Shown: positions 1 to 64,000 of the stretch, piece after piece
Layout: every line of letters starts with the position of its first letter
Numbering within the stretch: the stretch's first letter is position 1
Origin: Minisyncoccota bacterium
GTDB taxonomy: Bacteria; Patescibacteriota; Minisyncoccia; Phycocordibacterales; CAIZLB01
NCBI GenBank assembly: GCA_021734945.1
Contig: JAIPIA010000001.1
Location: 4,465 to 68,464 of the forward strand
DNA: 64,000 nt
Reading direction: 5' to 3'
Notes under the pieces: generated by a model
What the model was told of the DNA's origin: nothing
Seen by the model: only the letters and a program-made list of their open reading frames with translations
Databases searched by the model: none
Made by a program: the position numbers and the translations under genes

Positions 1-219
1 TTTGAGACGTGTCTTCAGTTGCTTACAGATAATCCGTTGTTTGTAGTATTGAATGGATATGCTGCTGGTTATTCATCTATTGCATATGAAAACAATATGC
101 AAAGTCTTGTACGCAAATACGCTGGAACTGTAGAAAGTGGGGAACTTGCACTTCGAGAGGAAGGTCCTGCCGGTAGACTTTTACCATGTGGAATTGTTTC
201 TCGATGGAAGAAATCCTAA
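1..219 (+). CDS. hypothetical protein, C-terminal fragment (ORF open to the window edge)
   Basis: Frame 1 is open from position 1 to the stop at 217-219. No recognisable motifs. Partial. Confidence 0.25.
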   Translation, partial: FETCLQLLTDNPLFVVLNGYAAGYSSIAYENNMQSLVRKYAGTVESGELALREEGPAGRLLPCGIVSRWKKS

Positions 220-267
220 CCCTAGCTCTAAATGGCAATATAAAATATGTATTTAAATTAGAGTAGA

Positions 268-675
268 TTGAATTTAAAACTCTGGAAATATAACTATTTT
301 TATGATAAAATACCAACTATGGATGAAAAGATTGATAATCAACCTGAGTTGAATATGAATGATGAAATCGTGGAGCTCAATGAAAAAATTGATAAGTTAA
401 CTAGCTTAGCTGAAGAGAATCAACGGATGATAAAGAATCTCTATCAGAGAGCGCGGATGGCAACGGTTGTTGTCTTCTTAAAGTGGTTTATTATCATTGG
501 GTTGACTCTCGGATCTTTCTACTATATTCAACCGTTGGTTAACACTTTGGTTGGAGTTTACGGCGGTACAGGGTTTTCAGGCTTAGGTAATTCTGATAAA
601 ACTAGTAGTGCCGATGCACCAAAAACAGGTTCATTCAATTTTGGAGACTTGTCCAATTTGTTAAAATCTATATAA
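268..675 (+). CDS. hypothetical small protein: N-terminal coiled coil plus one TM helix; start may be the internal ATG at 319
   Basis: 135-aa ORF. Charged heptad-like N-terminus (DEKIDNQPELNMNDEIVELNEKIDKL), hydrophobic stretch VVVFLKWFIIIGLTLGSFYYI, Gly/Ser-rich tail. Confidence 0.4.
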   Translation: MNLKLWKYNYFYDKIPTMDEKIDNQPELNMNDEIVELNEKIDKLTSLAEENQRMIKNLYQRARMATVVVFLKWFIIIGLTLGSFYYIQPLVNTLVGVYGGTGFSGLGNSDKTSSADAPKTGSFNFGDLSNLLKSI

Positions 676-687
676 TCGTCACATACC

Positions 688-790
688 GACCAGAGATATA
701 GTCTCAGTTGGTAGAGTTACATTAGTTAGGACGGTCGGGTGTGTCTAATACGAACCTGAGGTTCGTATCGAGTATGACCTTACTAGGTCG
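688..790 (+). other. degenerate tRNA-like element (D-arm-like GTCTCAGTTGGTAGAG plus several hairpins) immediately upstream of tRNA-Phe
   Basis: TAGTCTCAGTTGGTAGAG resembles the TAGCTCAGTTGGTAGAGC D-arm of the adjacent tRNA-Phe. Perfect hairpin cgaacc-tga-ggttcg (751-765). ccgacc (688-693) is complementary to ggtcgg (736-741) and to ggtcg (786-790). No canonical cloverleaf could be built by hand. Confidence 0.2.
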
Positions 791-810
791 CATAATTTAC
801 AAAATCATAT

Positions 811-883
811 GCCGAGGTAGCTCAGTTGGTAGAGCATATCCCTGAAGAGGATGGGGTCGCGAGTTCGAGTCTCGCCCTCGGCA
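811..883 (+). tRNA. tRNA-Phe (anticodon GAA)
   Basis: Hand-folded cloverleaf. Acceptor GCCGAGG/CCTCGGC, D arm GCTC-AGTTGGTA-GAGC, anticodon arm TATCC-CTGAAGA-GGATG (U33, GAA at 34-36, G37), T arm GCGAG-TTCGAGT-CTCGC, discriminator A. CCA is not encoded. Confidence 0.85.
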
Positions 884-1151
884 CAAAGCAAAATACTCAT
901 GGATTTATCTATGGGTATTTTGATTTTAAGGCTGAGAGCTTCTGAACTGCTTCAGAAGCGGGTGAGACGAGAAAGGCTTTTCGTTATTGAATGAACGAAG
1001 TGAAATGAAATCGAAAAGCACCTGCCGATGTAGTCGGAGAGTCTCTCCCTTTGCACAAAATAAAAGTGAACAACTTATTGGCGTATAAATAAATACCTTG
1101 TATAATTAAATTACATTACAAGAATTCAGACATAATCATTGATATATAAAT

Positions 1152-1472
1152 ATGCAATCTAGCGATATACAGTTTCTTGAATACATTGTTAAGTCATTGG
1201 TAGAAAATACAGACGCAGTTAAGACAAGTCGACGAGTAGATGACATGGGAGTATTTATTGAACTTATTGTTGATCCAGCTGATATGGGAAAAATCATCGG
1301 ACGAAATGGTCACACAGCTCAGGCAATTCGAACTATCATGAAAGCTTTTGGAAAGAAGCATCAGGCAAACATCAGTATCCAGATCAAAGAACCAGCAGGT
1401 AGTGCACGAGTGGTAGGTGAGGGGGCTGCTGTAAAAAGCGTAGATGAAGCGATTGCAGATTTGAATATGTAG
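1152..1472 (+). CDS. khpA: KH-domain RNA-binding protein (KhpA/YlqC, UPF0109 family)
   Basis: 106 aa. LEYIVKSLV...DMGKIIGRNGHTAQAIRTI...ISIQI matches the KhpA KH fold with its GxxG loop. Sits in the conserved neighbourhood upstream of trmD. Confidence 0.75.
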   Translation: MQSSDIQFLEYIVKSLVENTDAVKTSRRVDDMGVFIELIVDPADMGKIIGRNGHTAQAIRTIMKAFGKKHQANISIQIKEPAGSARVVGEGAAVKSVDEAIADLNM

Positions 1473-1500
1473 TCGATTGGAAGATAAAAAAATAATAGAG

Positions 1501-1531
1501 ACACTCATACAAATGGGTGTTTTTATTTTTA
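1501..1531 (+). terminator. Rho-independent terminator after the KH gene
   Basis: Hairpin cactca-tacaaa-tgggtg (one G-U pair) followed by tttttattttt. Confidence 0.55.
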
Positions 1532-1607
1532 TTGAAATATGGAAACTATAAACTAAACAACCCGACCGATTTCTCGATAGGGTTGCGTAAGGATTTGATC
1601 CTTGTGA

Positions 1608-1769
1608 TTAGTCAGAGCAATTGTCACCGCATGAATCACAAGATCTGAGTATATCCCCAGGTCTTCTTTGATCAAGAAGTTGAGCAATAAAACGTGTTTT
1701 TGAAGTTGTTTTTCTTTTCCGAGGTTTTTTGATCGCTTTACTCTTTTGGTTGGGCGTCTTACTTTTCAT
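1608..1769 (-). CDS. possible small basic protein (53 aa) with a C-terminal Cys cluster; below the ORF-track size cutoff
   Basis: Minus-strand ATG at 1769, stop at 1608-1610. Translation MKSKTPNQKSKAIKKPRKRKTTSKTRFIAQLLDQRRPGDILRSCDSCGDNCSD. AGAGGA lies 8 nt upstream of the ATG. Sits in an otherwise ORF-free 500-nt gap between the KH gene and trmD. Confidence 0.25.
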   Translation of the reverse strand: MKSKTPNQKSKAIKKPRKRKTTSKTRFIAQLLDQRRPGDILRSCDSCGDNCSD

Positions 1770-2039
1770 ATTTGTGGTCCTCTATCTTTGTACTTATTGT
1801 TTTTTTCTTCACGCAATTATAGAAATATATATTACATCAAATTACACCAAATCTGGTTTAATAAGTTGAAAATATATACTTTTATTTGTAAGACCAAGGA
1901 GATTGTGGTGGTCTATGCGCGCAGATAAGGAGATTAATCTCTGTTTATAAGATTACTACCTAATATTAATAAAATCAAGGTATTGTTTATATTTACTTGT
2001 TGAAGGCTGTATATTTGTGTAGTATTTACTTAATTAATT

Positions 2040-2831
2040 ATGGCTAAAGAAAACTTGTTAGCAAAAAAGAAGATTCAACAGGTCGCAAAAGTTCAGTCAA
2101 AGAAGCCTGTTACATTCCATCTCATAACTCTCTTTCCAGAGTCTTTTGCCTCATACCTCAATGAGTCTATTCTGGCGCGAGCACAGAAGGATAAGCTTAT
2201 ATCTGTTAAGTATTATAATCCTAGAGATTTTGTAAAACCGACTGGTGCTCAGAAAAAGAACGAACGACCATACCTACGAGTTGATGATAAGCCATATGGT
2301 GGAGGTCCTGGAATGGTTATGCAGGCCGAACCTATTTTAAAAGCTATTGAAAAAGCTCTAAAAAGCACCTCTAAGGGAGCCTCTAAAAAATTGTCTAAAA
2401 AGACTCTTATCGTCTTTCTCGCACCGTCTGGCGAACAGTTCACAAACACTCTTGGTACGACATATGCAAAAGAATATTCAGACATCATTGTAATCTGTGG
2501 AAGATATGAAGGAATAGACGCACGCATCAAAAAAGTTTTTAAAATGGTTGATATAACAGTTGGACCTTTTGTTACAACAGGTGGCGAACTCCCAGCTATG
2601 ATAATGATAGACGTGATTGCACGACAGATACCTGGAGTACTTGGAAATTTTGACAGTAGGGAAGAATCTCGAGCCTCATCTCGTGACTCGTATACTCGTC
2701 CAGAAGTTTTGATGTATAAAGGAAAGAAATATAAAGTGCCTGAAGTTCTCTTGTCAGGGAATCACAAACTTATAGATGAATGGAGGGTAAGTGAAGAGAG
2801 AAAAGGTGGTGAAAGGAAGCTTACAGTTTAA
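2040..2831 (+). CDS. trmD: tRNA (guanine37-N1)-methyltransferase TrmD, with a Lys-rich N-terminal extension
   Basis: TrmD signatures YGGGPGMVM, CGRYEGIDARI and TGGELPAMIMIDVIAR. About 25-aa K-rich N-terminus MAKENLLAKKKIQQVAKVQSKKP. Confidence 0.9.
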   Translation: MAKENLLAKKKIQQVAKVQSKKPVTFHLITLFPESFASYLNESILARAQKDKLISVKYYNPRDFVKPTGAQKKNERPYLRVDDKPYGGGPGMVMQAEPILKAIEKALKSTSKGASKKLSKKTLIVFLAPSGEQFTNTLGTTYAKEYSDIIVICGRYEGIDARIKKVFKMVDITVGPFVTTGGELPAMIMIDVIARQIPGVLGNFDSREESRASSRDSYTRPEVLMYKGKKYKVPEVLLSGNHKLIDEWRVSEERKGGERKLTV

Positions 2832-2855
2832 ACAAAGAATTCTTCTAAAAGTCCT

Positions 2856-2884
2856 TTGAATATAAGCCAGTAATAATGTATAAT
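2856..2884 (+). promoter_or_regulatory. sigma70-like promoter upstream of the giant surface-protein gene
   Basis: -35 TTGAAT (2856-2861), 17-nt spacer, extended -10 TGtTATAAT (2877-2884). The ATG is at 2930. Confidence 0.35.
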
Positions 2885-2929
2885 TTACAGTATATTTTAT
2901 ATTTATTCAGAAAATTATAAAAACTTTGC

Positions 2930-5900
2930 ATGCTATCAAAATATAAAAATAGAAAATTATATGTCTCTCTTTTGCTTGTATGTTTTCTTGTTGTTTTTTC
3001 TTTGATAAAATTTAATTCTGTATCAGCGGCAACTACCTCAGCCCCAAGAAGTCTTGGTGGTTCAATCACCTCATCTACTTCGATTACTCTTACTTGGCTT
3101 CCACCTGCTGTAGGTGCAGCTACAGTTACTGATTATTTAGTTGAATACAAGCTCTCAGCCGATTCATCATGGACAACATTTACTGATGGTGTATCGACTG
3201 CTACAACCACAACAGTTACAGGGCTTACAAATGGCTCAAACTATGATTTTCGTATATCAGCTATCAATATCGATGGGACGAGCACTCCCTCATATGTGAT
3301 TTCAATAGTTTCATGGGTGTCGGCAACCGGTGGTACAGTAACAGAAGTTGGAGGTTATCGTCTTCATACATTTACATCAAGTAGTAGTATTTCATTTCAA
3401 AGTGGAGGATCAGTTGAAACACTTATCGTCGGTGGAGGTGGAGGTGGAGGCACTACTGTTGCTGGTGGAGGTGGAGCGGGAGGTGTTGTCTCAACTTCAA
3501 CTAATGTCTCATCAGGTACTCTAGCTGTTACAGTTGGTGGAGGTGGAGCGGGAGGCGTAAATGGTGCGGCTGGTGCCAATGGATCAAATGGTGCGACATC
3601 AACTTTTAATTCTATTAGTGCATCTGGAGGTGGAGCTGGTGCGGGTTTTAATACGGCTGGTTCGGCAGGTGCTTCAGGTGGAGGAACTGGTGCTAATAGT
3701 ACTGGTGCGGGAGGTACCGCTATTTCAGGGCAAGGTTTTGCTGGAGGTACTGGAGCGAGCGCTACTCTTAATGCTGGTGGAGGTGGAGGTGGAGCGGGAG
3801 GTGTTGGAGGTAATGGACTTAATGGGGTGGCAGGAAATGGAGGTACTGGTGTTCAGAGTTCAATTACAGGAACAGCTGTTTATTATGGAGGTGGAGGTGG
3901 GGGAGGAAGCCGAACTAGTTCTGGAGGTATTTCTGCCGGAGTTGGAGGTAATGGAGGTGGAGGTGCTGGAGGAATTTCAACAGTTGGATATGCCGGAACT
4001 GCAAACACTGGAGGTGGAGGAGGAGGAGGCGGTTTTAATGGAGCACATCTTGGTGGAGGTAATGGAGGAAGTGGAATAATTATAATTAGATATCCAGTAG
4101 TTTTCAGTGGAATTTTGCAAGTTCCAGTCATTTCTTCTGCTGTGTCAAATACTCAAAAAGTGACACTTGTTTGGTCGATAGGTCAAGGTTCATCTCCGCA
4201 GATTACAGATTTTAAGATTGAATACAAGCTCTCAGCCGATTCATCATGGACAACATTTACTGATGGTGTATCGACTGCTACAACCACAACAGTAACAGGG
4301 CTTACAAATGGTCAGAGCTATGACTTTAGAATTTCATCCATAAATTCTTCAAGTGCAACAAGTGATCCTTCAGATACTGTTACAGTAACACCAAATGTAT
4401 CAGTGCCGAGTACTCCACAAAATATTTTTATAACCGTTGGCTCCAGCACAAGAGCTATTCTCACATGGGATGCACCGGTGTTAGATAACGGCGCAAGTAC
4501 AACAGACTATCTTATCGAATACAAGCTCTCAGCCGATTCATCATGGACAACATTTACTGATGGTGTATCGACTGCTACAACCACAACAGTTACAGGGCTT
4601 TTAGATACTTTATCATATGATTTTCGGGTATCCGCTATTAATAGTGTGGGCACAAGTTCACCATCAAGTACCGTGACTGACACGCCGGGATATTTTGTAC
4701 TAGTTGATAATTTCGATACCTCTGTAATTAATACCTCTAAGTGGACTGAATTTGATGCTGCTGTTGGTGGTAGCGGAGGAAGTGCTGGTAATGTGCAACA
4801 GAGTGCTGGAAAACTTTCGGTTACTGGAAACAGCGCATGGGGACAAAACGGACTTCAATCTAATGCTACATTCAGTAGGTCATTTGGTGATGTTGAAGTC
4901 AAGGTAACCATGACTGGAAGCTGTACAGTAGGAACTAGTTTTAATTTTGGATATGGAGATATAAATTTTGGAGCAGCGGGTACGTACTCATATATTATAT
5001 CAAAAGCTGGTAGTTCATGGACTCTTTACTATTTCCAAAATGGGAGCAACTCCACTTCTGTTCCTATGTCGGGTATACCTTGTACAACGGGTAATGATGT
5101 GACTTTAAGGATGGTAGCCTTACAGGCTGGTGGAGTAAGTGTATTTGTAGGCACTTCAACAACCCCTGTTGCGACGGTGGCGAGTGGAACCTTTAATAAT
5201 AAAAAAGTATGGCTTCAGACAAACGGTAATGGGGATATTACTACTTTTGATAATCTTCGGGTGTCTGAACCATTGTCTTTACCCCTTGCTCCTGGATCAA
5301 TAGTTGTATCTCCTGCTGACTCTCAAGTAGATTTGTCTTGGGTGGCAGGCAACGCAAATGGTTCAACAATTACTGATTATCAATTACAGTATAAACTCCC
5401 TACAACCGCAACTTGGACTACTTTTAGTGATAGTGTCTCAACAAGTACTACGGGTAGTATTATGGGATTAACAAACGGTATTATATATAATTTTCGAGTT
5501 GTTCCAATAAGTAATAACGGTACGGGAACTCCTTCTGTTGCTGTAAGTTCAGCTGCTCGAATTACTACTCTTGCAGCTCCAACCGCCACTTCTGTTTCTA
5601 TACTTGGAACACCTACAGTTGATGAGACACTCCGTGGATATTATTTATTTGCTGACCCTAATGGAGATATTGAGGGTTCTTCCACATATAGATGGCTTGT
5701 ATCAAACACTGCTGGTGGTACATATACTCCAATCTCTGGTGCTATAAGTAACACTTATGTTGTAACTTCCAATGAGTCTGGAAAGTATCTCAAGTTTGAA
5801 GTAACTCCTGTATCTAGTATTGGGCCTTATGTGGGATCTGCAGTATTAAGTTCATCTTCATTGCAAGTTGCTACAACAAGTTATATCAATCACATTCTTT

Positions 5901-8900
5901 CAACAGGACAAAGTCTGTCTGTAGGCTGGAATGGAACTCCTGCTCTTACAACAACTCAGCCATATTCTAATAAAATGCTTACAGGTGGATCAGGTTCAAC
6001 TTTTACACCACTTATTGAATCAAGTGTTGAGTCTATGAGTAGTTCACTTGGAAACTCACTCACGTATCTTTCACCAAATGCAAGCTTTCAAAGCGCAGTA
6101 ACAATGCATGGTATTCCTTCTTATTCATATTCACAAATTAAAAAGGGAACCTCAGCATACACAACTGGGATGACTCAAACAACAAATGTGTTTAATGCTG
6201 CAGCGGGACTCGGTAAAGTTGACCGTGTAATTGGTGTTACTGTAATACATGGAGAAACAGATAATGTGAATGGAAATGGTCTAGCATATGAAGGTTACCT
6301 ACATGAATGGCAAACTGACTATGATACGGATGTTCGTGCAATTACCGGCCAATCTGATACGGTTCCAATGTTTACTGACCAGACAAGTTCTCACACTGGT
6401 TATGGATATACAACATCACTAATTCCGGTTGCCCAGTTGGCCGCTTCAGAAGATTATCCAGGGATGAATATCCTAGTTGCTCCAAAATATTTTCTTACAT
6501 ATGTTGATGGAGGACATTTAAATAACGTAAGCTACAGATGGCTTGGAGAATATTATGCAAAGGTAATGAAGAAAGTAGTCATCGACAAAGAAACGTGGAG
6601 ACCACTTAGTCCTGACTCAATTGTTAGAAACGGGAATACTATATATGCAAAATTTCACGTTCCTGCTGGTCCGTTGGTTATTGATACAACTAATGTATTA
6701 GCTAAATCCAACTATGGTTTTGAATACTATGATACGGCTTCAACTACATCGATCAGTAGTGTGTCACTCATTAACTCTGATACAGTAAAAATTGTTTTAA
6801 ATGGAACTCCTACAGGCTCAGATCAGAGACTCCGATATGCATATACAGGTGTTGGTGCTTATGGTACTGCACCAGGAGCACAAAGTTCTGGTTCTGCTCG
6901 AGGAAATCTTCGTGATAGTGACCCTGCTGTGCCTCTATACGCCACGACAACTTCAAATGCTAATAACCTATATAACTGGACTGTACAGTTTGATAAACCA
7001 ATAACAGATGATACAACTGCACCGTCTCAGTCAAATATTTCATCGAGTCCAGGAGTTTCTACAAGTACTATCACATGGTTTACAAATGAAAACTCAGACA
7101 CTCAGGTTGAGTACGGTACAACATCAACTATATACACAGCTTCAACTACACTGGATTCATCAGTTCTTTCATCATCACATGGTGTAACACTGACAGGCCT
7201 TAGTTCAAATACAACTTATTATTATCGTGTTATATCTCGAGATATTGCTCAAAATAGAACCAATTCTTCTGAACAGACATTTACAACATCAGCTGGTGCT
7301 CCGGTTCTGTCAGAGCCATCTCAAGTAACAAGTGTTGTTGCTGCGACAAGTACTCCTTCGCAAGCTACAATTACTTTTGCTACATCTTCTTCAGACGGTG
7401 GGTCATCGATTTTATATTATACTGCAAGTTCAACACCTGGAGGATATACAGCTACATCTACTGGTAGTCCAATTATCGTCACTGGACTTACAAATGGAAC
7501 TGCCTATACATTTACTGTAACAGCTACAAATGCAATCGGTGTTTCAGCTTTGTCTACTGCTTCAAACTCTGTGACACCACTTGCTCTACCCGACACTACA
7601 CCTCCAACTGTCTCTATCACAGCACCAACAGACAGCTCAACAATATTAGGTAGTACCGTCACAATATCTGCAGACTCATCTGATAATGTTGGTGTAGTCG
7701 GTGTTCAATTCTATCGTGACTCAAATGTTGCAATTGGATCAGAAGATACTACAAGCACATATGGTGTAACATTTGATTCTACGGCCGTATCAAATGGTTC
7801 ACATACAATATTTGCAGTTGCGCGAGATGTGGCAGGGAATTATGCAACATCAACATCAGTTACTGTTACCGTAGACAATCCACCAACTCCAGTTACTCAA
7901 ACTCTCACACTTGATGCTGCAACGTCTGTAGGTACAAGTTCTGCAATTTTTAATGTAACAGTAGTGAGTGATGGATATGCTTCATCATCACTCCTCGGAT
8001 TTGAATATGGCACTACTACTTCATATGGTTCAACACTCACATTAGGTGGAAGCTTTGGTGTGGGTTCATACTACAATACTGCCTTTGACCTCATACCAAA
8101 TACTACATATCACTTTAGAGCATATACAACCAACTCTGCTGGAACTGCTTCATCTTCAGACTTAACATTCACTACACTGTCTCTGAATACTACACCTTCT
8201 GCCATCACAGCAAGTCCATTAAACACATCTGCTACCATTACATGGATAACCTCAGATCCAGCTTCGTCACAAGTAATATTTGGTCTCACAACCTCATATG
8301 GGTCAAGTACAACCGTCACTAACATTTCACCAAGGGTTACATCTCACGGTGTATCAGTGGTTGGTCTTACCTCGTGCACCCTATACCACTATCAAGTTTC
8401 AGGAACTGATGTCACATCTGTAACATCGACAAGTTCTGATCAGACATTTGTAACTACAGGTTGTAGTGCGAGTGCTCCAATCACTGCAAGTAATGAAGGA
8501 AGTATTACTACATCAGCTGGAGGAACACTTACACAAGATCAGATTACAATCACTGTACCTACAGGATTCACAGGAACTTCATCATCTGCTGTATTTCAAG
8601 CTCACAAACTCGACGGTTCTGTATTTTTCAACTCAATCTCTGCACCAACAGGATTAGTTAGCGTAGGAGGAAATGTATTCAATCTTAAAGCTCTAACGGA
8701 TTCATCAACATTACTCACCACATTTGATGCACCAATTACAGTCGTCTTGTCATATTCACCATCTGATATTACAGGTGTAGATGAATCAACTCTTTGGATA
8801 TATCGATATGATGGAAGTCAGTGGTATCCGCTTTCAAACTGTACGACAGATACAGGATCCCACACTGTGACATGTGAGACTTCAAACTTCTCTGACTTTA

Positions 8901-9469
8901 GTATTTTTGGCGAGAGTTCTACTATTGAAACATCTACTGGTGGCTGTTCAACAACATATTACACAGAAGGAAACATTAACTACCAAAGCAGATGTGGAGT
9001 TGTGACTGTAGTTAATACTAACACTCCCATAGCTGTATCAAGTGGAAGTACTGGCGGTTCCACATCAAATGTAACACCTACTACATCAAGTACCGTTGCA
9101 ACTTCAACACAAACCACAACAGTTCATACTGATTCATGTCTCCCAGGATACCTATTCAATATCTTAACTGGACAGCGGTGTCAAACTACATCTGTTACAG
9201 AAAACCCTTCAACAAATACAGCTACTACATATATCTTTTCTAGAAACCTCAAGTTTGGTTCAACAGGAGAAGACGTACGACAACTCCAGATATTCCTAAA
9301 CTTTAAAGGATTCATGGTATCAACTACTGGTGCCGGATCAGTTGGAAAGGAGACTGACTACTTTGGTCCTGCTACACGAACTGCTTTAATTAAGCTCCAG
9401 AAAGCAAAGAACATCAAACCATCCATTGGATATTTTGGACCTATTACAAGAGGGATTGTTGGGAGGTAG
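2930..9469 (+). CDS. giant secreted or cell-surface protein (2179 aa): signal/TM anchor, three FN3-like repeats, Gly-rich region, Ig-like (Big) domains, C-terminal peptidoglycan-binding (PG_binding_1-like) domain
   Basis: N-terminal hydrophobic segment LYVSLLLVCFLVVFSLIKFNSVSA. Three copies of TDYL(I/V)EYKLSADSSWTTFTDGVSTATTTTVTGL..YDFR. About 220 aa of GGGxGG repeats. Ig-like TPPTVSITAP...VQFYRD...HTIFAVARDVAGN. C-terminal FGSTGEDVRQLQIFLN...YFGPATRTALIKLQ, typical of a PG-binding domain. Confidence 0.8.
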   Translation: MLSKYKNRKLYVSLLLVCFLVVFSLIKFNSVSAATTSAPRSLGGSITSSTSITLTWLPPAVGAATVTDYLVEYKLSADSSWTTFTDGVSTATTTTVTGLTNGSNYDFRISAINIDGTSTPSYVISIVSWVSATGGTVTEVGGYRLHTFTSSSSISFQSGGSVETLIVGGGGGGGTTVAGGGGAGGVVSTSTNVSSGTLAVTVGGGGAGGVNGAAGANGSNGATSTFNSISASGGGAGAGFNTAGSAGASGGGTGANSTGAGGTAISGQGFAGGTGASATLNAGGGGGGAGGVGGNGLNGVAGNGGTGVQSSITGTAVYYGGGGGGGSRTSSGGISAGVGGNGGGGAGGISTVGYAGTANTGGGGGGGGFNGAHLGGGNGGSGIIIIRYPVVFSGILQVPVISSAVSNTQKVTLVWSIGQGSSPQITDFKIEYKLSADSSWTTFTDGVSTATTTTVTGLTNGQSYDFRISSINSSSATSDPSDTVTVTPNVSVPSTPQNIFITVGSSTRAILTWDAPVLDNGASTTDYLIEYKLSADSSWTTFTDGVSTATTTTVTGLLDTLSYDFRVSAINSVGTSSPSSTVTDTPGYFVLVDNFDTSVINTSKWTEFDAAVGGSGGSAGNVQQSAGKLSVTGNSAWGQNGLQSNATFSRSFGDVEVKVTMTGSCTVGTSFNFGYGDINFGAAGTYSYIISKAGSSWTLYYFQNGSNSTSVPMSGIPCTTGNDVTLRMVALQAGGVSVFVGTSTTPVATVASGTFNNKKVWLQTNGNGDITTFDNLRVSEPLSLPLAPGSIVVSPADSQVDLSWVAGNANGSTITDYQLQYKLPTTATWTTFSDSVSTSTTGSIMGLTNGIIYNFRVVPISNNGTGTPSVAVSSAARITTLAAPTATSVSILGTPTVDETLRGYYLFADPNGDIEGSSTYRWLVSNTAGGTYTPISGAISNTYVVTSNESGKYLKFEVTPVSSIGPYVGSAVLSSSSLQVATTSYINHILSTGQSLSVGWNGTPALTTTQPYSNKMLTGGSGSTFTPLIESSVESMSSSLGNSLTYLSPNASFQSAVTMHGIPSYSYSQIKKGTSAYTTGMTQTTNVFNAAAGLGKVDRVIGVTVIHGETDNVNGNGLAYEGYLHEWQTDYDTDVRAITGQSDTVPMFTDQTSSHTGYGYTTSLIPVAQLAASEDYPGMNILVAPKYFLTYVDGGHLNNVSYRWLGEYYAKVMKKVVIDKETWRPLSPDSIVRNGNTIYAKFHVPAGPLVIDTTNVLAKSNYGFEYYDTASTTSISSVSLINSDTVKIVLNGTPTGSDQRLRYAYTGVGAYGTAPGAQSSGSARGNLRDSDPAVPLYATTTSNANNLYNWTVQFDKPITDDTTAPSQSNISSSPGVSTSTITWFTNENSDTQVEYGTTSTIYTASTTLDSSVLSSSHGVTLTGLSSNTTYYYRVISRDIAQNRTNSSEQTFTTSAGAPVLSEPSQVTSVVAATSTPSQATITFATSSSDGGSSILYYTASSTPGGYTATSTGSPIIVTGLTNGTAYTFTVTATNAIGVSALSTASNSVTPLALPDTTPPTVSITAPTDSSTILGSTVTISADSSDNVGVVGVQFYRDSNVAIGSEDTTSTYGVTFDSTAVSNGSHTIFAVARDVAGNYATSTSVTVTVDNPPTPVTQTLTLDAATSVGTSSAIFNVTVVSDGYASSSLLGFEYGTTTSYGSTLTLGGSFGVGSYYNTAFDLIPNTTYHFRAYTTNSAGTASSSDLTFTTLSLNTTPSAITASPLNTSATITWITSDPASSQVIFGLTTSYGSSTTVTNISPRVTSHGVSVVGLTSCTLYHYQVSGTDVTSVTSTSSDQTFVTTGCSASAPITASNEGSITTSAGGTLTQDQITITVPTGFTGTSSSAVFQAHKLDGSVFFNSISAPTGLVSVGGNVFNLKALTDSSTLLTTFDAPITVVLSYSPSDITGVDESTLWIYRYDGSQWYPLSNCTTDTGSHTVTCETSNFSDFSIFGESSTIETSTGGCSTTYYTEGNINYQSRCGVVTVVNTNTPIAVSSGSTGGSTSNVTPTTSSTVATSTQTTTVHTDSCLPGYLFNILTGQRCQTTSVTENPSTNTATTYIFSRNLKFGSTGEDVRQLQIFLNFKGFMVSTTGAGSVGKETDYFGPATRTALIKLQKAKNIKPSIGYFGPITRGIVGR
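3143..3236 (+). repeat. intragenic direct repeat, copy 1 (near-identical at DNA level; FN3 core)
   Basis: gaatacaagctctcagccgattcatcatggacaacatttactgatggtgtatcgactgctacaaccacaacagttacagggctt recurs almost verbatim at 4220 and 4517. Confidence 0.8.
3421..4080 (+). repeat. GGN-codon low-complexity tract encoding the Gly-rich region
   Basis: Runs of ggtgga/ggaggt codons. Opposite-strand Pro-rich ORFs (3397..3579, 3883..4131) are mirror artefacts. Confidence 0.7.
4220..4313 (+). repeat. intragenic direct repeat, copy 2
   Basis: Same ~90-nt block as 3143-3236. Confidence 0.8.
4517..4610 (+). repeat. intragenic direct repeat, copy 3
   Basis: Same ~90-nt block as 3143-3236. Confidence 0.8.
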
Positions 9470-9687
9470 AGGAAAATTTTATTTTAACCTTGACACCCTA
9501 TGTCAACAACACTACCCACAAGCTCCAAAAACGCCTATAAATAAGACCCCTCAGTAGTCCACACCTTTGTCAACATTGACTAATTGACACCTGTGGATAA
9601 ATCGTTTAATATAAGAATCCTGTGTAAGACGATTGAGTTTTGACCGGCTCTTCGCAGAAACTCCTTATCACCTAGCTTAGTGAGAGA

Positions 9688-9770
9688 CATGAAAGATATA
9701 TCTATCTTTCATGTCCGAACGAGTGACGGTGATATATGAGGGTAAACCTCATATATTTATAGCTTTATTT
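9688..9770 (+). promoter_or_regulatory. two strong hairpins in the rpoB upstream leader; the second is followed by a T-rich tract
   Basis: Perfect 10-bp stem catgaaagat/atctttcatg (9688-9713). 8-bp stem atatgagg/cctcatat (9734-9754) followed by atttatagctttatttt. Could be a terminator or attenuator upstream of rpoB. Confidence 0.3.
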
Positions 9771-10014
9771 TGCATATTCAAACCTTTAATTATTTATCTT
9801 AAATACACACCTTCAGCTCAATATTGGGTCAACAATGTTTCTGGAGGTGTTTGTTTAATTTATTAATTCTAGAAATGTTTATAAAAATAATTCTTTAAAA
9901 AAGTAGAGTGCCGATTTGTACTAAAATGCAATGACAGCAAATGACTGAATAAGACCTTTATTAGATCGGAAACAATTTTCGTAAATTTAAACGCATAAAA
10001 CGCTCACAATATTT

Positions 10015-13000
10015 ATGTCTCGACCAAAGAAATATTTTTCACGTTTCAAGGAACCGCTCACACCGCTTCCAAACTTAGTAGAAGGACAGCTCGACTCATA
10101 TAAATGGCTCCTTGAAAAAGGACTTAAAACTGTATTTGATGAGTTCGTAGGGATTAAGGATTATTCAGACAAAAAGTTCGAACTTGATTTTACAGGCTTT
10201 GAACTCGTAAAACCAAAGTACGACGAATTTTACGCTAAAGAAAATAAGCTCAACTATGAAGGAGGTCTTAAGGTGATGATTAAACTTAAGAATAAGATCT
10301 TCGGTTCTACAAAAGAACAGGAAGTATTCATGGCTGATTTCCCGATGATGACAAATCACGGTACTTTTATTATTAATGGTATTGAGCGACTTATAGTTCC
10401 ACAGATCATCCGTTCATACGGTGCTTTTTTTGTTTCTTCTGAAACAAAAGGTAAAAACTATTTCGGTGCAAAAATCATCCCTGCACGAGGTGCATGGATT
10501 GAACTTGAAAGTGACGCTGATGGAGCTATCTACGTGCGAATCGACCGAAAACGAAAGTTTGCAGTTACTTCACTTCTACGAGCTTTTGGCGCTGAAACAG
10601 ATTCAGACATCAAGGCGCTTTTCAAAGGAAATGAAAATGCAACATCATATATAGAGACAAGTCTTGCAAAAGATCACGCGAAGACAAAAGATGAAGCGTA
10701 TATCGAAATCCACAAGCGACTTCGAGATGGAGACCTCGCTACAGCTGAAAACGCTCGAGAATTCTTCACGGCTCTCATTGGTCCTGAGCGATATGACCTC
10801 TCAAAAGTAGGACGATTCCGATTTAATCAGCGATTTGAAAAATCAATGGAAGAGAAGGCGCTTGCCCAAATGACACTCTCTATTGATGACATCGTTGCTA
10901 TAATTTCAAAAATTATAGAACTTAACCTCAATCCAAACTCAATCAACGACGATATCGATCACCTCGGTTCACGACGTGTGCGATTTGTTGGTGAACTTCT
11001 CCAGCAGAAAATCCGAGTTGGTATGACACAGATTAAGCGAAACATTCAGAACCGAATGTCGACTATTGATACAGACGCTTCACTTCCAGTGCAGTTTGTT
11101 TCTCCACGTCCACTTCAGGCTCGAATTAAAGAATTCTTTACAACAAACCAGTTGTCACAGTTCATGTCACAGGAAAACATCCTTGCAGAAATTGAACACC
11201 TTCGACGTATTTCAGCCCTCGGTCAGGGAGGCCTTACACGAGAGCGAGCTGGTATTGAAGTTCGAGATGTGCACCCATCACATTATGGCCGAATCTGTCC
11301 TATTCATACACCTGAAGGTCAGAACATTGGTCTTGTATTGCAGCTTGCAACATATGCTCGAATCAACCACTTCGGTATGATCGAAACTCCATATGCAAAA
11401 GTGAAAGCCGGAAAGATCACAAAAGAAATTGTGTACCTGAATGCACTTGAAGAAGAAGGATTCAAGATCGCACATGCCGCAACTGAATATGATGCAGCTG
11501 GTCTTATAAAAGATCAGAATGTTGAAGTTCGAATCAAAGGTGAGCCAGTTATTATTGATCGTAGTGAAGTAGACTTTATAGATGTTGCACCTGAACAGGC
11601 ATTCTCAGTTTCTACATCTATGATTCCATTTATGAACCACGATGATGCCAACCGAGCTCTCATGGGTTCTAACATGCAGAAGCAGGCTACTCCTTGTATT
11701 GTTCCTGAGGCTCCACTTGTTGCAACAGGTATTGAATCAAAAGCAGCTGAAGATACAGGACGAGTTATTCTAGCTCCAGAGGATGGAACTATTACATATG
11801 TAGATGCATCAAAAGTCATTCTCAAGGGCGCTAAGCAGGATTATGAATATAAACTCACAATCTTCAACAGAACAAACCAGTTCACAGCTTCACACCAGCG
11901 ACCAACAGTTTCACTTAATCAGAAAGTTAAGCGAGGTGATGTGCTCGTAGATACATCTACATCTGTAGATGGTCAGATGGCGCTTGGACAAAACTGTCTC
12001 GTTGCATTCATGACATGGTCTGGATCAAACTATGAAGATGCGATTATTCTTTCAGAACGACTTGTAAAAGATTCAAAGTTTACAACTATTCACATTGAAG
12101 AATTCGTAATCAACGTACGAGATACAAAGCTTGGGCCCGAAGTTACAACTCACGATATTCCAAACGTAGGTGAAGGGCGACTCAAGAACCTCGATGTAGA
12201 TGGTATCGTCCGAGTAGGTGCTGAAGTTCGACCTGGAGATATCCTTGTTGGAAAAATTACTCCAAAGACAGAAACTCAGCTTACTCCAGAAGAACGACTC
12301 CTCCGATCTATCTTCGGTGAAAAATCACGAGATGTAAAAGATACATCAAAGCGATTGGAAAATGGAAAGAAAGGACGAGTTATTGGTATCAAGATTTTCT
12401 CTCGAGAAAAAGGAGACAAACTCGATTCTGGAATCCTCAAGCGAATTCACATTGAAGTTGCTGTTCTTCGAAACGTATCAGTGGGTGATAAGCTCGCTGG
12501 ACGACACGGAAACAAAGGTGTTATCTCACGAATTCTTCCAGTTGAAGATATGCCATATATGGCAGACGGAACTCCTGTGGATGTAATTCTTACTCCACTC
12601 GGTGTACCTTCACGTATGAACCTCGGTCAGATTCTCGAACTCCACCTCGGTCTTGCTGCAAAAGCTCTCAACTACCAAGCTATCGTTCCACCATTCATGG
12701 GTGCTACTGTAGATGAAGTAAAAGAGGAGCTTGTTAAAGCTGGATACAATGAGACTGGAAAAATGAAACTATTTGACGGACGAACAGGTGAAGCGTTTGC
12801 ACAGGATATTGCGGTTGGTTACATGTACATATTGAAACTTCACCACATGGTTGATGACAAGATTCACATGCGATCTATTGGTCCCTACTCTCTCATTACT
12901 CAGCAACCACTTGGAGGTAAAGCTCAAGGAGGAGGTCAGAGATTCGGAGAAATGGAAGTGTGGGCACTCGCTGGTTATGGAGCAGCTCATACTCTTCGAG

Positions 13001-13209
13001 AAATGTTGACTATTAAGTCTGATGACATTCAAGGTCGTTCTCAGGCATTCGATTCTATCGTTAAAGGTCAGAAGCTTTTGGAACCAAACACTCCAGCATC
13101 ATTCAATGTACTCCTTGCAAACTTGCGAGGTCTTGGCATCGATGTAGAGCTTATGAAAGAGACTGAAGACGGTCAGATTATTACTACTGATGAAGTTCTT
13201 GCAGATTAA
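10015..13209 (+). CDS. rpoB: DNA-directed RNA polymerase subunit beta
   Basis: 1064 aa, collinear with RpoB. Conserved blocks include GQNIGLVLQLATYARIN, NMQKQATP, GDKLAGRHGNKGVIS and QRFGEMEVWALAGYGA. Confidence 0.97.
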   Translation: MSRPKKYFSRFKEPLTPLPNLVEGQLDSYKWLLEKGLKTVFDEFVGIKDYSDKKFELDFTGFELVKPKYDEFYAKENKLNYEGGLKVMIKLKNKIFGSTKEQEVFMADFPMMTNHGTFIINGIERLIVPQIIRSYGAFFVSSETKGKNYFGAKIIPARGAWIELESDADGAIYVRIDRKRKFAVTSLLRAFGAETDSDIKALFKGNENATSYIETSLAKDHAKTKDEAYIEIHKRLRDGDLATAENAREFFTALIGPERYDLSKVGRFRFNQRFEKSMEEKALAQMTLSIDDIVAIISKIIELNLNPNSINDDIDHLGSRRVRFVGELLQQKIRVGMTQIKRNIQNRMSTIDTDASLPVQFVSPRPLQARIKEFFTTNQLSQFMSQENILAEIEHLRRISALGQGGLTRERAGIEVRDVHPSHYGRICPIHTPEGQNIGLVLQLATYARINHFGMIETPYAKVKAGKITKEIVYLNALEEEGFKIAHAATEYDAAGLIKDQNVEVRIKGEPVIIDRSEVDFIDVAPEQAFSVSTSMIPFMNHDDANRALMGSNMQKQATPCIVPEAPLVATGIESKAAEDTGRVILAPEDGTITYVDASKVILKGAKQDYEYKLTIFNRTNQFTASHQRPTVSLNQKVKRGDVLVDTSTSVDGQMALGQNCLVAFMTWSGSNYEDAIILSERLVKDSKFTTIHIEEFVINVRDTKLGPEVTTHDIPNVGEGRLKNLDVDGIVRVGAEVRPGDILVGKITPKTETQLTPEERLLRSIFGEKSRDVKDTSKRLENGKKGRVIGIKIFSREKGDKLDSGILKRIHIEVAVLRNVSVGDKLAGRHGNKGVISRILPVEDMPYMADGTPVDVILTPLGVPSRMNLGQILELHLGLAAKALNYQAIVPPFMGATVDEVKEELVKAGYNETGKMKLFDGRTGEAFAQDIAVGYMYILKLHHMVDDKIHMRSIGPYSLITQQPLGGKAQGGGQRFGEMEVWALAGYGAAHTLREMLTIKSDDIQGRSQAFDSIVKGQKLLEPNTPASFNVLLANLRGLGIDVELMKETEDGQIITTDEVLAD

Positions 13210-13288
13210 GTTTTAAGAAATTAAGTCGTTTCAAAATACTTAAAATTATCTAAAATAAAAATCAAAAGAATTTAACTCAAAAATAATC

Positions 13289-16200
13289 ATGAAAAACATA
13301 CATAACAACAATCTTCCAAGAACAATCGACGACTTCGAAGCAGTTATTTTGAAGCTTGCTTCACCTGAACGAATTCGAGAGTGGTCATTTGGTGAGGTTA
13401 CAAAACCTGAGACGATGAACTATCGAACTCAGCGATCTGAAAAGAACGGTCTTTTCGATGAAAAAATCTTCGGTCCTGAACGAGACTACGAATGTTACTG
13501 TGGAAAATATAAGGGAATTCGATATAAGGGAATTGTCTGTGAAAAATGTGGAGTAGAGCTCACACGATCAATCGTTCGACGAGAACGAATGGGTCACATC
13601 GAGCTTTGTGTTCCTGTTTCTCACATCTGGTACCTCCGAACAATGCCATCACGAGTTGCAACAATTCTCGGAATGAGTGCAGCTGATATTGAAAAAGTTG
13701 TGTACTTTGCTGGTTACCTTATTACAAAAGTAAACAAGGATCAGAAAGAATCACTTCTTAAAGAACTCGACAATGAATACAAGAATAAAGTTAAGTCTCT
13801 TTCTGATGAAAAATCAAAGGAAGCTCTTACTGAACTCCTTATGGGTGCTAAGCGAGAAATCGAAAGTATCACTGAAGGAAAAGTTCTTGATGAAGTTGAA
13901 TATCACAAGTTCTCACTTAAGTATGGTACAGCGTTTGAAGCTGGAATCGGTGCTGAAGCAGTATTCAATATTTTCAAAAATCTTGATACAAAGAAGCTTC
14001 TTGCTTCACTTGAAGAAACAATGCAAAAAGTTTCTGCGGCTGATCGAGAAAAACTATTCCGACGAGTTAGTCTTTTGAAATCTATGTCACGATCAGGTAT
14101 TCGACCTGAGTGGATGTTCATCAACGCTCTTCCTGTTATCCCAGCAGCACTTCGACCTATGGTTGCTCTTGAAGGTGGACGACACGCTACATCTGATGTA
14201 AACGATCTTTACCGACGAGTTATTAACCGAAACAATCGACTTCGAAAACTTAAGGAAATTAATGCTCCTGACGTTATTCTTCGAAACGAAAAGCGAATTC
14301 TACAGGAGGCTGTTGATGCACTTATCGACAACTCTATCCGACACGGAAGTGCTGTATACGCAGGACTCAATGCTGCACAGCGACGACCTCTTAAGTCACT
14401 TGCTGACAACCTAAAAGGTAAGCGAGGTCTCTTCCGACAGAACCTTCTCGGTAAACGAGTAGACTACTCTGGACGATCAGTAATCGTTGTAGGTCCAGAT
14501 CTTAAGTTGAACCAGTGTGGTCTTCCAAAGCACATGGCACTTGAGCTCTTCCGACCATTCGTTATCTCAGAACTCTTGAAGCGAGAAATGGCATTCAACA
14601 TTCGAGGAGCATCACGACTTATTGATGATGGTATTCCAGAAGTATGGGCTATTCTTGAACAAGTTATTCAGAACAAGCGAGTACTTCTAAACCGAGCTCC
14701 AACACTTCACCGACTTTCTATTCAGGCTTTCAAGCCAGTATTGATTGAAGGTAATGCTATCCAGGTTCATCCACTTGTATGTTCTCCATTCAACGCCGAC
14801 TTCGACGGAGATACTATGGCCGTTCACGTTCCACTTTCAGAAGAAGCACAGAAAGAAGCTGAGATGATCATGGAATCTTCAAAGAACATCTTGAAGCCAG
14901 GAACTGGTGATTCAACTGTTACAAAGAAGATGCTCGACATCGTACTTGGTTCATACTGGATGACTAAAGCAGTTACAGGTGAAAAGGGAGAAGGAAAAGT
15001 ATTTGGTGGTCCAGAAGAAGCTGTTACAGCACAATCATTTGATATCGTCTCATACCGAGCTGCTATCAAAGTTCTTGCTCCAACAACTGGTGAACTTGCT
15101 GAAAAGTACAAAGCATTTGAAGGAAAAGTATTCGACACAACAGTTGGACGAATTCTCTTCAACAATCTTTTGCCAGCTGACTATGCATTCATTAACAAAG
15201 AAATCACAAACTCTGTGATGAACGGAATTATGGATGACATTATTACTCACCGAGGAAGTGAAAATGTTCATGGACTTATCGACTCTATCAAAGAGTTCGG
15301 ATTCAAGTACGTAACAAAATCTGGTGTTACTTGGTCAATCGATGACATCAAGATTCCTGAAGGTAAAGGTGCACTCGTTGATGCTGCTACTATCAAGTCA
15401 GCGGCGGTTACAGCTGAATATAACGACGGTCTCCTTTCTGAAGAAGAAAAGACTCGAAAGAATGTGGAAATTTGGCAGGATACAAAGTCAGAAATTGAAA
15501 AGCTCGTTGATCAGGCTCTCGACAAGAACAGTCCTGTATACGACATGGTGAAGTCAGGTGCCCGAGGTTCCCTTGGTAACCTTACTCAGATGGTTGGTAT
15601 GAAAGGTCTTATTGCAAACGCGCAAGGAGAGACAATCGAACTTCCAATCATTTCATCTTTCAAAGAAGGATTTACACCGATTGAATACTTCATTTCTACT
15701 CACGGTGCCCGAAAAGGTATGACTGACACAGCCTTGAACACGGCTCGAGCCGGTTACCTTACACGACGACTCTTCGTAGTTGCTCAGTCAGTAATGATTA
15801 CCGAAGAAGACTGTGGATCAAAAGATGGTGTTGCAATTCACCGAGTAGGTTCATCTGGTATCAGTACATCACTTGTAAAAAGTGTGACTGGACGAGTACT
15901 TTCAAAAGATACTACAAATGCAGCGGGAGAAGTTCTCTTCAAACGAAATCACCTTGTTACAAAAGATGATGCAGCCGTTCTTGAAAAAGCTGGACTCAAC
16001 GAAGTCTGGGTACGATCACCTCTTAACTGTAAGACAGAGCTTGGCGTTTGTGCGCAGTGTTACGGATATGACCTTGGTAGAAATAGACTTGTAGAAGTTG
16101 GAGAAGCTGTTGGAACAGTCGCTGCACAGGCGATTGGTGAACCAGGTACACAGCTTACAATGCGTACGTTCCACGCCGGAGGTGTAGCTACAGTGGGTGG

Positions 16201-16984
16201 AGACATCACGGCGGGTCTTCCTCGAATCGAAGAAATCTTCGACAATCGAACTCCAAAGAATCCAGCCGTTATTGCAACTCTTGATGGTGTGATTACAGAT
16301 ATTCGAGAAGTTAACAAAGAACGAGTTATTAAACTTCTTCCTGATGTGCCAACAAAATCAAAGAAGGGAAGCGAAGTAGAATATGTATTCCACTATGCAC
16401 GAACTCCTATTGTAAAAGTTGGACAGCACGTTTCAAAGGGTGATTTCCTTACTGACGGTTCTGCAGATCTAGAAGAACTCTTTGTTCTAGCAGGAAAGGA
16501 GCGAGCTCAGGAATATATCATTGCTGAAGCGAAGAAGATTTATGAACTTCAGGGTGAAAACGTTTCTCGAAAGCATCTCGAAGTTATTGTACGAGAAATG
16601 TTTGGACGAGTACGAGTTTCAGAAGCAGGAGACACTCCATTTGCAGTTGGCGACTATGTTGAACGATTTGAATTTGATCAAACAAACCGACGAACAAAGA
16701 TGGATGGCGGTATTGAAGCAAAAGCAAATCCAGTTGTGATGGGTATCGCAGAAGCGTCACTTAACCGACGAAGTTTCCTTTCAGCAGCTTCATTCCAGCA
16801 CACAAACCGAATGCTTATCTCTGCATCACTTAAAGCTAACAAGGATCCACTCTACGGTATTATGGAAAACGTAATTATCGGACGATTGATTCCTGCTGGA
16901 ACAGGATTCAAGGGGAGCAAGAAGTACGAAATGATCGAGAAATTCAAAGAAGAAGCAATGCGAGAAAATCAGGAGAACGCATAG
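13289..16984 (+). CDS. rpoC: DNA-directed RNA polymerase subunit beta'
   Basis: 1231 aa. N-terminal Zn ribbon CYCGKYKG...CEKCGVE, catalytic NADFDGD, trigger-loop and bridge-helix blocks. Confidence 0.97.
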   Translation: MKNIHNNNLPRTIDDFEAVILKLASPERIREWSFGEVTKPETMNYRTQRSEKNGLFDEKIFGPERDYECYCGKYKGIRYKGIVCEKCGVELTRSIVRRERMGHIELCVPVSHIWYLRTMPSRVATILGMSAADIEKVVYFAGYLITKVNKDQKESLLKELDNEYKNKVKSLSDEKSKEALTELLMGAKREIESITEGKVLDEVEYHKFSLKYGTAFEAGIGAEAVFNIFKNLDTKKLLASLEETMQKVSAADREKLFRRVSLLKSMSRSGIRPEWMFINALPVIPAALRPMVALEGGRHATSDVNDLYRRVINRNNRLRKLKEINAPDVILRNEKRILQEAVDALIDNSIRHGSAVYAGLNAAQRRPLKSLADNLKGKRGLFRQNLLGKRVDYSGRSVIVVGPDLKLNQCGLPKHMALELFRPFVISELLKREMAFNIRGASRLIDDGIPEVWAILEQVIQNKRVLLNRAPTLHRLSIQAFKPVLIEGNAIQVHPLVCSPFNADFDGDTMAVHVPLSEEAQKEAEMIMESSKNILKPGTGDSTVTKKMLDIVLGSYWMTKAVTGEKGEGKVFGGPEEAVTAQSFDIVSYRAAIKVLAPTTGELAEKYKAFEGKVFDTTVGRILFNNLLPADYAFINKEITNSVMNGIMDDIITHRGSENVHGLIDSIKEFGFKYVTKSGVTWSIDDIKIPEGKGALVDAATIKSAAVTAEYNDGLLSEEEKTRKNVEIWQDTKSEIEKLVDQALDKNSPVYDMVKSGARGSLGNLTQMVGMKGLIANAQGETIELPIISSFKEGFTPIEYFISTHGARKGMTDTALNTARAGYLTRRLFVVAQSVMITEEDCGSKDGVAIHRVGSSGISTSLVKSVTGRVLSKDTTNAAGEVLFKRNHLVTKDDAAVLEKAGLNEVWVRSPLNCKTELGVCAQCYGYDLGRNRLVEVGEAVGTVAAQAIGEPGTQLTMRTFHAGGVATVGGDITAGLPRIEEIFDNRTPKNPAVIATLDGVITDIREVNKERVIKLLPDVPTKSKKGSEVEYVFHYARTPIVKVGQHVSKGDFLTDGSADLEELFVLAGKERAQEYIIAEAKKIYELQGENVSRKHLEVIVREMFGRVRVSEAGDTPFAVGDYVERFEFDQTNRRTKMDGGIEAKANPVVMGIAEASLNRRSFLSAASFQHTNRMLISASLKANKDPLYGIMENVIIGRLIPAGTGFKGSKKYEMIEKFKEEAMRENQENA

Positions 16985-17080
16985 TTGGACGCCTAGTTAC
17001 AATTAAATATAAGCATCGCGAAACATATACAAAAGATAGCGCGAACTTAGCACGTTGATTAATAACTTAATAAAAGGCTC

Positions 17081-17262
17081 CAACTCATATTCTGAGTCAC
17101 ACTGGAAGAAATTTGCGAAAGCGAACAACAACCAATGAGGCTCAGAAATATGAGTTGAAGTTGAACTTTAATCTTAATTTCGCCGCCGCGCCAGTCGAGT
17201 CCAAGTGCAATCGACTCGACACGAACCAGCTGGTTCGGACATTGCGCGGTACGATTTCGCAA
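17081..17262 (+). other. structured spacer between rpoC and dnaG: a long imperfect inverted repeat plus a locally GC-rich multi-hairpin segment
   Basis: caactcatattctgag (17081-17096) pairs with ctcagaaatatgagttg (17141-17157), about 16 bp with one bulge. The GC-rich block contains gtcgagtc...gactcgac (8-bp stem), gaaccagctggttc (palindrome), and gccgcgc...gcgcggt closing complementarity. There is no T-run, so this is not a simple terminator. Confidence 0.3.
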
Positions 17263-17268
17263 AATCGC

Positions 17269-19065
17269 ATGTCATCAGCTGCAGAAACAATTAAAGACAG
17301 ACTCGGAATTGTAGAAGTGGTTAGTTCGTACATCAAGATTGATAAATCTGGAGGAAACTACAAAGGCCGATGTCCGTTCCATCATGAGAAAACACCATCG
17401 TTTTTTGTGTCGCCTGCACGAAATAGTTACTATTGTTTTGGGTGTGGACAGAAAGGAGATATTTTTACGTTTGTACAAGAATTTGAGAAAGTTGATTTCA
17501 TCGGCGCTCTAAAGATTTTAGCTGAGAAAGCTGGTGTAGAGCTTCAGCAGTTTAAGAATGAAAACAAAGGTGAGAATGATCGACTTCGATCAATACTCGA
17601 CGCTTCAACAAAATTCTACGAGCAAAATTTGCATGCACCAAAAAATGCAAAGGCTATTCAATATTTGCATGAACGTGGACTAACTGACAAAACTATACAA
17701 GATTGGAGAATTGGTTATGCTGAAAATGAATGGCGCCGATTGCATGATTTTTTGCTTACAAAAAATGTTGGACAAATTGATATGGAAAAAGTTGGGCTTA
17801 TAAAGAAGTCTGAAAAAGAGGGAGCTCGAGTAGATTCTGTATACGACAGATTCCGAGCACGTATTATGTTTCCATTGTTTGATCCGTCATCTCGAGTTAT
17901 AGGATACTCTGGACGAATTTTTGGTGTACCTGATGAAGATGGTCCAAAATATCTAAATAGTCCTGATACAGTTCTATTTAATAAATCCGAAACACTATAC
18001 GGATATCACAAAGCCAAAGATGGCATCCGAGAGTGGAGATATACAATACTTGTTGAAGGACAAATGGATTTGCTTATGTGTCACCAGTCAGGATTTACAA
18101 ATACTGTTGCGACATCTGGAACATCACTCACAAATCAACATTTGGAAAAATTGCAGAAATTATCAGATAATCTTCTAATAGTTTTTGATGCTGATAATGC
18201 AGGAGTGAGAGCTACTGTAAAGGCATGGGTATCACTCGCGCTGCCTATGGGTATGGACGTTAAAGTTGCATCACTTCCAAAAGGGGATGACCCAGCTTCA
18301 CTTCTCAAAAAAGATAAGAGTAGTTTTACTAACTCGATAAAAGACAAAAAACACATTATAATATATTTGACGGACTACTTGTGTGGAAAAGGTCTTTCGA
18401 AAGATGAATTAATGAAGGAAATAAGAAAAGAAGTTGTTCCTCTTATTGCACTCATAAAAAGTGTAATCGAAAGTTCAAGTTTCATTTCAAAGGTGAGTAT
18501 TAGGACAGACATATATGAATCTGATTTAAGAAAAGAAGTAGAAGAAGTACGAATGCGAATTATTTCAGGCGAAAATATCAATGATACTGACGAAAGCACA
18601 AGTGATTCAAAAAATTCAAATACAAAAGATACTCACCCGTTATCGGGACAAAAAAATATTAAAGAAGGAAGTTTAATACATGATATTGTGTTAAGAAGAG
18701 TGGGGGCACTGCTAGTATGGTTTAAAAATTCAAACCGTGATGTTTCGGGTGTCTTAGAAAAAATATCACACATTTTACCAGAGTCAGATTTTATATATTT
18801 CAAACACAGTACAGAAAACTCACCAGAAGAGTTACTTTTTGAAGCAGAAGTTCTCTTTGATGGAAGCAAACACATTGAGAAAGATATGGATGATCTGCTG
18901 TACGAACTAGAAGAAAGAAGTCTCAAGCATAGGCTGTCAGAGACGATGATGGAGTTAGGGCTAGCAGAGAAGAAACATGATACCGCAAAAGCTGAAGAAT
19001 TAATCAAAATTTGCCAAGAAATTTCACTTAAATTATCGGGATTAAATAAGAGAAAAGACGGATGA
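17269..19065 (+). CDS. dnaG: DNA primase DnaG
   Basis: CHC2 zinc finger CPFHHEKTPSF...YYCFGCGQKGD, TOPRIM block ILVEGQMDLLMCHQSG and FDADNAG. The true start is the ATG at 17269 (MSSAAETIKD). The longer ORF from 17113 reads through the structured spacer. Confidence 0.88.
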   Translation: MSSAAETIKDRLGIVEVVSSYIKIDKSGGNYKGRCPFHHEKTPSFFVSPARNSYYCFGCGQKGDIFTFVQEFEKVDFIGALKILAEKAGVELQQFKNENKGENDRLRSILDASTKFYEQNLHAPKNAKAIQYLHERGLTDKTIQDWRIGYAENEWRRLHDFLLTKNVGQIDMEKVGLIKKSEKEGARVDSVYDRFRARIMFPLFDPSSRVIGYSGRIFGVPDEDGPKYLNSPDTVLFNKSETLYGYHKAKDGIREWRYTILVEGQMDLLMCHQSGFTNTVATSGTSLTNQHLEKLQKLSDNLLIVFDADNAGVRATVKAWVSLALPMGMDVKVASLPKGDDPASLLKKDKSSFTNSIKDKKHIIIYLTDYLCGKGLSKDELMKEIRKEVVPLIALIKSVIESSSFISKVSIRTDIYESDLRKEVEEVRMRIISGENINDTDESTSDSKNSNTKDTHPLSGQKNIKEGSLIHDIVLRRVGALLVWFKNSNRDVSGVLEKISHILPESDFIYFKHSTENSPEELLFEAEVLFDGSKHIEKDMDDLLYELEERSLKHRLSETMMELGLAEKKHDTAKAEELIKICQEISLKLSGLNKRKDG

Positions 19066-19124
19066 AGTAATTATTAAAACAAGTTCAAGAATATTTCAAA
19101 ATTATAAAACCATTTACAAATCAT

Positions 19125-20456
19125 ATGAAGAAAAATACAAATAAAAAAGCAAAACCAGTAGTCAAAGCAAAATCATCTAAACCAACAGCCAAGCCAGCAA
19201 AGAAATCATCTCCTGCAAAAAAATTTGAAGCTAAAAAAACTCATGGTCACGCACCCGCAAAGGCTACTACTAAGACAACAAAGCCAGCTCAAAAAGTAGC
19301 ACACAAATCTGATTCAAAAAATAAAGAGGTAAAGAAGAGTGGTCCTCTTACTCCTCTTCCACCTCCAAAAAAGAGTAAAGAAGAAATGGCGTGGGACGTG
19401 AAAGCTAATGTTCTTCTTCAACGTGGAAAGGATCGAGGTTTTGTAACGTATGATGAAATTTTGAAAGAGTTCCCAAACATTGAACTTGATGTGATGTTTC
19501 TCGATTATTTGTATGAAAAATTCTCTACAGCTGGCATTGATATTCTTGAAGGAGGAGGACTACTTGATTTCAAACAAGAGGAAGAAGATATGCTTAAGAA
19601 GTACAGTATGAATAAGAGTGATTCTTCATACGACTCTATCCAAATGTATCTCAAGGAAATCGGACAGTACCCATTGATTGCTGCTCAGGAAGAAAAAGAT
19701 CTTGCGAAACGAATTCAGGCAGGAGATATAGAAGCGAAGAACTTGCTCGCAAAGGCAAACCTCCGACTTGTAGTCTCTATTGCCAAAAAATATGCAAACC
19801 GATCACCAGACCTTACACTTCTAGACCTTATTCAGGAAGGTAACCTTGGTCTTTTCAAGGCTGTAGATAAATTCGACTGGTCAAAGGGATTCAAATTTTC
19901 AACATATGCAACATGGTGGATTCGACAGTCTATTACGCGAGCTCTTGCTGATCAGTCACGAACAATTCGTGTACCAGTTCACATGGTAGAAACTATTGCC
20001 AAGTACAAGCAGGTTGTACGACGACTCTTCCAAGACCTTGGGCGAGAACCACTTCCAGAAGAAATCGCAACAGAAATGGGTCTTGATGTAGACAAGATTT
20101 ACACAATTGAAAAGATCGATCAGAACACCGTGTCGCTTGATACTCCTGTAAATGATGACGATGACAAGGCTTCTGCATTCGGTGACTTTATTGCTGATGA
20201 TAAAATTCTTTCACCAGATCAGGAATCGTCACGACGAATCCTTGCAGATCAGGTTCAAGAAATTCTTGGAGACCTTTCAGAAAAGGAGCGAGAAATTCTT
20301 GCACTTCGACATGGACTCAATGATGGTATCCAACACACACTTGAGGAAGTAGGAAAGATGTTCGGAGTTACTCGAGAACGAATTCGACAGATTGAAGCAA
20401 AGGCTCATGAAAAGATTCGACAGCACGAGAAGGTGAATCGGTTGAAGAATTACTAG
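19125..20456 (+). CDS. rpoD: RNA polymerase sigma-70 factor RpoD, with an ~85-aa K/A/P-rich N-terminal tail
   Basis: Region 2 ([48 protein letters not shown]) and region 4 ([20 protein letters not shown]). N-terminus [27 protein letters not shown]... The dnaG-rpoD pair is the conserved macromolecular-synthesis operon. Confidence 0.9.
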
Positions 20457-20549
20457 TAGATTTATATAGCACGGTCTGGATGGTCTGATAATAGGAAAAT
20501 CTGATTGTTGAAAATAAAATTCCCATCAAAATTTAATAAAAAAACTTAA

Positions 20550-20582
20550 CCCCGCACTCATCATGCGGGGTTTGGTGTTGTT
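20550..20582 (+). terminator. Rho-independent terminator after rpoD
   Basis: ccccgca-ctcatca-tgcgggg stem-loop followed by tttggtgttgtt. Confidence 0.65.
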
Positions 20583-20624
20583 GGACGAGATGTTTTAAGT
20601 CTTGCTCAACGACGTGAAGCGATA

Positions 20625-21446
20625 TCAATTACGTGTTTTATTTGTTTTGATAATTCCTCGACGTATAATTTTTAGCATTAGTATGTAGACGCATATACTA
20701 AAACCGTGTAAGAGCACTTTACCTTTGAGGTCTCCATGATGGAGATAGTAAGTCGCTAACGTAAAGCAAACAAATGTGAGCGTCGTAATAGTTGTTTGCT
20801 CTTTCCTTACCCTTAGCATTTGATCCTTTTTGGTTGCTTTGTAATATGGACGAACTCCACAAGACATCAGAACTGGTCCGAAGCAACAAAATGGGAGTAG
20901 GGTATAAACAATGAAGGGATACATGTTTGCAAACTGGTGCATGACCAGAAGGCAGACTGGGGCAATTAAGCACCATAGCACGCGTCTTGGGTCGTGTGCA
21001 ATCCAATTTGTTTGTTCAACATCTTTAACGGTCTCATCTTCTGAATCGTCCTCACTGTTGTCTCTAAGGTAGCACCACTCGTATCTCCTGAAAATTATCG
21101 GAATTAAGAATGCTGAGTAGACTACAGCAAACACAGATAGAGCTGGAGCTGGGGCTACCAGTACAATTTCTGAACATTTTTTGTACGGTGTCTGTATGAT
21201 TATTGAGAAGTTCAAAGCCATAGAAACTAAAGAGACAGCCATACAGAGAAGACTGAAAGTAAGGCTTGCGTGGAGAAATGAAATCCCAGTAAGCCTTTCA
21301 ATCCAGTGGAAAAGGGGTTTAACGAAGATCCTCATAAAGAGGTTCTCAATGGTACTTATGAATTTCATGTCGAGGTCCTGGGTTGAGTTGTGGTTTTGTT
21401 CTAGTTGTTCTACAGATATATAAACACATATAAGACTATTGGTCAA
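20625..21446 (-). CDS. hypothetical polytopic membrane protein (start uncertain; may use an internal Met)
   Basis: 273-aa ORF with 5-6 hydrophobic helices and an acidic loop NSEDDSEDE. No family recognised. Confidence 0.45.
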   Translation of the reverse strand: MTNSLICVYISVEQLEQNHNSTQDLDMKFISTIENLFMRIFVKPLFHWIERLTGISFLHASLTFSLLCMAVSLVSMALNFSIIIQTPYKKCSEIVLVAPAPALSVFAVVYSAFLIPIIFRRYEWCYLRDNSEDDSEDETVKDVEQTNWIAHDPRRVLWCLIAPVCLLVMHQFANMYPFIVYTLLPFCCFGPVLMSCGVRPYYKATKKDQMLRVRKEQTTITTLTFVCFTLATYYLHHGDLKGKVLLHGFSICVYILMLKIIRRGIIKTNKTRN

Positions 21447-21483
21447 TGAAGCTCAATAAAGTGCATCGCGATATACTGTACCT

Positions 21484-24400
21484 ATGAAATCCGCTGAAAG
21501 TGCCAACTCAAAACCTCATGTAACTTTTGAAGACCGATACAAAAAGCTTAACACCGCTCAAAAGAAAGCAGTAGATACTATTGAAGGTCCACTCCTTGTG
21601 GTTGCAGGTCCAGGCTCAGGTAAAACAGAAATCCTCAGTTTGCGTGTTGCTAAAATCCTAAAAGAAGCACAGATTCTCCCATCAAATATTCTTTGTCTCA
21701 CCTTTACCGATTCAGCAGCTGTAAACATGCGTGACCGACTCTCACGACTTATTGGCGCTGAGGCGTATCGTGTTTCGATTCATACATTTCACAGCTTCTC
21801 AGTGGATATTATTCAAAAATATCCTGAGTTTTTTTATAAAGGTGCAATCTTTAGTCCTGCCGATGCGGTTTCACAGATTGGAATTTTGGAAAGTATTTTC
21901 GACTCATTGCCGCACAAAGATTTATTGAAGTCTTCGCACCCAGAAGAAGGTTATACGTATTTACAAGATGTTTCTAGAGTAATCGGATATTTGAAGAAGG
22001 CAGGCATTACTCCAAGTCGCTTTGCAGATATCATTGAGAAAAATAGTGAGGCTGTAGAAAAAATAAATTCAATCCTTGTACCTGCAGCAGAAAAGCGTGT
22101 ATCAGCTGCTGTTATTGCAGAACTTAAAAATGCTGCAGAATCTTTAAGATCTTGTTCGACTGCGGGCGGGGCATCAGAGACTGGGCAATATATTGGCGAA
22201 TTTCCTGCACTTGAACATGCAGTTGCTCTGACACTACTTGAAGCTATTGATACAGCTGAAAAGACTGAGAAAAATGAGCCTATTTCAAAATGGAAAGCTA
22301 AGTGGTTTAAAGCCAACGATGAGGGAGAAAAGGTGTTTAGAGACACATTAAACCTCGATAAAATGCGCTCTGTGGCACATATATATAAGCAGTACCGTGA
22401 GGTCATGCATGCGCGTTGCCTGTTCGATTTCGACGATATGATATTGGACGTGATTGAGGCGATTCAAACGCATCCACGGCTCAAATTTGACCTTCAGGAG
22501 CAATATCAGTACGTGTTGGTAGACGAGTTTCAGGATACCAACAATGCCCAAATGAAGATTCTTTCTTTAGTGCTTGATGCTGAGGTAAATGAGGGTCGAC
22601 CGAACATTATGGTAGTGGGAGATGACGACCAAGCAGTATACAAATTTCAAGGTGCTGAACTTTCAAATATTCTCAATTTTAAGGAAATGTATACCGATGT
22701 TGAGGTTGTAAACATGACTGCCAACTATCGATCTACACAGGAAATTCTCGATACAGCGACAAAGATTATTCGAAAAGGAGAACATCGTCTTGAAAATATT
22801 TTGCCTGCATTTGAAAAGACTTTGGTGTCTTCAAATAAAGATTTGGCAAAAGGTGGAATTGTACACAAAGTATTTGATACAAGTCTTCACGAATATCACT
22901 ATGTATCACGAAGAATCAAATCTTTGATTGAGTCAGGTGTACCTGCGGAAGATATCGCAGTGATTGCACGAAAACATAAACAACTTGAAGCGATTGTACC
23001 GTATCTACAAGGTGCACGAGTACCTATTCGATATGAAAGAGAACAGAACGTATTCCTTGAGCCTCATATTGAACAGATTATAATCATGTCTCGATTTATT
23101 CAATCAGTGTCTGCAAAAGATATGCAGGAGGCTGATGAATTTTTGCCAAAGATTTTAGCGTTTCCATTCTTTAGTGTTTCTCGAATCGCAATTTGGAATA
23201 TTTCTAAACAAGCATATGCAGAGCGGAAGACATGGCTTGAGTGCATGCTTGAAGATACGAGTGGATCGCTCGCGCCTCTAGCAAACTTTTTTATTGAGCT
23301 CGGCGCCATGGCCCGTGTTGAGCCTCTCGAAAAAGTACTCGATATTCTTATTGGTGCGCACGTTGAACTGATTGCTGAATCTGAAGAGGATGAAGATCTA
23401 GCAGAAGATGCTACGAATGTTGCGCAAGGAAAGGCTGAAAAAAGTACGCAGAAAAATCCAGGTGTTGCAGAAAAATCTGCAAAGATGCACGCAGACACAA
23501 ACAGCAAATATGCAATCGGCGGATACTCAAGTCCTTTCAAGGCGTATTACTTTAGTAAGGAACGATTCGAGCATGCACGAGCTGAATACTTAGCATTCCT
23601 CTCAAGTCTCCGAGTATTTGTGCGAGCACTTCGAGAATTTAAAGGTAAGGATGGTAGTGCTGAGCAACTCTATATTAGCGACCTTATTTACTTCGTTGAT
23701 ATTCATGTGAAGAATGGTATTACGCTCAATGACCTCAGCCCGTTTGCAAACTCTTCAAAAGCGGTGAGTCTTCTTTCTGCTCACAAAGCTAAGGGTCTCG
23801 AATTCGACACAGTGTTTGTGCTTTCTTGCCAAGACGATGTCTGGGCTGGACGAGGTGCACCAAAGCGAATCTCAATGCCTGCAAACCTTCCTATTGAACC
23901 AGCAGGAGACAATGAAGACGATCAACTTCGACTTTTTTATGTAGCACTTACACGAGCAAAGCGAAATTTGTATATGACATCATACAAAATTAAAGATGAT
24001 GGAAAAGAATCACAGAAACTTCGATTTCTTACTGAGCACGAAGAAACTGACGCTCCAATGGAAAAAGAATTCGGAACTATTTACACTCCAGAAACTCATG
24101 AACTTCTTACTTCGTCTTGGCTTCTATATCACACACCACCATTCATGGGTGAAGAAGAGGAATTGCTTAAATCATTACTTGAAAACTATCAACTTTCAGT
24201 AACACATCTCAATAACTTTTTAAATGTTTCTAAGGGTGGTCCTCAGTCTTTCCTTGAACAAAATCTTCTACGATTTCCACAAGCTAAAACCCCATCTAGT
24301 GCGTACGGTACAGCAATCCACAGTACGCTTGAACGTGTGTCTGTAAAACTTCGACACGACGGTATTCTTGCAACTAAAGAAGAATGTCTCGATTGGTTCA

Positions 24401-25062
24401 CTCAGTACCTTCGAAAAGAAAGACTTTCAAATCAGGATTTCGATCAATACAGTGAACGTGGTCTCACGGCGTTGGATGCTTTTTATGACCAGCGAATTGC
24501 TCCACAAGGCGATGTAAGTGGAGATGCAAGTACTAAGGTTCAAGGTGGTACTAGCGGATTCAAAGCAACTGATAAGACAGAAATTAACTTTAAAGATCAA
24601 GGAGTAGTTATTGAGAGCATGGTTGGCGACGAAAGACTAAAAGCACACCTCACAGGTAAGCTTGATCGTCTCGTAGACTTGGGTGGTGGGCGAGCAGAGG
24701 TTATAGACTATAAAACTGGCAAAGCTAAAAGCGAATGGAAGCCGGGCACTGAGTATGAAAAAATAAAATTGTATGAGTATGAAAGACAGCTCATGTTCTA
24801 TCATATCCTCCTTGAGCAAGCGCGAGACTATAAGCGAAACTTTAGATTTGAAAAAGGAGTTTTACAATTCGTAGAACCTTTGCAGAATGGAAAAATAGTA
24901 GAGCTTGCACTTAATGAGGACGCAGAAAAGAAAACTCGTACAGAACGATTGGCGCTCATTGTCTTCAATAAAATAATAAACCTAGATTTTCCTGATACAT
25001 CTACATATGGTGAGAAGCTTGAGGATATAATTGCTTTTGAGGATAGTTTGTTGGGAAAATAG
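21484..25062 (+). CDS. UvrD/PcrA-family SF1 helicase fused to a C-terminal RecB-type PD-(D/E)XK nuclease (AddA-like)
   Basis: Walker A AGPGSGKTE, motifs LCLTFTDSAA, VLVDEFQDTN and VGDDDQAVYKFQGA, helicase C-terminal KGLEFDTVFVL and LFYVALTRAK. C-terminal nuclease signature GKLDRLVDLGG...EVIDYKTGK...YERQLMFY. No addB/recC partner in the window. Confidence 0.85.
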   Translation: MKSAESANSKPHVTFEDRYKKLNTAQKKAVDTIEGPLLVVAGPGSGKTEILSLRVAKILKEAQILPSNILCLTFTDSAAVNMRDRLSRLIGAEAYRVSIHTFHSFSVDIIQKYPEFFYKGAIFSPADAVSQIGILESIFDSLPHKDLLKSSHPEEGYTYLQDVSRVIGYLKKAGITPSRFADIIEKNSEAVEKINSILVPAAEKRVSAAVIAELKNAAESLRSCSTAGGASETGQYIGEFPALEHAVALTLLEAIDTAEKTEKNEPISKWKAKWFKANDEGEKVFRDTLNLDKMRSVAHIYKQYREVMHARCLFDFDDMILDVIEAIQTHPRLKFDLQEQYQYVLVDEFQDTNNAQMKILSLVLDAEVNEGRPNIMVVGDDDQAVYKFQGAELSNILNFKEMYTDVEVVNMTANYRSTQEILDTATKIIRKGEHRLENILPAFEKTLVSSNKDLAKGGIVHKVFDTSLHEYHYVSRRIKSLIESGVPAEDIAVIARKHKQLEAIVPYLQGARVPIRYEREQNVFLEPHIEQIIIMSRFIQSVSAKDMQEADEFLPKILAFPFFSVSRIAIWNISKQAYAERKTWLECMLEDTSGSLAPLANFFIELGAMARVEPLEKVLDILIGAHVELIAESEEDEDLAEDATNVAQGKAEKSTQKNPGVAEKSAKMHADTNSKYAIGGYSSPFKAYYFSKERFEHARAEYLAFLSSLRVFVRALREFKGKDGSAEQLYISDLIYFVDIHVKNGITLNDLSPFANSSKAVSLLSAHKAKGLEFDTVFVLSCQDDVWAGRGAPKRISMPANLPIEPAGDNEDDQLRLFYVALTRAKRNLYMTSYKIKDDGKESQKLRFLTEHEETDAPMEKEFGTIYTPETHELLTSSWLLYHTPPFMGEEEELLKSLLENYQLSVTHLNNFLNVSKGGPQSFLEQNLLRFPQAKTPSSAYGTAIHSTLERVSVKLRHDGILATKEECLDWFTQYLRKERLSNQDFDQYSERGLTALDAFYDQRIAPQGDVSGDASTKVQGGTSGFKATDKTEINFKDQGVVIESMVGDERLKAHLTGKLDRLVDLGGGRAEVIDYKTGKAKSEWKPGTEYEKIKLYEYERQLMFYHILLEQARDYKRNFRFEKGVLQFVEPLQNGKIVELALNEDAEKKTRTERLALIVFNKIINLDFPDTSTYGEKLEDIIAFEDSLLGK

Positions 25063-25080
25063 TAATTTTAATGGGAACTA

Positions 25081-25905
25081 TTAAGAATTCAGTTTGACGA
25101 GTTTTCTCGCAATCTTTTCATTTTGGTCATATTTTTTAAGCATGTACTTCGTTGAATCAAACATACTTTTAATTAAATCAAAGACGTCCTTGTTTTTTAT
25201 TATCACTCCAAATTCTTCAAACCAATTCACAATAGCTACTTTGTCTTCGTAAAGATATATTTCTGCTTTTGTATCTTTTAAAAAGATTGCTGGCAATGAG
25301 GCGGTGTCTGCAGATCTGTTCGAAAAGCTTTTCAAAAGTTCCTCTGCTTCTTTTTTTGTTAATGTCTCTACCATTGAATCAGTACCTTTTTCGTGAATAA
25401 TTCCTTCAGCTATAAGTTTTTTTGAATTAACGATTCTGTTAAATTTAATTATCTCACTAATAGGATTTAGTGTTATTGCACCAATGATAGACTTTTCCGG
25501 CTGGATACCGTAGAAGCGAGAATGGGGTGCCATTTTAGCAATGTCTTCGAATACTTGTATAACATTTTCATTACCTTGATTTAGTACTAGTGCTGACGAT
25601 TTTGAAATATCTACTGTAAGATTTTTCTTAGTAATTTCTTTATTTTGCAAAAAGAGGGAGGCGTATTTCTTTTGAACGTCCTCAATCTTTTCAGTGCTCC
25701 AGTATATTTTTTTCTTCTCCTGTCTTTTTTTAATGAAGCCTCTTTGTTCGAGGCGAGGGAGGATGTAATAGAGTGACGTCCTTGGAATGTTACTAAGTAT
25801 TGAAAGTTCAGAAATTACTAATTTTTGTTTAGAAAGGGATTTTATTATTGATAAATCATTTGAGTCCAAACCCAATAAAAGTGCATTTTCTTTAGATAAA
25901 AACAT
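25081..25905 (-). CDS. TrmB-like winged-helix transcriptional regulator
   Basis: N-terminal HTH SDLSIIKSLSKQKLVISELSILSNIPRTSLYYILPRLEQRGFIKK resembles the TrmB N-terminal domain. C-terminal alpha/beta region. Confidence 0.5.
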   Translation of the reverse strand: MFLSKENALLLGLDSNDLSIIKSLSKQKLVISELSILSNIPRTSLYYILPRLEQRGFIKKRQEKKKIYWSTEKIEDVQKKYASLFLQNKEITKKNLTVDISKSSALVLNQGNENVIQVFEDIAKMAPHSRFYGIQPEKSIIGAITLNPISEIIKFNRIVNSKKLIAEGIIHEKGTDSMVETLTKKEAEELLKSFSNRSADTASLPAIFLKDTKAEIYLYEDKVAIVNWFEEFGVIIKNKDVFDLIKSMFDSTKYMLKKYDQNEKIARKLVKLNS

Positions 25906-26045
25906 ATAAGAAGTGTATAATATGTCGAAATTTTAGTCAAATTAAGTATATAAATATGTTTAAAAATAAGGTTATTTTAGAATATTTGGTATAGAAATAT
26001 TCTCTTTTACATACCTTATTTATGTGTGTTATAGTTTTTCACATT

Positions 26046-27131
26046 ATGAATAAACAAATTAAAATAATAGGTGTTCTAATAGTGGTTGTTGCTATTTTTG
26101 GTATATTAAATATTACTAATCAGAATAAAGAATCAAAGGTAGTGACCCTTGGTTTAATGCTTCCATTGTCAGGAGATTATGCTGTTGCTGGTCAAAACTA
26201 TCAAAAAGGAGTTGAGTTAGCTTTGAATCAATACAAAAAGCAGTTTCCAAATAAAACTATAAAATTAGTAGTAGAAGACGATGGTTTCGATGTTAAAAAA
26301 GGAGTTAGTGCATATAAGAAATTGATTAATTATGATCATATCGATGCTTTGATGATGCTTTCAACGCCAGTAATTGATGCAATACACGAAGATGTAGTAA
26401 AAGACGGCATTCCTGTGATGCAACTTGGTGTTCAGACTGTAGGTATTTCTGATGATAATATTTTGCAGATGAGTCCATCGGGTGAAACTCCTTTGAGAGA
26501 GTTTGCACAGTACTTGGAAAAGAATCACACCTTTTCTAAAGTTGCTGTTGTATACGACAATACTGGTGCAGGAAATAGTTTTTATAAAGCTTTTAGTGAA
26601 GGGTATTCTAAGGACTTTTCTCCTTTCATTATTAACACTAAAGCTGATATTCGTGGGCATGCTATAAAAATTGCTGCTGAAAAATATGATGCTGTCGTTA
26701 TTTTAACTTCACCCGAGAATGGTGCGCTCTTTGTTAAAGAAATTTCAACACTAGATAAAACTCTACCTTTCTTTGGGTTCGATGCTCAACTTCAAACAGG
26801 TTTTGCTGATTATGGAAGAATACTGGGTGGAACTGATAAGTTGAATGGTGCAGAGTCTCTCTGGTTAAAATCTGGTAATGCTGATCAGTTTAAAAAATTA
26901 TATGCTGAAAAGTATAATACAGAGCCAGGATTTATATCAGATTTCGGCTATGATATTTTAAATGTGCTTATGAAAAATTATTCTAACGACAAGACAAGCT
27001 GGTTGAATAATATAAAGAAAGAGAACAAAGAAGGTGTTTCGGGTCCTATTTCATTTGATAATAACGGTGTAAGAATTCAGCCTATTGTTATAAATAAGGT
27101 AATAGATGGTAAGTTGATCCAGATACAATAA
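26046..27131 (+). CDS. ABC-transporter periplasmic substrate-binding protein, branched-chain amino-acid (LivK/Peripla_BP_6) type; orphan, with no adjacent permease or ATPase
   Basis: Signal/TM anchor, then VVTLGLMLPLSGDYAVAGQNYQKGVELALN, typical of type-I PBPs of the Liv family. Confidence 0.7.
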   Translation: MNKQIKIIGVLIVVVAIFGILNITNQNKESKVVTLGLMLPLSGDYAVAGQNYQKGVELALNQYKKQFPNKTIKLVVEDDGFDVKKGVSAYKKLINYDHIDALMMLSTPVIDAIHEDVVKDGIPVMQLGVQTVGISDDNILQMSPSGETPLREFAQYLEKNHTFSKVAVVYDNTGAGNSFYKAFSEGYSKDFSPFIINTKADIRGHAIKIAAEKYDAVVILTSPENGALFVKEISTLDKTLPFFGFDAQLQTGFADYGRILGGTDKLNGAESLWLKSGNADQFKKLYAEKYNTEPGFISDFGYDILNVLMKNYSNDKTSWLNNIKKENKEGVSGPISFDNNGVRIQPIVINKVIDGKLIQIQ

Positions 27132-27175
27132 AATAATGATCTAACTTAAATTAAGGAGAAAAAAAGTGAGTAAAC

Positions 27176-27212
27176 AAAAAAACCACCAGACTTTCATCGG
27201 TGGTTTTTTTTG
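27176..27212. terminator. bidirectional Rho-independent terminator between the SBP gene and the convergent dsbA-like gene
   Basis: aaaaaccacc-agactttcatc-ggtggttttttt, with A-run and T-run flanks. Confidence 0.6.
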
Positions 27213-27237
27213 TATTTAATTTAATCGAATAAGGAGA

Positions 27238-27981
27238 TTACTTTAAGAAACTATCAAGTACCGCCTTCATTGATTCGTAAGGAAGCGCTCCGAGACTTGA
27301 ACCCTGGTCGTTCACTAGAGGAACTGTCTGAACCTTTGATCCATCTTTTACCAAGAGAACTGTGTAAGGTGTACCTCGAGCACCAGCTTTGAGGCCTGCA
27401 TTTTTAGCTTCAGTGATCTTTGCTTTGTATTTTCCACTATCAAGACATTTTACAAAAGCTGCTTTATCCAAACCTACTTGTTCTGCGAATTCAGGAAGCT
27501 TAGCGAGATCTAGACCATCGTTTGATGGAGTGTTTTCGTAAACTGTTCCAATGTAATCCCAGAAAGCTTTTGCTCCACCAAGTTCATTTGCACATTCAGT
27601 TGCTTCAGCTTCTTTTGGTGCTTTTGTGTGGAAATCAAGAGGGAAGTGTCGGTATACCCAAGCAATCTTTCCAGCTTTTCCGTACTCACTAAAAATCTTT
27701 GAGAGTGTCTGATGATGTCGTTTACAGAAAGGACATTCAGTATCTGAATATTCAACGATAGTAACCTTTGCTTTTGAAGCATCTCCTTGAATGTGGTCAA
27801 CTTCTGTAACTGGAGCAATTTCTACTTCAGGAGCACCTTGTGCGTTTTTAGCAATATCAGCAACTCCTACTTTCGCTCCAACGTTAGCTGGTTTTGAATT
27901 TGTAAGATAGATAGCACCTGCGATAAGTGCACCTGCGACTATTATTGAAACTGGAACAACTAATTTGTGAATGGTATGCAT
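27238..27981 (-). CDS. DsbA-family thiol:disulfide oxidoreductase, membrane-anchored (paralog 1 of 3)
   Basis: TM anchor, then thioredoxin fold with CPFC active site (VTIVEYSDTECPFCKRHH) and AWVYRHFPLDFH. Close paralog of 46030..46752. Confidence 0.75.
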   Translation of the reverse strand: MHTIHKLVVPVSIIVAGALIAGAIYLTNSKPANVGAKVGVADIAKNAQGAPEVEIAPVTEVDHIQGDASKAKVTIVEYSDTECPFCKRHHQTLSKIFSEYGKAGKIAWVYRHFPLDFHTKAPKEAEATECANELGGAKAFWDYIGTVYENTPSNDGLDLAKLPEFAEQVGLDKAAFVKCLDSGKYKAKITEAKNAGLKAGARGTPYTVLLVKDGSKVQTVPLVNDQGSSLGALPYESMKAVLDSFLK

Positions 27982-28087
27982 TTGTATTTTGTGCGGTCGT
28001 GCCTCAATCGTTCTGAATGTGGCACTTTGCAAATGATTAATAAATTATGGTCTCAATTATATCATGTAACTCTCAAGTCTAAAAAGC

Positions 28088-28672
28088 CTAAAACGGCAAA
28101 CTAAATGTCATCTTTGTACCGTCACTGTCCTCCCAGCCCGTAGTGTCTATATTGAATTCCACTATTTGCTCATTGTTTCGATAGTCTTTGTATTTGAGCT
28201 TTTTATTCTCGAGTGCATAGTCATGTACTTTCTTTGTAACTTTTACGTCATCAATACAGTATTTGATTATCTTTTCAATTTCACCTTTTTTCCACCACTC
28301 TACAGCTTCGAGACCGTTTCCACTTTTTCCAATACCTAGTGTTCCTTCTGCTATTGCGCCAAGGCCAACTCGATGACCGAGAGACTTACGAACCTCTTTG
28401 AGAAGATCCAAACTTTTCATCTTTAGAATGTCGCCTGAATAATATTTGTTAAGTAATGGCAAGTCAAAATGATCACCATTGAATGTGACTATGGTGTCTG
28501 CTTTTTCCAATATAGGCCAGAGCTTTGAAAGGTCTTCTTGTAAGTAACTTTCATATGTCTCATTGAAAGGATTATAAATACATACAACAGAAATATCTAA
28601 CAATGTTGGATCAGATTTTCCAACATCTTGAAAAATGTTTCTGGTTTCTATGTCTAGGTATACTTTTTTCAT
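28088..28672 (-). CDS. DEDD-type 3'-5' exonuclease, RNase H-like fold (YprB/PolB-exo-like)
   Basis: Motif I VYLDIETRN (D-x-E), FNGDHFDLPLL, C-terminal YCIDDV. 194 aa. Confidence 0.6.
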   Translation of the reverse strand: MKKVYLDIETRNIFQDVGKSDPTLLDISVVCIYNPFNETYESYLQEDLSKLWPILEKADTIVTFNGDHFDLPLLNKYYSGDILKMKSLDLLKEVRKSLGHRVGLGAIAEGTLGIGKSGNGLEAVEWWKKGEIEKIIKYCIDDVKVTKKVHDYALENKKLKYKDYRNNEQIVEFNIDTTGWEDSDGTKMTFSLPF

Positions 28673-28677
28673 CTTAT

Positions 28678-29946
28678 TTATTCCGTCTTTGCTAAATCCT
28701 TAATTGTATAAGTCTTTGATTTTACCTCATCTTCTCCAATTATAACAACTTGAGGAATAGAAAGTTTGCGTGCAGCTTTTGTTTGGTCGCTTATATTTTT
28801 GTAAGAATAGTTGAGCGCTACATTTGTTCCTTTTCCGTCAGCACCTCCTGTAGTACGGAGTTCGTTTGCAACTTCTTCAGCGTACGCTTTGCATTCTACA
28901 TCCATAATACAAATCATAATCTGTGTAGTTGATGTTTGTGCAGGAAGTAGTCCGTGAGTATCTAGAAAATCTCGAATAGTTACATCGCCCATACCAAAAC
29001 CAAATGCAGGAAGTGATTCGCCACCAAAAAGACTCATAAGGTTGTCATATCGTCCACCACCAAAAAGTGAACGATTGTTTGCAGGGTCTGTATCGAATAC
29101 TTCAAAGACAGTACCTGTATAGTAGTCGAATCCACGGATGATATTTTCATCATACTCAACATTTGTAACTCCTCGTGCTTGTAGAGATGAGATAACCAAA
29201 TCAAGTTCTTCTTTTGCTTGTCGAATAGCAGGGAAGGCCATTGCTTCTTCGTACTGTGAACTTGTGTGACTGAGATTTAGGAATTCAAAAGGCTTGCCAA
29301 CAATCTTTTCTGCTTCCATGTAGAATACTTCTTCAGGCATCTTAGCTTTTTTATCCATGTGTCGCTGAAGAGCTTTTGACTGAGCCTCATCAAGTTCATA
29401 CCATGTTCCAAACACAGCGTTCATGAGTTTTCGACTACTCACTTTAATAATAAAGTCAGAATTTTTAGCACCAAAATTTTTCATAATCTCATATGCAACT
29501 GCAATCAACTCTACATCAGCTTCTGTAGTTCCTAGACCAAACATATCCACGTTGAGTTGCCAGTGTTCTCGTAGTCGTCCACGCTGTGGTCTTTCGTATC
29601 GGAATACATTTGGAATTGAATACCATCGAAGAGGAAAGCCAAGCTCTCGTCGCTTGCCAGCAACCATACGTGCAACAGTTGGAGTCATTTCAGGTCGAAG
29701 TGTAACTTCTCGATCCCCTCGGTCTGTGAATGTATATGTTTGCTCATTTACAATTTCTTCACTTGTCTTTGCTTTATAAAGTTCTGCAGGTTCAAGAATA
29801 GAGGCGTTATATTCAGTAAAGCCAAATTTTTCAACAGTTTTTTTCCATACAGAAAATATATGGTTTTGGATGGCCATATCTTCTGGATAAAAATCTCGTA
29901 CGCCCTTGTAGGGTTCTGTACTTACATTGCTGTTGTTTTTTGACAT
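28678..29946 (-). CDS. hisS: histidine--tRNA ligase
   Basis: Class II motifs GVRDFYPED, TLRPEMTPTVAR, RWYSIPNVFRYERPQRGRLREHWQ, GGGRYDNL, and the anticodon-binding domain. Start taken as MSKNNSN. Confidence 0.92.
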   Translation of the reverse strand: MSKNNSNVSTEPYKGVRDFYPEDMAIQNHIFSVWKKTVEKFGFTEYNASILEPAELYKAKTSEEIVNEQTYTFTDRGDREVTLRPEMTPTVARMVAGKRRELGFPLRWYSIPNVFRYERPQRGRLREHWQLNVDMFGLGTTEADVELIAVAYEIMKNFGAKNSDFIIKVSSRKLMNAVFGTWYELDEAQSKALQRHMDKKAKMPEEVFYMEAEKIVGKPFEFLNLSHTSSQYEEAMAFPAIRQAKEELDLVISSLQARGVTNVEYDENIIRGFDYYTGTVFEVFDTDPANNRSLFGGGRYDNLMSLFGGESLPAFGFGMGDVTIRDFLDTHGLLPAQTSTTQIMICIMDVECKAYAEEVANELRTTGGADGKGTNVALNYSYKNISDQTKAARKLSIPQVVIIGEDEVKSKTYTIKDLAKTE

Positions 29947-29975
29947 AATACATACTATTCTAACGTATAATTCAA

Positions 29976-30884
29976 ATGAATGTAATCTCCAAAGACGAAT
30001 TAATACGTGGTCTTCTTGATACCTCTGCACTAGAGGGTGGTTTAGACGTTTCAGGGGTTGTTGCAGATTCTGTTCCAGAGGTAAAAGGGTCTTTGGTTCA
30101 TACTATTAAGGGGATAATCCCAGTGTATAAGGAGTGGGGTAAGACGCCTCTTGAAATGCTTAATTTGCTCAAGGAAAAATATCCAAGAATAGCAGATCTG
30201 CCTTTGAGTTATGCAGGGAGACTTGATCCTCTCGCAGAGGGACTCATGCTTGTACTTGTAGGTGATACAAATCAGGATAGGGAAAAATACCTACATCTCG
30301 ATAAGACATATGAAGTCGAAATTCTATTTGGAGTAAAGACAGATACGGGTGACTTGTTTGGTATTCCAGAAGTTGAAGGGCATGTTTCTAGCTCGTTTGA
30401 ATCTTCTTCTAATGATTTAGAAGAAATACTAAAATCTTTTGTAGGCAAACAGCAGTTTCCATATCCTGTGTATTCATCTAAAACTGTGCAGGGTAAACCT
30501 CTTTTTCAGTGGATGAATGAAGGTAAAATAAGTGAGATTGAAATTCCTAAGACAGATGTCGAAATTTATTCGATTAAGACCTTAGGTAAATTACAGAACA
30601 TAAACGGCACAGCAATTTTAGAAAAAATTGAGAACTCACTTAAGATTGTAAAAGGAGATTTTAGATATAAAGAAATAGAGGAAGGATGGAATACTCTTCT
30701 TAGTGAAAAAGTGTGTCAGAATTTTTATACACTAAAAATTGAATGTTCATGTTCATCAGGTACGTATATGAGAGTTCTTGCTGAAGAAATCGGTAAGAAA
30801 GTTGATATGCCTTCTTTGGCGTATTCAATACGCCGAACACTGGTTGGGGAAGTTGATATTGTTAAAGCTATACATATTGTGTAG
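29976..30884 (+). CDS. truB: tRNA pseudouridine(55) synthase TruB, with an unusual ~45-aa N-terminal extension
   Basis: KEWGKTPLEML (substrate-binding motif), catalytic-Asp motif AGRLDPLAEGLMLVLVGDTNQ, KTYEVEILFGVKTDTGD. Only about 29 nt separate it from the divergent hisS start. Confidence 0.85.
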   Translation: MNVISKDELIRGLLDTSALEGGLDVSGVVADSVPEVKGSLVHTIKGIIPVYKEWGKTPLEMLNLLKEKYPRIADLPLSYAGRLDPLAEGLMLVLVGDTNQDREKYLHLDKTYEVEILFGVKTDTGDLFGIPEVEGHVSSSFESSSNDLEEILKSFVGKQQFPYPVYSSKTVQGKPLFQWMNEGKISEIEIPKTDVEIYSIKTLGKLQNINGTAILEKIENSLKIVKGDFRYKEIEEGWNTLLSEKVCQNFYTLKIECSCSSGTYMRVLAEEIGKKVDMPSLAYSIRRTLVGEVDIVKAIHIV

Positions 30885-30965
30885 TAAATACTTGTAGTCG
30901 TTTGCACTGGTTTTTTTTTATTTTTTATTTATCTGTACATCATGTCTCCTTGCTAGGATGCTGAT

Positions 30966-32054
30966 ATGCCCAAAGATGCTTCAGTTCTATCTGCTTCAAG
31001 TGATGTATCAATAAAACATATTGAGTATGTTGCTTCGTATATTGATGAACTTATTTCGTCTGCCTGTAGGATGGATGTGAGCGACATACATATAGATCCA
31101 AAAGCTGAGTATACCGATGTGAAGTTTCGTATCGCAGGTAAATTACTACTGCACGATAGATTTAAAAAGGATTCTCATGAGGAGTTTGTCGGTCGGATCA
31201 AGATTCTTTCAAAGATGCGAACAGACGTACATGATAAAAACCAAGATGGTCGTTTCTATTTTGATAATGAATCAGTTGATAAAGATCAGGGAACTAAGTC
31301 AGGGCACTCCGTCGAGCGTATTGACCTTCGTGTTTCAATATTACCCACTTTTTTCGGTGAAAATATTGTCATACGAGTTTTGCGCCCAGAGCTTCAACGT
31401 GACAAGAGGCTGGTTGATTTAGGCATATCAGAAGAACAATCGACACATATATTGGAGGCTGTTGGTCGTGAACAGGGAATCATAATTATTGCTGGACCAA
31501 CAGGTTCTGGTAAAACAACAACTATATATACAATACTGTCACACCTTTCTAAATTAAATAAAAATATAGTTACATTAGAAGATCCGATAGAGTATGTCGT
31601 TCCTGGTATCAGACAGGTTCAGATTTCCGAACCTGCAGACTTTGGTTTCAGCAAAGCACTTCGTGCACTGCTTCGGCAAGACCCAGATATTATTATCATT
31701 GGAGAGATACGAGACAGTGATACAGCAAATCTGGCTTTTCAGGCCTCACTTACTGGGCATTTAGTTATTACAACCATTCATGCCGAGGATTGCGCGGGTG
31801 TTTATTCTAGGCTTTCAAATCTTGGAGTGAGTAAGGATATGATGCACTCACTTACATTGATGATGAGCCAGCGTCTGATTGAGACGGCTGATCATAGACG
31901 TAGAGGTGTCTTTGAAGTCATACCAGTTGAAGGAAAAGCAAAAGTAACTCTGTTCCAAAATACATTTCCAGAATACATACGTAAAGCTTTGCAAAAGCAA
32001 GGTGTACTTTTACTTGAGGACTCACTTAAAAATATAAGAGAAAATCATGAGTAA
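30966..32054 (+). CDS. type II secretion/type IV pilus assembly ATPase, GspE/PilB/ComGA family (short form)
   Basis: Walker A IIIAGPTGSGKTTTIYTIL, Asp box TLEDPIEYVVPGIRQVQ, Walker B DPDIIIIGEIRD, His box TTIHAED. Confidence 0.85.
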   Translation: MPKDASVLSASSDVSIKHIEYVASYIDELISSACRMDVSDIHIDPKAEYTDVKFRIAGKLLLHDRFKKDSHEEFVGRIKILSKMRTDVHDKNQDGRFYFDNESVDKDQGTKSGHSVERIDLRVSILPTFFGENIVIRVLRPELQRDKRLVDLGISEEQSTHILEAVGREQGIIIIAGPTGSGKTTTIYTILSHLSKLNKNIVTLEDPIEYVVPGIRQVQISEPADFGFSKALRALLRQDPDIIIIGEIRDSDTANLAFQASLTGHLVITTIHAEDCAGVYSRLSNLGVSKDMMHSLTLMMSQRLIETADHRRRGVFEVIPVEGKAKVTLFQNTFPEYIRKALQKQGVLLLEDSLKNIRENHE

Positions 32055-33111
32055 GTCACTGCAACATATTTTCAAATACCTTTCGATATATATTAGCGCT
32101 TCTTTAGACATTAGTACTTCGATTGATCTTGTGTGCAAAAGATTAAAGCATAAAAAGATTCTATCTATATTTAAGGAAATTCAAGAAAAAATTAAGGAAG
32201 GCAAAAGCTTTAAAGATGCTTGCATTGTTCTCAAAAATGAGAAAATGCTGGATGGTGTAGCGTGGTCACTGCTTAGTTCTGCAGAGCATGGTGGAAATAT
32301 TTCTGGTGCATGTTTATCAATCTCGAAGCATTTAGATGAACAGTCCAAAATCAAATCGTCACTTGTCGGCGCGCTGGCATATCCAGTAGGTATGTTTGTT
32401 GCATCTATTTTGATGGTTTTGTTTTTGATAACAATTGCTTTTCCAAAAATTATCCCATTATTCAAGTCTATGAACGCACCTATACCAGCCACTACTCAGT
32501 TTTTACTTAATATTTCTTCATTTATTTCTAATTGGGGCGTTTATGTATTGATGTTGTCCGCAGGTGTCTTAGCGGTTTGTTCAAGGCTGTATTACAAGGA
32601 AAATACTTTCAAATTCAGGGTACAGTTCTGTATCCTTAAAGTACCTATTATTTCCAAAATATTGCTTTTCAAAGAATACGTAAACATTGCATCTTCCATT
32701 TCATTACTTCTCAAAAACAACAAAACACTAGAGGAGTCTATCTTGGTTGCTATGGAGTCATGTGTTTATGTTCCTATAGTTGTCGAATTGAATTCAATTC
32801 TTCAAAATATTGTGTCAGGTCAAAAAATATCAGCCGCGTTCGACTTAACTTTAAGTAAAGGTAAGGGACATTCTTTCTTTTCGGAAGAGTGGATTGATTT
32901 GATAAGTGTCGGAGAGATAACAGGTTCATTACCTCAGTCGTTTGGGGATATATCTAACTTACACGCAACTCGATACAAAGACGCAGTACAGGTACTCATG
33001 CGTAGCTCTGAACCGATCGCGCTGTGTTGCACTGCTGTGGTCGTCCTTTTTATTGCTCTTTCGGTGGTTACTCCTATGTATTCCATTATTCAACAGGTTC
33101 AAGGGCAATAA
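32047..33111 (+). CDS. type IV pilus/T2SS platform protein, GspF/PilC/ComGB family
   Basis: 354 aa. Two GspF-like repeats with three TM segments. Overlaps the ATPase gene by 8 nt, indicating operon coupling. Confidence 0.8.
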   Translation: MSKSLQHIFKYLSIYISASLDISTSIDLVCKRLKHKKILSIFKEIQEKIKEGKSFKDACIVLKNEKMLDGVAWSLLSSAEHGGNISGACLSISKHLDEQSKIKSSLVGALAYPVGMFVASILMVLFLITIAFPKIIPLFKSMNAPIPATTQFLLNISSFISNWGVYVLMLSAGVLAVCSRLYYKENTFKFRVQFCILKVPIISKILLFKEYVNIASSISLLLKNNKTLEESILVAMESCVYVPIVVELNSILQNIVSGQKISAAFDLTLSKGKGHSFFSEEWIDLISVGEITGSLPQSFGDISNLHATRYKDAVQVLMRSSEPIALCCTAVVVLFIALSVVTPMYSIIQQVQGQ

Positions 33112-33126
33112 TTAAATCAATATAAA

Positions 33127-34560
33127 ATGCAGAGTACAAATTTAAATGGATGTTGTAGAAATAGCAGAGGTCTCAGTATTTTGGAAGTTCTTATTGCTGT
33201 CGCGATTGTTTCTTTTGTATTTATTCCAGCAGTGGAAATTTTGTATTCAATACAACCCAAAAGTATTTTAGAAATATTGAGTAGTAATAGCGCTACGAAA
33301 AATCAATATTTAAAGAAGCTAGTGTTCGAAAGAGGGGACTTAGAAGTTATTTCTGGAAAGGGAGGTGTTTGGAAATCATATTCAAATTCAAATACATTAT
33401 TTACAAAGCAATCCTGTACAGATTTTAATCCAATAGGTTTTAATAGTACAACTCAAGATGGAGGTGTATCACAAGGTGGGTCTATAAAACCTCTTCTCTA
33501 TACATACACCAAAGAGGAATTAGGTATTAGCACAACTACTATACTGACTGGCACTGCCATTATTGGTCAAAATTTATATATAAGCGCAGATTCATCTAGT
33601 ACTACTGAGCCTGACATACTTGTTTACAATATTTCCTCAGACTTGTATAGCTCCGCTAGTGTTTTCACAATAGGGAATCACAATACTTTTAGACCAACAC
33701 TCACATTACTTCAATCAAAAGAGACAGGGCCAGGTATCTCATCTATTCAAAGTAGGGGAAAATATCTTGTTGCATCAAACACAAGTGTAAAAAGTCAGGT
33801 AGATATATTTGATACAAGCTTATCAAAACAAATGTCACTTACTATTCTAGGATCAAACAGTAGTACCACTCCACTTACAAAAGTCGTACTACACGCCAAC
33901 AATATGATTGTCGTGGGTACAGAAAAAAGCGTTTTACCTGAGATACATATATTTGATATTAATTCAGGTAATGTTGTGCGCACAGTAGAAACTGGTTATG
34001 GAATAAACGATATGGTAGTTAACAATAATTTATTAATTGTTGCGGGGCCTCGCGACCCAGAGATTGAAGTATTTGAGTTGAGTACAGGTCAGAAAATCGG
34101 ACAATATGATCTGCCTGGAGGTTCTGGAAATGCAAAAGTTTTATTACCTTTTGGTGATTTACTATATGTCGCTAGGACAAAAGGTGGAAATGAATTTGTC
34201 GTTCTTGATATGAGTGGAGGCATCCAAGATTTAACAAATTCTACGCCAGAGTCTAGAAATATAATTTTTACTGAAATTGCAAATCAAAAAATTAATTGGA
34301 GTGTGGATACAATGCTCACTTATGAACAATTTGTTCCACTGTTTTCAGCCGATGAGTATAAAGAATTTCAGTTATATAAGATCTCAGATACAAATCAAAT
34401 TCAATTACTTGCAACACTCGATTTACCTGCCCGAGTTACAAGTGCAATGTGCTTTAAGAATACAATATGGACCACATTTAGAGATCCTGAATTTTTTAAT
34501 ACTAATCCATCGAACACCTCTGCACAGACATTAGGTTTGATTATATTTAATATTCAATGA
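33127..34560 (+). CDS. large prepilin-like protein (477 aa) with class III signal peptide; possible minor pilin or tip adhesin
   Basis: N-terminal RG|LSILEVLIAVAIVSFVF, with Glu at +5 after the predicted prepilin-peptidase cleavage site. Long beta-rich C-terminal domain. Confidence 0.6.
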   Translation: MQSTNLNGCCRNSRGLSILEVLIAVAIVSFVFIPAVEILYSIQPKSILEILSSNSATKNQYLKKLVFERGDLEVISGKGGVWKSYSNSNTLFTKQSCTDFNPIGFNSTTQDGGVSQGGSIKPLLYTYTKEELGISTTTILTGTAIIGQNLYISADSSSTTEPDILVYNISSDLYSSASVFTIGNHNTFRPTLTLLQSKETGPGISSIQSRGKYLVASNTSVKSQVDIFDTSLSKQMSLTILGSNSSTTPLTKVVLHANNMIVVGTEKSVLPEIHIFDINSGNVVRTVETGYGINDMVVNNNLLIVAGPRDPEIEVFELSTGQKIGQYDLPGGSGNAKVLLPFGDLLYVARTKGGNEFVVLDMSGGIQDLTNSTPESRNIIFTEIANQKINWSVDTMLTYEQFVPLFSADEYKEFQLYKISDTNQIQLLATLDLPARVTSAMCFKNTIWTTFRDPEFFNTNPSNTSAQTLGLIIFNIQ

Positions 34561-34588
34561 ATTAAGTCCAGTAAAAATTAAAATTACA

Positions 34589-35062
34589 ATGTATAAAAGA
34601 ATGATTAAAAATAGAGCAGGACTGTCTTCGTTGAATAAGCAGGGTATTACTTTATTGGAGGTCCTTCTATATATTGCGATTTTTACAGTACTTTGCGTCT
34701 CAGTAGTGTATCTATATATTTCTATCAGTAAGGCTGCAAATGATGTAAAAACAAGTATTAAGCGGGCAGAGATTGCATTCTTTGTGTACGAAATATCAAG
34801 ACATAAGATTGACACGCAAGGGCCATTTACTCCAGACCTGTTAACAGTTGAGGACTTTTCTAGAGTACTAAAATATTATCCAAATATAAATATGAAAGAA
34901 ATTCAAGTTGAGCTAGTGGATGTTAATAATAGCAATAGCGGTAACAATAATTTGGCGGCAGTAAATCAGCGTGCAAAGATTACGTATAAAATTGCTTTCA
35001 AGGGGGTAAATAGACTATCTGAAAAAATATTTCTTCACACATTCTATATTGATTTGCTGTAA
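34589..35062 (+). CDS. type IV pilin-like / pseudopilin (157 aa)
   Basis: N-terminal KQG|ITLLEVLLYIAIFTVLCV prepilin cleavage/methylation motif, with Glu at +5. Confidence 0.6.
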   Translation: MYKRMIKNRAGLSSLNKQGITLLEVLLYIAIFTVLCVSVVYLYISISKAANDVKTSIKRAEIAFFVYEISRHKIDTQGPFTPDLLTVEDFSRVLKYYPNINMKEIQVELVDVNNSNSGNNNLAAVNQRAKITYKIAFKGVNRLSEKIFLHTFYIDLL

Positions 35063-35138
35063 TGTACATTAAAAATGTGGATTAAATTTAATTACTCGCA
35101 AACACCCACATATCTATTTATGTTATTATATTCCTAAT

Positions 35139-35858
35139 ATGACATACGGATATCAACAAGGTGGAAGTTATGGTAGCCACAAGCAAGCTCTTGGCTTCGA
35201 TGCTGGTGCTTCTGAACGAATGCGAATGGATGCTGCAATAAAAGAGCAACATCGAGTAGAAAGAGAGCGCGCAAAACTACAATTAAAGGATGTCGAGCAA
35301 AAATTTGAACATAATAAAACTGAAATATCGCACAAGGAGGTAGAAGCACGGCGCCTCATTGCGGAAATTACACATGCAATGCATGAACTTCAAGAGTTTG
35401 AACGAACAGTAAAACTAATGGTAGACAAAGAGCATACGACAAAGATACAGATTAGTGATACAGGTACAAAAATTCAAGATGCTCAAAGGCAAGAAATTCA
35501 AAAGAAAAAAGATCTTGAGCTACTGAATCGTGACATTGAGCAAATAGAAAGACAAATATCATTGCTTCAGCAAAAACTTAATGACCATAAAAAGCATACA
35601 TATGATTTAAGTATTGAAATTCAAAAATTATCAGTACTCATCAAGCAACTTGAAAGCCTTGAGAATAAAGAGCAGGCAGATGTATCTCACGTAAGGTCAG
35701 AAGCACAGTATAAAGCAAAAGATTTAGATACAAAAAAACGAGCTATTCAGACTATGGATCAGAAGCGTATGCGAGAGATTGGTGAAATAGATAGATTAAA
35801 GCAAGAAAATGTCCATCTAGAAAATGAAATCCGACAGCTCGAAATAAAAGCAAAATAA
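35139..35858 (+). CDS. hypothetical coiled-coil protein
   Basis: 239 aa. Almost entirely charged heptad repeats (E/K/Q/L-rich) after a Gly-rich N-terminus. Confidence 0.5.
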   Translation: MTYGYQQGGSYGSHKQALGFDAGASERMRMDAAIKEQHRVERERAKLQLKDVEQKFEHNKTEISHKEVEARRLIAEITHAMHELQEFERTVKLMVDKEHTTKIQISDTGTKIQDAQRQEIQKKKDLELLNRDIEQIERQISLLQQKLNDHKKHTYDLSIEIQKLSVLIKQLESLENKEQADVSHVRSEAQYKAKDLDTKKRAIQTMDQKRMREIGEIDRLKQENVHLENEIRQLEIKAK

Positions 35859-35879
35859 TAGCAGGATTTGCAAACGGGC

Positions 35880-37484
35880 TTAGATTAAACTCTTTCCTGT
35901 CATCGTACTCGGCTTTTCAATTTCAAAATATGAGAGAATTGTCGGGGTAATATCCGCAAGTGTTCCATAAATACCTTTTTCATGTGCTTCAGCGGTGAGG
36001 CTCGCTGGTTTGAGCACGGTGTCTTTATCTGTAAATACAGCAGGAACTGGGTTGATAGTGTGAGCTGTGTGCTTGTCGCCAGTTGTCTGGTCGACGTTTA
36101 CTTCGGCATTTCCATGATCAGCTGTTACAAAAGCTATAGCCTGATTTGGTCGAGCTTTGAGGGCATCAAGTACTCGTCCCAGTTGTGTATCTACAGTCTC
36201 TACAGCTTTGATAATGGCAGGAACATTTGCAGTGTGCCCAACCATGTCAGGGTTTGCAAAGTTTATGAAAATAAAATTCATACCTGCGTTTATTTCCTCT
36301 ATAGCTTTATCAGCGATGGCTTCGGCACGCATCTCAGGTGCTTGGTCATGTGTCTGTACATCTTTTCGACTTGCAAGAAGAATATGTTTTTCGCCATCAT
36401 ATGGTTTTTCAACCCCACCGTTTAGGAAATACGTAGCATGGGGAAATTTTTCTGTCTCCGCAATGTGCGCTTGAGTAAATCCTGCGCCAGCAAGTTCTTT
36501 TGCAAGAGTTGTTTCAATGAGAGCAGGTGGAAAAGCAATGAGACATCCAGCTTCAGCACTGTATTCACTTCCATATGAAGTCAACGTTGCAAATCGTACG
36601 TTGTTGAGAGGTTGATCATGATCACCACGGATTTTTTCAAGCATTTTCATAGAAAGCATTCGTGCACGGTCTGCCCGGAAGTTGAAGAAGAATACTCCAT
36701 CATTGTCTGCGATATTACAACCCATTCCGTCTGGTGCTGGACAAACCATTGGTTCAAGATGCTCGTCAACTTTTCCATCTTTGTACAGTTGTTTCAAAAA
36801 TTCTGATGGTTTAATTTCACAGATGTGACCTTTTGATTCGAAAAGAGCTTGTTCAACTTTTGAAAGTCGATCCCAGTTATTATCTCGATCCATTGCAAAG
36901 AATCGCCCTGAAACTGTGGCGATAAAACTCATGTGAGTTTCGTCATTTATTTCAATAAGCAGTCGCTCAAGATCTTCAAGATATTGTGCTGCACTTTGTG
37001 GAGGTGTATCACGTCCATCAGTAAATACATGAAGTGCAACTTTTTTGATACCAGCATTTTTTGCAGCTCTGATAAATGCAAAGAGGTGATCAGAATGACT
37101 ATGTACTCCACCTTCACCAATCAAACCTTGAACATGTAGCGTCGATGTATTATCGAGAACATGTTTGAAAAGGGTAGTGAATGCAGGGTTTGTATCATAC
37201 TCACCACTAACGATAGCTTTTTTTATTCGCACTAAGTCTGTGTCGATAGCTTTTCCAGCACCAATAGTTGTGTGACCAATTTCACTATTTCCCATTTGAC
37301 CCTCAGGTAGACCAACAGCCAACCCACTTGCCTCGAGAAGTGTGTGCGGATACTCATTCCAAATACGATTGAAAACTGGAGTTTGCGCAGCTGCTACTGC
37401 ATTATCTTTTGAATCTTCTCGATAGCCCCAACCATCGAGGACGATAATGAGTGCTTGTCTGTCTTTAGGGTTTGTTTTTGTCAT
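35880..37484 (-). CDS. gpmI: 2,3-bisphosphoglycerate-independent phosphoglycerate mutase
   Basis: LIIVLDGWGYRED, MGNSEIGHTTIGAG, ADHGN and other iPGM blocks. 534 aa. Confidence 0.92.
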   Translation of the reverse strand: MTKTNPKDRQALIIVLDGWGYREDSKDNAVAAAQTPVFNRIWNEYPHTLLEASGLAVGLPEGQMGNSEIGHTTIGAGKAIDTDLVRIKKAIVSGEYDTNPAFTTLFKHVLDNTSTLHVQGLIGEGGVHSHSDHLFAFIRAAKNAGIKKVALHVFTDGRDTPPQSAAQYLEDLERLLIEINDETHMSFIATVSGRFFAMDRDNNWDRLSKVEQALFESKGHICEIKPSEFLKQLYKDGKVDEHLEPMVCPAPDGMGCNIADNDGVFFFNFRADRARMLSMKMLEKIRGDHDQPLNNVRFATLTSYGSEYSAEAGCLIAFPPALIETTLAKELAGAGFTQAHIAETEKFPHATYFLNGGVEKPYDGEKHILLASRKDVQTHDQAPEMRAEAIADKAIEEINAGMNFIFINFANPDMVGHTANVPAIIKAVETVDTQLGRVLDALKARPNQAIAFVTADHGNAEVNVDQTTGDKHTAHTINPVPAVFTDKDTVLKPASLTAEAHEKGIYGTLADITPTILSYFEIEKPSTMTGKSLI

Positions 37485-37644
37485 TTTGGGTTGAAAATTC
37501 GGATTGGTTATTGAATGGCCGAAATTACGGCCTATGCCCTTATTTGGCTGAATAATATAAGGGAGATTATACAGGATTTACAAGATTTGAGAAAAGAGTA
37601 GGATAAACGAAAACCGTGGGCAAAAGTGCCTAACATTACGGTCT

Positions 37645-38244
37645 TTGACAGTTAAAATTCAAAACACACTTTTTCCCATGACTAAGAAACCTTTTGTTAT
37701 TCCTACCTTTCTGAAGCAAGTGATTTTTGCCGTTCTTCCAATGAATGGTTACCGAGCTTGTGACCTGATTACGCTCTTCCAGAGAGGAATCGAAACCGCC
37801 CGAGGAGTCGGCCAACATATCAATTCTGATGATACCATTACTGGAGGCGTTCAGATCTTTTCTTCGGAAACTGGTATGTTCAGCGCCTACGCTGCTGTGT
37901 TGGCCTCATATTGCCAAGATAAGTGGCGGATTGCTGACTATCCGTATGCTACCATCCCTATGACTGGACTCGTGGCGTCAGAAGATCCTGGTGACGAGCC
38001 ACGAATGGAATTCCTGAGAGGCTTGATGCCACCACCCTCGATGGAGACACAATGCCTTGTTCTTGTCGTCAGTGAGGCACAAAGTCTTGTGATGCCAAAT
38101 GCTTTATGCCAGCTCGCTGGATTTCCACAGAGGTACGATGAGTTTAAGAATGGTGTTTTGTCGCCGTACCGTTTCCTCAGTGTTACGGTGGATATGCAAA
38201 CCGGCGGGGTCAGCTTCGTAAAGAATGAAAAGGCAGACTGGTGA
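37645..38244 (+). CDS. hypothetical protein in a locally GC-rich segment (possible horizontal acquisition); start possibly at 37678
   Basis: 199-aa ORF. GC is visibly higher than the flanks. No recognisable motifs. Confidence 0.35.
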   Translation: MTVKIQNTLFPMTKKPFVIPTFLKQVIFAVLPMNGYRACDLITLFQRGIETARGVGQHINSDDTITGGVQIFSSETGMFSAYAAVLASYCQDKWRIADYPYATIPMTGLVASEDPGDEPRMEFLRGLMPPPSMETQCLVLVVSEAQSLVMPNALCQLAGFPQRYDEFKNGVLSPYRFLSVTVDMQTGGVSFVKNEKADW

Positions 38245-38337
38245 AGATAATTTAATCACCTCCTACATTCTTAGAATGCTCAAAATGGGTCGCTTTAGTT
38301 TAAAGACTGTGGCGCCTTTTTGTTTATTTAATAAAAA

Positions 38338-38817
38338 TTATATAGAAAAATTAGTTATCGTTTTTAGCGCAAATAATCCGATCATAATTGCAAATATTCC
38401 CACTGCTAAAACTACAAACCAAAACCTCGCATAGTTGAACCACCAAACCTCGTTGGATTCTTGATCCAATATTTCATCGAAGATACCGCAGATCGTAGCA
38501 ATAAAAAGTGTCACACCAAGAATTGTTCCTCGGGTCGAAGCTGAAATATCATCAGAGATACTGTAGTACCAAGGAAATATAAATGTTGTCACCGATATGG
38601 ATATCGTGAAGAATAGAATTAAATAAATAATATTTCGTGCATATTTCAAATGCCAATTGGGGTGTTCCAGGTCTTTCGATAAGATTTCCTCAGCGTCATT
38701 GTAAGTATTAAAAAAAGCGAAGTTATCTAAAAATACTCTCTCAAGTAGGCTTTTGTGTCTAGGTTTTTCGTCATCATCCATAAAGTTTATTAATAATAGT
38801 ATAGCAAACAAAAACAC
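38338..38817 (-). CDS. hypothetical membrane protein
   Basis: 159 aa, 4 predicted TM helices. Confidence 0.45.
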   Translation of the reverse strand: MFLFAILLLINFMDDDEKPRHKSLLERVFLDNFAFFNTYNDAEEILSKDLEHPNWHLKYARNIIYLILFFTISISVTTFIFPWYYSISDDISASTRGTILGVTLFIATICGIFDEILDQESNEVWWFNYARFWFVVLAVGIFAIMIGLFALKTITNFSI

Positions 38818-38869
38818 CGCACATTTCTGTACGGTGTTTTATGTTTCAAATCTTTATCGAGTGAGATAC

Positions 38870-40360
38870 TTAAGCTTTGAAAGCTCCACGTCCAGCAAAC
38901 ACAGCTTTCTTTCCGAGCTGTTCTTCGATTCGGAGAAGTTCATTGTACTTAGCTACTCGGTCAGTTCGACAGAGTGAACCAGTCTTGATCTGTCCGCATC
39001 CAAGTCCTACTACAAAGTGAGCAATAGTTGTGTCTTCTGTCTCGCCAGATCGGTGAGAGATAACACATGTCATTTTTGCAGCATTAGCCATTTTGATAGC
39101 AGCAATAGTTTCAGTTACAGAACCAATCTGATTGAGCTTGATAAGAATAGAGTTACCAGCTTTTCGTTCAATACCAGTCTTAAGTCGGTCAATGTTTGTT
39201 ACGAAAAGATCATCTCCTACAATCTGAACTTTCTTTCCAGATGATTTTGTAAGCTGTTCATATCCAGCCCAGTCATCTTCTGAGAATCCATCTTCAATAG
39301 ATACGATAGGATACTTTGTAAGCCATTCTTCGTAGAATGCGACCATTTCAGGAGTTGAAAGAGTTCGGTTTTCACTTGTGAGTTCATATGTACCGTTCTT
39401 TGTTTCGCCAACTACACCATTTGCAACATCAGCAGTCACGCTGTCAGCTCCAGCTTTGTAAAGCTCAGTTGAAGCGGCGTCGATTGCAATAGCAATATCT
39501 TTTCCAGGAGCGTACCCAGCTTTTTCAATAGCTTCAAGAATAACTTTGAGAGCGTTCTCATTGTTTCCAAGTGATGGTGCATATCCACCTTCGTCACCAG
39601 TAGTTGTTCCAAGACCCTTGTCATGGAGAATTTTCTTCAACGCGTGGAACACTTCAGCACCCATTTGTAGTGCCTGTGCCCAACTCTTTGCACCAACTGG
39701 CATTACCATGAATTCCTGAAGGTCAGTAGATTTTTCAGCATGCTTTCCTCCGTTCAAGATGTTCATCATTGGAAGGGGAAGCGACATTGGCTTTCCAGTC
39801 TTTGCAATATCAGCGAAGTACTTATATAGAGGTTTCTTCTGTGACTTTGCAGCTGCGTGTGCGAATGCAAGTGAGATTCCAAGAATCGCGTTAGCACCAA
39901 GAACAGCTTTGTTGTGTGTTCCGTCGAGTTCTATCATTCGAGCGTCGAGAGTTTCCTGGTTGAATTGCTTTCCAACAAGAGCCTTTCGAAGTGGACCGTT
40001 TGCATTTGCAACAGCTTTGAGTACACCCTTTCCTCCGTATCGCTTCTTATCACCATCTCGAAGTTCGATTGCTTCGTATGAACCTGTAGATGCTCCTGAT
40101 GGAACAGCAGCTCGTCCAAATGATCCGTCTGCAAGAGTAACATCTACTTCAACAGTAGGGTTTCCTCGTGAGTCGAGAATTTCTCGTCCAACAATCGCTT
40201 TGATTTTTGGAAGAGCATTTTTAGGGATTGCTGGGGCTACGGCTTTTTTAGCTGATGTCACAGGCTTTGATGACTTAGCTGAAGGTCTTGCAACAGGTTT
40301 TACTGATGCCTTAATTGGAGCCTTTACACTAACTGTTTTCTTTACTGGTTTTGATGCCAT
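38870..40360 (-). CDS. eno: enolase (phosphopyruvate hydratase), with a ~55-aa K/A/P-rich N-terminal tail
   Basis: [36 protein letters not shown], and the enolase catalytic C-terminal domain. N-terminus [47 protein letters not shown]. Confidence 0.92.
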
Positions 40361-40603
40361 AGATTTCGGTTTTTAGATCTGAAAGATCTGAATTTTTATT
40401 AAAATTTATATTAATTTAGACGAGGGGTATTGTAACATATTTAAGAAACTTGTGGATAACGTAGTGATTTTAAGTGTACTAAAAATGAGGTAAAAAATAC
40501 CTATAATTATAGCCTTAGAATTGATGTGAAATTTAGAACTTTTTGAGCGAAAATTTAACCAAAATCAGTAGACTAAGGAAGATTTAATTATTAGAATATT
40601 TTT

Positions 40604-40780
40604 ATGAAGAAAAATAAAAATAATTTTGAAGAATTGTTTAAAAAACGTAGAAAGGAAGCAGATTTGCGCATGAAAGAAATGAGGGCAGACACAAAAAGAT
40701 TTGTTGCAAAAATAAATGAGATTTTACTTAGAAATAAAATTAGGAGAGAAGCTGGTGAAGAAAGAATTATTGAATATTAA
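40604..40780 (+). CDS. possible small basic protein (58 aa)
   Basis: MKKNKNNFEELFKKRRKEADLRMKEMRADTKRFVAKINEILLRNKIRREAGEERIIEY. Below the ORF-track cutoff, upstream of dus. Confidence 0.25.
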   Translation: MKKNKNNFEELFKKRRKEADLRMKEMRADTKRFVAKINEILLRNKIRREAGEERIIEY

Positions 40781-40829
40781 ACGTGGCTTGAATCAAAAGT
40801 ACTCTTAGCGTAGACTGAACACACTATAT

Positions 40830-42044
40830 ATGTCGTTTAGCTGGCTCAAAAATTCGCTTGCAAAAATAGCTTCAAAAATGTCTAAATCTGGATCGCCTGT
40901 AAAAAGCGACCCTGTCTTTTTAGGTTTTTGGAAAGATATCGACGCTCGCGCGAAAGCACAAAACCGACCACTCTATGTGCTTGCACCAATGGCAGACGTA
41001 ACTGATTGTGCATTTCGAAAAATGATAAACAAGTACGGCAAACCTGATGTGACTTGGACAGAGTTTGTGTCAGCTGATGGGCTTATGCGAGCAACTCCTG
41101 AAGGTAAGTCAAAGCTTATGCGCGATTTACTTTTTAATGTGAAAAATGAAAGTGGGGAATTTGTGGATGAAAGACCTATTGTTGCTCAACTTTTTTCATC
41201 AAATGCTCAATATATGAGAGAGGCTTGTAAGCTGGTAGCAAATCTTGGGTACGACGGGATTGATATAAATATGGGATGTCCTGATAAAGGAATCGAGAAG
41301 CAGGGTTGTGGAAGTGCAATGATAAAGACGCCAAAGAAAGCTCAAGAGATTATTCGTGCTGCAAAAGAGGGAGCTGTGCGAGATGATGGGACGCGCATTC
41401 CTGTAACAGTAAAGACTCGTATTGGTTATAACAAAAATGAACTTGAGACATGGTTGCCTGCACTTCTTGAAGCTGGTCCTGCTGCTATTACACTGCATGC
41501 ACGTACTCGAAAAGAAATGTCAAAAGTGCCAGCACAATGGGAACACCTGAAACGAGCAGTTGAAATACGTGATGAATTTTTTGCAAAAAAGATAGCGTCT
41601 GAAAAAGGTAAGGGAAATGACGCAAAAAAAGTTGACAGTACAAGGCAACAAAAAACTTTAATACTTGGAAATGGTGATGTGCTTTCAATACAAGATGGAT
41701 ATGAAAAATGTAAAGAAACTGGTGCTGATGGTGCAATGATTGGACGAGCTATTTTTGGTAATCCTTGGTTGTTTCGAAATTTAAATGGTGAAGATGCGGA
41801 CGTCGGTGCACCGGGTCCATCTTACATTCCAACTTTGCAAGAAAAACTTCTAACAATGGTTGAACATACAAAAGAATTTGAAAAGTATTTGGGTGATATT
41901 AAAAATTTCGCAATTATGAAAAAGCATTACAAAGCGTATGTGAATGGGTTTGATGGGGCGAAAGAATTACGAATGGAATTAATGGAAAAAGCATTTAATG
42001 CAGAGGTAGTGGAGGGGATAGTTAAGGATTTTTTGTCGAAATAA
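40830..42044 (+). CDS. dus: tRNA-dihydrouridine synthase (Dus family)
   Basis: LAPMADVTDCAFR, DINMGCP, PVTVKTRIG. FMN-binding TIM-barrel signatures. Confidence 0.85.
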   Translation: MSFSWLKNSLAKIASKMSKSGSPVKSDPVFLGFWKDIDARAKAQNRPLYVLAPMADVTDCAFRKMINKYGKPDVTWTEFVSADGLMRATPEGKSKLMRDLLFNVKNESGEFVDERPIVAQLFSSNAQYMREACKLVANLGYDGIDINMGCPDKGIEKQGCGSAMIKTPKKAQEIIRAAKEGAVRDDGTRIPVTVKTRIGYNKNELETWLPALLEAGPAAITLHARTRKEMSKVPAQWEHLKRAVEIRDEFFAKKIASEKGKGNDAKKVDSTRQQKTLILGNGDVLSIQDGYEKCKETGADGAMIGRAIFGNPWLFRNLNGEDADVGAPGPSYIPTLQEKLLTMVEHTKEFEKYLGDIKNFAIMKKHYKAYVNGFDGAKELRMELMEKAFNAEVVEGIVKDFLSK

Positions 42045-42165
42045 AAACTAATAGCGTCAGACTGGTGAGAGTCTAACGCTAGATAGGTGTGTTGATCCGA
42101 AAACCAACCGTTGAGTGCCGTAGTCTGCGTGTCGCTTATCGCATTTTGCAGCCCTAGAGTGAGAG

Positions 42166-42798
42166 TCAATTCATGATGTTGTCCCATAAGTACTTAACCC
42201 GTCGGGTGAAGCTGGATTTGTTCCAGATACTTGTGGAATTTTTTTTGCCATCTTTACCATGTTCAATGGGTTCCTCATTCCACTTTCGTGTTATTGGATT
42301 CCATATATAGTGGAGGCTGAATCGAACTCGATCAGAGAGCTCGTTACATTGCATCAAGTAAAATGCTCTGCCAGTATTTTCATAGAGGATCGCGCAGCTT
42401 TCTGCGAACTCTCCGTCAAGCCATTGGATGCGTGCGTACCCGTCTTCATCCGATGCTACCTTCGTCGATGCTATTGCGAGTACAGTCAAGGATGCATATT
42501 CACGAACAAGGTATGGAGGTAAAAACCATAGTGCAAGTTTGAGAATATACTTGTATCTGACTCGACAGATGAGCAATCGCTCGCTGTCGGCGGAAAGGTT
42601 GATGCCTTCTTCTCCAAATTTAATTGACGGATTTTTCAAGTCCGCCGATTCCGGAAAAACGCAGTGCTCACTGTTTACCAGGAGTCTTTTGAGGAACTCG
42701 TGGAGGGTGATTGCTTTAACCTTGTTGAGCAGCTTTTTCCTTTTGTCAGGCCACTTAGGTGGTCTCCAGAGTATTAGTCTGGATGATGTCTTTTTCAT
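42166..42798 (-). CDS. hypothetical protein
   Basis: 210-aa ORF. No recognised motifs. Lies at the edge of a GC-rich intergenic block. Confidence 0.35.
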   Translation of the reverse strand: MKKTSSRLILWRPPKWPDKRKKLLNKVKAITLHEFLKRLLVNSEHCVFPESADLKNPSIKFGEEGINLSADSERLLICRVRYKYILKLALWFLPPYLVREYASLTVLAIASTKVASDEDGYARIQWLDGEFAESCAILYENTGRAFYLMQCNELSDRVRFSLHYIWNPITRKWNEEPIEHGKDGKKNSTSIWNKSSFTRRVKYLWDNIMN

Positions 42799-43449
42799 GG
42801 GGAAGCGGTTGGTTGGGGAGTTTGGTTGTATTTAATTTTCAAAAATCTGGAATAGGGGATGTCGTTTGGGGTCTCCGACGGCCATATTGCTAATATGTCC
42901 CTTAGTCGCGCTGAATCGCGTGGAGGTATTAGACCATAATATAGAATGATAGTCTATGGATGATTTTTTATTAAAATTATTTAAAAACATGGAGAGTCTG
43001 CAGGGTATTGACAGGCTTGGAATAATTAGTAATATTATTTTTAGTCCATGGACGCAAAGTCTCTCACAAGAGAACCTTACCGCAAGGTGAGTGCGAGCCC
43101 ATGGAAACATGGACTCTTTTGCTGAAGTGGCAACAAACCACAAACGCTACCACAACAAACAGAGGATAAATACCATGAAGAGCACCTTCCAAAAGTTCAC
43201 CGCCAAGGTTTCGGCATTCTTCGCCTGCTTCGCCGCCGAAACCAAGGTTGGCACTGCCTAGTCCTGGACGCCGTCTTCACGGCATCCAGGCGCCATAATC
43301 TAAAAGCATAAAATAGCTAGTACATGTACAAAAACGTCGCTTTCTATCCCACAAGAAACCGGTCATTGTACCTTCTCCTTGTCTCGGACTGACGACATCA
43401 AGTAAGTCATGTATGTGCGCCCCAACGAGCTCTACGAAAGTATCTCACT

Positions 43450-43490
43450 GGACCCCTCTCACGCTCTGCGCGAGGGGTCCTTTTATTTTT
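43450..43490 (+). terminator. strong Rho-independent terminator (plus strand) ending a GC-rich ORF-poor segment upstream of dnaX
   Basis: ggacccctc-tcacgctctgcgc-gaggggtcc followed by ttttattttt. Confidence 0.7.
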
Positions 43491-43608
43491 GTATATTTTG
43501 TAATATTTCAAGATTTTCGAACACTTTAGATAAACCTCTTTATCTTTTCATTTCTCATAAACTTTACTCTCTCGCCCATATCACTCCTCTGATATATAAT
43601 GTCCTCAT

Positions 43609-44778
43609 ATGACATCTACAAATCACGCATCTAACGGCGGTGCCACACACTCATCAACAGGACAGACTTCATCACCTGCAAAACCCCACCTTTCTTTATA
43701 CAGAAAATATCGACCGCATACATTTGCTGATGTTGTTGGACAGTCCCATATTGTGGACGTACTCAAACAGTCTGTTGAAAAGGGAACTGTTGGGCATGCA
43801 TATCTTTTTTGTGGATCACGTGGAACTGGTAAGACATCTATTGCACGTATCTTTGCGCGAGCACTTGGTACGACTATAAACGACTTGTATGAAATTGATG
43901 CCGCATCAAATACAAGTGTTGATGATATTCGAGAACTTTCTGAAGCGGTACATACAGTGCCACTTGAATCAAAATACAAAGTATACATTTTGGACGAAGT
44001 CCACATGCTTTCAAAAGCGGCGTTTAACGCATTTCTCAAAACACTTGAAGAACCACCAAAGCATGTCATCTTTATTCTCGCTACAACTGAAACAGAAAAA
44101 CTTCCAGATACAATAGTGTCACGATGTGAGGTGTACAATTTCAAAAAACCAACAGCTGAAATGTTGAAGAGTCATGTACTTGATATTGCACAAAAAGAGG
44201 GAGCTGAAATTGAAACATCTGCAGCAGAACTTGTTGCATTACTTGGTGATGGATCTTTCCGAGACACACTCAGTACATTACAAAAAGTGTTGAGCTATAC
44301 AGGTACAGATAGTAATGCTACACATGGTTCAACTGATGGTGCCAGTGGTACGAAAAAAAGTGCAACAATAACTCTCGAACAAGTTGAACAAATTACAGGT
44401 GCACCAAAAGCAGTTGTGGTTTCTGATTTTGTAAAAGGTCTTGTACTCAAAGATGCCAGTCTTGCATTAACTGCGCTCGGTACAGCCGGACGAGAAAATC
44501 TCGATATGAAAGTATTTGCAAAGCTTGCTATGACGAGACTACGATACATGCTCATGCGAACAATTGCAGAAAAAGAGGCGAGCGTGCTTGCAAGTGATTT
44601 GTCTGCTGGTGATGTAGTTATGTTTAATGATTTGGCGAAACAGGTAACAGGTCAGCAGATTGCAGGAGTGCTCAAACGAATGCTTGAGGTATATCACTCA
44701 ATAGGTAAAACATATGTACAGAGTTTGCCACTTGAGCTTGTGGTTGGGGAGGTTGTAGGTTCAGCTGTGGGGAAGTAG
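43609..44778 (+). CDS. dnaX: DNA polymerase III subunit gamma/tau (short form)
   Basis: YRPHTFADVVGQSHIV, Walker A GSRGTGKTS, Walker B YILDEVHMLS, sensor-1 ILATTE, SRCEVYNF. Confidence 0.88.
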   Translation: MTSTNHASNGGATHSSTGQTSSPAKPHLSLYRKYRPHTFADVVGQSHIVDVLKQSVEKGTVGHAYLFCGSRGTGKTSIARIFARALGTTINDLYEIDAASNTSVDDIRELSEAVHTVPLESKYKVYILDEVHMLSKAAFNAFLKTLEEPPKHVIFILATTETEKLPDTIVSRCEVYNFKKPTAEMLKSHVLDIAQKEGAEIETSAAELVALLGDGSFRDTLSTLQKVLSYTGTDSNATHGSTDGASGTKKSATITLEQVEQITGAPKAVVVSDFVKGLVLKDASLALTALGTAGRENLDMKVFAKLAMTRLRYMLMRTIAEKEASVLASDLSAGDVVMFNDLAKQVTGQQIAGVLKRMLEVYHSIGKTYVQSLPLELVVGEVVGSAVGK

Positions 44779-44910
44779 ATTGTCGGTCGCGAGGTCTAGT
44801 CTTTGTAGCCTTAAAGCAGTTTTTGAAAATTGATTTACCCCTATAAAAATGGTAATCTAATCGCACGTTTATATAGGCAAATGTAGCAAATGGCTACAGT
44901 AAACAAATAT

Positions 44911-44981
44911 TGGGAGATCGTCTAATGGTAGGACAACAGATTTTGGTTCTGTTTATCTAGGTTCGAGTCCTAGTCTCCCAG
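44911..44981 (+). tRNA. tRNA-Gln (anticodon TTG)
   Basis: Hand-folded. Acceptor TGGGAGA/TCTCCCA, D arm GTCT-AATGGTA-GGAC, anticodon arm ACAGA-TTTTGGT-TCTGT (U33, TTG, G37), T arm CTAGG-TTCGAGT-CCTAG, discriminator G. Confidence 0.75.
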
Positions 44982-45123
44982 CAATCATGTGAGCCCGACC
45001 GAGACGGCTAAAATCGCCGTTTAGGTCAGTAAGTTTTGAAGACCAGTCATGGTCTCGAACTTTCACAAATCACACGATACTATTCCGTCCATTGCATACA
45101 CAGCTCCGTGCAGTATCCAGAAC

Positions 45124-45157
45124 AAAAAATCACCTTACTAAAAAGGTGATTTTTTGT
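45124..45157. terminator. bidirectional Rho-independent terminator
   Basis: atcacctt-actaaa-aaggtgat flanked by A6 and T5. Confidence 0.55.
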
Positions 45158-45161
45158 TAAA

Positions 45162-45578
45162 ATGAAATCCTACCCTCTTATGTCCATAAAGATTCCTAAA
45201 ATAATAATTTTCAGTGTCATCACGTTTACTCTCTACGTGATTCTTTTTGGATTTTCTCAGTTCGGAATGGGTGCAAATGGACAAGCTGTAAACTGTCCAT
45301 TTTCTGGTCATTCAATGTCTATTTGCAATATGAATATCACTGAGCATATTCAAGAATGGCAGGCAATGTTCACCACACTGCCATCAAAGGATGCCATCGC
45401 TATTCTTTTTGCACTATTCCTTTTTGTTGCTTTGCAAAAATTGACTCCATGGAAGACCTTCTCATTTCCTGAAATAAAAAAGGTACACACCTACTTTTTA
45501 CCTAAAGACCGTTTTCACATATTTGACCCGCTTAAAGATGCTTTTTCAAGAGGTATTCTAAATCCCAAACTTTTTTAA
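45162..45578 (+). CDS. hypothetical membrane protein with Cys/His-rich periplasmic segment (possible metal binding)
   Basis: 138 aa. Two TM helices. CPFSGHSMSICNMNITEH between them. Heads the metal/disulfide gene cluster. Confidence 0.4.
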   Translation: MKSYPLMSIKIPKIIIFSVITFTLYVILFGFSQFGMGANGQAVNCPFSGHSMSICNMNITEHIQEWQAMFTTLPSKDAIAILFALFLFVALQKLTPWKTFSFPEIKKVHTYFLPKDRFHIFDPLKDAFSRGILNPKLF

Positions 45579-45652
45579 GTTTTTATTTTGTTGAAAACAC
45601 GCCTGTTGCGTGTTTGGTTTGTCATTATTAAGTCTAATTTTTAACATCACGC

Positions 45653-46024
45653 ATGAACAAAAATATTATAATAGTTGGTCTCGTCGCACTGATACTTGGT
45701 ACAGGTATTGGATACATGATTAACTCTGTCAAACACGGCTCGCATGATAAGAGTAGTTATCATGACACCAAAGCTCCTGCAACTATGGAACACACGATGT
45801 CTGGGATGACAGCAAGCCTTAATGGAAAAACAGGTGAAGCTCTTGAAATAGCTTTTCTTGAGGGAATGATTACACATCATGAAGGTGCTGTTGCTATGGC
45901 AAAGGAGCTTAAGGCTGGCACAAAGCGTCCAGAACTTCAGAAAATGGCAGACGACATTATCAATGCTCAAACTTCAGAGATAACTACGATGAAGGGATGG
46001 CTTAATCAATGGTTTGGAAGATAA
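45653..46024 (+). CDS. DUF305-family protein (four-helix metal-associated periplasmic protein)
   Basis: Signal anchor, then LEIAFLEGMITHHEGAVAMAKE...MADDIINAQTSEI, the characteristic DUF305 His motif. Confidence 0.7.
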   Translation: MNKNIIIVGLVALILGTGIGYMINSVKHGSHDKSSYHDTKAPATMEHTMSGMTASLNGKTGEALEIAFLEGMITHHEGAVAMAKELKAGTKRPELQKMADDIINAQTSEITTMKGWLNQWFGR

Positions 46025-46029
46025 ATATT

Positions 46030-46752
46030 ATGGAAGAAAAAACACAAACAACTCAAAAAAATAATCTTGCAATGCCGATTGCTGTAGTGATTGCCGGAGC
46101 ACTCATCGCTGGTGCGGTTCTCTATGGTGGAGGCAAAACACCTACTGCTGGTCAGCCACAACAACAGGTAGCACAAAAGCAAACAGGTGATCTTGAAAAG
46201 ATGACGCCAGTTTCATCTAAAGACCACATCCGAGGTGACATAAATGCTCCTGTGAAAGTTGTTGAATATTCTGATACTGAATGTCCGTTCTGTAAGAGAT
46301 TCCAAACAAGCATGAATGAGGTAATGGATACGTATGGTAAAGAAGGGAAAGTAGCTTGGGTGTATCGACATTTTCCAATTGACCAGCTTCACTCAAAAGC
46401 ACGAAAAGAAGCTGTTGCTATGGAGTGTGCCAATGAATTAGGAGGAAATGACAAGTTCTGGGAGTATGCAGACCGTTTGTATGAAGTGACTCCTGCAAAC
46501 AACGGACTGGATTTAGCTGAACTTCCAAAGATTGCGGAATATGTCGGATTAGATAAGGCAAAATTTAGCACTTGTCTTGCAAGCACGAGATATGACAAAC
46601 ACATCCAAGATGAAGTAGAGAACGCACAGGCAACAGGTGGCAATGGAACGCCGTGGAGTATCGTGGTCGGAAAGGATGGTAAGAAATATCCTCTCTCTGG
46701 TGCACAGCCGATATCTGCTATTAAGCAACTTATTGACCTCGCATCTAAATAG
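46030..46752 (+). CDS. DsbA-family thiol:disulfide oxidoreductase (paralog 2)
   Basis: CPFC active site (VKVVEYSDTECPFCKRF). AWVYRHFPIDQLHSKARKEA...ECANELGG is nearly identical in pattern to 27238..27981. Confidence 0.75.
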   Translation: MEEKTQTTQKNNLAMPIAVVIAGALIAGAVLYGGGKTPTAGQPQQQVAQKQTGDLEKMTPVSSKDHIRGDINAPVKVVEYSDTECPFCKRFQTSMNEVMDTYGKEGKVAWVYRHFPIDQLHSKARKEAVAMECANELGGNDKFWEYADRLYEVTPANNGLDLAELPKIAEYVGLDKAKFSTCLASTRYDKHIQDEVENAQATGGNGTPWSIVVGKDGKKYPLSGAQPISAIKQLIDLASK

Positions 46753-46754
46753 CC

Positions 46755-47300
46755 ATGATTCTCAATGCTTTACAAACAGTATTTCGGAAACCTGCCTACG
46801 GGATTCTTGCACTTTTCGTAAGTGCGTCGGCGTTTGTTCTTGCCGTATGGCTCTCAAACATCCGACTGGTTGCGGGCGTAGTCATTTCACCCGATGTTCC
46901 TTTGTTAAGTAAGATTGAATTACCACTGAGTCTCTTGGGTTCGATTGGAACTAATTTCACATTGTTGTCCGCCTCTTACACGGTCTTAATCTCGATTCTT
47001 TTTGGAATATATATCGCAATGATGACATATTTCCTTAAACGTCGAATCAAGGATGTTGCTCAAGGAGGAATCGCTACGGGATTCTTGGGTGTAGTAAGCG
47101 GAGTCTTGGGTGTTGGATGCGCCGCTTGCGGTTCGTTTCTCCTCACAAGCCTTACGCTGTTCGGTGCAGGAGGAGTGCTGACATTCCTACCGCTCGGTGG
47201 AAGTGAATTTGGAATCATTGGAGTAATCTTGCTTGGTCTTGCCGTCTATATGACTGCAAAGAAAATTCAAGACCCTCAGGTATGTAACATTCAGAATTAA
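46755..47300 (+). CDS. hypothetical polytopic membrane protein with an intramembrane CxxC (GCAACGS); candidate redox partner
   Basis: 181 aa, 4-5 TM helices. Cys pair inside a hydrophobic segment. Sits between dsbA and dsbB. Confidence 0.45.
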   Translation: MILNALQTVFRKPAYGILALFVSASAFVLAVWLSNIRLVAGVVISPDVPLLSKIELPLSLLGSIGTNFTLLSASYTVLISILFGIYIAMMTYFLKRRIKDVAQGGIATGFLGVVSGVLGVGCAACGSFLLTSLTLFGAGGVLTFLPLGGSEFGIIGVILLGLAVYMTAKKIQDPQVCNIQN

Positions 47301-47305
47301 AAGTT

Positions 47306-47749
47306 ATGAAAAAATTAATTAACAAAATATCTGTCGAAACGATTCACTACGCAATCCTGCTTCAGGCGGGTATTGCAATGGCTGGAAGCCTATTCTTCAG
47401 CGAGGTAATGGCTTTACCGCCGTGCGTGCTGTGCTGGTATCAGCGTATCGCCATGTATCCGATAGTGATACTGACAACCATCGGAATTATCCGAAACGAT
47501 AGAAAGACATACATCTCAGTCCTCGCACTCGCTATTCCTGGTCTTCTAATATCGATCTATCATAATCTCCTATATTGGAAAATACTTCCAGAAAGTGTTG
47601 CTCCGTGTACGCTTGGAATATCTTGCACAACGAAGTTCTTTGAGTGGTTTGGATTTATAACCATTCCATTTATGGCACTTATGGCGTTCACTATTATTAC
47701 GATACTTGGACTTATTAGCTTAAAGAAAAATACATATGAAAAATCTTAA
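47306..47749 (+). CDS. dsbB: disulfide bond formation protein B (DsbB/BdbC family)
   Basis: 147 aa, 4 TM helices. First periplasmic loop carries PPCVLCWYQR (CxxC). Second Cys pair CTLGISC. Confidence 0.75.
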   Translation: MKKLINKISVETIHYAILLQAGIAMAGSLFFSEVMALPPCVLCWYQRIAMYPIVILTTIGIIRNDRKTYISVLALAIPGLLISIYHNLLYWKILPESVAPCTLGISCTTKFFEWFGFITIPFMALMAFTIITILGLISLKKNTYEKS

Positions 47750-48389
47750 AATTATTATCGGTATATTCGCACTTATCGTCGTTGTCTTTCTGATTGCAAA
47801 AGGAGGCTACAAAAAGTCTGAAGACACGGCGGAACGAGCAAACATCACTCAGTCTTCCGCACTTGAAATCAGAGCAAATGACTGGGTGTTGGGAACGAGT
47901 ACTGCAAAGGTCACCATCGTCGAGTATCTAGACTTCGAGTGTGAAGCTTGTGGTGCGTATTACCCAATTATTACAAAGATCAAAGAGGAGTACAAGGACG
48001 ATGTGCGACTTGTCATCCGATACTTCCCATTGCCAGGACACAAAAATTCTAGAACTGCGGCGCACGCAGTCGAATCAGCTGGAAAGCAAGGAAAGTTCTT
48101 CGAAATGTACAACATCCTATTTGCCAAGCAGTCTGAGTGGGGCGAACAGCAAATGGCAAATCAAGACCAGTTTGAGAAATATGCTCTGGAAGCTGGTGTG
48201 AATATTGAACAGTGGAAAAAGGATGTGACGAGTGATGAGGTGAAGAATCGAGTTGAAGAGAGCTACAAAGAAGCAGTGAGTCTCAATCTACAAGGGACAC
48301 CCTCATTCTTTCTCAATGGAAAGAGAATTCAAAATCCACAAGGGTATGAAGCCTTCAAGAAATTAATCGAAGATGCACTTAAAAATTAA
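47736..48389 (+). CDS. DsbA-family thiol:disulfide oxidoreductase (paralog 3, CEAC active site)
   Basis: VTIVEYLDFECEACGAYYP, thioredoxin fold. Translationally coupled to dsbB by a 14-nt overlap. Confidence 0.75.
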   Translation: MKNLKIIIGIFALIVVVFLIAKGGYKKSEDTAERANITQSSALEIRANDWVLGTSTAKVTIVEYLDFECEACGAYYPIITKIKEEYKDDVRLVIRYFPLPGHKNSRTAAHAVESAGKQGKFFEMYNILFAKQSEWGEQQMANQDQFEKYALEAGVNIEQWKKDVTSDEVKNRVEESYKEAVSLNLQGTPSFFLNGKRIQNPQGYEAFKKLIEDALKN

Positions 48390-48413
48390 TTACTAAATAA
48401 AATACATAAAACC

Positions 48414-48602
48414 ATGAATATCAAAGCGTCAATACAGGCACTAAAAGACCATGCCAAAGAAGAGGTCAGAATCCATAGAGAAATTATCAAGGAAACCAAA
48501 GGAGATGGAAAGCATTTGGTCAAAAAGCATCTTGCTGACACCGTAGAAATTCACAAGAAATTTTGGAAGGAGCTAAAGGAATCCCTTAAAAGTAAAAAAT
48601 AA
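48414..48602 (+). CDS. hypothetical small helical protein (62 aa)
   Basis: K/E-rich, no Cys. Immediately upstream of the P-type ATPase gene, 1-nt spacing. Confidence 0.35.
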   Translation: MNIKASIQALKDHAKEEVRIHREIIKETKGDGKHLVKKHLADTVEIHKKFWKELKESLKSKK

Positions 48603-48603
48603 T

Positions 48604-50511
48604 ATGTCCAAAGCTTGCTGTGGAGATACAGAAAAAATCGTCGAAGAAAAAAAGATAAACTGGCGTACCATTGCTACGGTTATTTCTGGTATCGGTACTG
48701 TTCTGGGTTTTCTCCTCTCGTATGCTGGGGTATCTGAAAACATAACCAGTGTTCTTTTTCTTATCTCGATAGTCGTCGGAGGTGTCTTTGTCGTACAGGG
48801 TGCATTTGAAGGACTTACCAAGAAGAAGTTTTTGAACATTGAGTTTCTTGTGGTCATTGCTTCTATTGGAGCCCTGTACCTCGGAGAGCTTGGAGAGGCA
48901 TCTGCTGTTATTTTCTTCTTTTCGCTTGCCGAAGCTTTTGAAAGCTTTGGTGTGAAGCGTTCAAGAAAGGCTCTTGAAGAACTGGTGAAGAATAATCCAA
49001 AGCAAGCAACACTCAAAGATGGCAGAGTTCTCGATATTGATTCCGTGCAGTTGAATGCAATCGTTGTCATGAAGCCAGGTGATCTCATTCCCCTCGATGG
49101 GACAATCATTCTTGGCACGAGTGCTATAAACGAAGCTTCAATCACGGGAGAATCGCTTCCAAAGGATAAAATCGTTGGCGATGCTGTCTATGCTGGAACT
49201 ATAAACGTAAACGGCTATCTTGAAATAAGGGTTACAAAAATAAGTAAGGATTCTACTATCTCAAAGATTGTTGAACTAGTATCGAGTGCTCAAGAATCAA
49301 AGACGCAGTCTGAGGAGTTTGTAGACAGTTTTGCTAAGTACTACACACCAGCAGTCGCTCTTGTAGCCCTCCTCATAGTCGCCATACCCGTACTTTTCTT
49401 TGATGGCAGTTTCTTGATTTGGCTTGAGCGAGCTATCACACTTCTCGTTGTCGCTTGTCCTTGTGCACTTGTAATTGCGACGCCTGTCACAGTAACCTCA
49501 GCTCTCGGCGGTGCATCAAAGAAAGGAATACTTATAAAAGGTGGAAAGTTCTTGGAACTTTTAGGAAAAGTAAATGTGATTGCGTTCGACAAAACAGGTA
49601 CGCTCACTATCGGCAAACCTGTTGTTACTGATGTCATTGTCTTCAATGGCTTTACTGAGCAGGAATTACTCGAAGATGTTGCTGGTATGGAGTCATTCTC
49701 CACACATCCACTCGCAGAAGCCATCATTGATTATGCAAAGAAAAAAGGAATCACTCCCCATCAAATGGAATCGTACCAGAACATTCCTGGCAAAGGAGGA
49801 AAAGCAATCTGTAAAATCTGTGACGACCTTGAACATTGTGTTGGCAACCTTAAGATGATGGATGCTCACAATGTATCTGTCGATGAGATAACCAAAGACA
49901 CTGAGAAGTTTGAAAAAGAGGGTAAGACGGTTGTCTTGGTGAGTGAAAAAGACAAGGTGATGGGAATGCTCGCAATATCAGATATTGTTCGAGAAGCTTC
50001 AGCTAACACTATACATACTCTTTCTTTAAACAACGTTTCGTCTGCAATGCTAACTGGTGACAATGTCCACAGTGCAAAATATATTTCTGAAGAACTCGGC
50101 ATACAGAATGTTTTTGCTGGACTTCTGCCTGAAGAAAAAGTGGAAAAGATAAGAGAGCTTAAAGAAAAGTACGGAGTTGTCGCAATGGTGGGTGACGGAG
50201 TAAATGACGCACCCGCTCTCGCACTCTCTGACGTGGGCATCGCTATGGGTGGCAAGGGAACGGACATTGCCCTCGAAACTGCTGATATGGTTTTGATGAA
50301 TGACCGTATTGAACTCATACCTGATATCGTGAAGCTCGGAAAACGAACACTCGGAACCATAAAAGTTAATGTCGCTCTGGCAGTCGGTTCAAAACTTGTC
50401 TTCGTTGGATTGGCTATCTTTGGAATGGCGAACCTTGGGGTGGCAATTGCTACAGATACGGGGGTCGCGATACTGGTGATATTGAATGGACTTAGGCTAT
50501 TTAAGTCTTAA
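48604..50511 (+). CDS. heavy-metal translocating P1B-type ATPase, likely Zn/Cd/Pb (P1B-2) type; lacks a classical HMA domain
   Basis: CPC in TM6 (VACPCALVIATP), DKTGTLT, GDGVNDAPAL. TM7 Lys (KVNVALAVGSKL) and TM8 DTG favour P1B-2. N-terminal Cys pair MSKACCGD. Confidence 0.8.
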   Translation: MSKACCGDTEKIVEEKKINWRTIATVISGIGTVLGFLLSYAGVSENITSVLFLISIVVGGVFVVQGAFEGLTKKKFLNIEFLVVIASIGALYLGELGEASAVIFFFSLAEAFESFGVKRSRKALEELVKNNPKQATLKDGRVLDIDSVQLNAIVVMKPGDLIPLDGTIILGTSAINEASITGESLPKDKIVGDAVYAGTINVNGYLEIRVTKISKDSTISKIVELVSSAQESKTQSEEFVDSFAKYYTPAVALVALLIVAIPVLFFDGSFLIWLERAITLLVVACPCALVIATPVTVTSALGGASKKGILIKGGKFLELLGKVNVIAFDKTGTLTIGKPVVTDVIVFNGFTEQELLEDVAGMESFSTHPLAEAIIDYAKKKGITPHQMESYQNIPGKGGKAICKICDDLEHCVGNLKMMDAHNVSVDEITKDTEKFEKEGKTVVLVSEKDKVMGMLAISDIVREASANTIHTLSLNNVSSAMLTGDNVHSAKYISEELGIQNVFAGLLPEEKVEKIRELKEKYGVVAMVGDGVNDAPALALSDVGIAMGGKGTDIALETADMVLMNDRIELIPDIVKLGKRTLGTIKVNVALAVGSKLVFVGLAIFGMANLGVAIATDTGVAILVILNGLRLFKS

Positions 50512-50569
50512 AAATATAGACATTTTATCTCTGGAAATGATGCTGTTTTTGGGTTAAAATGGATAGCCT

Positions 50570-51757
50570 ATGCGAAAAAAGATACTGGTAGCCACTGTCC
50601 TCGGATTGATGGTGATTGTACCCATAATCAGTCTGAAAGTGACAGGTTTAGAGTCAATAAAAGATACAAATCAAGATATTGTGGTCGCTAAGTCACTGAG
50701 CGATCTTCCTGTTGGCGAAGTTAAGGAGTATCAAGTACAGAAGGGTGATACTTTTGCCGGTGTCATGACCAATATGGGTATTCAATATGACGAAGCTCTT
50801 GCCATCATGAACTCTTCAAAAGATACTTTTGATTTCACTAAAATAAATGCTGGAAAGTTCTTGAAGTTTGTGTTTGTTAACGAAGCTTTTGCAGCGATGG
50901 AATATCCGCTCAACAGCGACACTGTCATTCATGTTAAAAGAGAAGATGATTCTTTCAAGATAACTGAGGAAGATATTCCGTACAATATTGAGATGACGAC
51001 AGCTAAGGGCACAATTACTGATTCTTTGTTTGTTGCGGCTCAGGATGTTGGAGTTGAGGATAAGGTTACGTTAAAACTTGCAGATATATTTTCTAGCGAC
51101 ATAGACTTTGCTACTGATATCCAAGACGGCGATTCGTTCTCTGTCGTGTATGAAAAGAGAACGTTAGATGGCAAGCCTGCCAGTGCGGGAAAAGTGCTTG
51201 GTGCAAAATTTACAAATGACGGTACAACTTACACCGCTTTTCGTTACAATGATGGATTCTATAATGAAGACGGAGAGTCACTCACTCGTCAATTTCTCAA
51301 ATCTCCACTCAACTATGCTCGTATAAGTTCGGGATTCAGTTTTAAGCGAACAAATCCAGTGACTAAACAGGTTACTCCTCATCGTGCTATTGATTACGCC
51401 GCATCTGCAGGTACTCCTGTTATTGCAACTGCTGATGGAACGGTCTCTGTTGCTGGTTCAAAAGGAGGTCTGGGAATAACGGTAGAGTTAAAGCATGGCG
51501 AGTATCTTACGCAATACGCTCATCTCTCAGATATTGCGGACGGTATTAAAAAGGGCGTCGATGTAAAACAAGGAGACATTGTCGGCTACGTAGGTTCAAC
51601 AGGCATTTCAACTGGTCCACATTTGCAGTATGCAATGTTTAAGAATGGTAACCCTATCAACCCATTAGATACGGATTTCCCAAGAGGAGAAGCTTTGAGT
51701 GATTCTGAAAAACCTAATTTTGATTCTGTAAAAAATAAATTACTAGGTCTTATCTAG
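50570..51757 (+). CDS. M23-family metallopeptidase (LytM/lysostaphin-like), secreted
   Basis: HRAIDYAASAGTPVIATADG, HGEYLTQYAHLS, GYVGSTGISTGPHLQYAM (HxxxD ... HxH motifs). Signal anchor. Confidence 0.8.
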   Translation: MRKKILVATVLGLMVIVPIISLKVTGLESIKDTNQDIVVAKSLSDLPVGEVKEYQVQKGDTFAGVMTNMGIQYDEALAIMNSSKDTFDFTKINAGKFLKFVFVNEAFAAMEYPLNSDTVIHVKREDDSFKITEEDIPYNIEMTTAKGTITDSLFVAAQDVGVEDKVTLKLADIFSSDIDFATDIQDGDSFSVVYEKRTLDGKPASAGKVLGAKFTNDGTTYTAFRYNDGFYNEDGESLTRQFLKSPLNYARISSGFSFKRTNPVTKQVTPHRAIDYAASAGTPVIATADGTVSVAGSKGGLGITVELKHGEYLTQYAHLSDIADGIKKGVDVKQGDIVGYVGSTGISTGPHLQYAMFKNGNPINPLDTDFPRGEALSDSEKPNFDSVKNKLLGLI

Positions 51758-53070
51758 TTGCTGAGTGATAGCACCTTATCCTTAAGTGTCAGTTTACTTT
51801 TTAGGTGACTCAGTAGTTCTCGCTTTTCGTATAGAGGTCTCTTTCTTAGAATGTGCTTGGCGTAGTTGCGTATATCTATATCTTTTATTTTTACTTTCTC
51901 TTTGACTTCTTTTCCTAGTACTGATTCTTGAAATTCATTATGAGCTTCTATTTCAGCTCTAATTCTGTCTTTCATTCCGATTTCATCTAGTGATATCACA
52001 TCAAGTACATTTGCTAATTGTTCTATCAAGTCTTCTTCTCGTACATACCCGCATTGGCAATTTTTATCCTTAAATTTAGTGCATCCATAGTAGACGTAGC
52101 GATTTGTCGTTCCGTCTTTAAGTTTCTTGAATTTCTCGTCAGCGGTTATGCCTGATCCACATAGTCCGCAGGTAATCATCTTGGTAAAGGCGAACTCCTT
52201 ATCCTGAGTCCTTGTTAGGTGATCGTTGCTTATCTTATCCTGCACTTGGTTATATAAATCTTTCGTGATGATCGGCTCGTGCTTTCCGACATACCATTGT
52301 CCGCTTCCTTTCGGGTACTCAAATTCGCCGTAGTAGAAAGTGCTTTTGAGAATTATGTACACATTACTCAGTGTCAGTGGCTTTCCGTGCTTTGTCTTGA
52401 ATCGTATGTCCTCAGCTAACCACTTGAAGAGCTTCCGTCCAGACCATCCGTCGTATGCTACTTTCTCGAACATCTGTTTAATCACATGAGCTCTTTGCTC
52501 ATCGGGCATCACCTCACACTTTCTGTTCCTGTCAGAGTGGCTCAGATAACCCGTTGGGGGAACTGATGGCCATAATCCCATTTCGCATCTCGCTCGAAGT
52601 CCTCGCTTTACGTTCACCATCTTGTTGTCGTTCTCCAGTTTCGCTTGGCTTCCCAAAATCATCAGAAGGAATTTCTCATTTGGATTGTTTGTGAACTTCT
52701 GTCCGTAAGTGCGGATTTCGTGCAGAAGCTTCTGATCCATCAGGTCTACTACCGACCCAAGGTCACCAGCATTTCTGCTTAATCGGTCGGGTTCCCATGT
52801 CAGGATTCCGTTAAATTTTCCTTGTCTTATTTCACTGATCAGCTCGTTATATACAGGTCTTTGTCCAACCTCTTTTGATGAGTGCGATTCTCGCTTTATT
52901 TCGACTATTTCTAAACCCTCTCGCTCGGCGAGACTTATCATCTCTTTAACCTGCGATTCTATTGATAATGCTTGTTTGTCTTCTTGCTCTGTTGATTTGC
53001 GAGCATAGAGGCAGTACTTAATCGGTATGACCTCCTCAGGCTTCTCTGGTTGCTTGTTTTCTATCTTCAT
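51754..53070 (-). CDS. large serine recombinase (resolvase/invertase catalytic domain, recombinase domain and zinc ribbon); probable integrase of the downstream island
   Basis: N-terminal YARKSTEQED...SIESQ catalytic Ser motif, DRLSRN, C-terminal CGLCGSG...YYGC zinc ribbon. 438 aa. Confidence 0.85.
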   Translation of the reverse strand: MKIENKQPEKPEEVIPIKYCLYARKSTEQEDKQALSIESQVKEMISLAEREGLEIVEIKRESHSSKEVGQRPVYNELISEIRQGKFNGILTWEPDRLSRNAGDLGSVVDLMDQKLLHEIRTYGQKFTNNPNEKFLLMILGSQAKLENDNKMVNVKRGLRARCEMGLWPSVPPTGYLSHSDRNRKCEVMPDEQRAHVIKQMFEKVAYDGWSGRKLFKWLAEDIRFKTKHGKPLTLSNVYIILKSTFYYGEFEYPKGSGQWYVGKHEPIITKDLYNQVQDKISNDHLTRTQDKEFAFTKMITCGLCGSGITADEKFKKLKDGTTNRYVYYGCTKFKDKNCQCGYVREEDLIEQLANVLDVISLDEIGMKDRIRAEIEAHNEFQESVLGKEVKEKVKIKDIDIRNYAKHILRKRPLYEKRELLSHLKSKLTLKDKVLSLSN

Positions 53071-53169
53071 ACCTACATTGATGACGCTGATTGCTCTAGG
53101 AGTCTAGAGCGTCCTAGACTGGCTAAGTCGGTAACTTTTTAGGCTCAAAATCTTTCAAAATTAGCATTT

Positions 53170-56100
53170 TTGTTGTATGATTTGTTGCAAATATACACCA
53201 TGAGTGCCTCAAAATTTAAATTTTTAAAAGATGCTCCTATTGGAAAAGAATCCCAAGGTTTTTTTGATTTCTATCATAAAAATATAGCCCCAGCATTAAA
53301 GACAATTGTTGAAAATGATTCATGTGTTCATACTGTTGGTTTATTTGGGAAATGGGGTAGCGGAAAAAGTACTATTATCAAACTACTTAAAGAGGGTGGA
53401 GTTGAGGATGCGACCATCGTAGAATTCGACTGTTGGAAATATGAAAAGGATTCACTGAGAAGACAGTTGCTTTTACAGATCGCTAAAGATCTTGGTGTGA
53501 GTAGAAAGAATATCGATGAACTAGAAAAAGAGCTTTATTTTTCTTTGAGCGAAACTATAAATGAAAAAGTATCAATTTCTTGGGGATATCTAAAGAAAGT
53601 GGCACTTATTTCTTTCGCTTTTCTTCTGCCGGTAGGTTTTATAACATGGCAAATATTTCCTGATGTTGCTACACAATGGAAACTTTGGGTTGGCACTAGT
53701 TTTTCTCTAGTCTTATCCATTGCATTGTTAGTAGAGAAGGTGTTGGGTGATGATTTCAAAAAAATTATAATGGTCTCACCAATAACTGCCTCAAAAGCCC
53801 AACTCAGCTCCCCAGAACAGTTTGAGCGTTCTTTTATAAAGATATTAAAAACTACAAAAATCGATAAACAAAAAATTATTATTGTTATTGATAACCTTGA
53901 TCGTGTTGAATCGAAGGTAGCAACTGAGGTTTTGGCAACTCTCAAAACATTTTTAGAGATAAGTGAAGATAATTTGGGAAAAAAGAAGGTGATATTTCTT
54001 GTTCCGTGCGACTTTGATGCGATTAAAAAATCTGCTCCAAGTGCTGAGTTAGCGGATGAATTTTTAAGAAAGATTTTTAATGTAGTGATTTGGACACCTG
54101 AGTTCATCGATGTCGATATTCGAACATTTATAAAAGAACAAATAAGTCAGACTGGCGATATCAAAACTCACCTTGATGAAGAAGATGTAATTTTGGTCAT
54201 TGATTCCGCCTTTGCTAATAGCCCCAGAGAAATAAAACAATTTATAAACAATCTCATTTCTTCACTGATTGTTGCTTCTGAAACGGAAGTAAAAGATATT
54301 GTAGAAAAGAATGTTGCTTATATGGCAAAAGTACTTGTACTCATGCATAAATATCCAAAGGCATTTCAGAATCTAAAAAAGCTTTGGTATGCTCCTGAGG
54401 AAATTATTAATACTTATGAAGAGGTTCTCATAAAACATGAAAAAGAGGAATTTAACGAAGGCTTCAAAAATTTCATGCTGAGCACAAGCCGGATCACAGT
54501 ACTAGATGCTGAACCTTTCATTTATTTAAAGAAGCCTGTTGTATCTAATCGATTAACTAATGCAGACCCCATCCGACTTAGCCTTATTGAAGCAAAAGAG
54601 ACGGAGGCAAAAGACTTGGTGCAATCTGAGACTGACAAAGTTGCCCTTGTTGAGTTCATTATATCTATTTTGAATAAGTACCAGAACCAACCCGAAATAC
54701 TGAAGAACGTATTTATTACGCAACTTTCGATATTTAAAGAACTCAATATTTCAATTACAAAAAATTATTTAAACAAAGTAGGATCTCTTTTGGACGGTAA
54801 GGTATGGCCATATTTTCAAGATCTAAAGACAGACTTGATTTTTAGTTTTATTATCGCAGATGCTCAATTAGAACAGAATTTAAAGAAAAACATCCTAGAG
54901 CGGTATGTCTTGGCTTTAACTTCTACAGAAGAGTTTAAGAATTTTCAAAAAATAGAAATAGCAAAATTGATAATTAAAAGTTTGATTGAACATCAAAATC
55001 TGCTTACACCTGATCAAAAAATTAAGTTTGCACAGTCAATTGAACAAATATATACAGGTAAAGAAGACGTGATTGAATTATTTGTAAAAGCTGATGACCG
55101 TGGGCAGTTAATAACTAAGAAGACATTAGAGCAAGTAATAACAGGTAGTACTTTAGAGAATTTCTCTCTTAGGAAGGATCTATTCGTTAGCTTTCAGAAA
55201 TTGATTTCACTAAGAAAACTATTTTCTTTAATCTACGTTAAATTATCAGAATTATTGTCTCAACATAATACAAAACAGCCAGCTTTCGGTGAAGAAAAGG
55301 AACAGTATTTAAAACAGGTTCTTGAGCTAATATCCAAATATAAAGATGACCTTGCTCAGGTTCCAAAACCTGACGTAATTGAACTTGTAAGGTTGAATAT
55401 ACAAACGTTTAATAATATTAGCTCTTGGGATCAGCGGATTACGATTATCAATATCCTACAGCACTTACAGAGTATTGCAGATGATGGTCAAAAAGCGGAG
55501 ATAGGGTCTTTACTGAGTCAGTTTATACAGAATGCGACACCTGCGACTGTTCAAAAAATGTTTGCTTATTGGAAAATAACTTACATTCAATCTCTTATTA
55601 CAAAATTATTGACGCAATTACAACCGAGAATATCTTCAGATAAGATTTTTGCAAAAGTTATTTATGATTTTGCATCAACTGAGACCAGATTGGCAATATT
55701 AAAGTATCTTATTACTAACGAACATGATGCAACTATCGACTTTATCGGAACTCTTGCTGAAGGTGATTTTAATCGGGTTGAGGTAGTAAAAATGTTCTTG
55801 GATAAAGCTAAAACACTTCAAGCTAGCGATCGTGTAAGAATATATGATTTCATTTCTGAAAAAATTAGTATAAATGATGAGGTCGCTATAAAAGACCTTG
55901 TTGTAGAGCAAATCCGAGAATTACTTAATCAAGATGAACAAAATGTTTCCAAGGTTGGTTTTGATTTCTTTTGTAAGTCAGATTTTCTCGGGGAAGCTAA
56001 AAAGCGAGATGCTATCATAAAACCCGCGCTTGAATATCTTAGACAAGCTGGAAAAACTATAACTGAACAAAATAGTTACACGCTAAAAGCCATAGCCTCT

Positions 56101-56421
56101 TTTTTCAATAAACTACAGGAGACACCGCAAAAAGATTTTGTGTACTCTCTATTCAATATGTTGAGACCTGATAGAAATATGCAAACTATTGAAACTAGTC
56201 TTGAGAATTTGTTACTTGTTAAACCAGCTTTTGGCACATACGAGAAAGATTACAAAGATTTACTTGAGTCCCTAAAGAATTGGACTCAAGAAAACACAAA
56301 AACAAAGGTAATAGAGGCCATTGTTAGTCTTAAATCATTAGGTAATTTAAGTACCGAAGAAAAAGACTTTTGGAACTCAGTTGATGAGTTACTACCCAAA
56401 AAAGGAGAATCAGAAGTTTAA
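53170..56421 (+). CDS. KAP-family P-loop NTPase with TM helices inserted in the NTPase domain (Tmn-like); start possibly at 53200
   Basis: Walker A GLFGKWGSGKST, FDCWKYEKD, two hydrophobic helices (LISFAFLLPVGFITW, GTSFSLVLSIALLV) between Walker A and Walker B IIIVIDNLDR, KAP motif NSPREIKQFINNL. About 650-aa alpha-helical C-terminal region. Confidence 0.8.
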   Translation: MLYDLLQIYTMSASKFKFLKDAPIGKESQGFFDFYHKNIAPALKTIVENDSCVHTVGLFGKWGSGKSTIIKLLKEGGVEDATIVEFDCWKYEKDSLRRQLLLQIAKDLGVSRKNIDELEKELYFSLSETINEKVSISWGYLKKVALISFAFLLPVGFITWQIFPDVATQWKLWVGTSFSLVLSIALLVEKVLGDDFKKIIMVSPITASKAQLSSPEQFERSFIKILKTTKIDKQKIIIVIDNLDRVESKVATEVLATLKTFLEISEDNLGKKKVIFLVPCDFDAIKKSAPSAELADEFLRKIFNVVIWTPEFIDVDIRTFIKEQISQTGDIKTHLDEEDVILVIDSAFANSPREIKQFINNLISSLIVASETEVKDIVEKNVAYMAKVLVLMHKYPKAFQNLKKLWYAPEEIINTYEEVLIKHEKEEFNEGFKNFMLSTSRITVLDAEPFIYLKKPVVSNRLTNADPIRLSLIEAKETEAKDLVQSETDKVALVEFIISILNKYQNQPEILKNVFITQLSIFKELNISITKNYLNKVGSLLDGKVWPYFQDLKTDLIFSFIIADAQLEQNLKKNILERYVLALTSTEEFKNFQKIEIAKLIIKSLIEHQNLLTPDQKIKFAQSIEQIYTGKEDVIELFVKADDRGQLITKKTLEQVITGSTLENFSLRKDLFVSFQKLISLRKLFSLIYVKLSELLSQHNTKQPAFGEEKEQYLKQVLELISKYKDDLAQVPKPDVIELVRLNIQTFNNISSWDQRITIINILQHLQSIADDGQKAEIGSLLSQFIQNATPATVQKMFAYWKITYIQSLITKLLTQLQPRISSDKIFAKVIYDFASTETRLAILKYLITNEHDATIDFIGTLAEGDFNRVEVVKMFLDKAKTLQASDRVRIYDFISEKISINDEVAIKDLVVEQIRELLNQDEQNVSKVGFDFFCKSDFLGEAKKRDAIIKPALEYLRQAGKTITEQNSYTLKAIASFFNKLQETPQKDFVYSLFNMLRPDRNMQTIETSLENLLLVKPAFGTYEKDYKDLLESLKNWTQENTKTKVIEAIVSLKSLGNLSTEEKDFWNSVDELLPKKGESEV

Positions 56422-56513
56422 AATTAGACCTAATTCCCTTACTGGGATACCTGTAGGTAACTTTATTTTTTCTTTCTACACATTTTATCTGATTCAAGCT
56501 AACATGTAGATTA

Positions 56514-57335
56514 ATGGCAAAGAAGATTTTAGCTTACATAAAACAAAAACCTCACTTTTCACACAAAGATTTTGTACTGTATCTTGGTGATTCTACTGAT
56601 ATTCTCAACTCACTTCCTGAAGGTTCAATAGATATGATTTTTGCAGATCCTCCGTACATGCTTTCAAACGGAGGCTTTACTGTTCATGCTGGAAAAATGG
56701 TAAGTGTCGACAAAGGAAACTGGGACAAGAGTAAGGGATTTGATGAGGATTATGCTTTTCACAAAAGATGGTTGGAAGCGTGTCATAGGGTTTTAAAACC
56801 ACATGGCACCATCTGGGTTAGTGGCACCTATCACTCTATCTATCAATGTGGTCATGCAATTCAATCAATTGGCTTCCATGTCTTAAACGATATTACTTGG
56901 TTTAAACCAAACGCATCACCAAACCTTAGTTGCCGTTTCTTTACCGCAAGTCACGAGACGATTCTTTGGGCTAGGAAACATAAGAAAGCAAAACACACTT
57001 TCAATTACGATTTGATGAAAAATGGTGAATGGGCAGAAGATTTTATAAAGAAGCCTAATTTACAAATGCGTTCAGTGTGGGCAGTTAATCCTCCAAAGAA
57101 AGAAGAGAAGAAATTTACAAAGCACCCAACACAAAAACCCCTTTCACTTCTTGAGAGAATTGTCTTAGCTAGTACTAATAAGGGAGACATTGTACTCGAC
57201 CCATTTACTGGAAGTTCAACAACAGGAATCGCCGCGAAAAAGCACGGACGAAAGTTTATCGGTATTGATACTGAGGAGAAGTACTTAGATCTTTCTCAAA
57301 AACGCTTTCAAGATTTAGTCGGGGCTGGTAATTAA
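56514..57335 (+). CDS. beta-class N6-adenine/N4-cytosine DNA methyltransferase (DpnA/M.HinfI-like)
   Basis: Motif IV IFADPPY precedes motif I LDPFTGSSTTGIAAKKHGRKFIGID (beta permutation). Also TKHPTQKPLSLLERI. Confidence 0.85.
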   Translation: MAKKILAYIKQKPHFSHKDFVLYLGDSTDILNSLPEGSIDMIFADPPYMLSNGGFTVHAGKMVSVDKGNWDKSKGFDEDYAFHKRWLEACHRVLKPHGTIWVSGTYHSIYQCGHAIQSIGFHVLNDITWFKPNASPNLSCRFFTASHETILWARKHKKAKHTFNYDLMKNGEWAEDFIKKPNLQMRSVWAVNPPKKEEKKFTKHPTQKPLSLLERIVLASTNKGDIVLDPFTGSSTTGIAAKKHGRKFIGIDTEEKYLDLSQKRFQDLVGAGN

Positions 57336-58173
57336 CTATTACCACTTCGGATATTTTTCCACGTTTATCAGATTTTGAATTAATCATTCTATTGGCGTAT
57401 ACAGGAATCTGTTTATATCCAGAATATATTTCTTGAATAAAAGGTGCACTTGAATTGCTGAGCATTACATATACACCTTTTTTGTCGAGTTCAATAAATA
57501 AGTCTCGAAGCTTTATTTGGTCATCTTTAGAAAAAGAATCTTTACTGTAACTAGTAAAACTGGATGTCTCGGAAAGTGGGTGATACGGCGGATCAAAATA
57601 TACAAAATCTCCAGCTTTAGCATTCTTTACAGCATCAACAAATGAACCGCTCGTTATTTTAGCATTTGAAAGTATTTTAGAAACTGATCGCAGGTTTTCC
57701 TCGTCTACAATTTTTGGATTCTTGTAACTACCAATCGGTACATTGAATCCACCTTTTGAATTTTCTCGATACACACCATTAAATGCTGTCTTATTGAAGA
57801 AGAGGAAGTAGAGACTCTTATCAAAGTCTTCATGAGATAATGAATTATATCTTTCCCGTAATGCATAATAAACCTCTTTGCGAGCAATCTCGTCTTTTTT
57901 GAGAAAATCTTCCTCAAGTTTCTTAAGAGACTTTATCAATCCCTCTACATCATTCTTTATGTGAATATAAGTCTGAGCAAGTGTTTTATTTATATCGTTG
58001 ATATGTGCCTTTTTAGGATTAATTGAAAAAAATACCGCACCTCCACCGATAAAGGGTTCAAAGTATGAATTAAATTCTTTCGGGAAAAGACTCTCGAACT
58101 GAGCAAGAAGTTGTCCCTTTCCACCTACCCATTTTAGGAATGGTTTTGCTTTTTTAGTGTTATTTAACTTCAC
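57256..58173 (-). CDS. alpha-class Dam-family N6-adenine DNA methyltransferase (DpnM/GATC-type)
   Basis: PFLKWVGGKGQLL, motif I YFEPFIGGGAVFF, INDIN, motif IV VYFDPPYHP. The 3' 80 nt overlap the convergent beta-methyltransferase gene. Confidence 0.85.
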   Translation of the reverse strand: MKLNNTKKAKPFLKWVGGKGQLLAQFESLFPKEFNSYFEPFIGGGAVFFSINPKKAHINDINKTLAQTYIHIKNDVEGLIKSLKKLEEDFLKKDEIARKEVYYALRERYNSLSHEDFDKSLYFLFFNKTAFNGVYRENSKGGFNVPIGSYKNPKIVDEENLRSVSKILSNAKITSGSFVDAVKNAKAGDFVYFDPPYHPLSETSSFTSYSKDSFSKDDQIKLRDLFIELDKKGVYVMLSNSSAPFIQEIYSGYKQIPVYANRMINSKSDKRGKISEVVIVNYQPRLNLESVFEKDLSTSPQYQYR

Positions 58174-58248
58174 GGTTCCATTTTATCATTTTGGAATCAA
58201 TAAGCCTATATCATTGTTATTGGACTGATTTTGTGATTAAATTGAATC

Positions 58249-58773
58249 ATGAAAATAGGAGGGATTGGAGGTGCTAATACAAAATCAGGGCTCCATTTTG
58301 AAGGAAGGGTTGATTTCCTTGAGGTTCTTAAGACTGTGTCTGGATACGAAGTAAAGGAAGATGGATCAATCTTATTTCAAGGCAAGGTGGTTGCTCTCAA
58401 CCTTCGAAAGAGTCGACTCTACAAATACCTTGAAAGCAAGGGTGTAAACCATAAAGAAATTCTATCAAAGAAGCTTCTACCTGATGATGCGATCCTGATT
58501 CTTGGCACTAATGCATTTTATGTAATTGAAATTAAGTTTCAGAGTGTCGCAGGATCGGTAGATGAAAAATTACAGACATGTCATTTTAAAAAACGACAGT
58601 ATGAAAAGCTAATGGATTCACTCGGTGTAAAAGTTGAGTATATTTATATTCTAAGTGAGTGGTTCCAAGCACCTGCATACAAAGATGTACTCGCATATAT
58701 CAAGGAGGTTGACTGCGATTATTTCTTTGAAGAAATCACACTAAATCGACTAGGTCTTCCGTCTCCAAAATAA
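58249..58773 (+). CDS. candidate type II restriction endonuclease (PD-(D/E)xK fold), 174 aa
   Basis: LPDDAILILGTNAFYVIEIKFQ gives a textbook PD-x(13)-EIK signature. Adjacent to the two methyltransferases. Confidence 0.4.
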   Translation: MKIGGIGGANTKSGLHFEGRVDFLEVLKTVSGYEVKEDGSILFQGKVVALNLRKSRLYKYLESKGVNHKEILSKKLLPDDAILILGTNAFYVIEIKFQSVAGSVDEKLQTCHFKKRQYEKLMDSLGVKVEYIYILSEWFQAPAYKDVLAYIKEVDCDYFFEEITLNRLGLPSPK

Positions 58774-59340
58774 TTATCTGAAGCCTGGCATCGCTGACTG
58801 GAGCACTTCGGTATAATGTTTGTTTCCATCGATATAATCTCTCAGTATTAATAGAAGATTTTTAAACATATATGCTCCTGGGTTTATTTTCTCGTTTTTA
58901 CAGAACAGCTCAATCATTATTGCTACATAGTCCAAAGAAAGTGTGTAGTCTTGTTCGATGTGTGCATATCTTGTCGTAATTTCATTGATAGTTTCAAGTT
59001 GATATTTATTTCTGTCTTCAACAGATATAAATGGTGATGTACGTTCGTAGAAATCGATATAGTACTGAACTATAGATCGTACATCATCTCGGTACTGCGG
59101 AATTTTTAACAATAAATCTACCACCCAAAAAGTGTGAGTTGGTGGAGTCATTACTTTACTAGCTCCAGGCACGAGAATTTTTATAACAAAGTCTATGTCT
59201 GGTCTCGTGCCTCGATTACCTTGGAATAATCCAATCAAGGTTCCGTCACGAGTTGCATATGTTTTAAAGGCGACGAGGCGAGGTCTCAGCTGTCCGAGGT
59301 CAGTTCCATTATAGTATTTTGAATTATAGATGTGTGGCAT
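58774..59340 (-). CDS. hypothetical protein (188 aa); possible second R-M or defense component
   Basis: Tail-to-tail with the PD-(D/E)xK gene, with abutting stop codons. No recognised motif. Confidence 0.35.
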   Translation of the reverse strand: MPHIYNSKYYNGTDLGQLRPRLVAFKTYATRDGTLIGLFQGNRGTRPDIDFVIKILVPGASKVMTPPTHTFWVVDLLLKIPQYRDDVRSIVQYYIDFYERTSPFISVEDRNKYQLETINEITTRYAHIEQDYTLSLDYVAIMIELFCKNEKINPGAYMFKNLLLILRDYIDGNKHYTEVLQSAMPGFR

Positions 59341-59510
59341 TAGGTCAATTATAGCAAAAAGTAGACTGTTGGTAACCCGAGCTTCGCAAGGCTCTATATC
59401 TAAGCTAGAGTCTAGATAGATAGCTCTGTTTTTGCTATCATGTACTTATACAACAAAGACCTAACCCCTTAGAAAACGCTTAGTTTCCTAAGGATATGGT
59501 CGGAATAATA

Positions 59511-59680
59511 AAACCGCTACAGTATAGAAGACTCCTCGTCAGAGTCACTGTAGCGGTCGCGTACCCGAAAGGGTATGTGGGTCTGATCGAAAGATTGGAT
59601 CACAATGGCGGGGAGTCTTCTGTCTCACGACTCAAGGCTTCTTGCTAATTACCAGCATTAAGTCAAAACCGCTACAGTGA
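59511..59680 (+). repeat. GC-rich structured element bounded by 13-bp direct repeats (aaaccgctacagt) with nested inverted repeats
   Basis: The direct repeat sits at 59511-59523 and 59666-59678, with an inverted copy actgtagcggt at 59547-59557. gaagactcc (59527) pairs with ggagtcttc (59612). tacccGAAAgggta is a tetraloop hairpin. GC content is far above the flanks. Confidence 0.4.
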
Positions 59681-60150
59681 CTCAAAAAAATAATGATCTG
59701 GATAAGATCAATAAAAATATCTACATTAAAACCTATGTGGTCAGTATTGTTTCGTACCTGATTCTCGTAGGACTCATCTCAACCTTTCTTGAAAGTCCGT
59801 TTATTCAAACACTTTTAGTTACAGCAGGAGCTCTTCTTGTTTGGACTATATTCAAATCGATCATTGGTTCAGTTACATTCAATTTGTTCTTTAGAAATGA
59901 TCTAATTGAAAAGTACCTACACGAGTTTAAGGCGAATGATTTTCCTAAACCACAGGATTATGAAATGGAAGAGGTTGAATCGTACTTACAAACAATTGCG
60001 ATGAATCCTGATAATCATCCAAAAAATATTGTTGCCACAGGAATGCTTAGCGAATTTGGGCACGCCCGTACTCAAGGAAGTATGCTCGTCTTACTCAGAC
60101 TGACAAAGGTTATGAAAAAGGCTTTGAGGAAATATAGCTACTTCAGTTAA
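59677..60150 (+). CDS. hypothetical membrane protein (GTG start inside the direct repeat; start uncertain)
   Basis: 157-aa ORF with two TM helices. Confidence 0.3.
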   Translation: MTQKNNDLDKINKNIYIKTYVVSIVSYLILVGLISTFLESPFIQTLLVTAGALLVWTIFKSIIGSVTFNLFFRNDLIEKYLHEFKANDFPKPQDYEMEEVESYLQTIAMNPDNHPKNIVATGMLSEFGHARTQGSMLVLLRLTKVMKKALRKYSYFS

Positions 60151-60550
60151 TAGGTTATCCACATTCGATATCTCAAAAACTCTATAAAGTAGCGTTATTT
60201 TGAAAGTGACAGAAATGAGTCTCAAAAAGACACTTGCAGTCTCATGATTTGTGATAAAATAATCACAGAAGCACTAAGACATCCCCCATATTGAAACGGC
60301 TGAGAATCAAATCAGCTAAGTCTATGCAATGTAGCCTAGATGGAAAACCCACAGAAACTATCTTCTGATAGTAGAATGACGCTGGTGACCATATCTGGCA
60401 ATAGAAATTTTTAACTCCAAAGGTTAAAGGTTCTATTGCTTGCAGGTCGACACAATAGACAAAAACCCGCCTTTGGTATTAAAGATAACTTTGATATCGT
60501 AGGCGGTTTTTTGTTGCTTCTAGATTACAAATTAATTATCTAGCAAGTAT

Positions 60551-61873
60551 ATGAACAAAGAAAATCTAAAGATTGTGTACGTCTCAATCTACAGCCTTGT
60601 CGCAAATGACAAGAATCCACGCAAATGGAGTGAGGAACAAAAGGAACAGCTCAAGGAAAGCATCAAACGATTCGGCAACGTCGATCCGATAATCGTGAAC
60701 ACACACGAGGAAAGGAAAAATATAATCGTCGGAGGACATTTTCGTGTGGAAGCGTGTAAGGAACTGGGATACAAGAATATGCCAGTCGTATTCGTGAATC
60801 TCACACCAGAAAAAGAAGCAGAACTAAACCTTAGACTCAACCGCAATCAAGGAGAGTTTGATCTTGAGATGCTCGCTGAGTTCGACAGCTCAATGCTTCT
60901 TGATATTGGATTTACTTCAGAAGATATCGACGATATTTTTCCAACTGACAAAAATGAAGAGCAATTTGATCTACAAAAGGAATTGGATAAGCTCGATATC
61001 ACAGTCGAAGCCAAGAAAGGTGAAATATACGATCTCGATGGGTCACGACTTATGATTGGTGATTCTACAATCGAAGCAGATATGTTGAAACTCATAGGTG
61101 ACAACAAAGTGGACATGGTTCTTACAGATCCTCCATATATTCTTGATTATCTAAAAGGTAAAGGTCGTGGTAAAGATGGTCCGACTGTCGGGTTCGGTTC
61201 AAAGAAGAATCGCAGATATTTGGAGACTGATGTTTTACCTGAAAACTTCTCTGATCTATGGATGGCAAATGTCGCAAAGGTACAAAAACCAGACTTCTCG
61301 ATTATTATCTTTGAGAATCCTAAAAATCTACGAACCATATGGAATGCACTCGAGGTTCATTGGAAATACAGAAACACTATCACATGGCATGTACCAAATC
61401 GTATGCAGGGATTTTCTGCTTCAAACAAGTTCTTCAACAAGACAGATATCGCACTCGTTGGATCTTCAGGAGAAGTAAATCTCAATCTTGAACCAGAAGA
61501 AGGCTTGTTCCAAAACGAATATGAGAATGCAATATTTGCCACTTCAGGAAAACCTCACTTTGAGCCGTATGAGAAAGGAAAGAAAATCTGTCCGACAGAC
61601 TTCATATCTCATACCGCCGCAGATAAAAAGTCTTCAGGGCAAGAAATTATCTTCGGAACAAAACCAATTGAGCTCCTCATTCCATATCTGAAAGTACTCA
61701 CCAAGAGAAATGATCTCATTCTTGAACCATTCGGAGGAAGTGGAAGTACGCTCATCGCTTCAGTGAAGATGGGTCGCCGTTGCTTCATTATGGAAAAATC
61801 ACACGTATATGCAGAAGTCATTATGAACCGCTGGGAGAAAGAGACTGGTAAGAAGCGTAAGAAAATTAACTAG
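60551..61873 (+). CDS. ParB-like nuclease domain fused to a beta-class N6A/N4C DNA methyltransferase (phage/plasmid-type orphan methylase)
   Basis: N-terminal ParB/Srx fold (IVYVSIYSLVANDKNPRKW...IIVGGHFRVEACKELG). Then methyltransferase motif IV VLTDPPY and motif I LEPFGGSGSTLIAS. Confidence 0.8.
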   Translation: MNKENLKIVYVSIYSLVANDKNPRKWSEEQKEQLKESIKRFGNVDPIIVNTHEERKNIIVGGHFRVEACKELGYKNMPVVFVNLTPEKEAELNLRLNRNQGEFDLEMLAEFDSSMLLDIGFTSEDIDDIFPTDKNEEQFDLQKELDKLDITVEAKKGEIYDLDGSRLMIGDSTIEADMLKLIGDNKVDMVLTDPPYILDYLKGKGRGKDGPTVGFGSKKNRRYLETDVLPENFSDLWMANVAKVQKPDFSIIIFENPKNLRTIWNALEVHWKYRNTITWHVPNRMQGFSASNKFFNKTDIALVGSSGEVNLNLEPEEGLFQNEYENAIFATSGKPHFEPYEKGKKICPTDFISHTAADKKSSGQEIIFGTKPIELLIPYLKVLTKRNDLILEPFGGSGSTLIASVKMGRRCFIMEKSHVYAEVIMNRWEKETGKKRKKIN

Positions 61874-61875
61874 AT

Positions 61876-62262
61876 ATGGCAGTAGATCTAAAGATCAAGA
61901 AGCAAAAGGAAGTTCTGCTTGAGCATCTGCGTACTGTGCCGATTGTTGAAGTAGCTTGCAAGAAAGGAGGAATCTCCAGAGCTACTTTCTATCGCTGGTG
62001 TAGTGACGATGAAGAGTTCAAGACAGAAGTTGAGAACGCCAAGGTAGATGGTGTTGAGAACATAAACGATATGTCGGAAGCTCAACTCATTTCTCTCATC
62101 AGAGAGAAAAAGTATCAAGCTATAGCACTGTGGCTCAAGAACAATCACTATAGATTTATGTCGGAGGACAAGCAAAACCTCATCAGGAAAGTTCAAAAGA
62201 AAACCGAGCTTAATCTCCAACAGAAGGAGTTACTCAAAGAAGCCCTCAAACATTACAAATGA
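61876..62262 (+). CDS. terminase small-subunit-like HTH protein
   Basis: N-terminal HTH ACKKGGISRATFYRWCSDDEEF, typical of TerS and phage DNA-binding proteins. Overlaps the next gene via ATGA. Confidence 0.4.
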   Translation: MAVDLKIKKQKEVLLEHLRTVPIVEVACKKGGISRATFYRWCSDDEEFKTEVENAKVDGVENINDMSEAQLISLIREKKYQAIALWLKNNHYRFMSEDKQNLIRKVQKKTELNLQQKELLKEALKHYK

Positions 62263-63449
62263 AAAAACTATCTCCAGAAGTAATACAGGCAGTCATTAAT
62301 GACACTGCCGTGCGAACTGCACTCGTGTACCAAAATCACGAGGCATTTTGCAGTATCTACCTCAGGAGACATTTGAAATATGAGTTTGCTTGGTTCCATA
62401 AGGAGATGTTTCGGATTACCGAGTCATACCAACACAAGCTCAACGTATTCATGGCATTTAGAGGTTCAGGAAAGTCGACAATCCTGAACCTTTCTAATGT
62501 CCTGTGGAGTATTACAGGAAAGCATCAAAAGAAATTTGTAATAGTAGTAAGCAAGACTCGTGTTCAGTCACAATCTCATTTCGATAACATAAAGCAAGAA
62601 CTCGAAGAAAACGAATTACTCAAACATGACCTCGGTCCATTCCAAGCGACCAAGGAAGATTGGGGTGCATACACTATTGAAATACCAAAGTACGGAGCAA
62701 AGATTATGTGCATTGGAGCCAATCAAAACATACGAGGACTCAAGTATCGTGATCACCGTCCTGACCTAATTATCTGTGACGATATCGAGGATATAAACTC
62801 ATTTACTGACAGAGACCAAATCAAGACTCTCTATGACTGGTTTATGGGAGAACTCTGGTCTATCGGTGACGAAACTATAAATATTGTTGTTCTTGGAAAC
62901 TTGCTCAGCCCATCTTCAATCATGATTAAGTTGTACAAAGCTATTAAGAAAAAAGAAATGCCGGGCATATTCAAAGCGTATCCGCTTCTCGATGATTACA
63001 ATCGCATTCTATGGTCAGCAAAGTATCCTGATGCAAAGACTATTAAAGAAATTGAGCGAGGTTTGCCACGACCACGACGAGATGACTTATATACAATATT
63101 CTCTCGTGAATATTTGTTAGATATGTCCTTGGTTGATACTGATGAGATGCTAGAGAAGCACAAAACACCAATACGTGCTGGCGGAAAGACAGTAAAGAGT
63201 TTTGATATCTCTGCTCCAATGTGGGCTATTGGAACAGTGTGGTATTTTCCTGATGATTTAAGTAATTTCAATTTAGCCGTTGATGATCTGGATGGTTATC
63301 CACTTGAGAAATATATTGAAATTGAAAAGGAATATATTAAATTACAGCAAGAGAAGTATCCAAACTATCAGGTAAAGGTGAGAGGCAGTCAAGGTGAGTC
63401 ACGTGGGTTTGAGGATCACCCTGATAGACCGATGAGGTATAGGGGGTAG
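62259..63449 (+). CDS. terminase large-subunit-like ATPase (short; nuclease domain appears truncated or divergent)
   Basis: Walker A AFRGSGKST, Walker B LIICDDIED, with TerL-like spacing. Only 396 aa. Confidence 0.45.
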   Translation: MKKLSPEVIQAVINDTAVRTALVYQNHEAFCSIYLRRHLKYEFAWFHKEMFRITESYQHKLNVFMAFRGSGKSTILNLSNVLWSITGKHQKKFVIVVSKTRVQSQSHFDNIKQELEENELLKHDLGPFQATKEDWGAYTIEIPKYGAKIMCIGANQNIRGLKYRDHRPDLIICDDIEDINSFTDRDQIKTLYDWFMGELWSIGDETINIVVLGNLLSPSSIMIKLYKAIKKKEMPGIFKAYPLLDDYNRILWSAKYPDAKTIKEIERGLPRPRRDDLYTIFSREYLLDMSLVDTDEMLEKHKTPIRAGGKTVKSFDISAPMWAIGTVWYFPDDLSNFNLAVDDLDGYPLEKYIEIEKEYIKLQQEKYPNYQVKVRGSQGESRGFEDHPDRPMRYRG

Positions 63450-63476
63450 TCTGGTTTTTGACTTATTATTGTGTTC

Positions 63477-63506
63477 TTGCAATATACCCCCTAGGGGGTA
63501 TATAAT
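63477..63506 (+). promoter_or_regulatory. sigma70-like promoter with an embedded perfect 20-bp palindrome; predicted CsoR operator
   Basis: -35 TTGCAA (63477-63482), 18-nt spacer consisting of tataccccctagggggtata (63483-63502, a perfect palindrome), -10 TATAAT (63501-63506). csoR ATG at 63516. Confidence 0.5.
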
Positions 63507-63515
63507 ATATTTATT

Positions 63516-63779
63516 ATGAATTCAAACAAACAAAAGTTAATTCGACGCTTAAAGATTGTAGAGGGTCAGGTACGAGGATTACAGGAGATGCTTGCAAAAG
63601 ATGCATACTGCATCGACATAATTACTCAAACATCGGCGGTCAAACAAGCACTCTCAGGTATTGAAGATGCTCTAATGGAAAATCATTTGAGTACATGTGT
63701 AATTTCTCAAATAAAGAAAGGTAAAGAAAAAACAGCTGTTCAAGAAATACTTAAGGTTTATCAACTTAAAAGAAAATAA
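63516..63779 (+). CDS. csoR: CsoR/RcnR-family metal-sensing transcriptional repressor (copper-sensitive operon repressor)
   Basis: LIRRLKIVEGQVRGLQEML..DAYCIDIITQTSAV..AL.....HLSTCV has the conserved C-H-C metal ligands and the DUF156 fold. 87 aa. Confidence 0.8.
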   Translation: MNSNKQKLIRRLKIVEGQVRGLQEMLAKDAYCIDIITQTSAVKQALSGIEDALMENHLSTCVISQIKKGKEKTAVQEILKVYQLKRK

Positions 63780-63782
63780 AAC

Positions 63783-64000
63783 ATGAACACACCAAAAACC
63801 TACAAAATAAAAGGGATGCACTGTGCTTCATGTGCAGGCATCATCGAAAAAACTTTCAAGAAAACTGAAGGTGTTGAATCGGTTGAAGTAAATTACGGAA
63901 CTGAAACTGCCAAAGTAGCGTTTGATGAATCAAAGACTAATCCGCACCATCTCTCAGAGAAAATAGAAAAGCTTGGTTATACGCTCATTCTTCCCGATGA
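63783..64000 (+). CDS. heavy-metal-associated (HMA) domain protein, N-terminal part: CopZ-like chaperone or the N-terminus of a CopA Cu-ATPase; truncated by the window end
   Basis: YKIKGMHCASCAGIIEK (GMxCxxC) ferredoxin-like HMA fold, immediately downstream of csoR. Confidence 0.8.
   Translation, partial: MNTPKTYKIKGMHCASCAGIIEKTFKKTEGVESVEVNYGTETAKVAFDESKTNPHHLSEKIEKLGYTLILPD

What the first reader, a model, noticed from the sequence alone, without database searches (positions are those of the whole stretch)
56514..59340. DpnII-like GATC restriction-modification cassette with convergent, 80-bp-overlapping alpha and beta methyltransferase genes and a small PD-(D/E)xK nuclease
A Dam-like alpha-MTase (minus strand) and a DpnA/HinfI-like beta-MTase (plus strand) converge and overlap by 80 nt at their 3' ends (57256-57335). 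The extra C-terminal tail of the alpha-MTase is encoded antisense to the beta-MTase C-terminus. Next to them, a 174-aa ORF carries a textbook PD-x13-EIK nuclease motif. A 188-aa ORF of unknown function abuts it tail-to-tail. Two MTases plus one REase mirrors the DpnII system (DpnM, DpnA, DpnB), but the orientation is rearranged and the nuclease is unusually small. The overlap could give mutual antisense control of the two MTases.
Basis: partly seen in the sequence, partly recalled or inferred. Interest (0 to 1): 0.55.

Follow-up and report, generated by a model that had tools for sequence, protein, structure and literature searches.

The report
GATC restriction-modification cassette, novel small nuclease
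This is a DpnII-like GATC restriction-modification cassette in a decayed prophage of a Patescibacteria genome, ordinary in kind, but its cutting enzyme belongs to a large uncharacterised small-nuclease family and it carries a conserved fourth protein of unknown fold that recurs next to GATC methylase genes.

Summary
All four ORFs and the 80-nt convergent overlap are at the stated coordinates. The minus-strand gene is a Dam-family methyltransferase closest to DpnM. The plus-strand gene is a beta-class DpnA-type methyltransferase.

The 174-aa protein ("N") has an invariant PD…ExK motif and a confident model that matches only PD-(D/E)XK nucleases. Its family has over 4,000 clusters across many phyla. 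In 80 species genomes it lies beside a beta and/or Dam methyltransferase wherever enough flank is present. In otherwise homologous Dam–X–beta cassettes, X is either N or a DpnII-family endonuclease. So N is best read as a non-orthologous GATC restriction enzyme. No methylome or cleavage assay was available, so the specificity is inferred.

The 188-aa protein ("P") belongs to a family with no Pfam, PDB or viral-structure match. It recurs with GATC methylase modules, including inside canonical Dam>beta>P>DpnII operons. Its role is unknown.

The 80-nt overlap is lineage-specific. Relatives overlap by 7–29 nt, and the Dam tail is an unconstrained read-through, so antisense control is unsupported.

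Sister loci carry LexA–methyltransferase fusions and MutH-like nucleases in the nuclease slot.

The parts
56514..57335 (+). Beta-class N6-adenine DNA methyltransferase, DpnA type ('B1'), 273 aa. The DPPY and DPFxGSxTTG motifs are intact.
   Evidence: PF01555 at 1.3e-64. PADLOC MTase_II PDLC03371 at 3e-101. CcrM catalytic domain 6pbd at 6e-62, but far below the NCBIfam CcrM cutoff (252 vs 830). 51-53% identical to the beta MTase inside Dam>beta>P>DpnII operons.
57256..58173 (-). Alpha-class Dam-family N6-adenine methyltransferase (DpnM-like), 305 aa, GTG start. The last ~24 aa are a non-conserved tail.
   Evidence: PF02086 at 2.5e-67 and TIGR00571 at 3.7e-90, with the profile ending at aa 281. 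Best PDB match is DpnM 2dpm at 2.1e-73, aligned over residues 2-283.
57256..57335 (.). 80-nt convergent overlap of the two methyltransferase ORFs. The Dam read-through tail lies antisense to the beta-MTase C-terminus, and the stretch contains one GATC at 57288.
   Evidence: The comparison shows an 80-nt overlap only in L018-L021 and L005, and 20, 29 and 7 nt in L023, L029 and L006. The substitution pattern follows the beta frame.
58174..58248 (.). 75-nt divergent intergenic region between the Dam gene and the nuclease gene. It presumably holds both promoters (inferred).
   Evidence: Sequence. It contains no GATC. No strong consensus promoter was called here.
58249..58773 (+). 174-aa PD-(D/E)XK nuclease ('N' family), the inferred GATC restriction endonuclease of the cassette.
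   Evidence: P78, D79, E94, K96 and GSVDEKLQT are invariant. AF2 pLDDT is 86.4. Foldseek PDB hits are all PD-(D/E)XK nucleases, best E 5e-3. All 34 family members weakly hit PF20472. MTase linkage is shown, and slot replacement of the DpnII REase.
58774..59340 (-). 188-aa protein ('P' family) of unknown fold and biochemistry, an accessory gene of GATC methylase modules.
   Evidence: 100% identical to K9M11_00260 of a Candidatus Pacebacteria MAG. AF2 pLDDT is 91.7. No match in Pfam, NCBIfam, PADLOC, PHROGs, PDB or BFVD.
59348..59375 (-). Promoter-like site just upstream of the 188-aa gene: TTACCA, 16 nt, TG-TATAAT (10 of 12 matches).
   Evidence: This is a consensus match only, and the number of sites in the region equals the shuffle expectation.
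51754..53070 (-). Context: large serine recombinase/integrase at one edge of the island.
   Evidence: phrog_95 integrase at 3.5e-66. Resolvase, Recombinase and Zn_ribbon domains in the identical locus L002.
53170..56421 (+). Context: 1083-aa KAP-family P-loop NTPase. It is not part of the conserved cassette, being absent in L004/L005.
   Evidence: PF07693 at 1.6e-26. Weak QatA and PifA matches. Absence in relatives shown.
60551..63449 (+). Context: phage-type ParB-methyltransferase (60551-61873), small-terminase-like HTH protein (61876-62262) and a truncated large terminase (62259-63449). Together these mark a degraded prophage.
   Evidence: phrog_38 TerL at 1.3e-35, matching only positions 266-522 of the 760-position profile.

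Best explanation
The region is a type II, DpnII-like restriction-modification cassette that most likely targets GATC. It is carried as cargo between the serine integrase and the terminase genes of a degraded prophage in a Candidatus Pacebacteria (Patescibacteria) genome.

Two N6-adenine methyltransferases protect the host. One is a DpnM-like alpha enzyme. The other is a DpnA-type beta enzyme. In pneumococcus this type also methylates single-stranded DNA, but that property is inferred here by homology class only.

The restriction enzyme is not a DpnII/MboI-family protein. It is a 174-aa member of a large, uncharacterised PD-(D/E)XK family ('N'). By inference it cuts unmethylated GATC, presumably as a homodimer.

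The 188-aa protein ('P') is a fourth, accessory component. It travels with GATC methyltransferases whichever nuclease partners them. I think it most likely binds DNA or an MTase and modulates the methylation/restriction balance. This part is weakly supported, at about 0.4 among the P hypotheses.

The 80-nt MTase overlap arose when the Dam stop codon was lost and translation ran on into the antisense of the beta gene. Convergent transcription is a real property of the layout, but nothing indicates it is regulatory.

Shown here: gene identities, nuclease fold class, gene linkage, slot replacement and GATC depletion. Inferred: GATC specificity, cleavage activity, the ssDNA role of the beta MTase, and any role of P.
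For: Methyltransferases:
- Family assignments. DpnM is the best solved relative of the alpha enzyme.
- The beta enzyme is 51-53% identical to the beta MTase inside canonical Dam>beta>P>DpnII operons, and 49% to one beside Dam and a DpnII REase in Akkermansia.

Nuclease fold: invariant PD...ExK, AF2 pLDDT 86, only PD-(D/E)XK structures retrieved, and 34/34 members hit PF20472 weakly.

Linkage, from 80 loci in 80 species genomes:
- 39-43 B1>N, often with a 4-nt overlap.
- 7 Dam>N>beta (the order I recall for MboI).
- 7 Dam>beta>N (the order I recall for DpnII).
- 4 Dam>N.
- The only N genes without an MTase lie at contig ends.

Slot replacement: L012 Dam-DpnII_REase-B2 against L024/L027/L034 Dam-N-B2. 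Dam is 66-68% identical and B2 is 76-85% identical.

A third GATC nuclease family, MutH (PF02976, 4.7e-9), fills the same slot in sister loci.

External anchors:
- Campylobacter has B1>N. Its MTase is of the dpnA/hp0092 type. That type is assigned to fully methylated G6mATC in C. coli (PMC4687069).
- The gonococcal NgoAXI locus (leuS-drg/dam-truncated DpnIIB-like MTase; PMC4269198, PMC6789123) carries an unannotated, truncated N gene straight after the frameshifted MTase.
- A Leuconostoc plasmid has Dam>N-like.

GATC depletion:
- In the window, 171 observed against 255 expected, z -6.7. GANTC is at 1.06.
- Across 63 N-bearing loci GATC is the most depleted 4-mer palindrome, at O/E 0.69.

Foreign origin: GC is 0.33-0.36 against about 0.40 for the rest of the window. 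Integrase and a truncated TerL are present. The same cassette lies in the same island type in L004/L005.
Against: - No methylome and no cleavage data, so GATC is inferred from context.
- In the PDB, the beta MTase's best match is the GANTC enzyme CcrM. Its identity to DpnII-cassette beta MTases is only modestly higher.
- The structural matches of N are weak (best E 5e-3, TM about 0.35). N scores below the Pfam gathering threshold (19.2 vs 23.7).
- N is unusually conserved for a restriction enzyme, at over 50% identity across phyla.
- A MutH-family nickase can occupy its slot, which also fits a repair-type role.
- GATC depletion had no matched control set, and GGCC is nearly as depleted.
- For P there is no biochemical clue at all.
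Confidence: 0.72

Rival explanations
1. N is not a restriction enzyme. It is a methyl-directed nicking or repair nuclease, a MutH analogue, that works with GATC methylation for strand discrimination or damage processing. On this reading the module is a DNA-repair/epigenetic unit, not a defence unit.
For: A MutH-family protein occupies exactly the N slot in sister loci. In many Patescibacteria the partner MTase is fused to a complete LexA SOS repressor. N is small and unusually conserved across phyla.
Against: N swaps with a bona fide DpnII-family restriction enzyme between nearly identical MTases. It sometimes coexists with that enzyme (L070, L095, viral loci). It spreads patchily across phyla, plasmids and viral contigs in 2-gene M>R operons, as R-M systems do. 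In gonococcus it decays together with its MTase.
Confidence: 0.12
2. The system is real, but the beta MTase and N recognise GANTC (HinfI/CcrM-like) or another site. The Dam gene would then be an independent passenger.
For: The best solved relative of the beta MTase is CcrM (6e-62, ~45% identity). NCBIfam's best hit is the CcrM model. 39-43 of 80 loci have only B1>N with no Dam.
Against: - GANTC is not depleted in the window (1.06), while GATC is (0.67).
- B1-type MTases sit in Dam>B1>DpnII-REase operons.
- N also pairs with Dam alone and with the unrelated B2 MTase of DpnII cassettes.
- The Campylobacter/Helicobacter B1-type enzyme is assigned to G6mATC.
- The CcrM score is far below its cutoff, and the CcrM C-terminal domain is absent.
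Confidence: 0.07
3. The methyltransferases serve the (pro)phage as anti-restriction or epigenetic enzymes. N and P would be unrelated or inactive cargo, so no functional R-M system exists here.
For: The cassette lies in a degraded prophage next to a phage-type ParB-MTase. Phages commonly carry orphan Dam and beta MTases (PHROG hits).
Against: All four ORFs are full length with intact catalytic motifs. The four-gene block is conserved at 82-90% protein identity in other genomes. N is never found without an MTase when flank is available.
Confidence: 0.05
4. P (188 aa) is itself an endonuclease of a new fold, a second or alternative GATC restriction enzyme. 'P> LexA-B1<' pairs would then be complete R-M systems, and the window would carry two nucleases, as I recall SsuDAT1I does.
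For: In 21 of 74 P loci the only neighbour from the module is a convergent MTase, which is a classic R/M pair layout. Near-invariant D50, H69, D75, K79, E150 and K151 hold across members only ~20% identical. The family is basic, with median pI 8.9. A Dam-P fusion exists.
Against: P has no nuclease fold or motif match in Pfam, PDB or BFVD. The predicted conserved acidic and lysine residues lie on helices, not on a PD-(D/E)XK sheet. P is embedded between the M and R genes of operons that already have a DpnII enzyme. The fusion is known from a single 2.7-kb contig.
Confidence: 0.2

Closest known systems
DpnII system of Streptococcus pneumoniae (dpnM, dpnA, dpnB)
   Same: It has two GATC-type N6-adenine MTases of the same two classes. 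The alpha enzyme matches DpnM at 2.1e-73, and the beta enzyme is of the type found in DpnII-family operons. It also has one endonuclease. Distant N-family loci even keep the gene order Dam>beta>nuclease.
   Different: The endonuclease is not a PF04556 DpnII-family protein. Profile comparison with that family gives only a short motif resemblance, IExxF[YQ]xxxGS..KL, at E 0.034. The gene layout here is convergent/divergent (B1> <Dam N> <P), not a collinear operon, and there is a fourth gene.
MboI / HpyAIII-type GATC systems (M-R-M or M-R)
   Same: The Dam>X>beta order of MboI-like cassettes is found with X = N in 7 species. Those MTases are 66-85% identical to the MTases of a cassette with X = DpnII-family REase. 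The single beta MTase plus nuclease pairs resemble HpyAIII-type two-gene systems, and the Campylobacter homologue of hp0092 is assigned to G6mATC.
   Different: In those cassettes N replaces the DpnII-family REase. It is 174 aa, against 285 aa for the DpnII-family REase in L012. No described enzyme of this family was found in the libraries I could search.
SsuDAT1I of Streptococcus suis (two MTases and two isoschizomeric GATC endonucleases; from my own knowledge)
   Same: Some relatives carry both a DpnII-family REase and N beside the two MTases (L070 D>R2>N>B2; L095; viral loci). If P were a nuclease, the window would also have two.
   Different: The window has no DpnII-family gene, and P has no nuclease signature.
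Controller (C) proteins of type II R-M systems
   Same: In L176-L179 and L205-L208, P sits immediately upstream of the REase gene and is translationally coupled to it, which is the usual C-gene position.
   Different: P is about 180-190 aa, roughly twice the usual C-protein size as I recall it. It has no HTH or Xre match. In the window and most Patescibacteria loci it is convergent with the nuclease or MTase and has its own promoter-like site.
Neisseria NgoAXI / dam-drg locus
   Same: This locus downstream of leuS alternates GATC-related genes (dam or drg) followed by a DpnIIB-like MTase (PMC4269198, PMC6789123). My search shows an N-family gene immediately after that MTase, so it is the same Dam>B1>N module.
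   Different: In gonococcus the MTase is frameshifted and N is cut short at residue 151, so that module is decayed. Here all genes are intact.

Membership tests
DpnII-type R-M system (GATC, two MTases + REase) | Alpha-class Dam/DpnM-like m6A MTase with motif I (FxGxG) and DPPY | tested here: met
   PF02086 at 2.5e-67 and TIGR00571 at 3.7e-90, above cutoff. DpnM 2dpm at 2.1e-73 over its full length. FEPFIGGGA and FDPPY are present.
DpnII-type R-M system (GATC, two MTases + REase) | Beta-class DpnA-type m6A MTase | tested here: met
   PF01555 at 1.3e-64. 51-53% identical to the beta MTase of Dam>beta>P>DpnII-REase operons. No authentic DpnA sequence was available for direct comparison.
DpnII-type R-M system (GATC, two MTases + REase) | Endonuclease of the DpnII family (PF04556) | tested here: not met
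   No PF04556 hit for the 174-aa protein or for any of 34 homologues, even at E<=10. hhalign against three DpnII-family proteins gives E 0.034 and probability 1.5%.
DpnII-type R-M system (GATC, two MTases + REase) | Collinear operon dpnM-dpnA-dpnB | tested here: not met
   The window layout is B1> <Dam N> <P. The collinear order is present in more distant N-family loci.
DpnII-type R-M system (GATC, two MTases + REase) | G6mATC methylation and cleavage of unmethylated GATC | not testable with these tools
   Indirect evidence only: slot replacement, MutH-family alternative, GATC depletion and literature anchors.
PD-(D/E)XK nuclease superfamily (174-aa protein) | Conserved (P)D ... (D/E)xK catalytic motif | tested here: met
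   P78, D79, E94 and K96 are invariant in 34 sequences down to 55% identity. The motif is also kept in the N. gonorrhoeae and Leuconostoc relatives.
PD-(D/E)XK nuclease superfamily (174-aa protein) | Alpha-beta-beta-beta-alpha-beta core fold | tested here: met
   AF2 pLDDT 86.4 and pTM 0.81. The top Foldseek PDB hits are cap-snatching endonucleases, Cdn1, XisH, BstEII and Hjc. They are weak, though: best E 5e-3, TM 0.35-0.40.
PD-(D/E)XK nuclease superfamily (174-aa protein) | Pfam PDDEXK_11 (PF20472) membership at gathering score | tested here: inconclusive
   Window protein scores 19.2 bits against a cutoff of 23.7. All 34 members hit, best E 2.5e-5, and 9 also hit NERD.
CcrM/HinfI-type GANTC methyltransferases (beta MTase) | NCBIfam CcrM equivalog score and the C-terminal CcrM domain | tested here: not met
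   252 bits against a cutoff of 830. Only positions 7-250 of the 350-position profile are matched, and the protein is 273 aa.
C (controller) proteins (188-aa protein) | Small Xre-type HTH protein | tested here: not met
   188 aa. No HTH family at E<=10 in any of 46 family members.
MutH/Sau3AI family (174- or 188-aa protein) | PF02976 MutH domain | tested here: not met
   No hit for either protein. A true MutH-family gene is instead found in the N slot of L112.

The most novel reading that the evidence does not exclude
The 188-aa P family is a genuine, previously undescribed fourth component of GATC methylation/restriction modules, with a fold unlike anything solved. It would be either a new-fold GATC endonuclease or a reader/regulator of GATC methylation. 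Alongside it, the 174-aa N family would be a new, very widespread family of GATC restriction enzymes. In Patescibacteria the module would be wired to the SOS response through LexA-methyltransferase fusions, so that RecA-ssDNA could switch DNA methylation. That would be a functional parallel to competence-induced DpnA in pneumococcus.
Probability: 0.3. Interest if true: 0.7.

Novelty: new variant of a known kind. Interest (0 to 1): 0.45.

Why it matters
R-M systems for GATC are textbook, so the cassette as such is not surprising. Three things go beyond routine.

1. A family of about 174-aa nucleases with thousands of members in many bacterial and some archaeal phyla appears to be an unrecognised, non-orthologous GATC restriction enzyme. 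Examples include Campylobacter and a decayed copy in gonococcus. Today the family is annotated 'hypothetical', and in Campylobacter coli sometimes wrongly as 'Sua5/YciO/YrdC'. Naming it would improve defence-system annotation and could yield a compact MboI-like enzyme.

2. A conserved protein with no structural match accompanies GATC methyltransferases whichever nuclease partners them. This gives a testable handle on how methylation and restriction are balanced.

3. The sister loci with LexA-methyltransferase fusions suggest a link between the SOS/ssDNA signal and DNA methylation in Patescibacteria.

Tried and rejected
- Sequence and profile searches of PDB gave nothing for N or P.
- P has no hit in Pfam, NCBIfam, PADLOC or PHROGs, in plasmids or in IMG/VR.
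- N has no hit in GenBank phages.
- A metagenome scan with the diverse P alignment failed for lack of conserved stretches.
- Profile comparison of N with DpnII-family REases, and of N with P, was not significant. I do not claim N is a shortened DpnII enzyme.
- HrgA (DUF511), the gene that replaces hpyIIIR in H. pylori, was considered as an identity for N. It was rejected because HrgA is 310-320 aa and a different family.
- The KAP NTPase was considered as part of the system. It was rejected because it is absent from the otherwise identical cassette in L004/L005.
- Antisense regulation through the overlap was examined by comparative analysis and found unsupported. No intrinsic terminators above chance were found.
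- The paper of Ando et al. 2003 on hpyIIIR could not be read. No literature was found on LOOT RNA function or on LexA-MTase fusions.


Full report
**Observation.** The first two converge and share 80 nt, 57256-57335. The last two abut stop-to-stop with no spacer. The plus-strand ORF is a beta-class N6/N4 methyltransferase (PF01555, 1.3e-64). The minus-strand ORF is a Dam-family enzyme (PF02086, 2.5e-67; TIGR00571, 3.7e-90), and that profile ends at residue 281, leaving a 24-aa tail. The region has lower GC (0.33-0.36) than most of the window.

**Source and setting.** The 188-aa protein is 100% identical to K9M11_00260 of a Candidatus Pacebacteria MAG, and near-identical contigs carry the same layout. 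The cassette is flanked by these genes:
- a large serine integrase at 51754-53070
- a KAP-family NTPase
- a phage-type ParB-methyltransferase
- a small-terminase-like protein
- a truncated large terminase at 62259-63449 (phrog_38, 1.3e-35, partial profile)

So the cassette sits in a decayed prophage. A genome whose N protein is about 82% identical has the same four-gene block between the same integrase and ParB-MTase/terminase genes but lacks the KAP NTPase. The KAP gene is therefore not part of the unit.

**The methyltransferases.** The alpha enzyme aligns end to end with DpnM of the pneumococcal DpnII system (2dpm, 2.1e-73), ahead of E. coli and T4 Dam. The beta enzyme's best solved relative is the catalytic domain of CcrM (6e-62). 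It scores far below the NCBIfam CcrM cutoff and lacks the CcrM C-terminal domain. Two unrelated beta-MTase types occur in these cassettes. B1, the window type, is about 255-290 aa. B2 is about 248 aa. B1-type enzymes that are 51-53% identical to the window protein lie between Dam and a DpnII-family endonuclease in canonical operons. That is higher than the 44.6% identity to CcrM.

**The 174-aa protein (N).** It has no significant family or PDB sequence match, only PF20472 PDDEXK_11 at 1e-3, below threshold. It does have more than 4,000 homologous clusters, nearly all annotated as hypothetical. P78, D79, E94, K96 and a GSVDEKLQT block are invariant. An AlphaFold model is confident (pLDDT 86.4). 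Its Foldseek hits in the PDB are all PD-(D/E)XK nucleases: cap-snatching endonucleases, Cdn1, XisH, BstEII and Hjc. They are weak, with best E 5e-3. All 34 aligned members hit PDDEXK_11 and nine hit NERD. The nuclease fold class is therefore supported.

**Gene linkage of N.** A scan of one genome per species found at least 576 species with the family. They include Patescibacteria, Elusimicrobiota, Alpha-, Beta- and Gammaproteobacteria, Campylobacter, Akkermansia, Omnitrophota and DPANN archaea. The 80 best loci have these architectures:

| Architecture | Loci |
|---|---|
| B1>N, often overlapping by 4 nt | 39-43 |
| Dam>N>B2 | 7 |
| Dam>B1>N | 7 |
| Dam>N | 4 |
| Window layout B1> <Dam N> <P (closest relatives only) | 5-6 |
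| Both a DpnII-family REase and N | 2 |

The only N genes without a methyltransferase lie at contig ends.

**Slot replacement.**
- L012-L014 carry P> Dam> DpnII-REase (PF04556)> B2> in the same island type.
- L024, L027 and L034 carry Dam> N> B2>. Their Dam is 66-68% identical and their B2 is 76-85% identical to those of L012.

The same methyltransferase pair thus works with either nuclease. In further sister loci the slot is filled by a MutH-family protein (PF02976, 4.7e-9). MutH is a third family, known for GATC recognition.

**External anchors.**
- Campylobacter: it carries B1>N (L088). The dpnA-type, hp0092-like methyltransferase of C. coli BfR-CA-9557 is assigned to GATC, which is 99.7% m6A-methylated there (PMC4687069).
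- N. gonorrhoeae: the NgoAXI locus is described as leuS, drg or dam, then a truncated DpnIIB-like methylase (PMC4269198, PMC6789123). tblastn shows an unannotated N gene, cut short at residue 151, directly after the frameshifted B1. It is a decayed Dam>B1>N module.
- Leuconostoc: a plasmid has Dam followed by a distant N homologue.

**GATC depletion.**
- In the window, GATC is depleted (171 observed, 255 expected, z -6.7) while GANTC is not (ratio 1.06).
- Over 63 N-bearing loci GATC is the most depleted 4-mer palindrome, at 0.69, with GGCC close behind and no control set.

Together these make GATC the most likely specificity. It remains an inference.

**The 188-aa protein (P).** It matches nothing in Pfam, NCBIfam, PADLOC, PHROGs or the PDB. 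Its close homologues are 68-88% identical across Patescibacteria lineages. The model is very confident (pLDDT 91.7) and shows a short N-terminal beta sheet followed by a helical bundle. Foldseek finds no similar structure in the PDB or BFVD. An exhaustive profile search found 138 representatives. Across members only about 20% identical, G41, D50, H69, W72, D75, K79, L145, E150 and K151 are nearly invariant. The family is basic.

**Contexts of P.**
- In 74 metagenomic loci, P is typically tail-to-tail with a B1 methyltransferase: 21 loci are P> LexA-B1<.
- Often N (8 loci with LexA-B1, others without) or a MutH-like gene (about 8 loci) lies in between.
- P also precedes a canonical Dam>DpnII>B2 cassette.
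- Two divergent subfamilies lie inside four-gene operons Dam>B1>P>DpnII-REase, with overlapping or abutting reading frames. They match the window protein directly at E about 1e-9.
- One 462-aa protein fuses Dam to a P domain, but it is known from a single short contig.

P is therefore a recurrent companion of GATC methyltransferases and is independent of the nuclease type. It is not a classical C protein (no HTH, 188 aa). Whether it is a regulator, a DNA reader or a nuclease cannot be decided here.

**The overlap.** Among relatives with the same convergent layout, the overlap is 80 nt only in the closest clade. It is 20, 29 and 7 nt in L023, L029 and L006, where Dam ends right after the conserved ...NY. 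Within the 80 nt, substitutions fall mainly on beta-frame third positions, which are Dam second positions. The only conserved part of the Dam tail (PQYQYR) is the antisense of the conserved beta motif KFIGID. The tail is thus a read-through after loss of the ancestral stop and is not a selected feature. Terminator-like sites are no more frequent than in shuffled sequence, and none lies at either convergent junction. So 3' transcript overlap between B1/Dam and N/P is likely, but a regulatory role is untested.

**Comparison and novelty.** The cassette works like DpnII/MboI-type systems. It fails one defining feature of the DpnII family, because the endonuclease is not PF04556, and its gene order differs. 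I file it as a new variant of a known kind. The unusual elements are the N nuclease family, the P family, and in sister loci the LexA-methyltransferase fusions. REBASE could not be consulted, so N may already be listed there as a putative enzyme.

**Verdict.** The core interpretation is supported on indirect but convergent evidence (confidence about 0.7). The antisense-control idea is unsupported. Interest is moderate, at 0.45.

Noticed in passing
Related loci, e.g. L117:5571-7061(-), L109:6181-8034(-), L114:6121-7644(-), L123:3690-5156(-), L140:5587-7047(-), L129:5589-7037(-): In many Patescibacteria loci the homologue of the window's beta MTase is one ORF of about 480-620 aa. A complete LexA (PF01726 + PF00717) is fused to its N-terminus. 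The LexA part keeps the AAG cleavage site and the Ser and Lys catalytic residues. This suggests RecA/ssDNA-responsive control of a DpnA-type methyltransferase. No paper on such fusions was found.
   Followed up: partly
L112:5568-6188(-) and about 8 other loci of the P-family set: A MutH-family protein (PF02976, 4.7e-9) occupies the slot between P and the LexA-MTase gene, where the 174-aa nuclease sits in other loci.
   Followed up: partly
window 59458-59601 (+): A LOOT RNA (Rfam RF03000, 51.8 bits against a gathering score of 46.4, E 1.6e-7) lies in the intergenic region upstream of, and divergent from, the 188-aa gene. It contains two GATC sites. Its function is unknown, and its presence in related islands was not checked.
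   Followed up: no
window 53170-56421 (+): A 1083-aa KAP-family P-loop NTPase, with weak QatA and PifA similarity, lies between the integrase and the cassette. It may be a separate defence gene. It is absent from the otherwise identical island in L004/L005.
   Followed up: partly
window 51754-53070 and 60551-63449: The island is a degraded prophage. It has a serine integrase, a ParB-MTase, a small-terminase-like HTH protein and a large terminase truncated to 396 aa (507 aa in L004). According to L001, metal-resistance genes follow it. Related islands carry different GATC cassettes at the same position.
   Followed up: partly
L172 (N. gonorrhoeae NZ_CP119142.1 6934-15386): 3303-4004 and 4001-4456: The published NgoAXI/drg locus contains an unannotated remnant of the 174-aa nuclease family, 151 aa with a premature stop. 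It lies right after the frameshifted DpnIIB-like methylase. Two 2.17-Mb gonococcal chromosomes are filed as plasmids in PLSDB.
   Followed up: partly
Protein cluster of L088:5001-5516 (Campylobacter): Many Campylobacter coli members of the nuclease family, in 140-aa forms, are annotated 'Sua5/YciO/YrdC/YwlC family protein'. This looks like a propagated misannotation. Others are labelled 'PD-(D/E)XK nuclease superfamily protein' or hypothetical.
   Followed up: no
L174:817-2205 (protein P0268): A 462-aa protein fuses a Dam-family methyltransferase (aa 12-256) to a P-family domain (aa 294-441). It is known from a single 2.7-kb contig, so an assembly or frameshift artefact is not excluded.
   Followed up: partly
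L176 vs L205 (Dam>beta>P>DpnII operons): Between these two operons Dam, the beta MTase and the DpnII REase are 73%, 86% and 79% identical, but P is only 48% identical. P evolves much faster than its neighbours there. In Patescibacteria the P subfamily is instead the most conserved gene of the block.
   Followed up: no
window 59677-60150 (+): A 157-aa ORF with a hydrophobic N-terminal half and no family match lies between the LOOT RNA and the ParB-MTase. It is conserved in position in L001.
   Followed up: no

Follow-up and report, generated by a model that had tools for sequence, protein, structure and literature searches.

A LOOT RNA in Patescibacteria integrative elements as a candidate bistable leader of a hypervariable cargo gene

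Introduction

LOOT RNA reportedly originated in the 2017 comparative-genomics screen by Weinberg, Breaker, and colleagues. Its Rfam entry describes a metagenome-derived sRNA (PMC7779021), and the papers on CaCoFold mention the family solely for its unusual covariation (PMC7657543, PMC11701678). In the literature that could be searched, we found no study of LOOT function, host, or genomic context.

Several described RNAs offer points of comparison. The adenine riboswitch of Vibrio vulnificus add is of the translational ON type with a three-strand expression platform, and the c-di-GMP-I aptamer is braced by a tetraloop–receptor contact. The pRNA of a packaging motor exemplifies a scaffold RNA that serves a protein machine. 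In mobile elements, the c4 antisense RNA of phages P1 and P7 combines an antisense segment with flanking repeats and a downstream repeat governing the next gene. The CI RNA of phage P4 pairs with complementary sequences both upstream and downstream of itself (PMC4825925).

Here, we analyzed a conspicuous segment within a 64-kb window, i.e., the whole stretch of DNA under study. The segment is a genuine structured RNA, and it is a further member of the known orphan family LOOT, not a new class.

Results

Scanning the window with the Rfam covariance models returned LOOT RNA (RF03000) as the sole non-tRNA match in all 64 kb. The match, at 59458–59601 on the + strand, scores 51.8 bits against a gathering score of 46.4 (E = 8e-8), and the curated threshold is thereby exceeded over the complete, untruncated model (positions 1–121 of 121). 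All consensus helices of the family are present in the window, namely P1 with its CCUAA/YAUGG internal loop, a long P2, a GAAA hairpin, and a GNRA hairpin, and the conserved structure covaries among homologs. The initial annotation of this DNA had listed a candidate ncRNA among several readings and had called for an Rfam scan and for a search for covariation across homologous loci. With a full-length LOOT match above the gathering score, and with covariation detected in relatives (pseudoknot included), that reading proved correct. Its suggestion of a ribozyme found no support: no Rfam ribozyme family matched and nothing pointed to catalysis.

The segment and the gene that follows it comprise these parts:

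59458–59601 (+), Rfam LOOT RNA match over the full model (1–121), 51.8 bits
59458–59501 (+), P1 hairpin with internal loop CCUAAC (59460–65)/UAUGG (59495–99); P1 pairs covary
59510–59523 (+), copy 1, consisting of the A-rich junction and the P2 5' strand (AAAA-CCGCTACAGT)
59526–59540 (+), pseudoknot 5' strand in the P2 loop (AGAAGACUCCUCGUC), pairing with 59607–21
59547–59557 (+), copy 2, the P2 3' strand (ACUGUAGCGGU) and proposed switching strand; with 59542–46, it forms 16 nt complementary to 59668–83
59558–59579 (+), P3 hairpin with a GAAA tetraloop at 59567–70, supported by covariation
59580–59601 (+), P4 hairpin with a GAAA loop at 59589–92, supported by the Rfam alignment and covariation
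59607–59621 (+), pseudoknot 3' strand (GGCGGGGAGUCUUCU), outside the Rfam model; alternative local hairpin 59606–19 with 59634–47
59665–59683 (+), copy 3, AAAACCGCTACAGT(GACTC), repeating copy 1 and overlapping the GTG start at 59677–79
59677–60150 (+), cargo gene X, a 157-aa predicted membrane protein with a GTG start at 59677, from the ORF list

Reading the sequence with a repeat finder, we located the pairing of ACCGCTACAGT (59513–23) with ACTGTAGCGGT (59547–57) and the complementarity of AGAAGACTCCTCGTCA (59526–41) to TGGCGGGGAGTCTTCT (59606–21). Both had been noticed in the initial annotation, the second as GAAGACTCC (59527–35) with GGAGTCTTC (59612–20), which is really part of a 15-bp helix between 59526–40 and 59607–21. 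Their description as nested failed, since the two cross and form a pseudoknot. The GAAA-tetraloop hairpin reported there is present at 59558–79, with a second GAAA hairpin at 59580–59601, and the conspicuous GC content was reproduced (0.43–0.45, rising to 0.47 in the core, versus ~0.33–0.39 in the flanks). The direct repeats that had been taken as boundaries are exact and 14 nt long (AAAACCGCTACAGT at 59510–23 and 59665–78), but they are not its boundaries: the first forms the 5' strand of the internal helix P2, and hairpin P1 (59458–59501) lies upstream of it.

The fold of 59452–59700 has a predicted energy of −95.2 kcal/mol, with z = −8.55 on the + strand and z = −4.5 on the minus strand. 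The repeated 11-mer occurs three times in the 64-kb window (≤1 mismatch) versus 0.47 expected, and none of 100 shuffles reaches three. We take the P1 internal loop, CCUAAC/UAUGG, to be the 11-nt GAAA-tetraloop receptor motif (known form CCUAAG...UAUGG).

The 157-aa ORF has just five homolog clusters among 5.8 billion proteins, and every contig encoding a homolog carries a LOOT directly upstream, scoring 51.8 or 84.8 bits with the Rfam model; the higher value is that of the syntenic relatives of the window LOOT. Further relatives were sought by a DNA pattern on the invariant part of P1 (ACCTAACCCC...GGATATGGT), which matched five viral contigs, at least 119 genome contigs, and at least 120 metagenome contigs. 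The matches listed contain ~210 distinct LOOTs with the family's architecture, ~17 chance matches, and three truncated remnants, and all 16 of the diverse LOOT loci tested with the Rfam model score 68–93 bits. Viral-contig protein searches with the two neighboring ORFs and TerL found no relatives. Among the matches listed, named hosts are overwhelmingly Patescibacteria/CPR MAGs, with labels including Nomurabacteria, Paceibacterota, Saccharibacteria, and Kaiser-, Lloyd-, Adler-, Magasanik-, Wildermuth-, and Zambryskibacteria; the few host MAGs labeled outside Patescibacteria are probably mis-binned. The closest relative of the window locus among these matches belongs to a MAG labeled Candidatus Saccharibacteria (L002/L087).

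To assess the structure across the family, 75 LOOT cores with different P2 sequences were aligned by MAFFT, unfitted to any structure. Cells of P1–P4 and the pseudoknot are paired in 86.1% of instances, versus 67.7% in shuffles and ≤46% with slid partners, and 42 of 52 pairs display double-sided changes. In the pseudoknot, the tail that follows P4 pairs with the 5' part of the P2 loop, and some of this helix falls outside the 121-position Rfam model. In the same 75 LOOTs, the pseudoknot cells are 91–98% paired, with compensatory changes in 13 of 15 pairs, and an exact complement of at least 7 nt is found in 63% of LOOTs versus 4.4% in permuted controls. A GAAA loop caps P3 in 203 of 205 LOOTs. 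This near invariance, combined with the receptor motif in P1, makes a P3–P1 tetraloop–receptor contact likely. G·U pairs account for 27% of P3 and 22.5% of P4 pairs, which identifies the + strand as the functional RNA. P2, of which there are at least 77 sequence types, is strictly Watson–Crick (0.9% G·U, 20/2308 pairs), with or without copy 3. Diversifying selection on P2 was considered and ruled out, as its per-site divergence equals that of the rest of LOOT after correction for register shifts (0.108 vs 0.100; 0.055 vs 0.051).

Copies of the P2 5' strand also recur beyond the structured domain. Among the 193 LOOTs with enough downstream sequence, 137 (71%) repeat this strand exactly over at least 8 nt, versus 1.1% when another LOOT's P2 is used. 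Copy 3 lies 116–165 nt downstream, usually together with the A-rich 5' flank, and the three copies covary; in one relative (L003), copies 1 and 3 have changed C>A and copy 2 G>T. Of 136 unique cases, 115 have the end of copy 3 between −3 and +8 nt from the start of an ORF of at least 50 codons, versus 61 of 627 random positions. The spacing has a mode of 3–4 nt, and the copy typically ends 2–7 nt before the start codon. Where LOOTs share one P2 sequence, similarity stops right after the copy-3 core, and a different gene follows. A wobble analysis of RNA pairing versus DNA identity found differences between copies 3 and 1 confined to 1–3 apical positions. The pseudoknot 5' strand has a second repeat in the linker that is weakly enriched (at least 6 nt in 20% vs 11%) and limited to one subclass.

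Shine–Dalgarno motifs are near absent, with one in 25 window genes, 42 in 548 genes of the loci, and one in 90 LOOT-linked genes, so initiation presumably relies on an open A/U-rich start region. We discarded the idea that this absence is special to LOOT-linked genes, as the whole genome lacks Shine–Dalgarno motifs.

The minimum free energy (MFE) structure of the window leader is an alternative state, in which P1 is followed by a 16-bp helix (59542–57:59668–83) over the start codon. This helix encloses P3, P4, and the hairpin 59606–19 with 59634–47 in a four-way junction, leaving copy 1 unpaired. It is perfectly paired throughout and was absent from the initial annotation. Across 90 leaders, a nested energy model that ignores the pseudoknot gives a median difference of +1.5 kcal/mol between the two states, and the MFE structure contains P2 in 55 leaders and the alternative helix in 30; the pseudoknot would favor the LOOT fold. 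On computational evidence, a conserved alternative pairing connects the structured domain to the initiation region or, in the subclass described below, to a terminator. The third local hairpin of the alternative fold is weakly conserved.

A closing helix that ends at the start codon of the window, the narrow spacing between copy 3 and ATG, a genome without Shine–Dalgarno motifs, and at least one neighboring gene that looks leaderless would also suit a processing element or ribozyme. Under that proposal, a cloverleaf-like substrate or a self-cleaving fold would be cut 5' of the start to yield a leaderless mRNA. The segment matches no ribozyme or tRNA-like family, no conserved nucleotides resembling a catalytic core were identified in it, the third local hairpin is only weakly conserved, and the cut is purely conjectural. 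We consider processing of this kind very unlikely.

A second type of platform emerged from the comparison of 185 unique leaders, of which 119 have copy 3 only, 22 a terminator only, 11 both, and 33 neither. In the 22 leaders that have a terminator without copy 3, a hairpin and U-run are followed by ATG 7–36 nt later. The 5' arm of the terminator (e.g., CGCCAGCUA) complements the tail of LOOT (UAGCUGGCG), a stretch overlapping the 3' strand of the pseudoknot, and folding of these leaders gives an antiterminator pairing with the LOOT tail. Cis-regulatory RNAs show this pattern, in which a platform of either the translational or the transcriptional kind is attached to one conserved domain. No terminator was found between LOOT and the downstream ORF in the window.

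Upstream of P1, the following features were annotated:

59366–59376 (+), conserved box CTGTTGGTAAC, where conservation among relatives with different upstream cargo starts
59400–59411 (+), conserved upstream box CTAAGCTAGAGT (consensus CTAAGCTARRGT), from the alignment of relatives
59413–59441 (+), promoter-like site with TAGATA, a 17-nt spacer, and a TG-extended −10 TATCAT (59436–41)

From the promoter-like site, transcription is predicted to start at ~59448–50. A covarying inverted repeat (59419–24 with 59434–39) overlaps the −10, and across 195 LOOT loci, a TGnTAYAAT-like extended −10 is situated 24–30 nt before P1. The arrangement is that of a leader: LOOT lies on the same strand as the ORF and at a constrained distance from it, with a promoter-like site before it and no intervening terminator. 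The box CTGTTGGTAAC also occurs in more distant loci and overlaps the −35 of a minus-strand promoter-like site.

The locus is part of a larger unit:

51754–63449, compact integrative element, borders inferred

Besides LOOT and gene X, the element contains a gene for a large serine recombinase and an operon encoding a ParB-methyltransferase and TerS-like and TerL-like proteins. Its cargo includes a KAP NTPase, two Type II methyltransferases, and a PD-(D/E)XK-like protein, all defense-like, and relatives with the same backbone carry other defense-like genes in that position. Counting just the few kb around each LOOT, 133 of 209 loci contain at least one of a large serine recombinase, a ParB-domain DNA methyltransferase, a TerS-like HTH protein, and a TerL-like protein. 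The commonest gene orders are '<recombinase [LOOT>X>] <TerL <TerS <ParB-MTase' and '<recombinase <TerL <TerS <ParB-MTase [LOOT>X>]'; the recombinase gene is often ~100 nt upstream of LOOT. Every locus has one LOOT, and no LOOT arrays were seen.

Cargo gene X had no match in Pfam, PHROG, or PADLOC. The genes that follow LOOT encode 90 distinct proteins in 41 unrelated clusters, with a median of 198 aa, and about half of them have a hydrophobic segment. Their Pfam matches are sporadic (SNase, HNH, T5orf172, trypsin-like, DUF4352, and bacterial PH); no Pfam family is common to the 90 proteins, and no shared function appeared. An integron-like cassette model was ruled out, there being no fourth copy after the cargo gene.

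A LOOT that occurs exactly once per element, in tight linkage with the recombinase and the ParB-MTase/TerS/TerL module, could instead be a free-standing RNA with a structural or scaffold role. Such an RNA might, for instance, assist the ParB-methyltransferase, the TerS/TerL-like proteins, or the recombinase as a cofactor, and its adjacency to the cargo would be incidental. The compact fold with its tetraloop–receptor and pseudoknot features, the sRNA type assigned by Rfam, and the intrinsic terminator that ends one subclass are consistent with such a role. Copy 3 and its 2–7-nt spacing to the start codon would be left unexplained, however, as would the terminator absence in 119 of 185 leaders. 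Where a terminator exists, ATG follows after only 7–36 nt, with no room for a second promoter, and LOOT does not keep a constant place or direction with respect to the protein genes. A scaffold role appears to us quite improbable.

The repeats and the recombinase also bring up readings at the DNA level: the segment could be a MITE with a target-site duplication, it could serve the recombinase as an att or crossover site, or the inverted P2 arms could enclose an invertible switch. In their favor are the exact 14-bp direct repeat and the 11-bp perfect inverted repeat, a P2 that is as strictly Watson–Crick as DNA repeats would be, rare remnants with a precise deletion between copies 1 and 3 (L049 and L190), and the frequent proximity of the recombinase gene. 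The initial annotation had raised the first two readings and had proposed a genome search for the additional copies that a MITE would produce. LOOT is single-copy, with one in the window and one per related locus, and has neither terminal inverted repeats nor direct repeats that flank it. The supposed target-site duplicate covaries with a complementary strand inside the segment, and the first of its copies resides within the structure, not at its edge. A crossover site would be expected at, or split between, the element ends; here, three copies fall within 170 bp inside the integrated element, and no extra copy exists in the loci, whether at the cargo end or at the element borders, or elsewhere in the window. 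RNA-specific motifs (GNRA loops, the receptor, and abundant G·U in P3/P4) and the covarying pseudoknot further oppose a DNA-level feature, as do the lack of inverted-loop variants among 180 unique loops and the rarity of deletions (3 of ~215). Such readings are already largely refuted, and the chance that one of them is right is extremely small. LOOT is truly linked to elements that encode a serine recombinase, though it is no crossover site itself.

The many P2 types, with all three copies changing in step, could be read as a specificity code. LOOT would then be a processed antisense "immunity" RNA of the P4 CI or P1–P7 c4 type, which we judge unlikely. Equally doubtful is the associated scheme, in which LOOT would be excised from the leader and copy 2 would pair, both in cis and in trans, with copies 1 and 3 in transcripts of its own or an incoming element and shut off the downstream gene. 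The layout resembles seqA-CI(seqB)-seqC of satellite phage P4 (PMC4825925), LOOT sits in a mobile, possibly satellite-like element, and in three of four cases, two LOOTs of the same MAG carry different P2 sequences. Against this stand the Rfam c4 model, which had no match at E ≤ 1 in 57000–64000, and the divergence of P2, which is no faster than that of the rest of LOOT. Moreover, the antisense strand is locked in an 11-bp helix instead of being exposed in a loop, its target is a hypervariable cargo gene and not a conserved replication or antirepressor gene, and no further targets were found in the 64-kb window.

Discussion

We regard it as fairly probable that LOOT acts in cis as a bistable leader at the 5' end of the cargo transcript, with two possible partners for the P2 3' strand, namely the upstream copy and the start region. 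Transcription would begin at a promoter belonging to LOOT and continue into 59677–60150. Its fold (P1 with the receptor, P2, the 15-bp pseudoknot, P3, and P4) would hold copy 2 paired to copy 1. In this scheme, copy 2 is an antisense that the leader itself carries against copy 3 at the start region, and copy 1 competes with copy 3 for it. The A-rich initiation region, which lacks a Shine–Dalgarno motif, would be free in the LOOT-fold state and buried in a 10–16-bp helix in the alternative state, with the tertiary fold of LOOT deciding which partner copy 2 takes. Because host genes lack Shine–Dalgarno motifs, an unstructured initiation region is what such a switch would need to control. The outcome would be riboswitch-like control of translation, or of transcription termination in one subclass, and LOOT would gate the single cargo expression slot of this Patescibacteria integrative element family. 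The analysis established family membership, the structure with its pseudoknot, the covarying third copy and its position, the near-equal energies of the two states, the two platform types, and the genomic context. We infer transcription (its start, read-through into X, and any processing), switching, the polarity (which state is on), and the kind of trigger, be it a small molecule, an element or phage factor, or a physical cue. The alternative state may rarely be populated without a trigger, given that P2 forms first in transcription and would be reinforced by the pseudoknot and the tetraloop–receptor contact.

Several observations weigh against a leader. LOOT-linked genes share no function, unlike those of classical metabolite riboswitches, and 33 of 185 leaders have neither recognizable platform. 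The polarity deduced for the translational subclass differs from that of the terminator subclass, the model leaves the strict Watson–Crick nature of P2 unexplained, and Rfam types LOOT as an sRNA gene.

More tentatively, and with considerable doubt, LOOT might be the sensor domain of a new riboswitch-like class that gates the single cargo slot of an undescribed family of compact, satellite-like integrative elements widespread in Patescibacteria, with a signal tied to the element or phage life cycle. The cargo, comprising membrane proteins, nucleases, and proteases, would then possibly consist of toxic or defense effectors, and the strict Watson–Crick P2 would suggest that a protein or a nucleic acid serves as a further reader.

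Comparative genomics in 2017 yielded a set of orphan structured RNAs that includes LOOT, and this locus with its ~210 relatives supplies a host and a context for it. The family is now placed in Patescibacteria, a vast radiation of ultra-small bacteria that are for the most part uncultured and have few regulatory RNAs known so far. It is tied to a single type of mobile element and to a cargo gene that is hypervariable. Its structure is extended by a pseudoknot, a likely tetraloop–receptor contact, and expression platforms. As far as the searchable literature shows, three points appear to be new, namely the link between LOOT and integrative elements of Patescibacteria, its enlarged architecture, and a specific model of how it regulates. 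If the bistable-leader model is true, strand exchange between two identical sequences decides whether a start without a Shine–Dalgarno motif is open. LOOT may also serve as a marker for finding such elements and their cargo, including restriction–modification and other defense-like genes.

Compared with LOOT as defined in Rfam, the window segment has the same four helices, with the CCUAA/YAUGG loop in P1, a long P2 hairpin, P3 capped by GAAA, and P4 capped by a GNRA loop. It differs by insertions in the P1 loop, J1/2, P3, and P4, and scores just 51.8 bits. The unit described here also exceeds the 121-position model, adding a 15-bp pseudoknot, a linker hairpin, and a start-proximal repeat or terminator.

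P4 CI and P1/P7 c4 (C4, RF01695) resemble LOOT in being structured leader RNAs of mobile elements whose antisense is complementary to repeats on both sides. LOOT has this arrangement of an antisense flanked by upstream and downstream repeats, a resemblance of layout only. It has no sequence or structure homology to C4, its antisense is half of a stem instead of a loop, and its target is variable cargo.

LOOT departs from riboswitches in having no predicted ligand, no conserved pocket identified, and no common gene function. As in add-type riboswitches, the 3' strand of an aptamer-like helix would pair with either its aptamer partner or the initiation region, and the 5' strand and the initiation region share sequence. 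LOOT also has in common with riboswitches a single conserved domain combined with translational and terminator platforms and, likely, a GNRA–receptor contact that braces the fold.

Helix P2 and rearranged LOOTs

Across the window copy (59513-59523 paired with 59547-59557) and all LOOT loci, helix P2 of the RNA is strictly Watson-Crick, with G.U pairs making up 0.9% of its pairs versus 22-27% in P3 and P4. Despite this strictness, the sequence of P2 is as variable as that of the remaining LOOT RNA, a combination that is accounted for by none of the models considered.

Partial copies were found in three of the collected loci:

L049, 7156-7210, plus strand: LOOT remnant
L190, 839-900, plus strand: LOOT remnant
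L218, 1334-1420, plus strand: LOOT remnant

In the L049 remnant, and apparently in that of L190, P1 and copy 1 (the P2 5' strand with its A-rich flank) run straight into an ATG or lie no more than 3 nt from it. Such a junction is what loss of the segment separating copy 1 from copy 3, the repeat of copy 1 at the start codon, would be expected to leave. The ORF opened by this ATG in L190 spans only ~11 codons, and the L218 remnant consists of P1 followed by a terminator hairpin. A further locus, L253, carries a chimeric LOOT (3823-3990, plus strand) whose pseudoknot strands are mismatched because its P2 loop and its tail belong to different types; either natural recombination or chimeric assembly could have produced it.

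Flanking and overlapping signals

Two features lie upstream of the window LOOT:

59375-59348, minus strand: promoter-like site, TTACCA-16-TGnTATAAT
59419-59424 and 59434-59439: inverted repeat, GATAGC/GCTATC, its 3' arm overlapping the LOOT -10 box

The -35 element of the promoter-like site falls within a conserved box, CTGTTGGTAAC (59366-59376). Since the site ends 7 nt ahead of the ATG (59340) of a 188-aa gene, its placement suggests that the mRNA of this gene is leaderless. Counterparts of the inverted repeat occur in other loci, with changed sequence and retained complementarity, and the repeat possibly serves as an operator or forms an upstream hairpin. Shine-Dalgarno motifs are all but missing across the genome. 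Among the 25 long ORFs of the window, which include those at 60551, 56514, and 53200, one has such a motif; in related loci, 42 of 548 do. A 50-codon ATG ORF (59496-59648, plus strand), situated entirely within the LOOT structure, is almost certainly spurious.

The surrounding element

LOOT and its cargo gene X reside in a compact integrative element:

51754-63449 (borders inferred): integrative element without capsid genes

At 51754-51757, the recombinase gene (minus strand) and an M23-peptidase-like ORF (plus strand, 50570-51757) share 4 nt at their 3' ends, which leaves no intergenic space for an attachment site there and renders the left border uncertain. In several loci, tRNA genes located no more than a few kb from LOOT are possible integration targets:

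L025, 6823-6895: tRNA gene
L028, 1470-1541: tRNA gene
L100, 5316-5388: tRNA gene
L190, 1270-1341: tRNA gene

Besides LOOT and X, the element encodes a large serine recombinase, a KAP NTPase, two Type II methyltransferases, a PD-(D/E)XK-like protein, a ParB-methyltransferase, and TerS-like and TerL-like proteins. This backbone is found again in three LOOT loci (L002, L003, and L010) and at >130 Patescibacteria loci, combined there with other defence-like cargo. It may represent a family of satellite-like elements.
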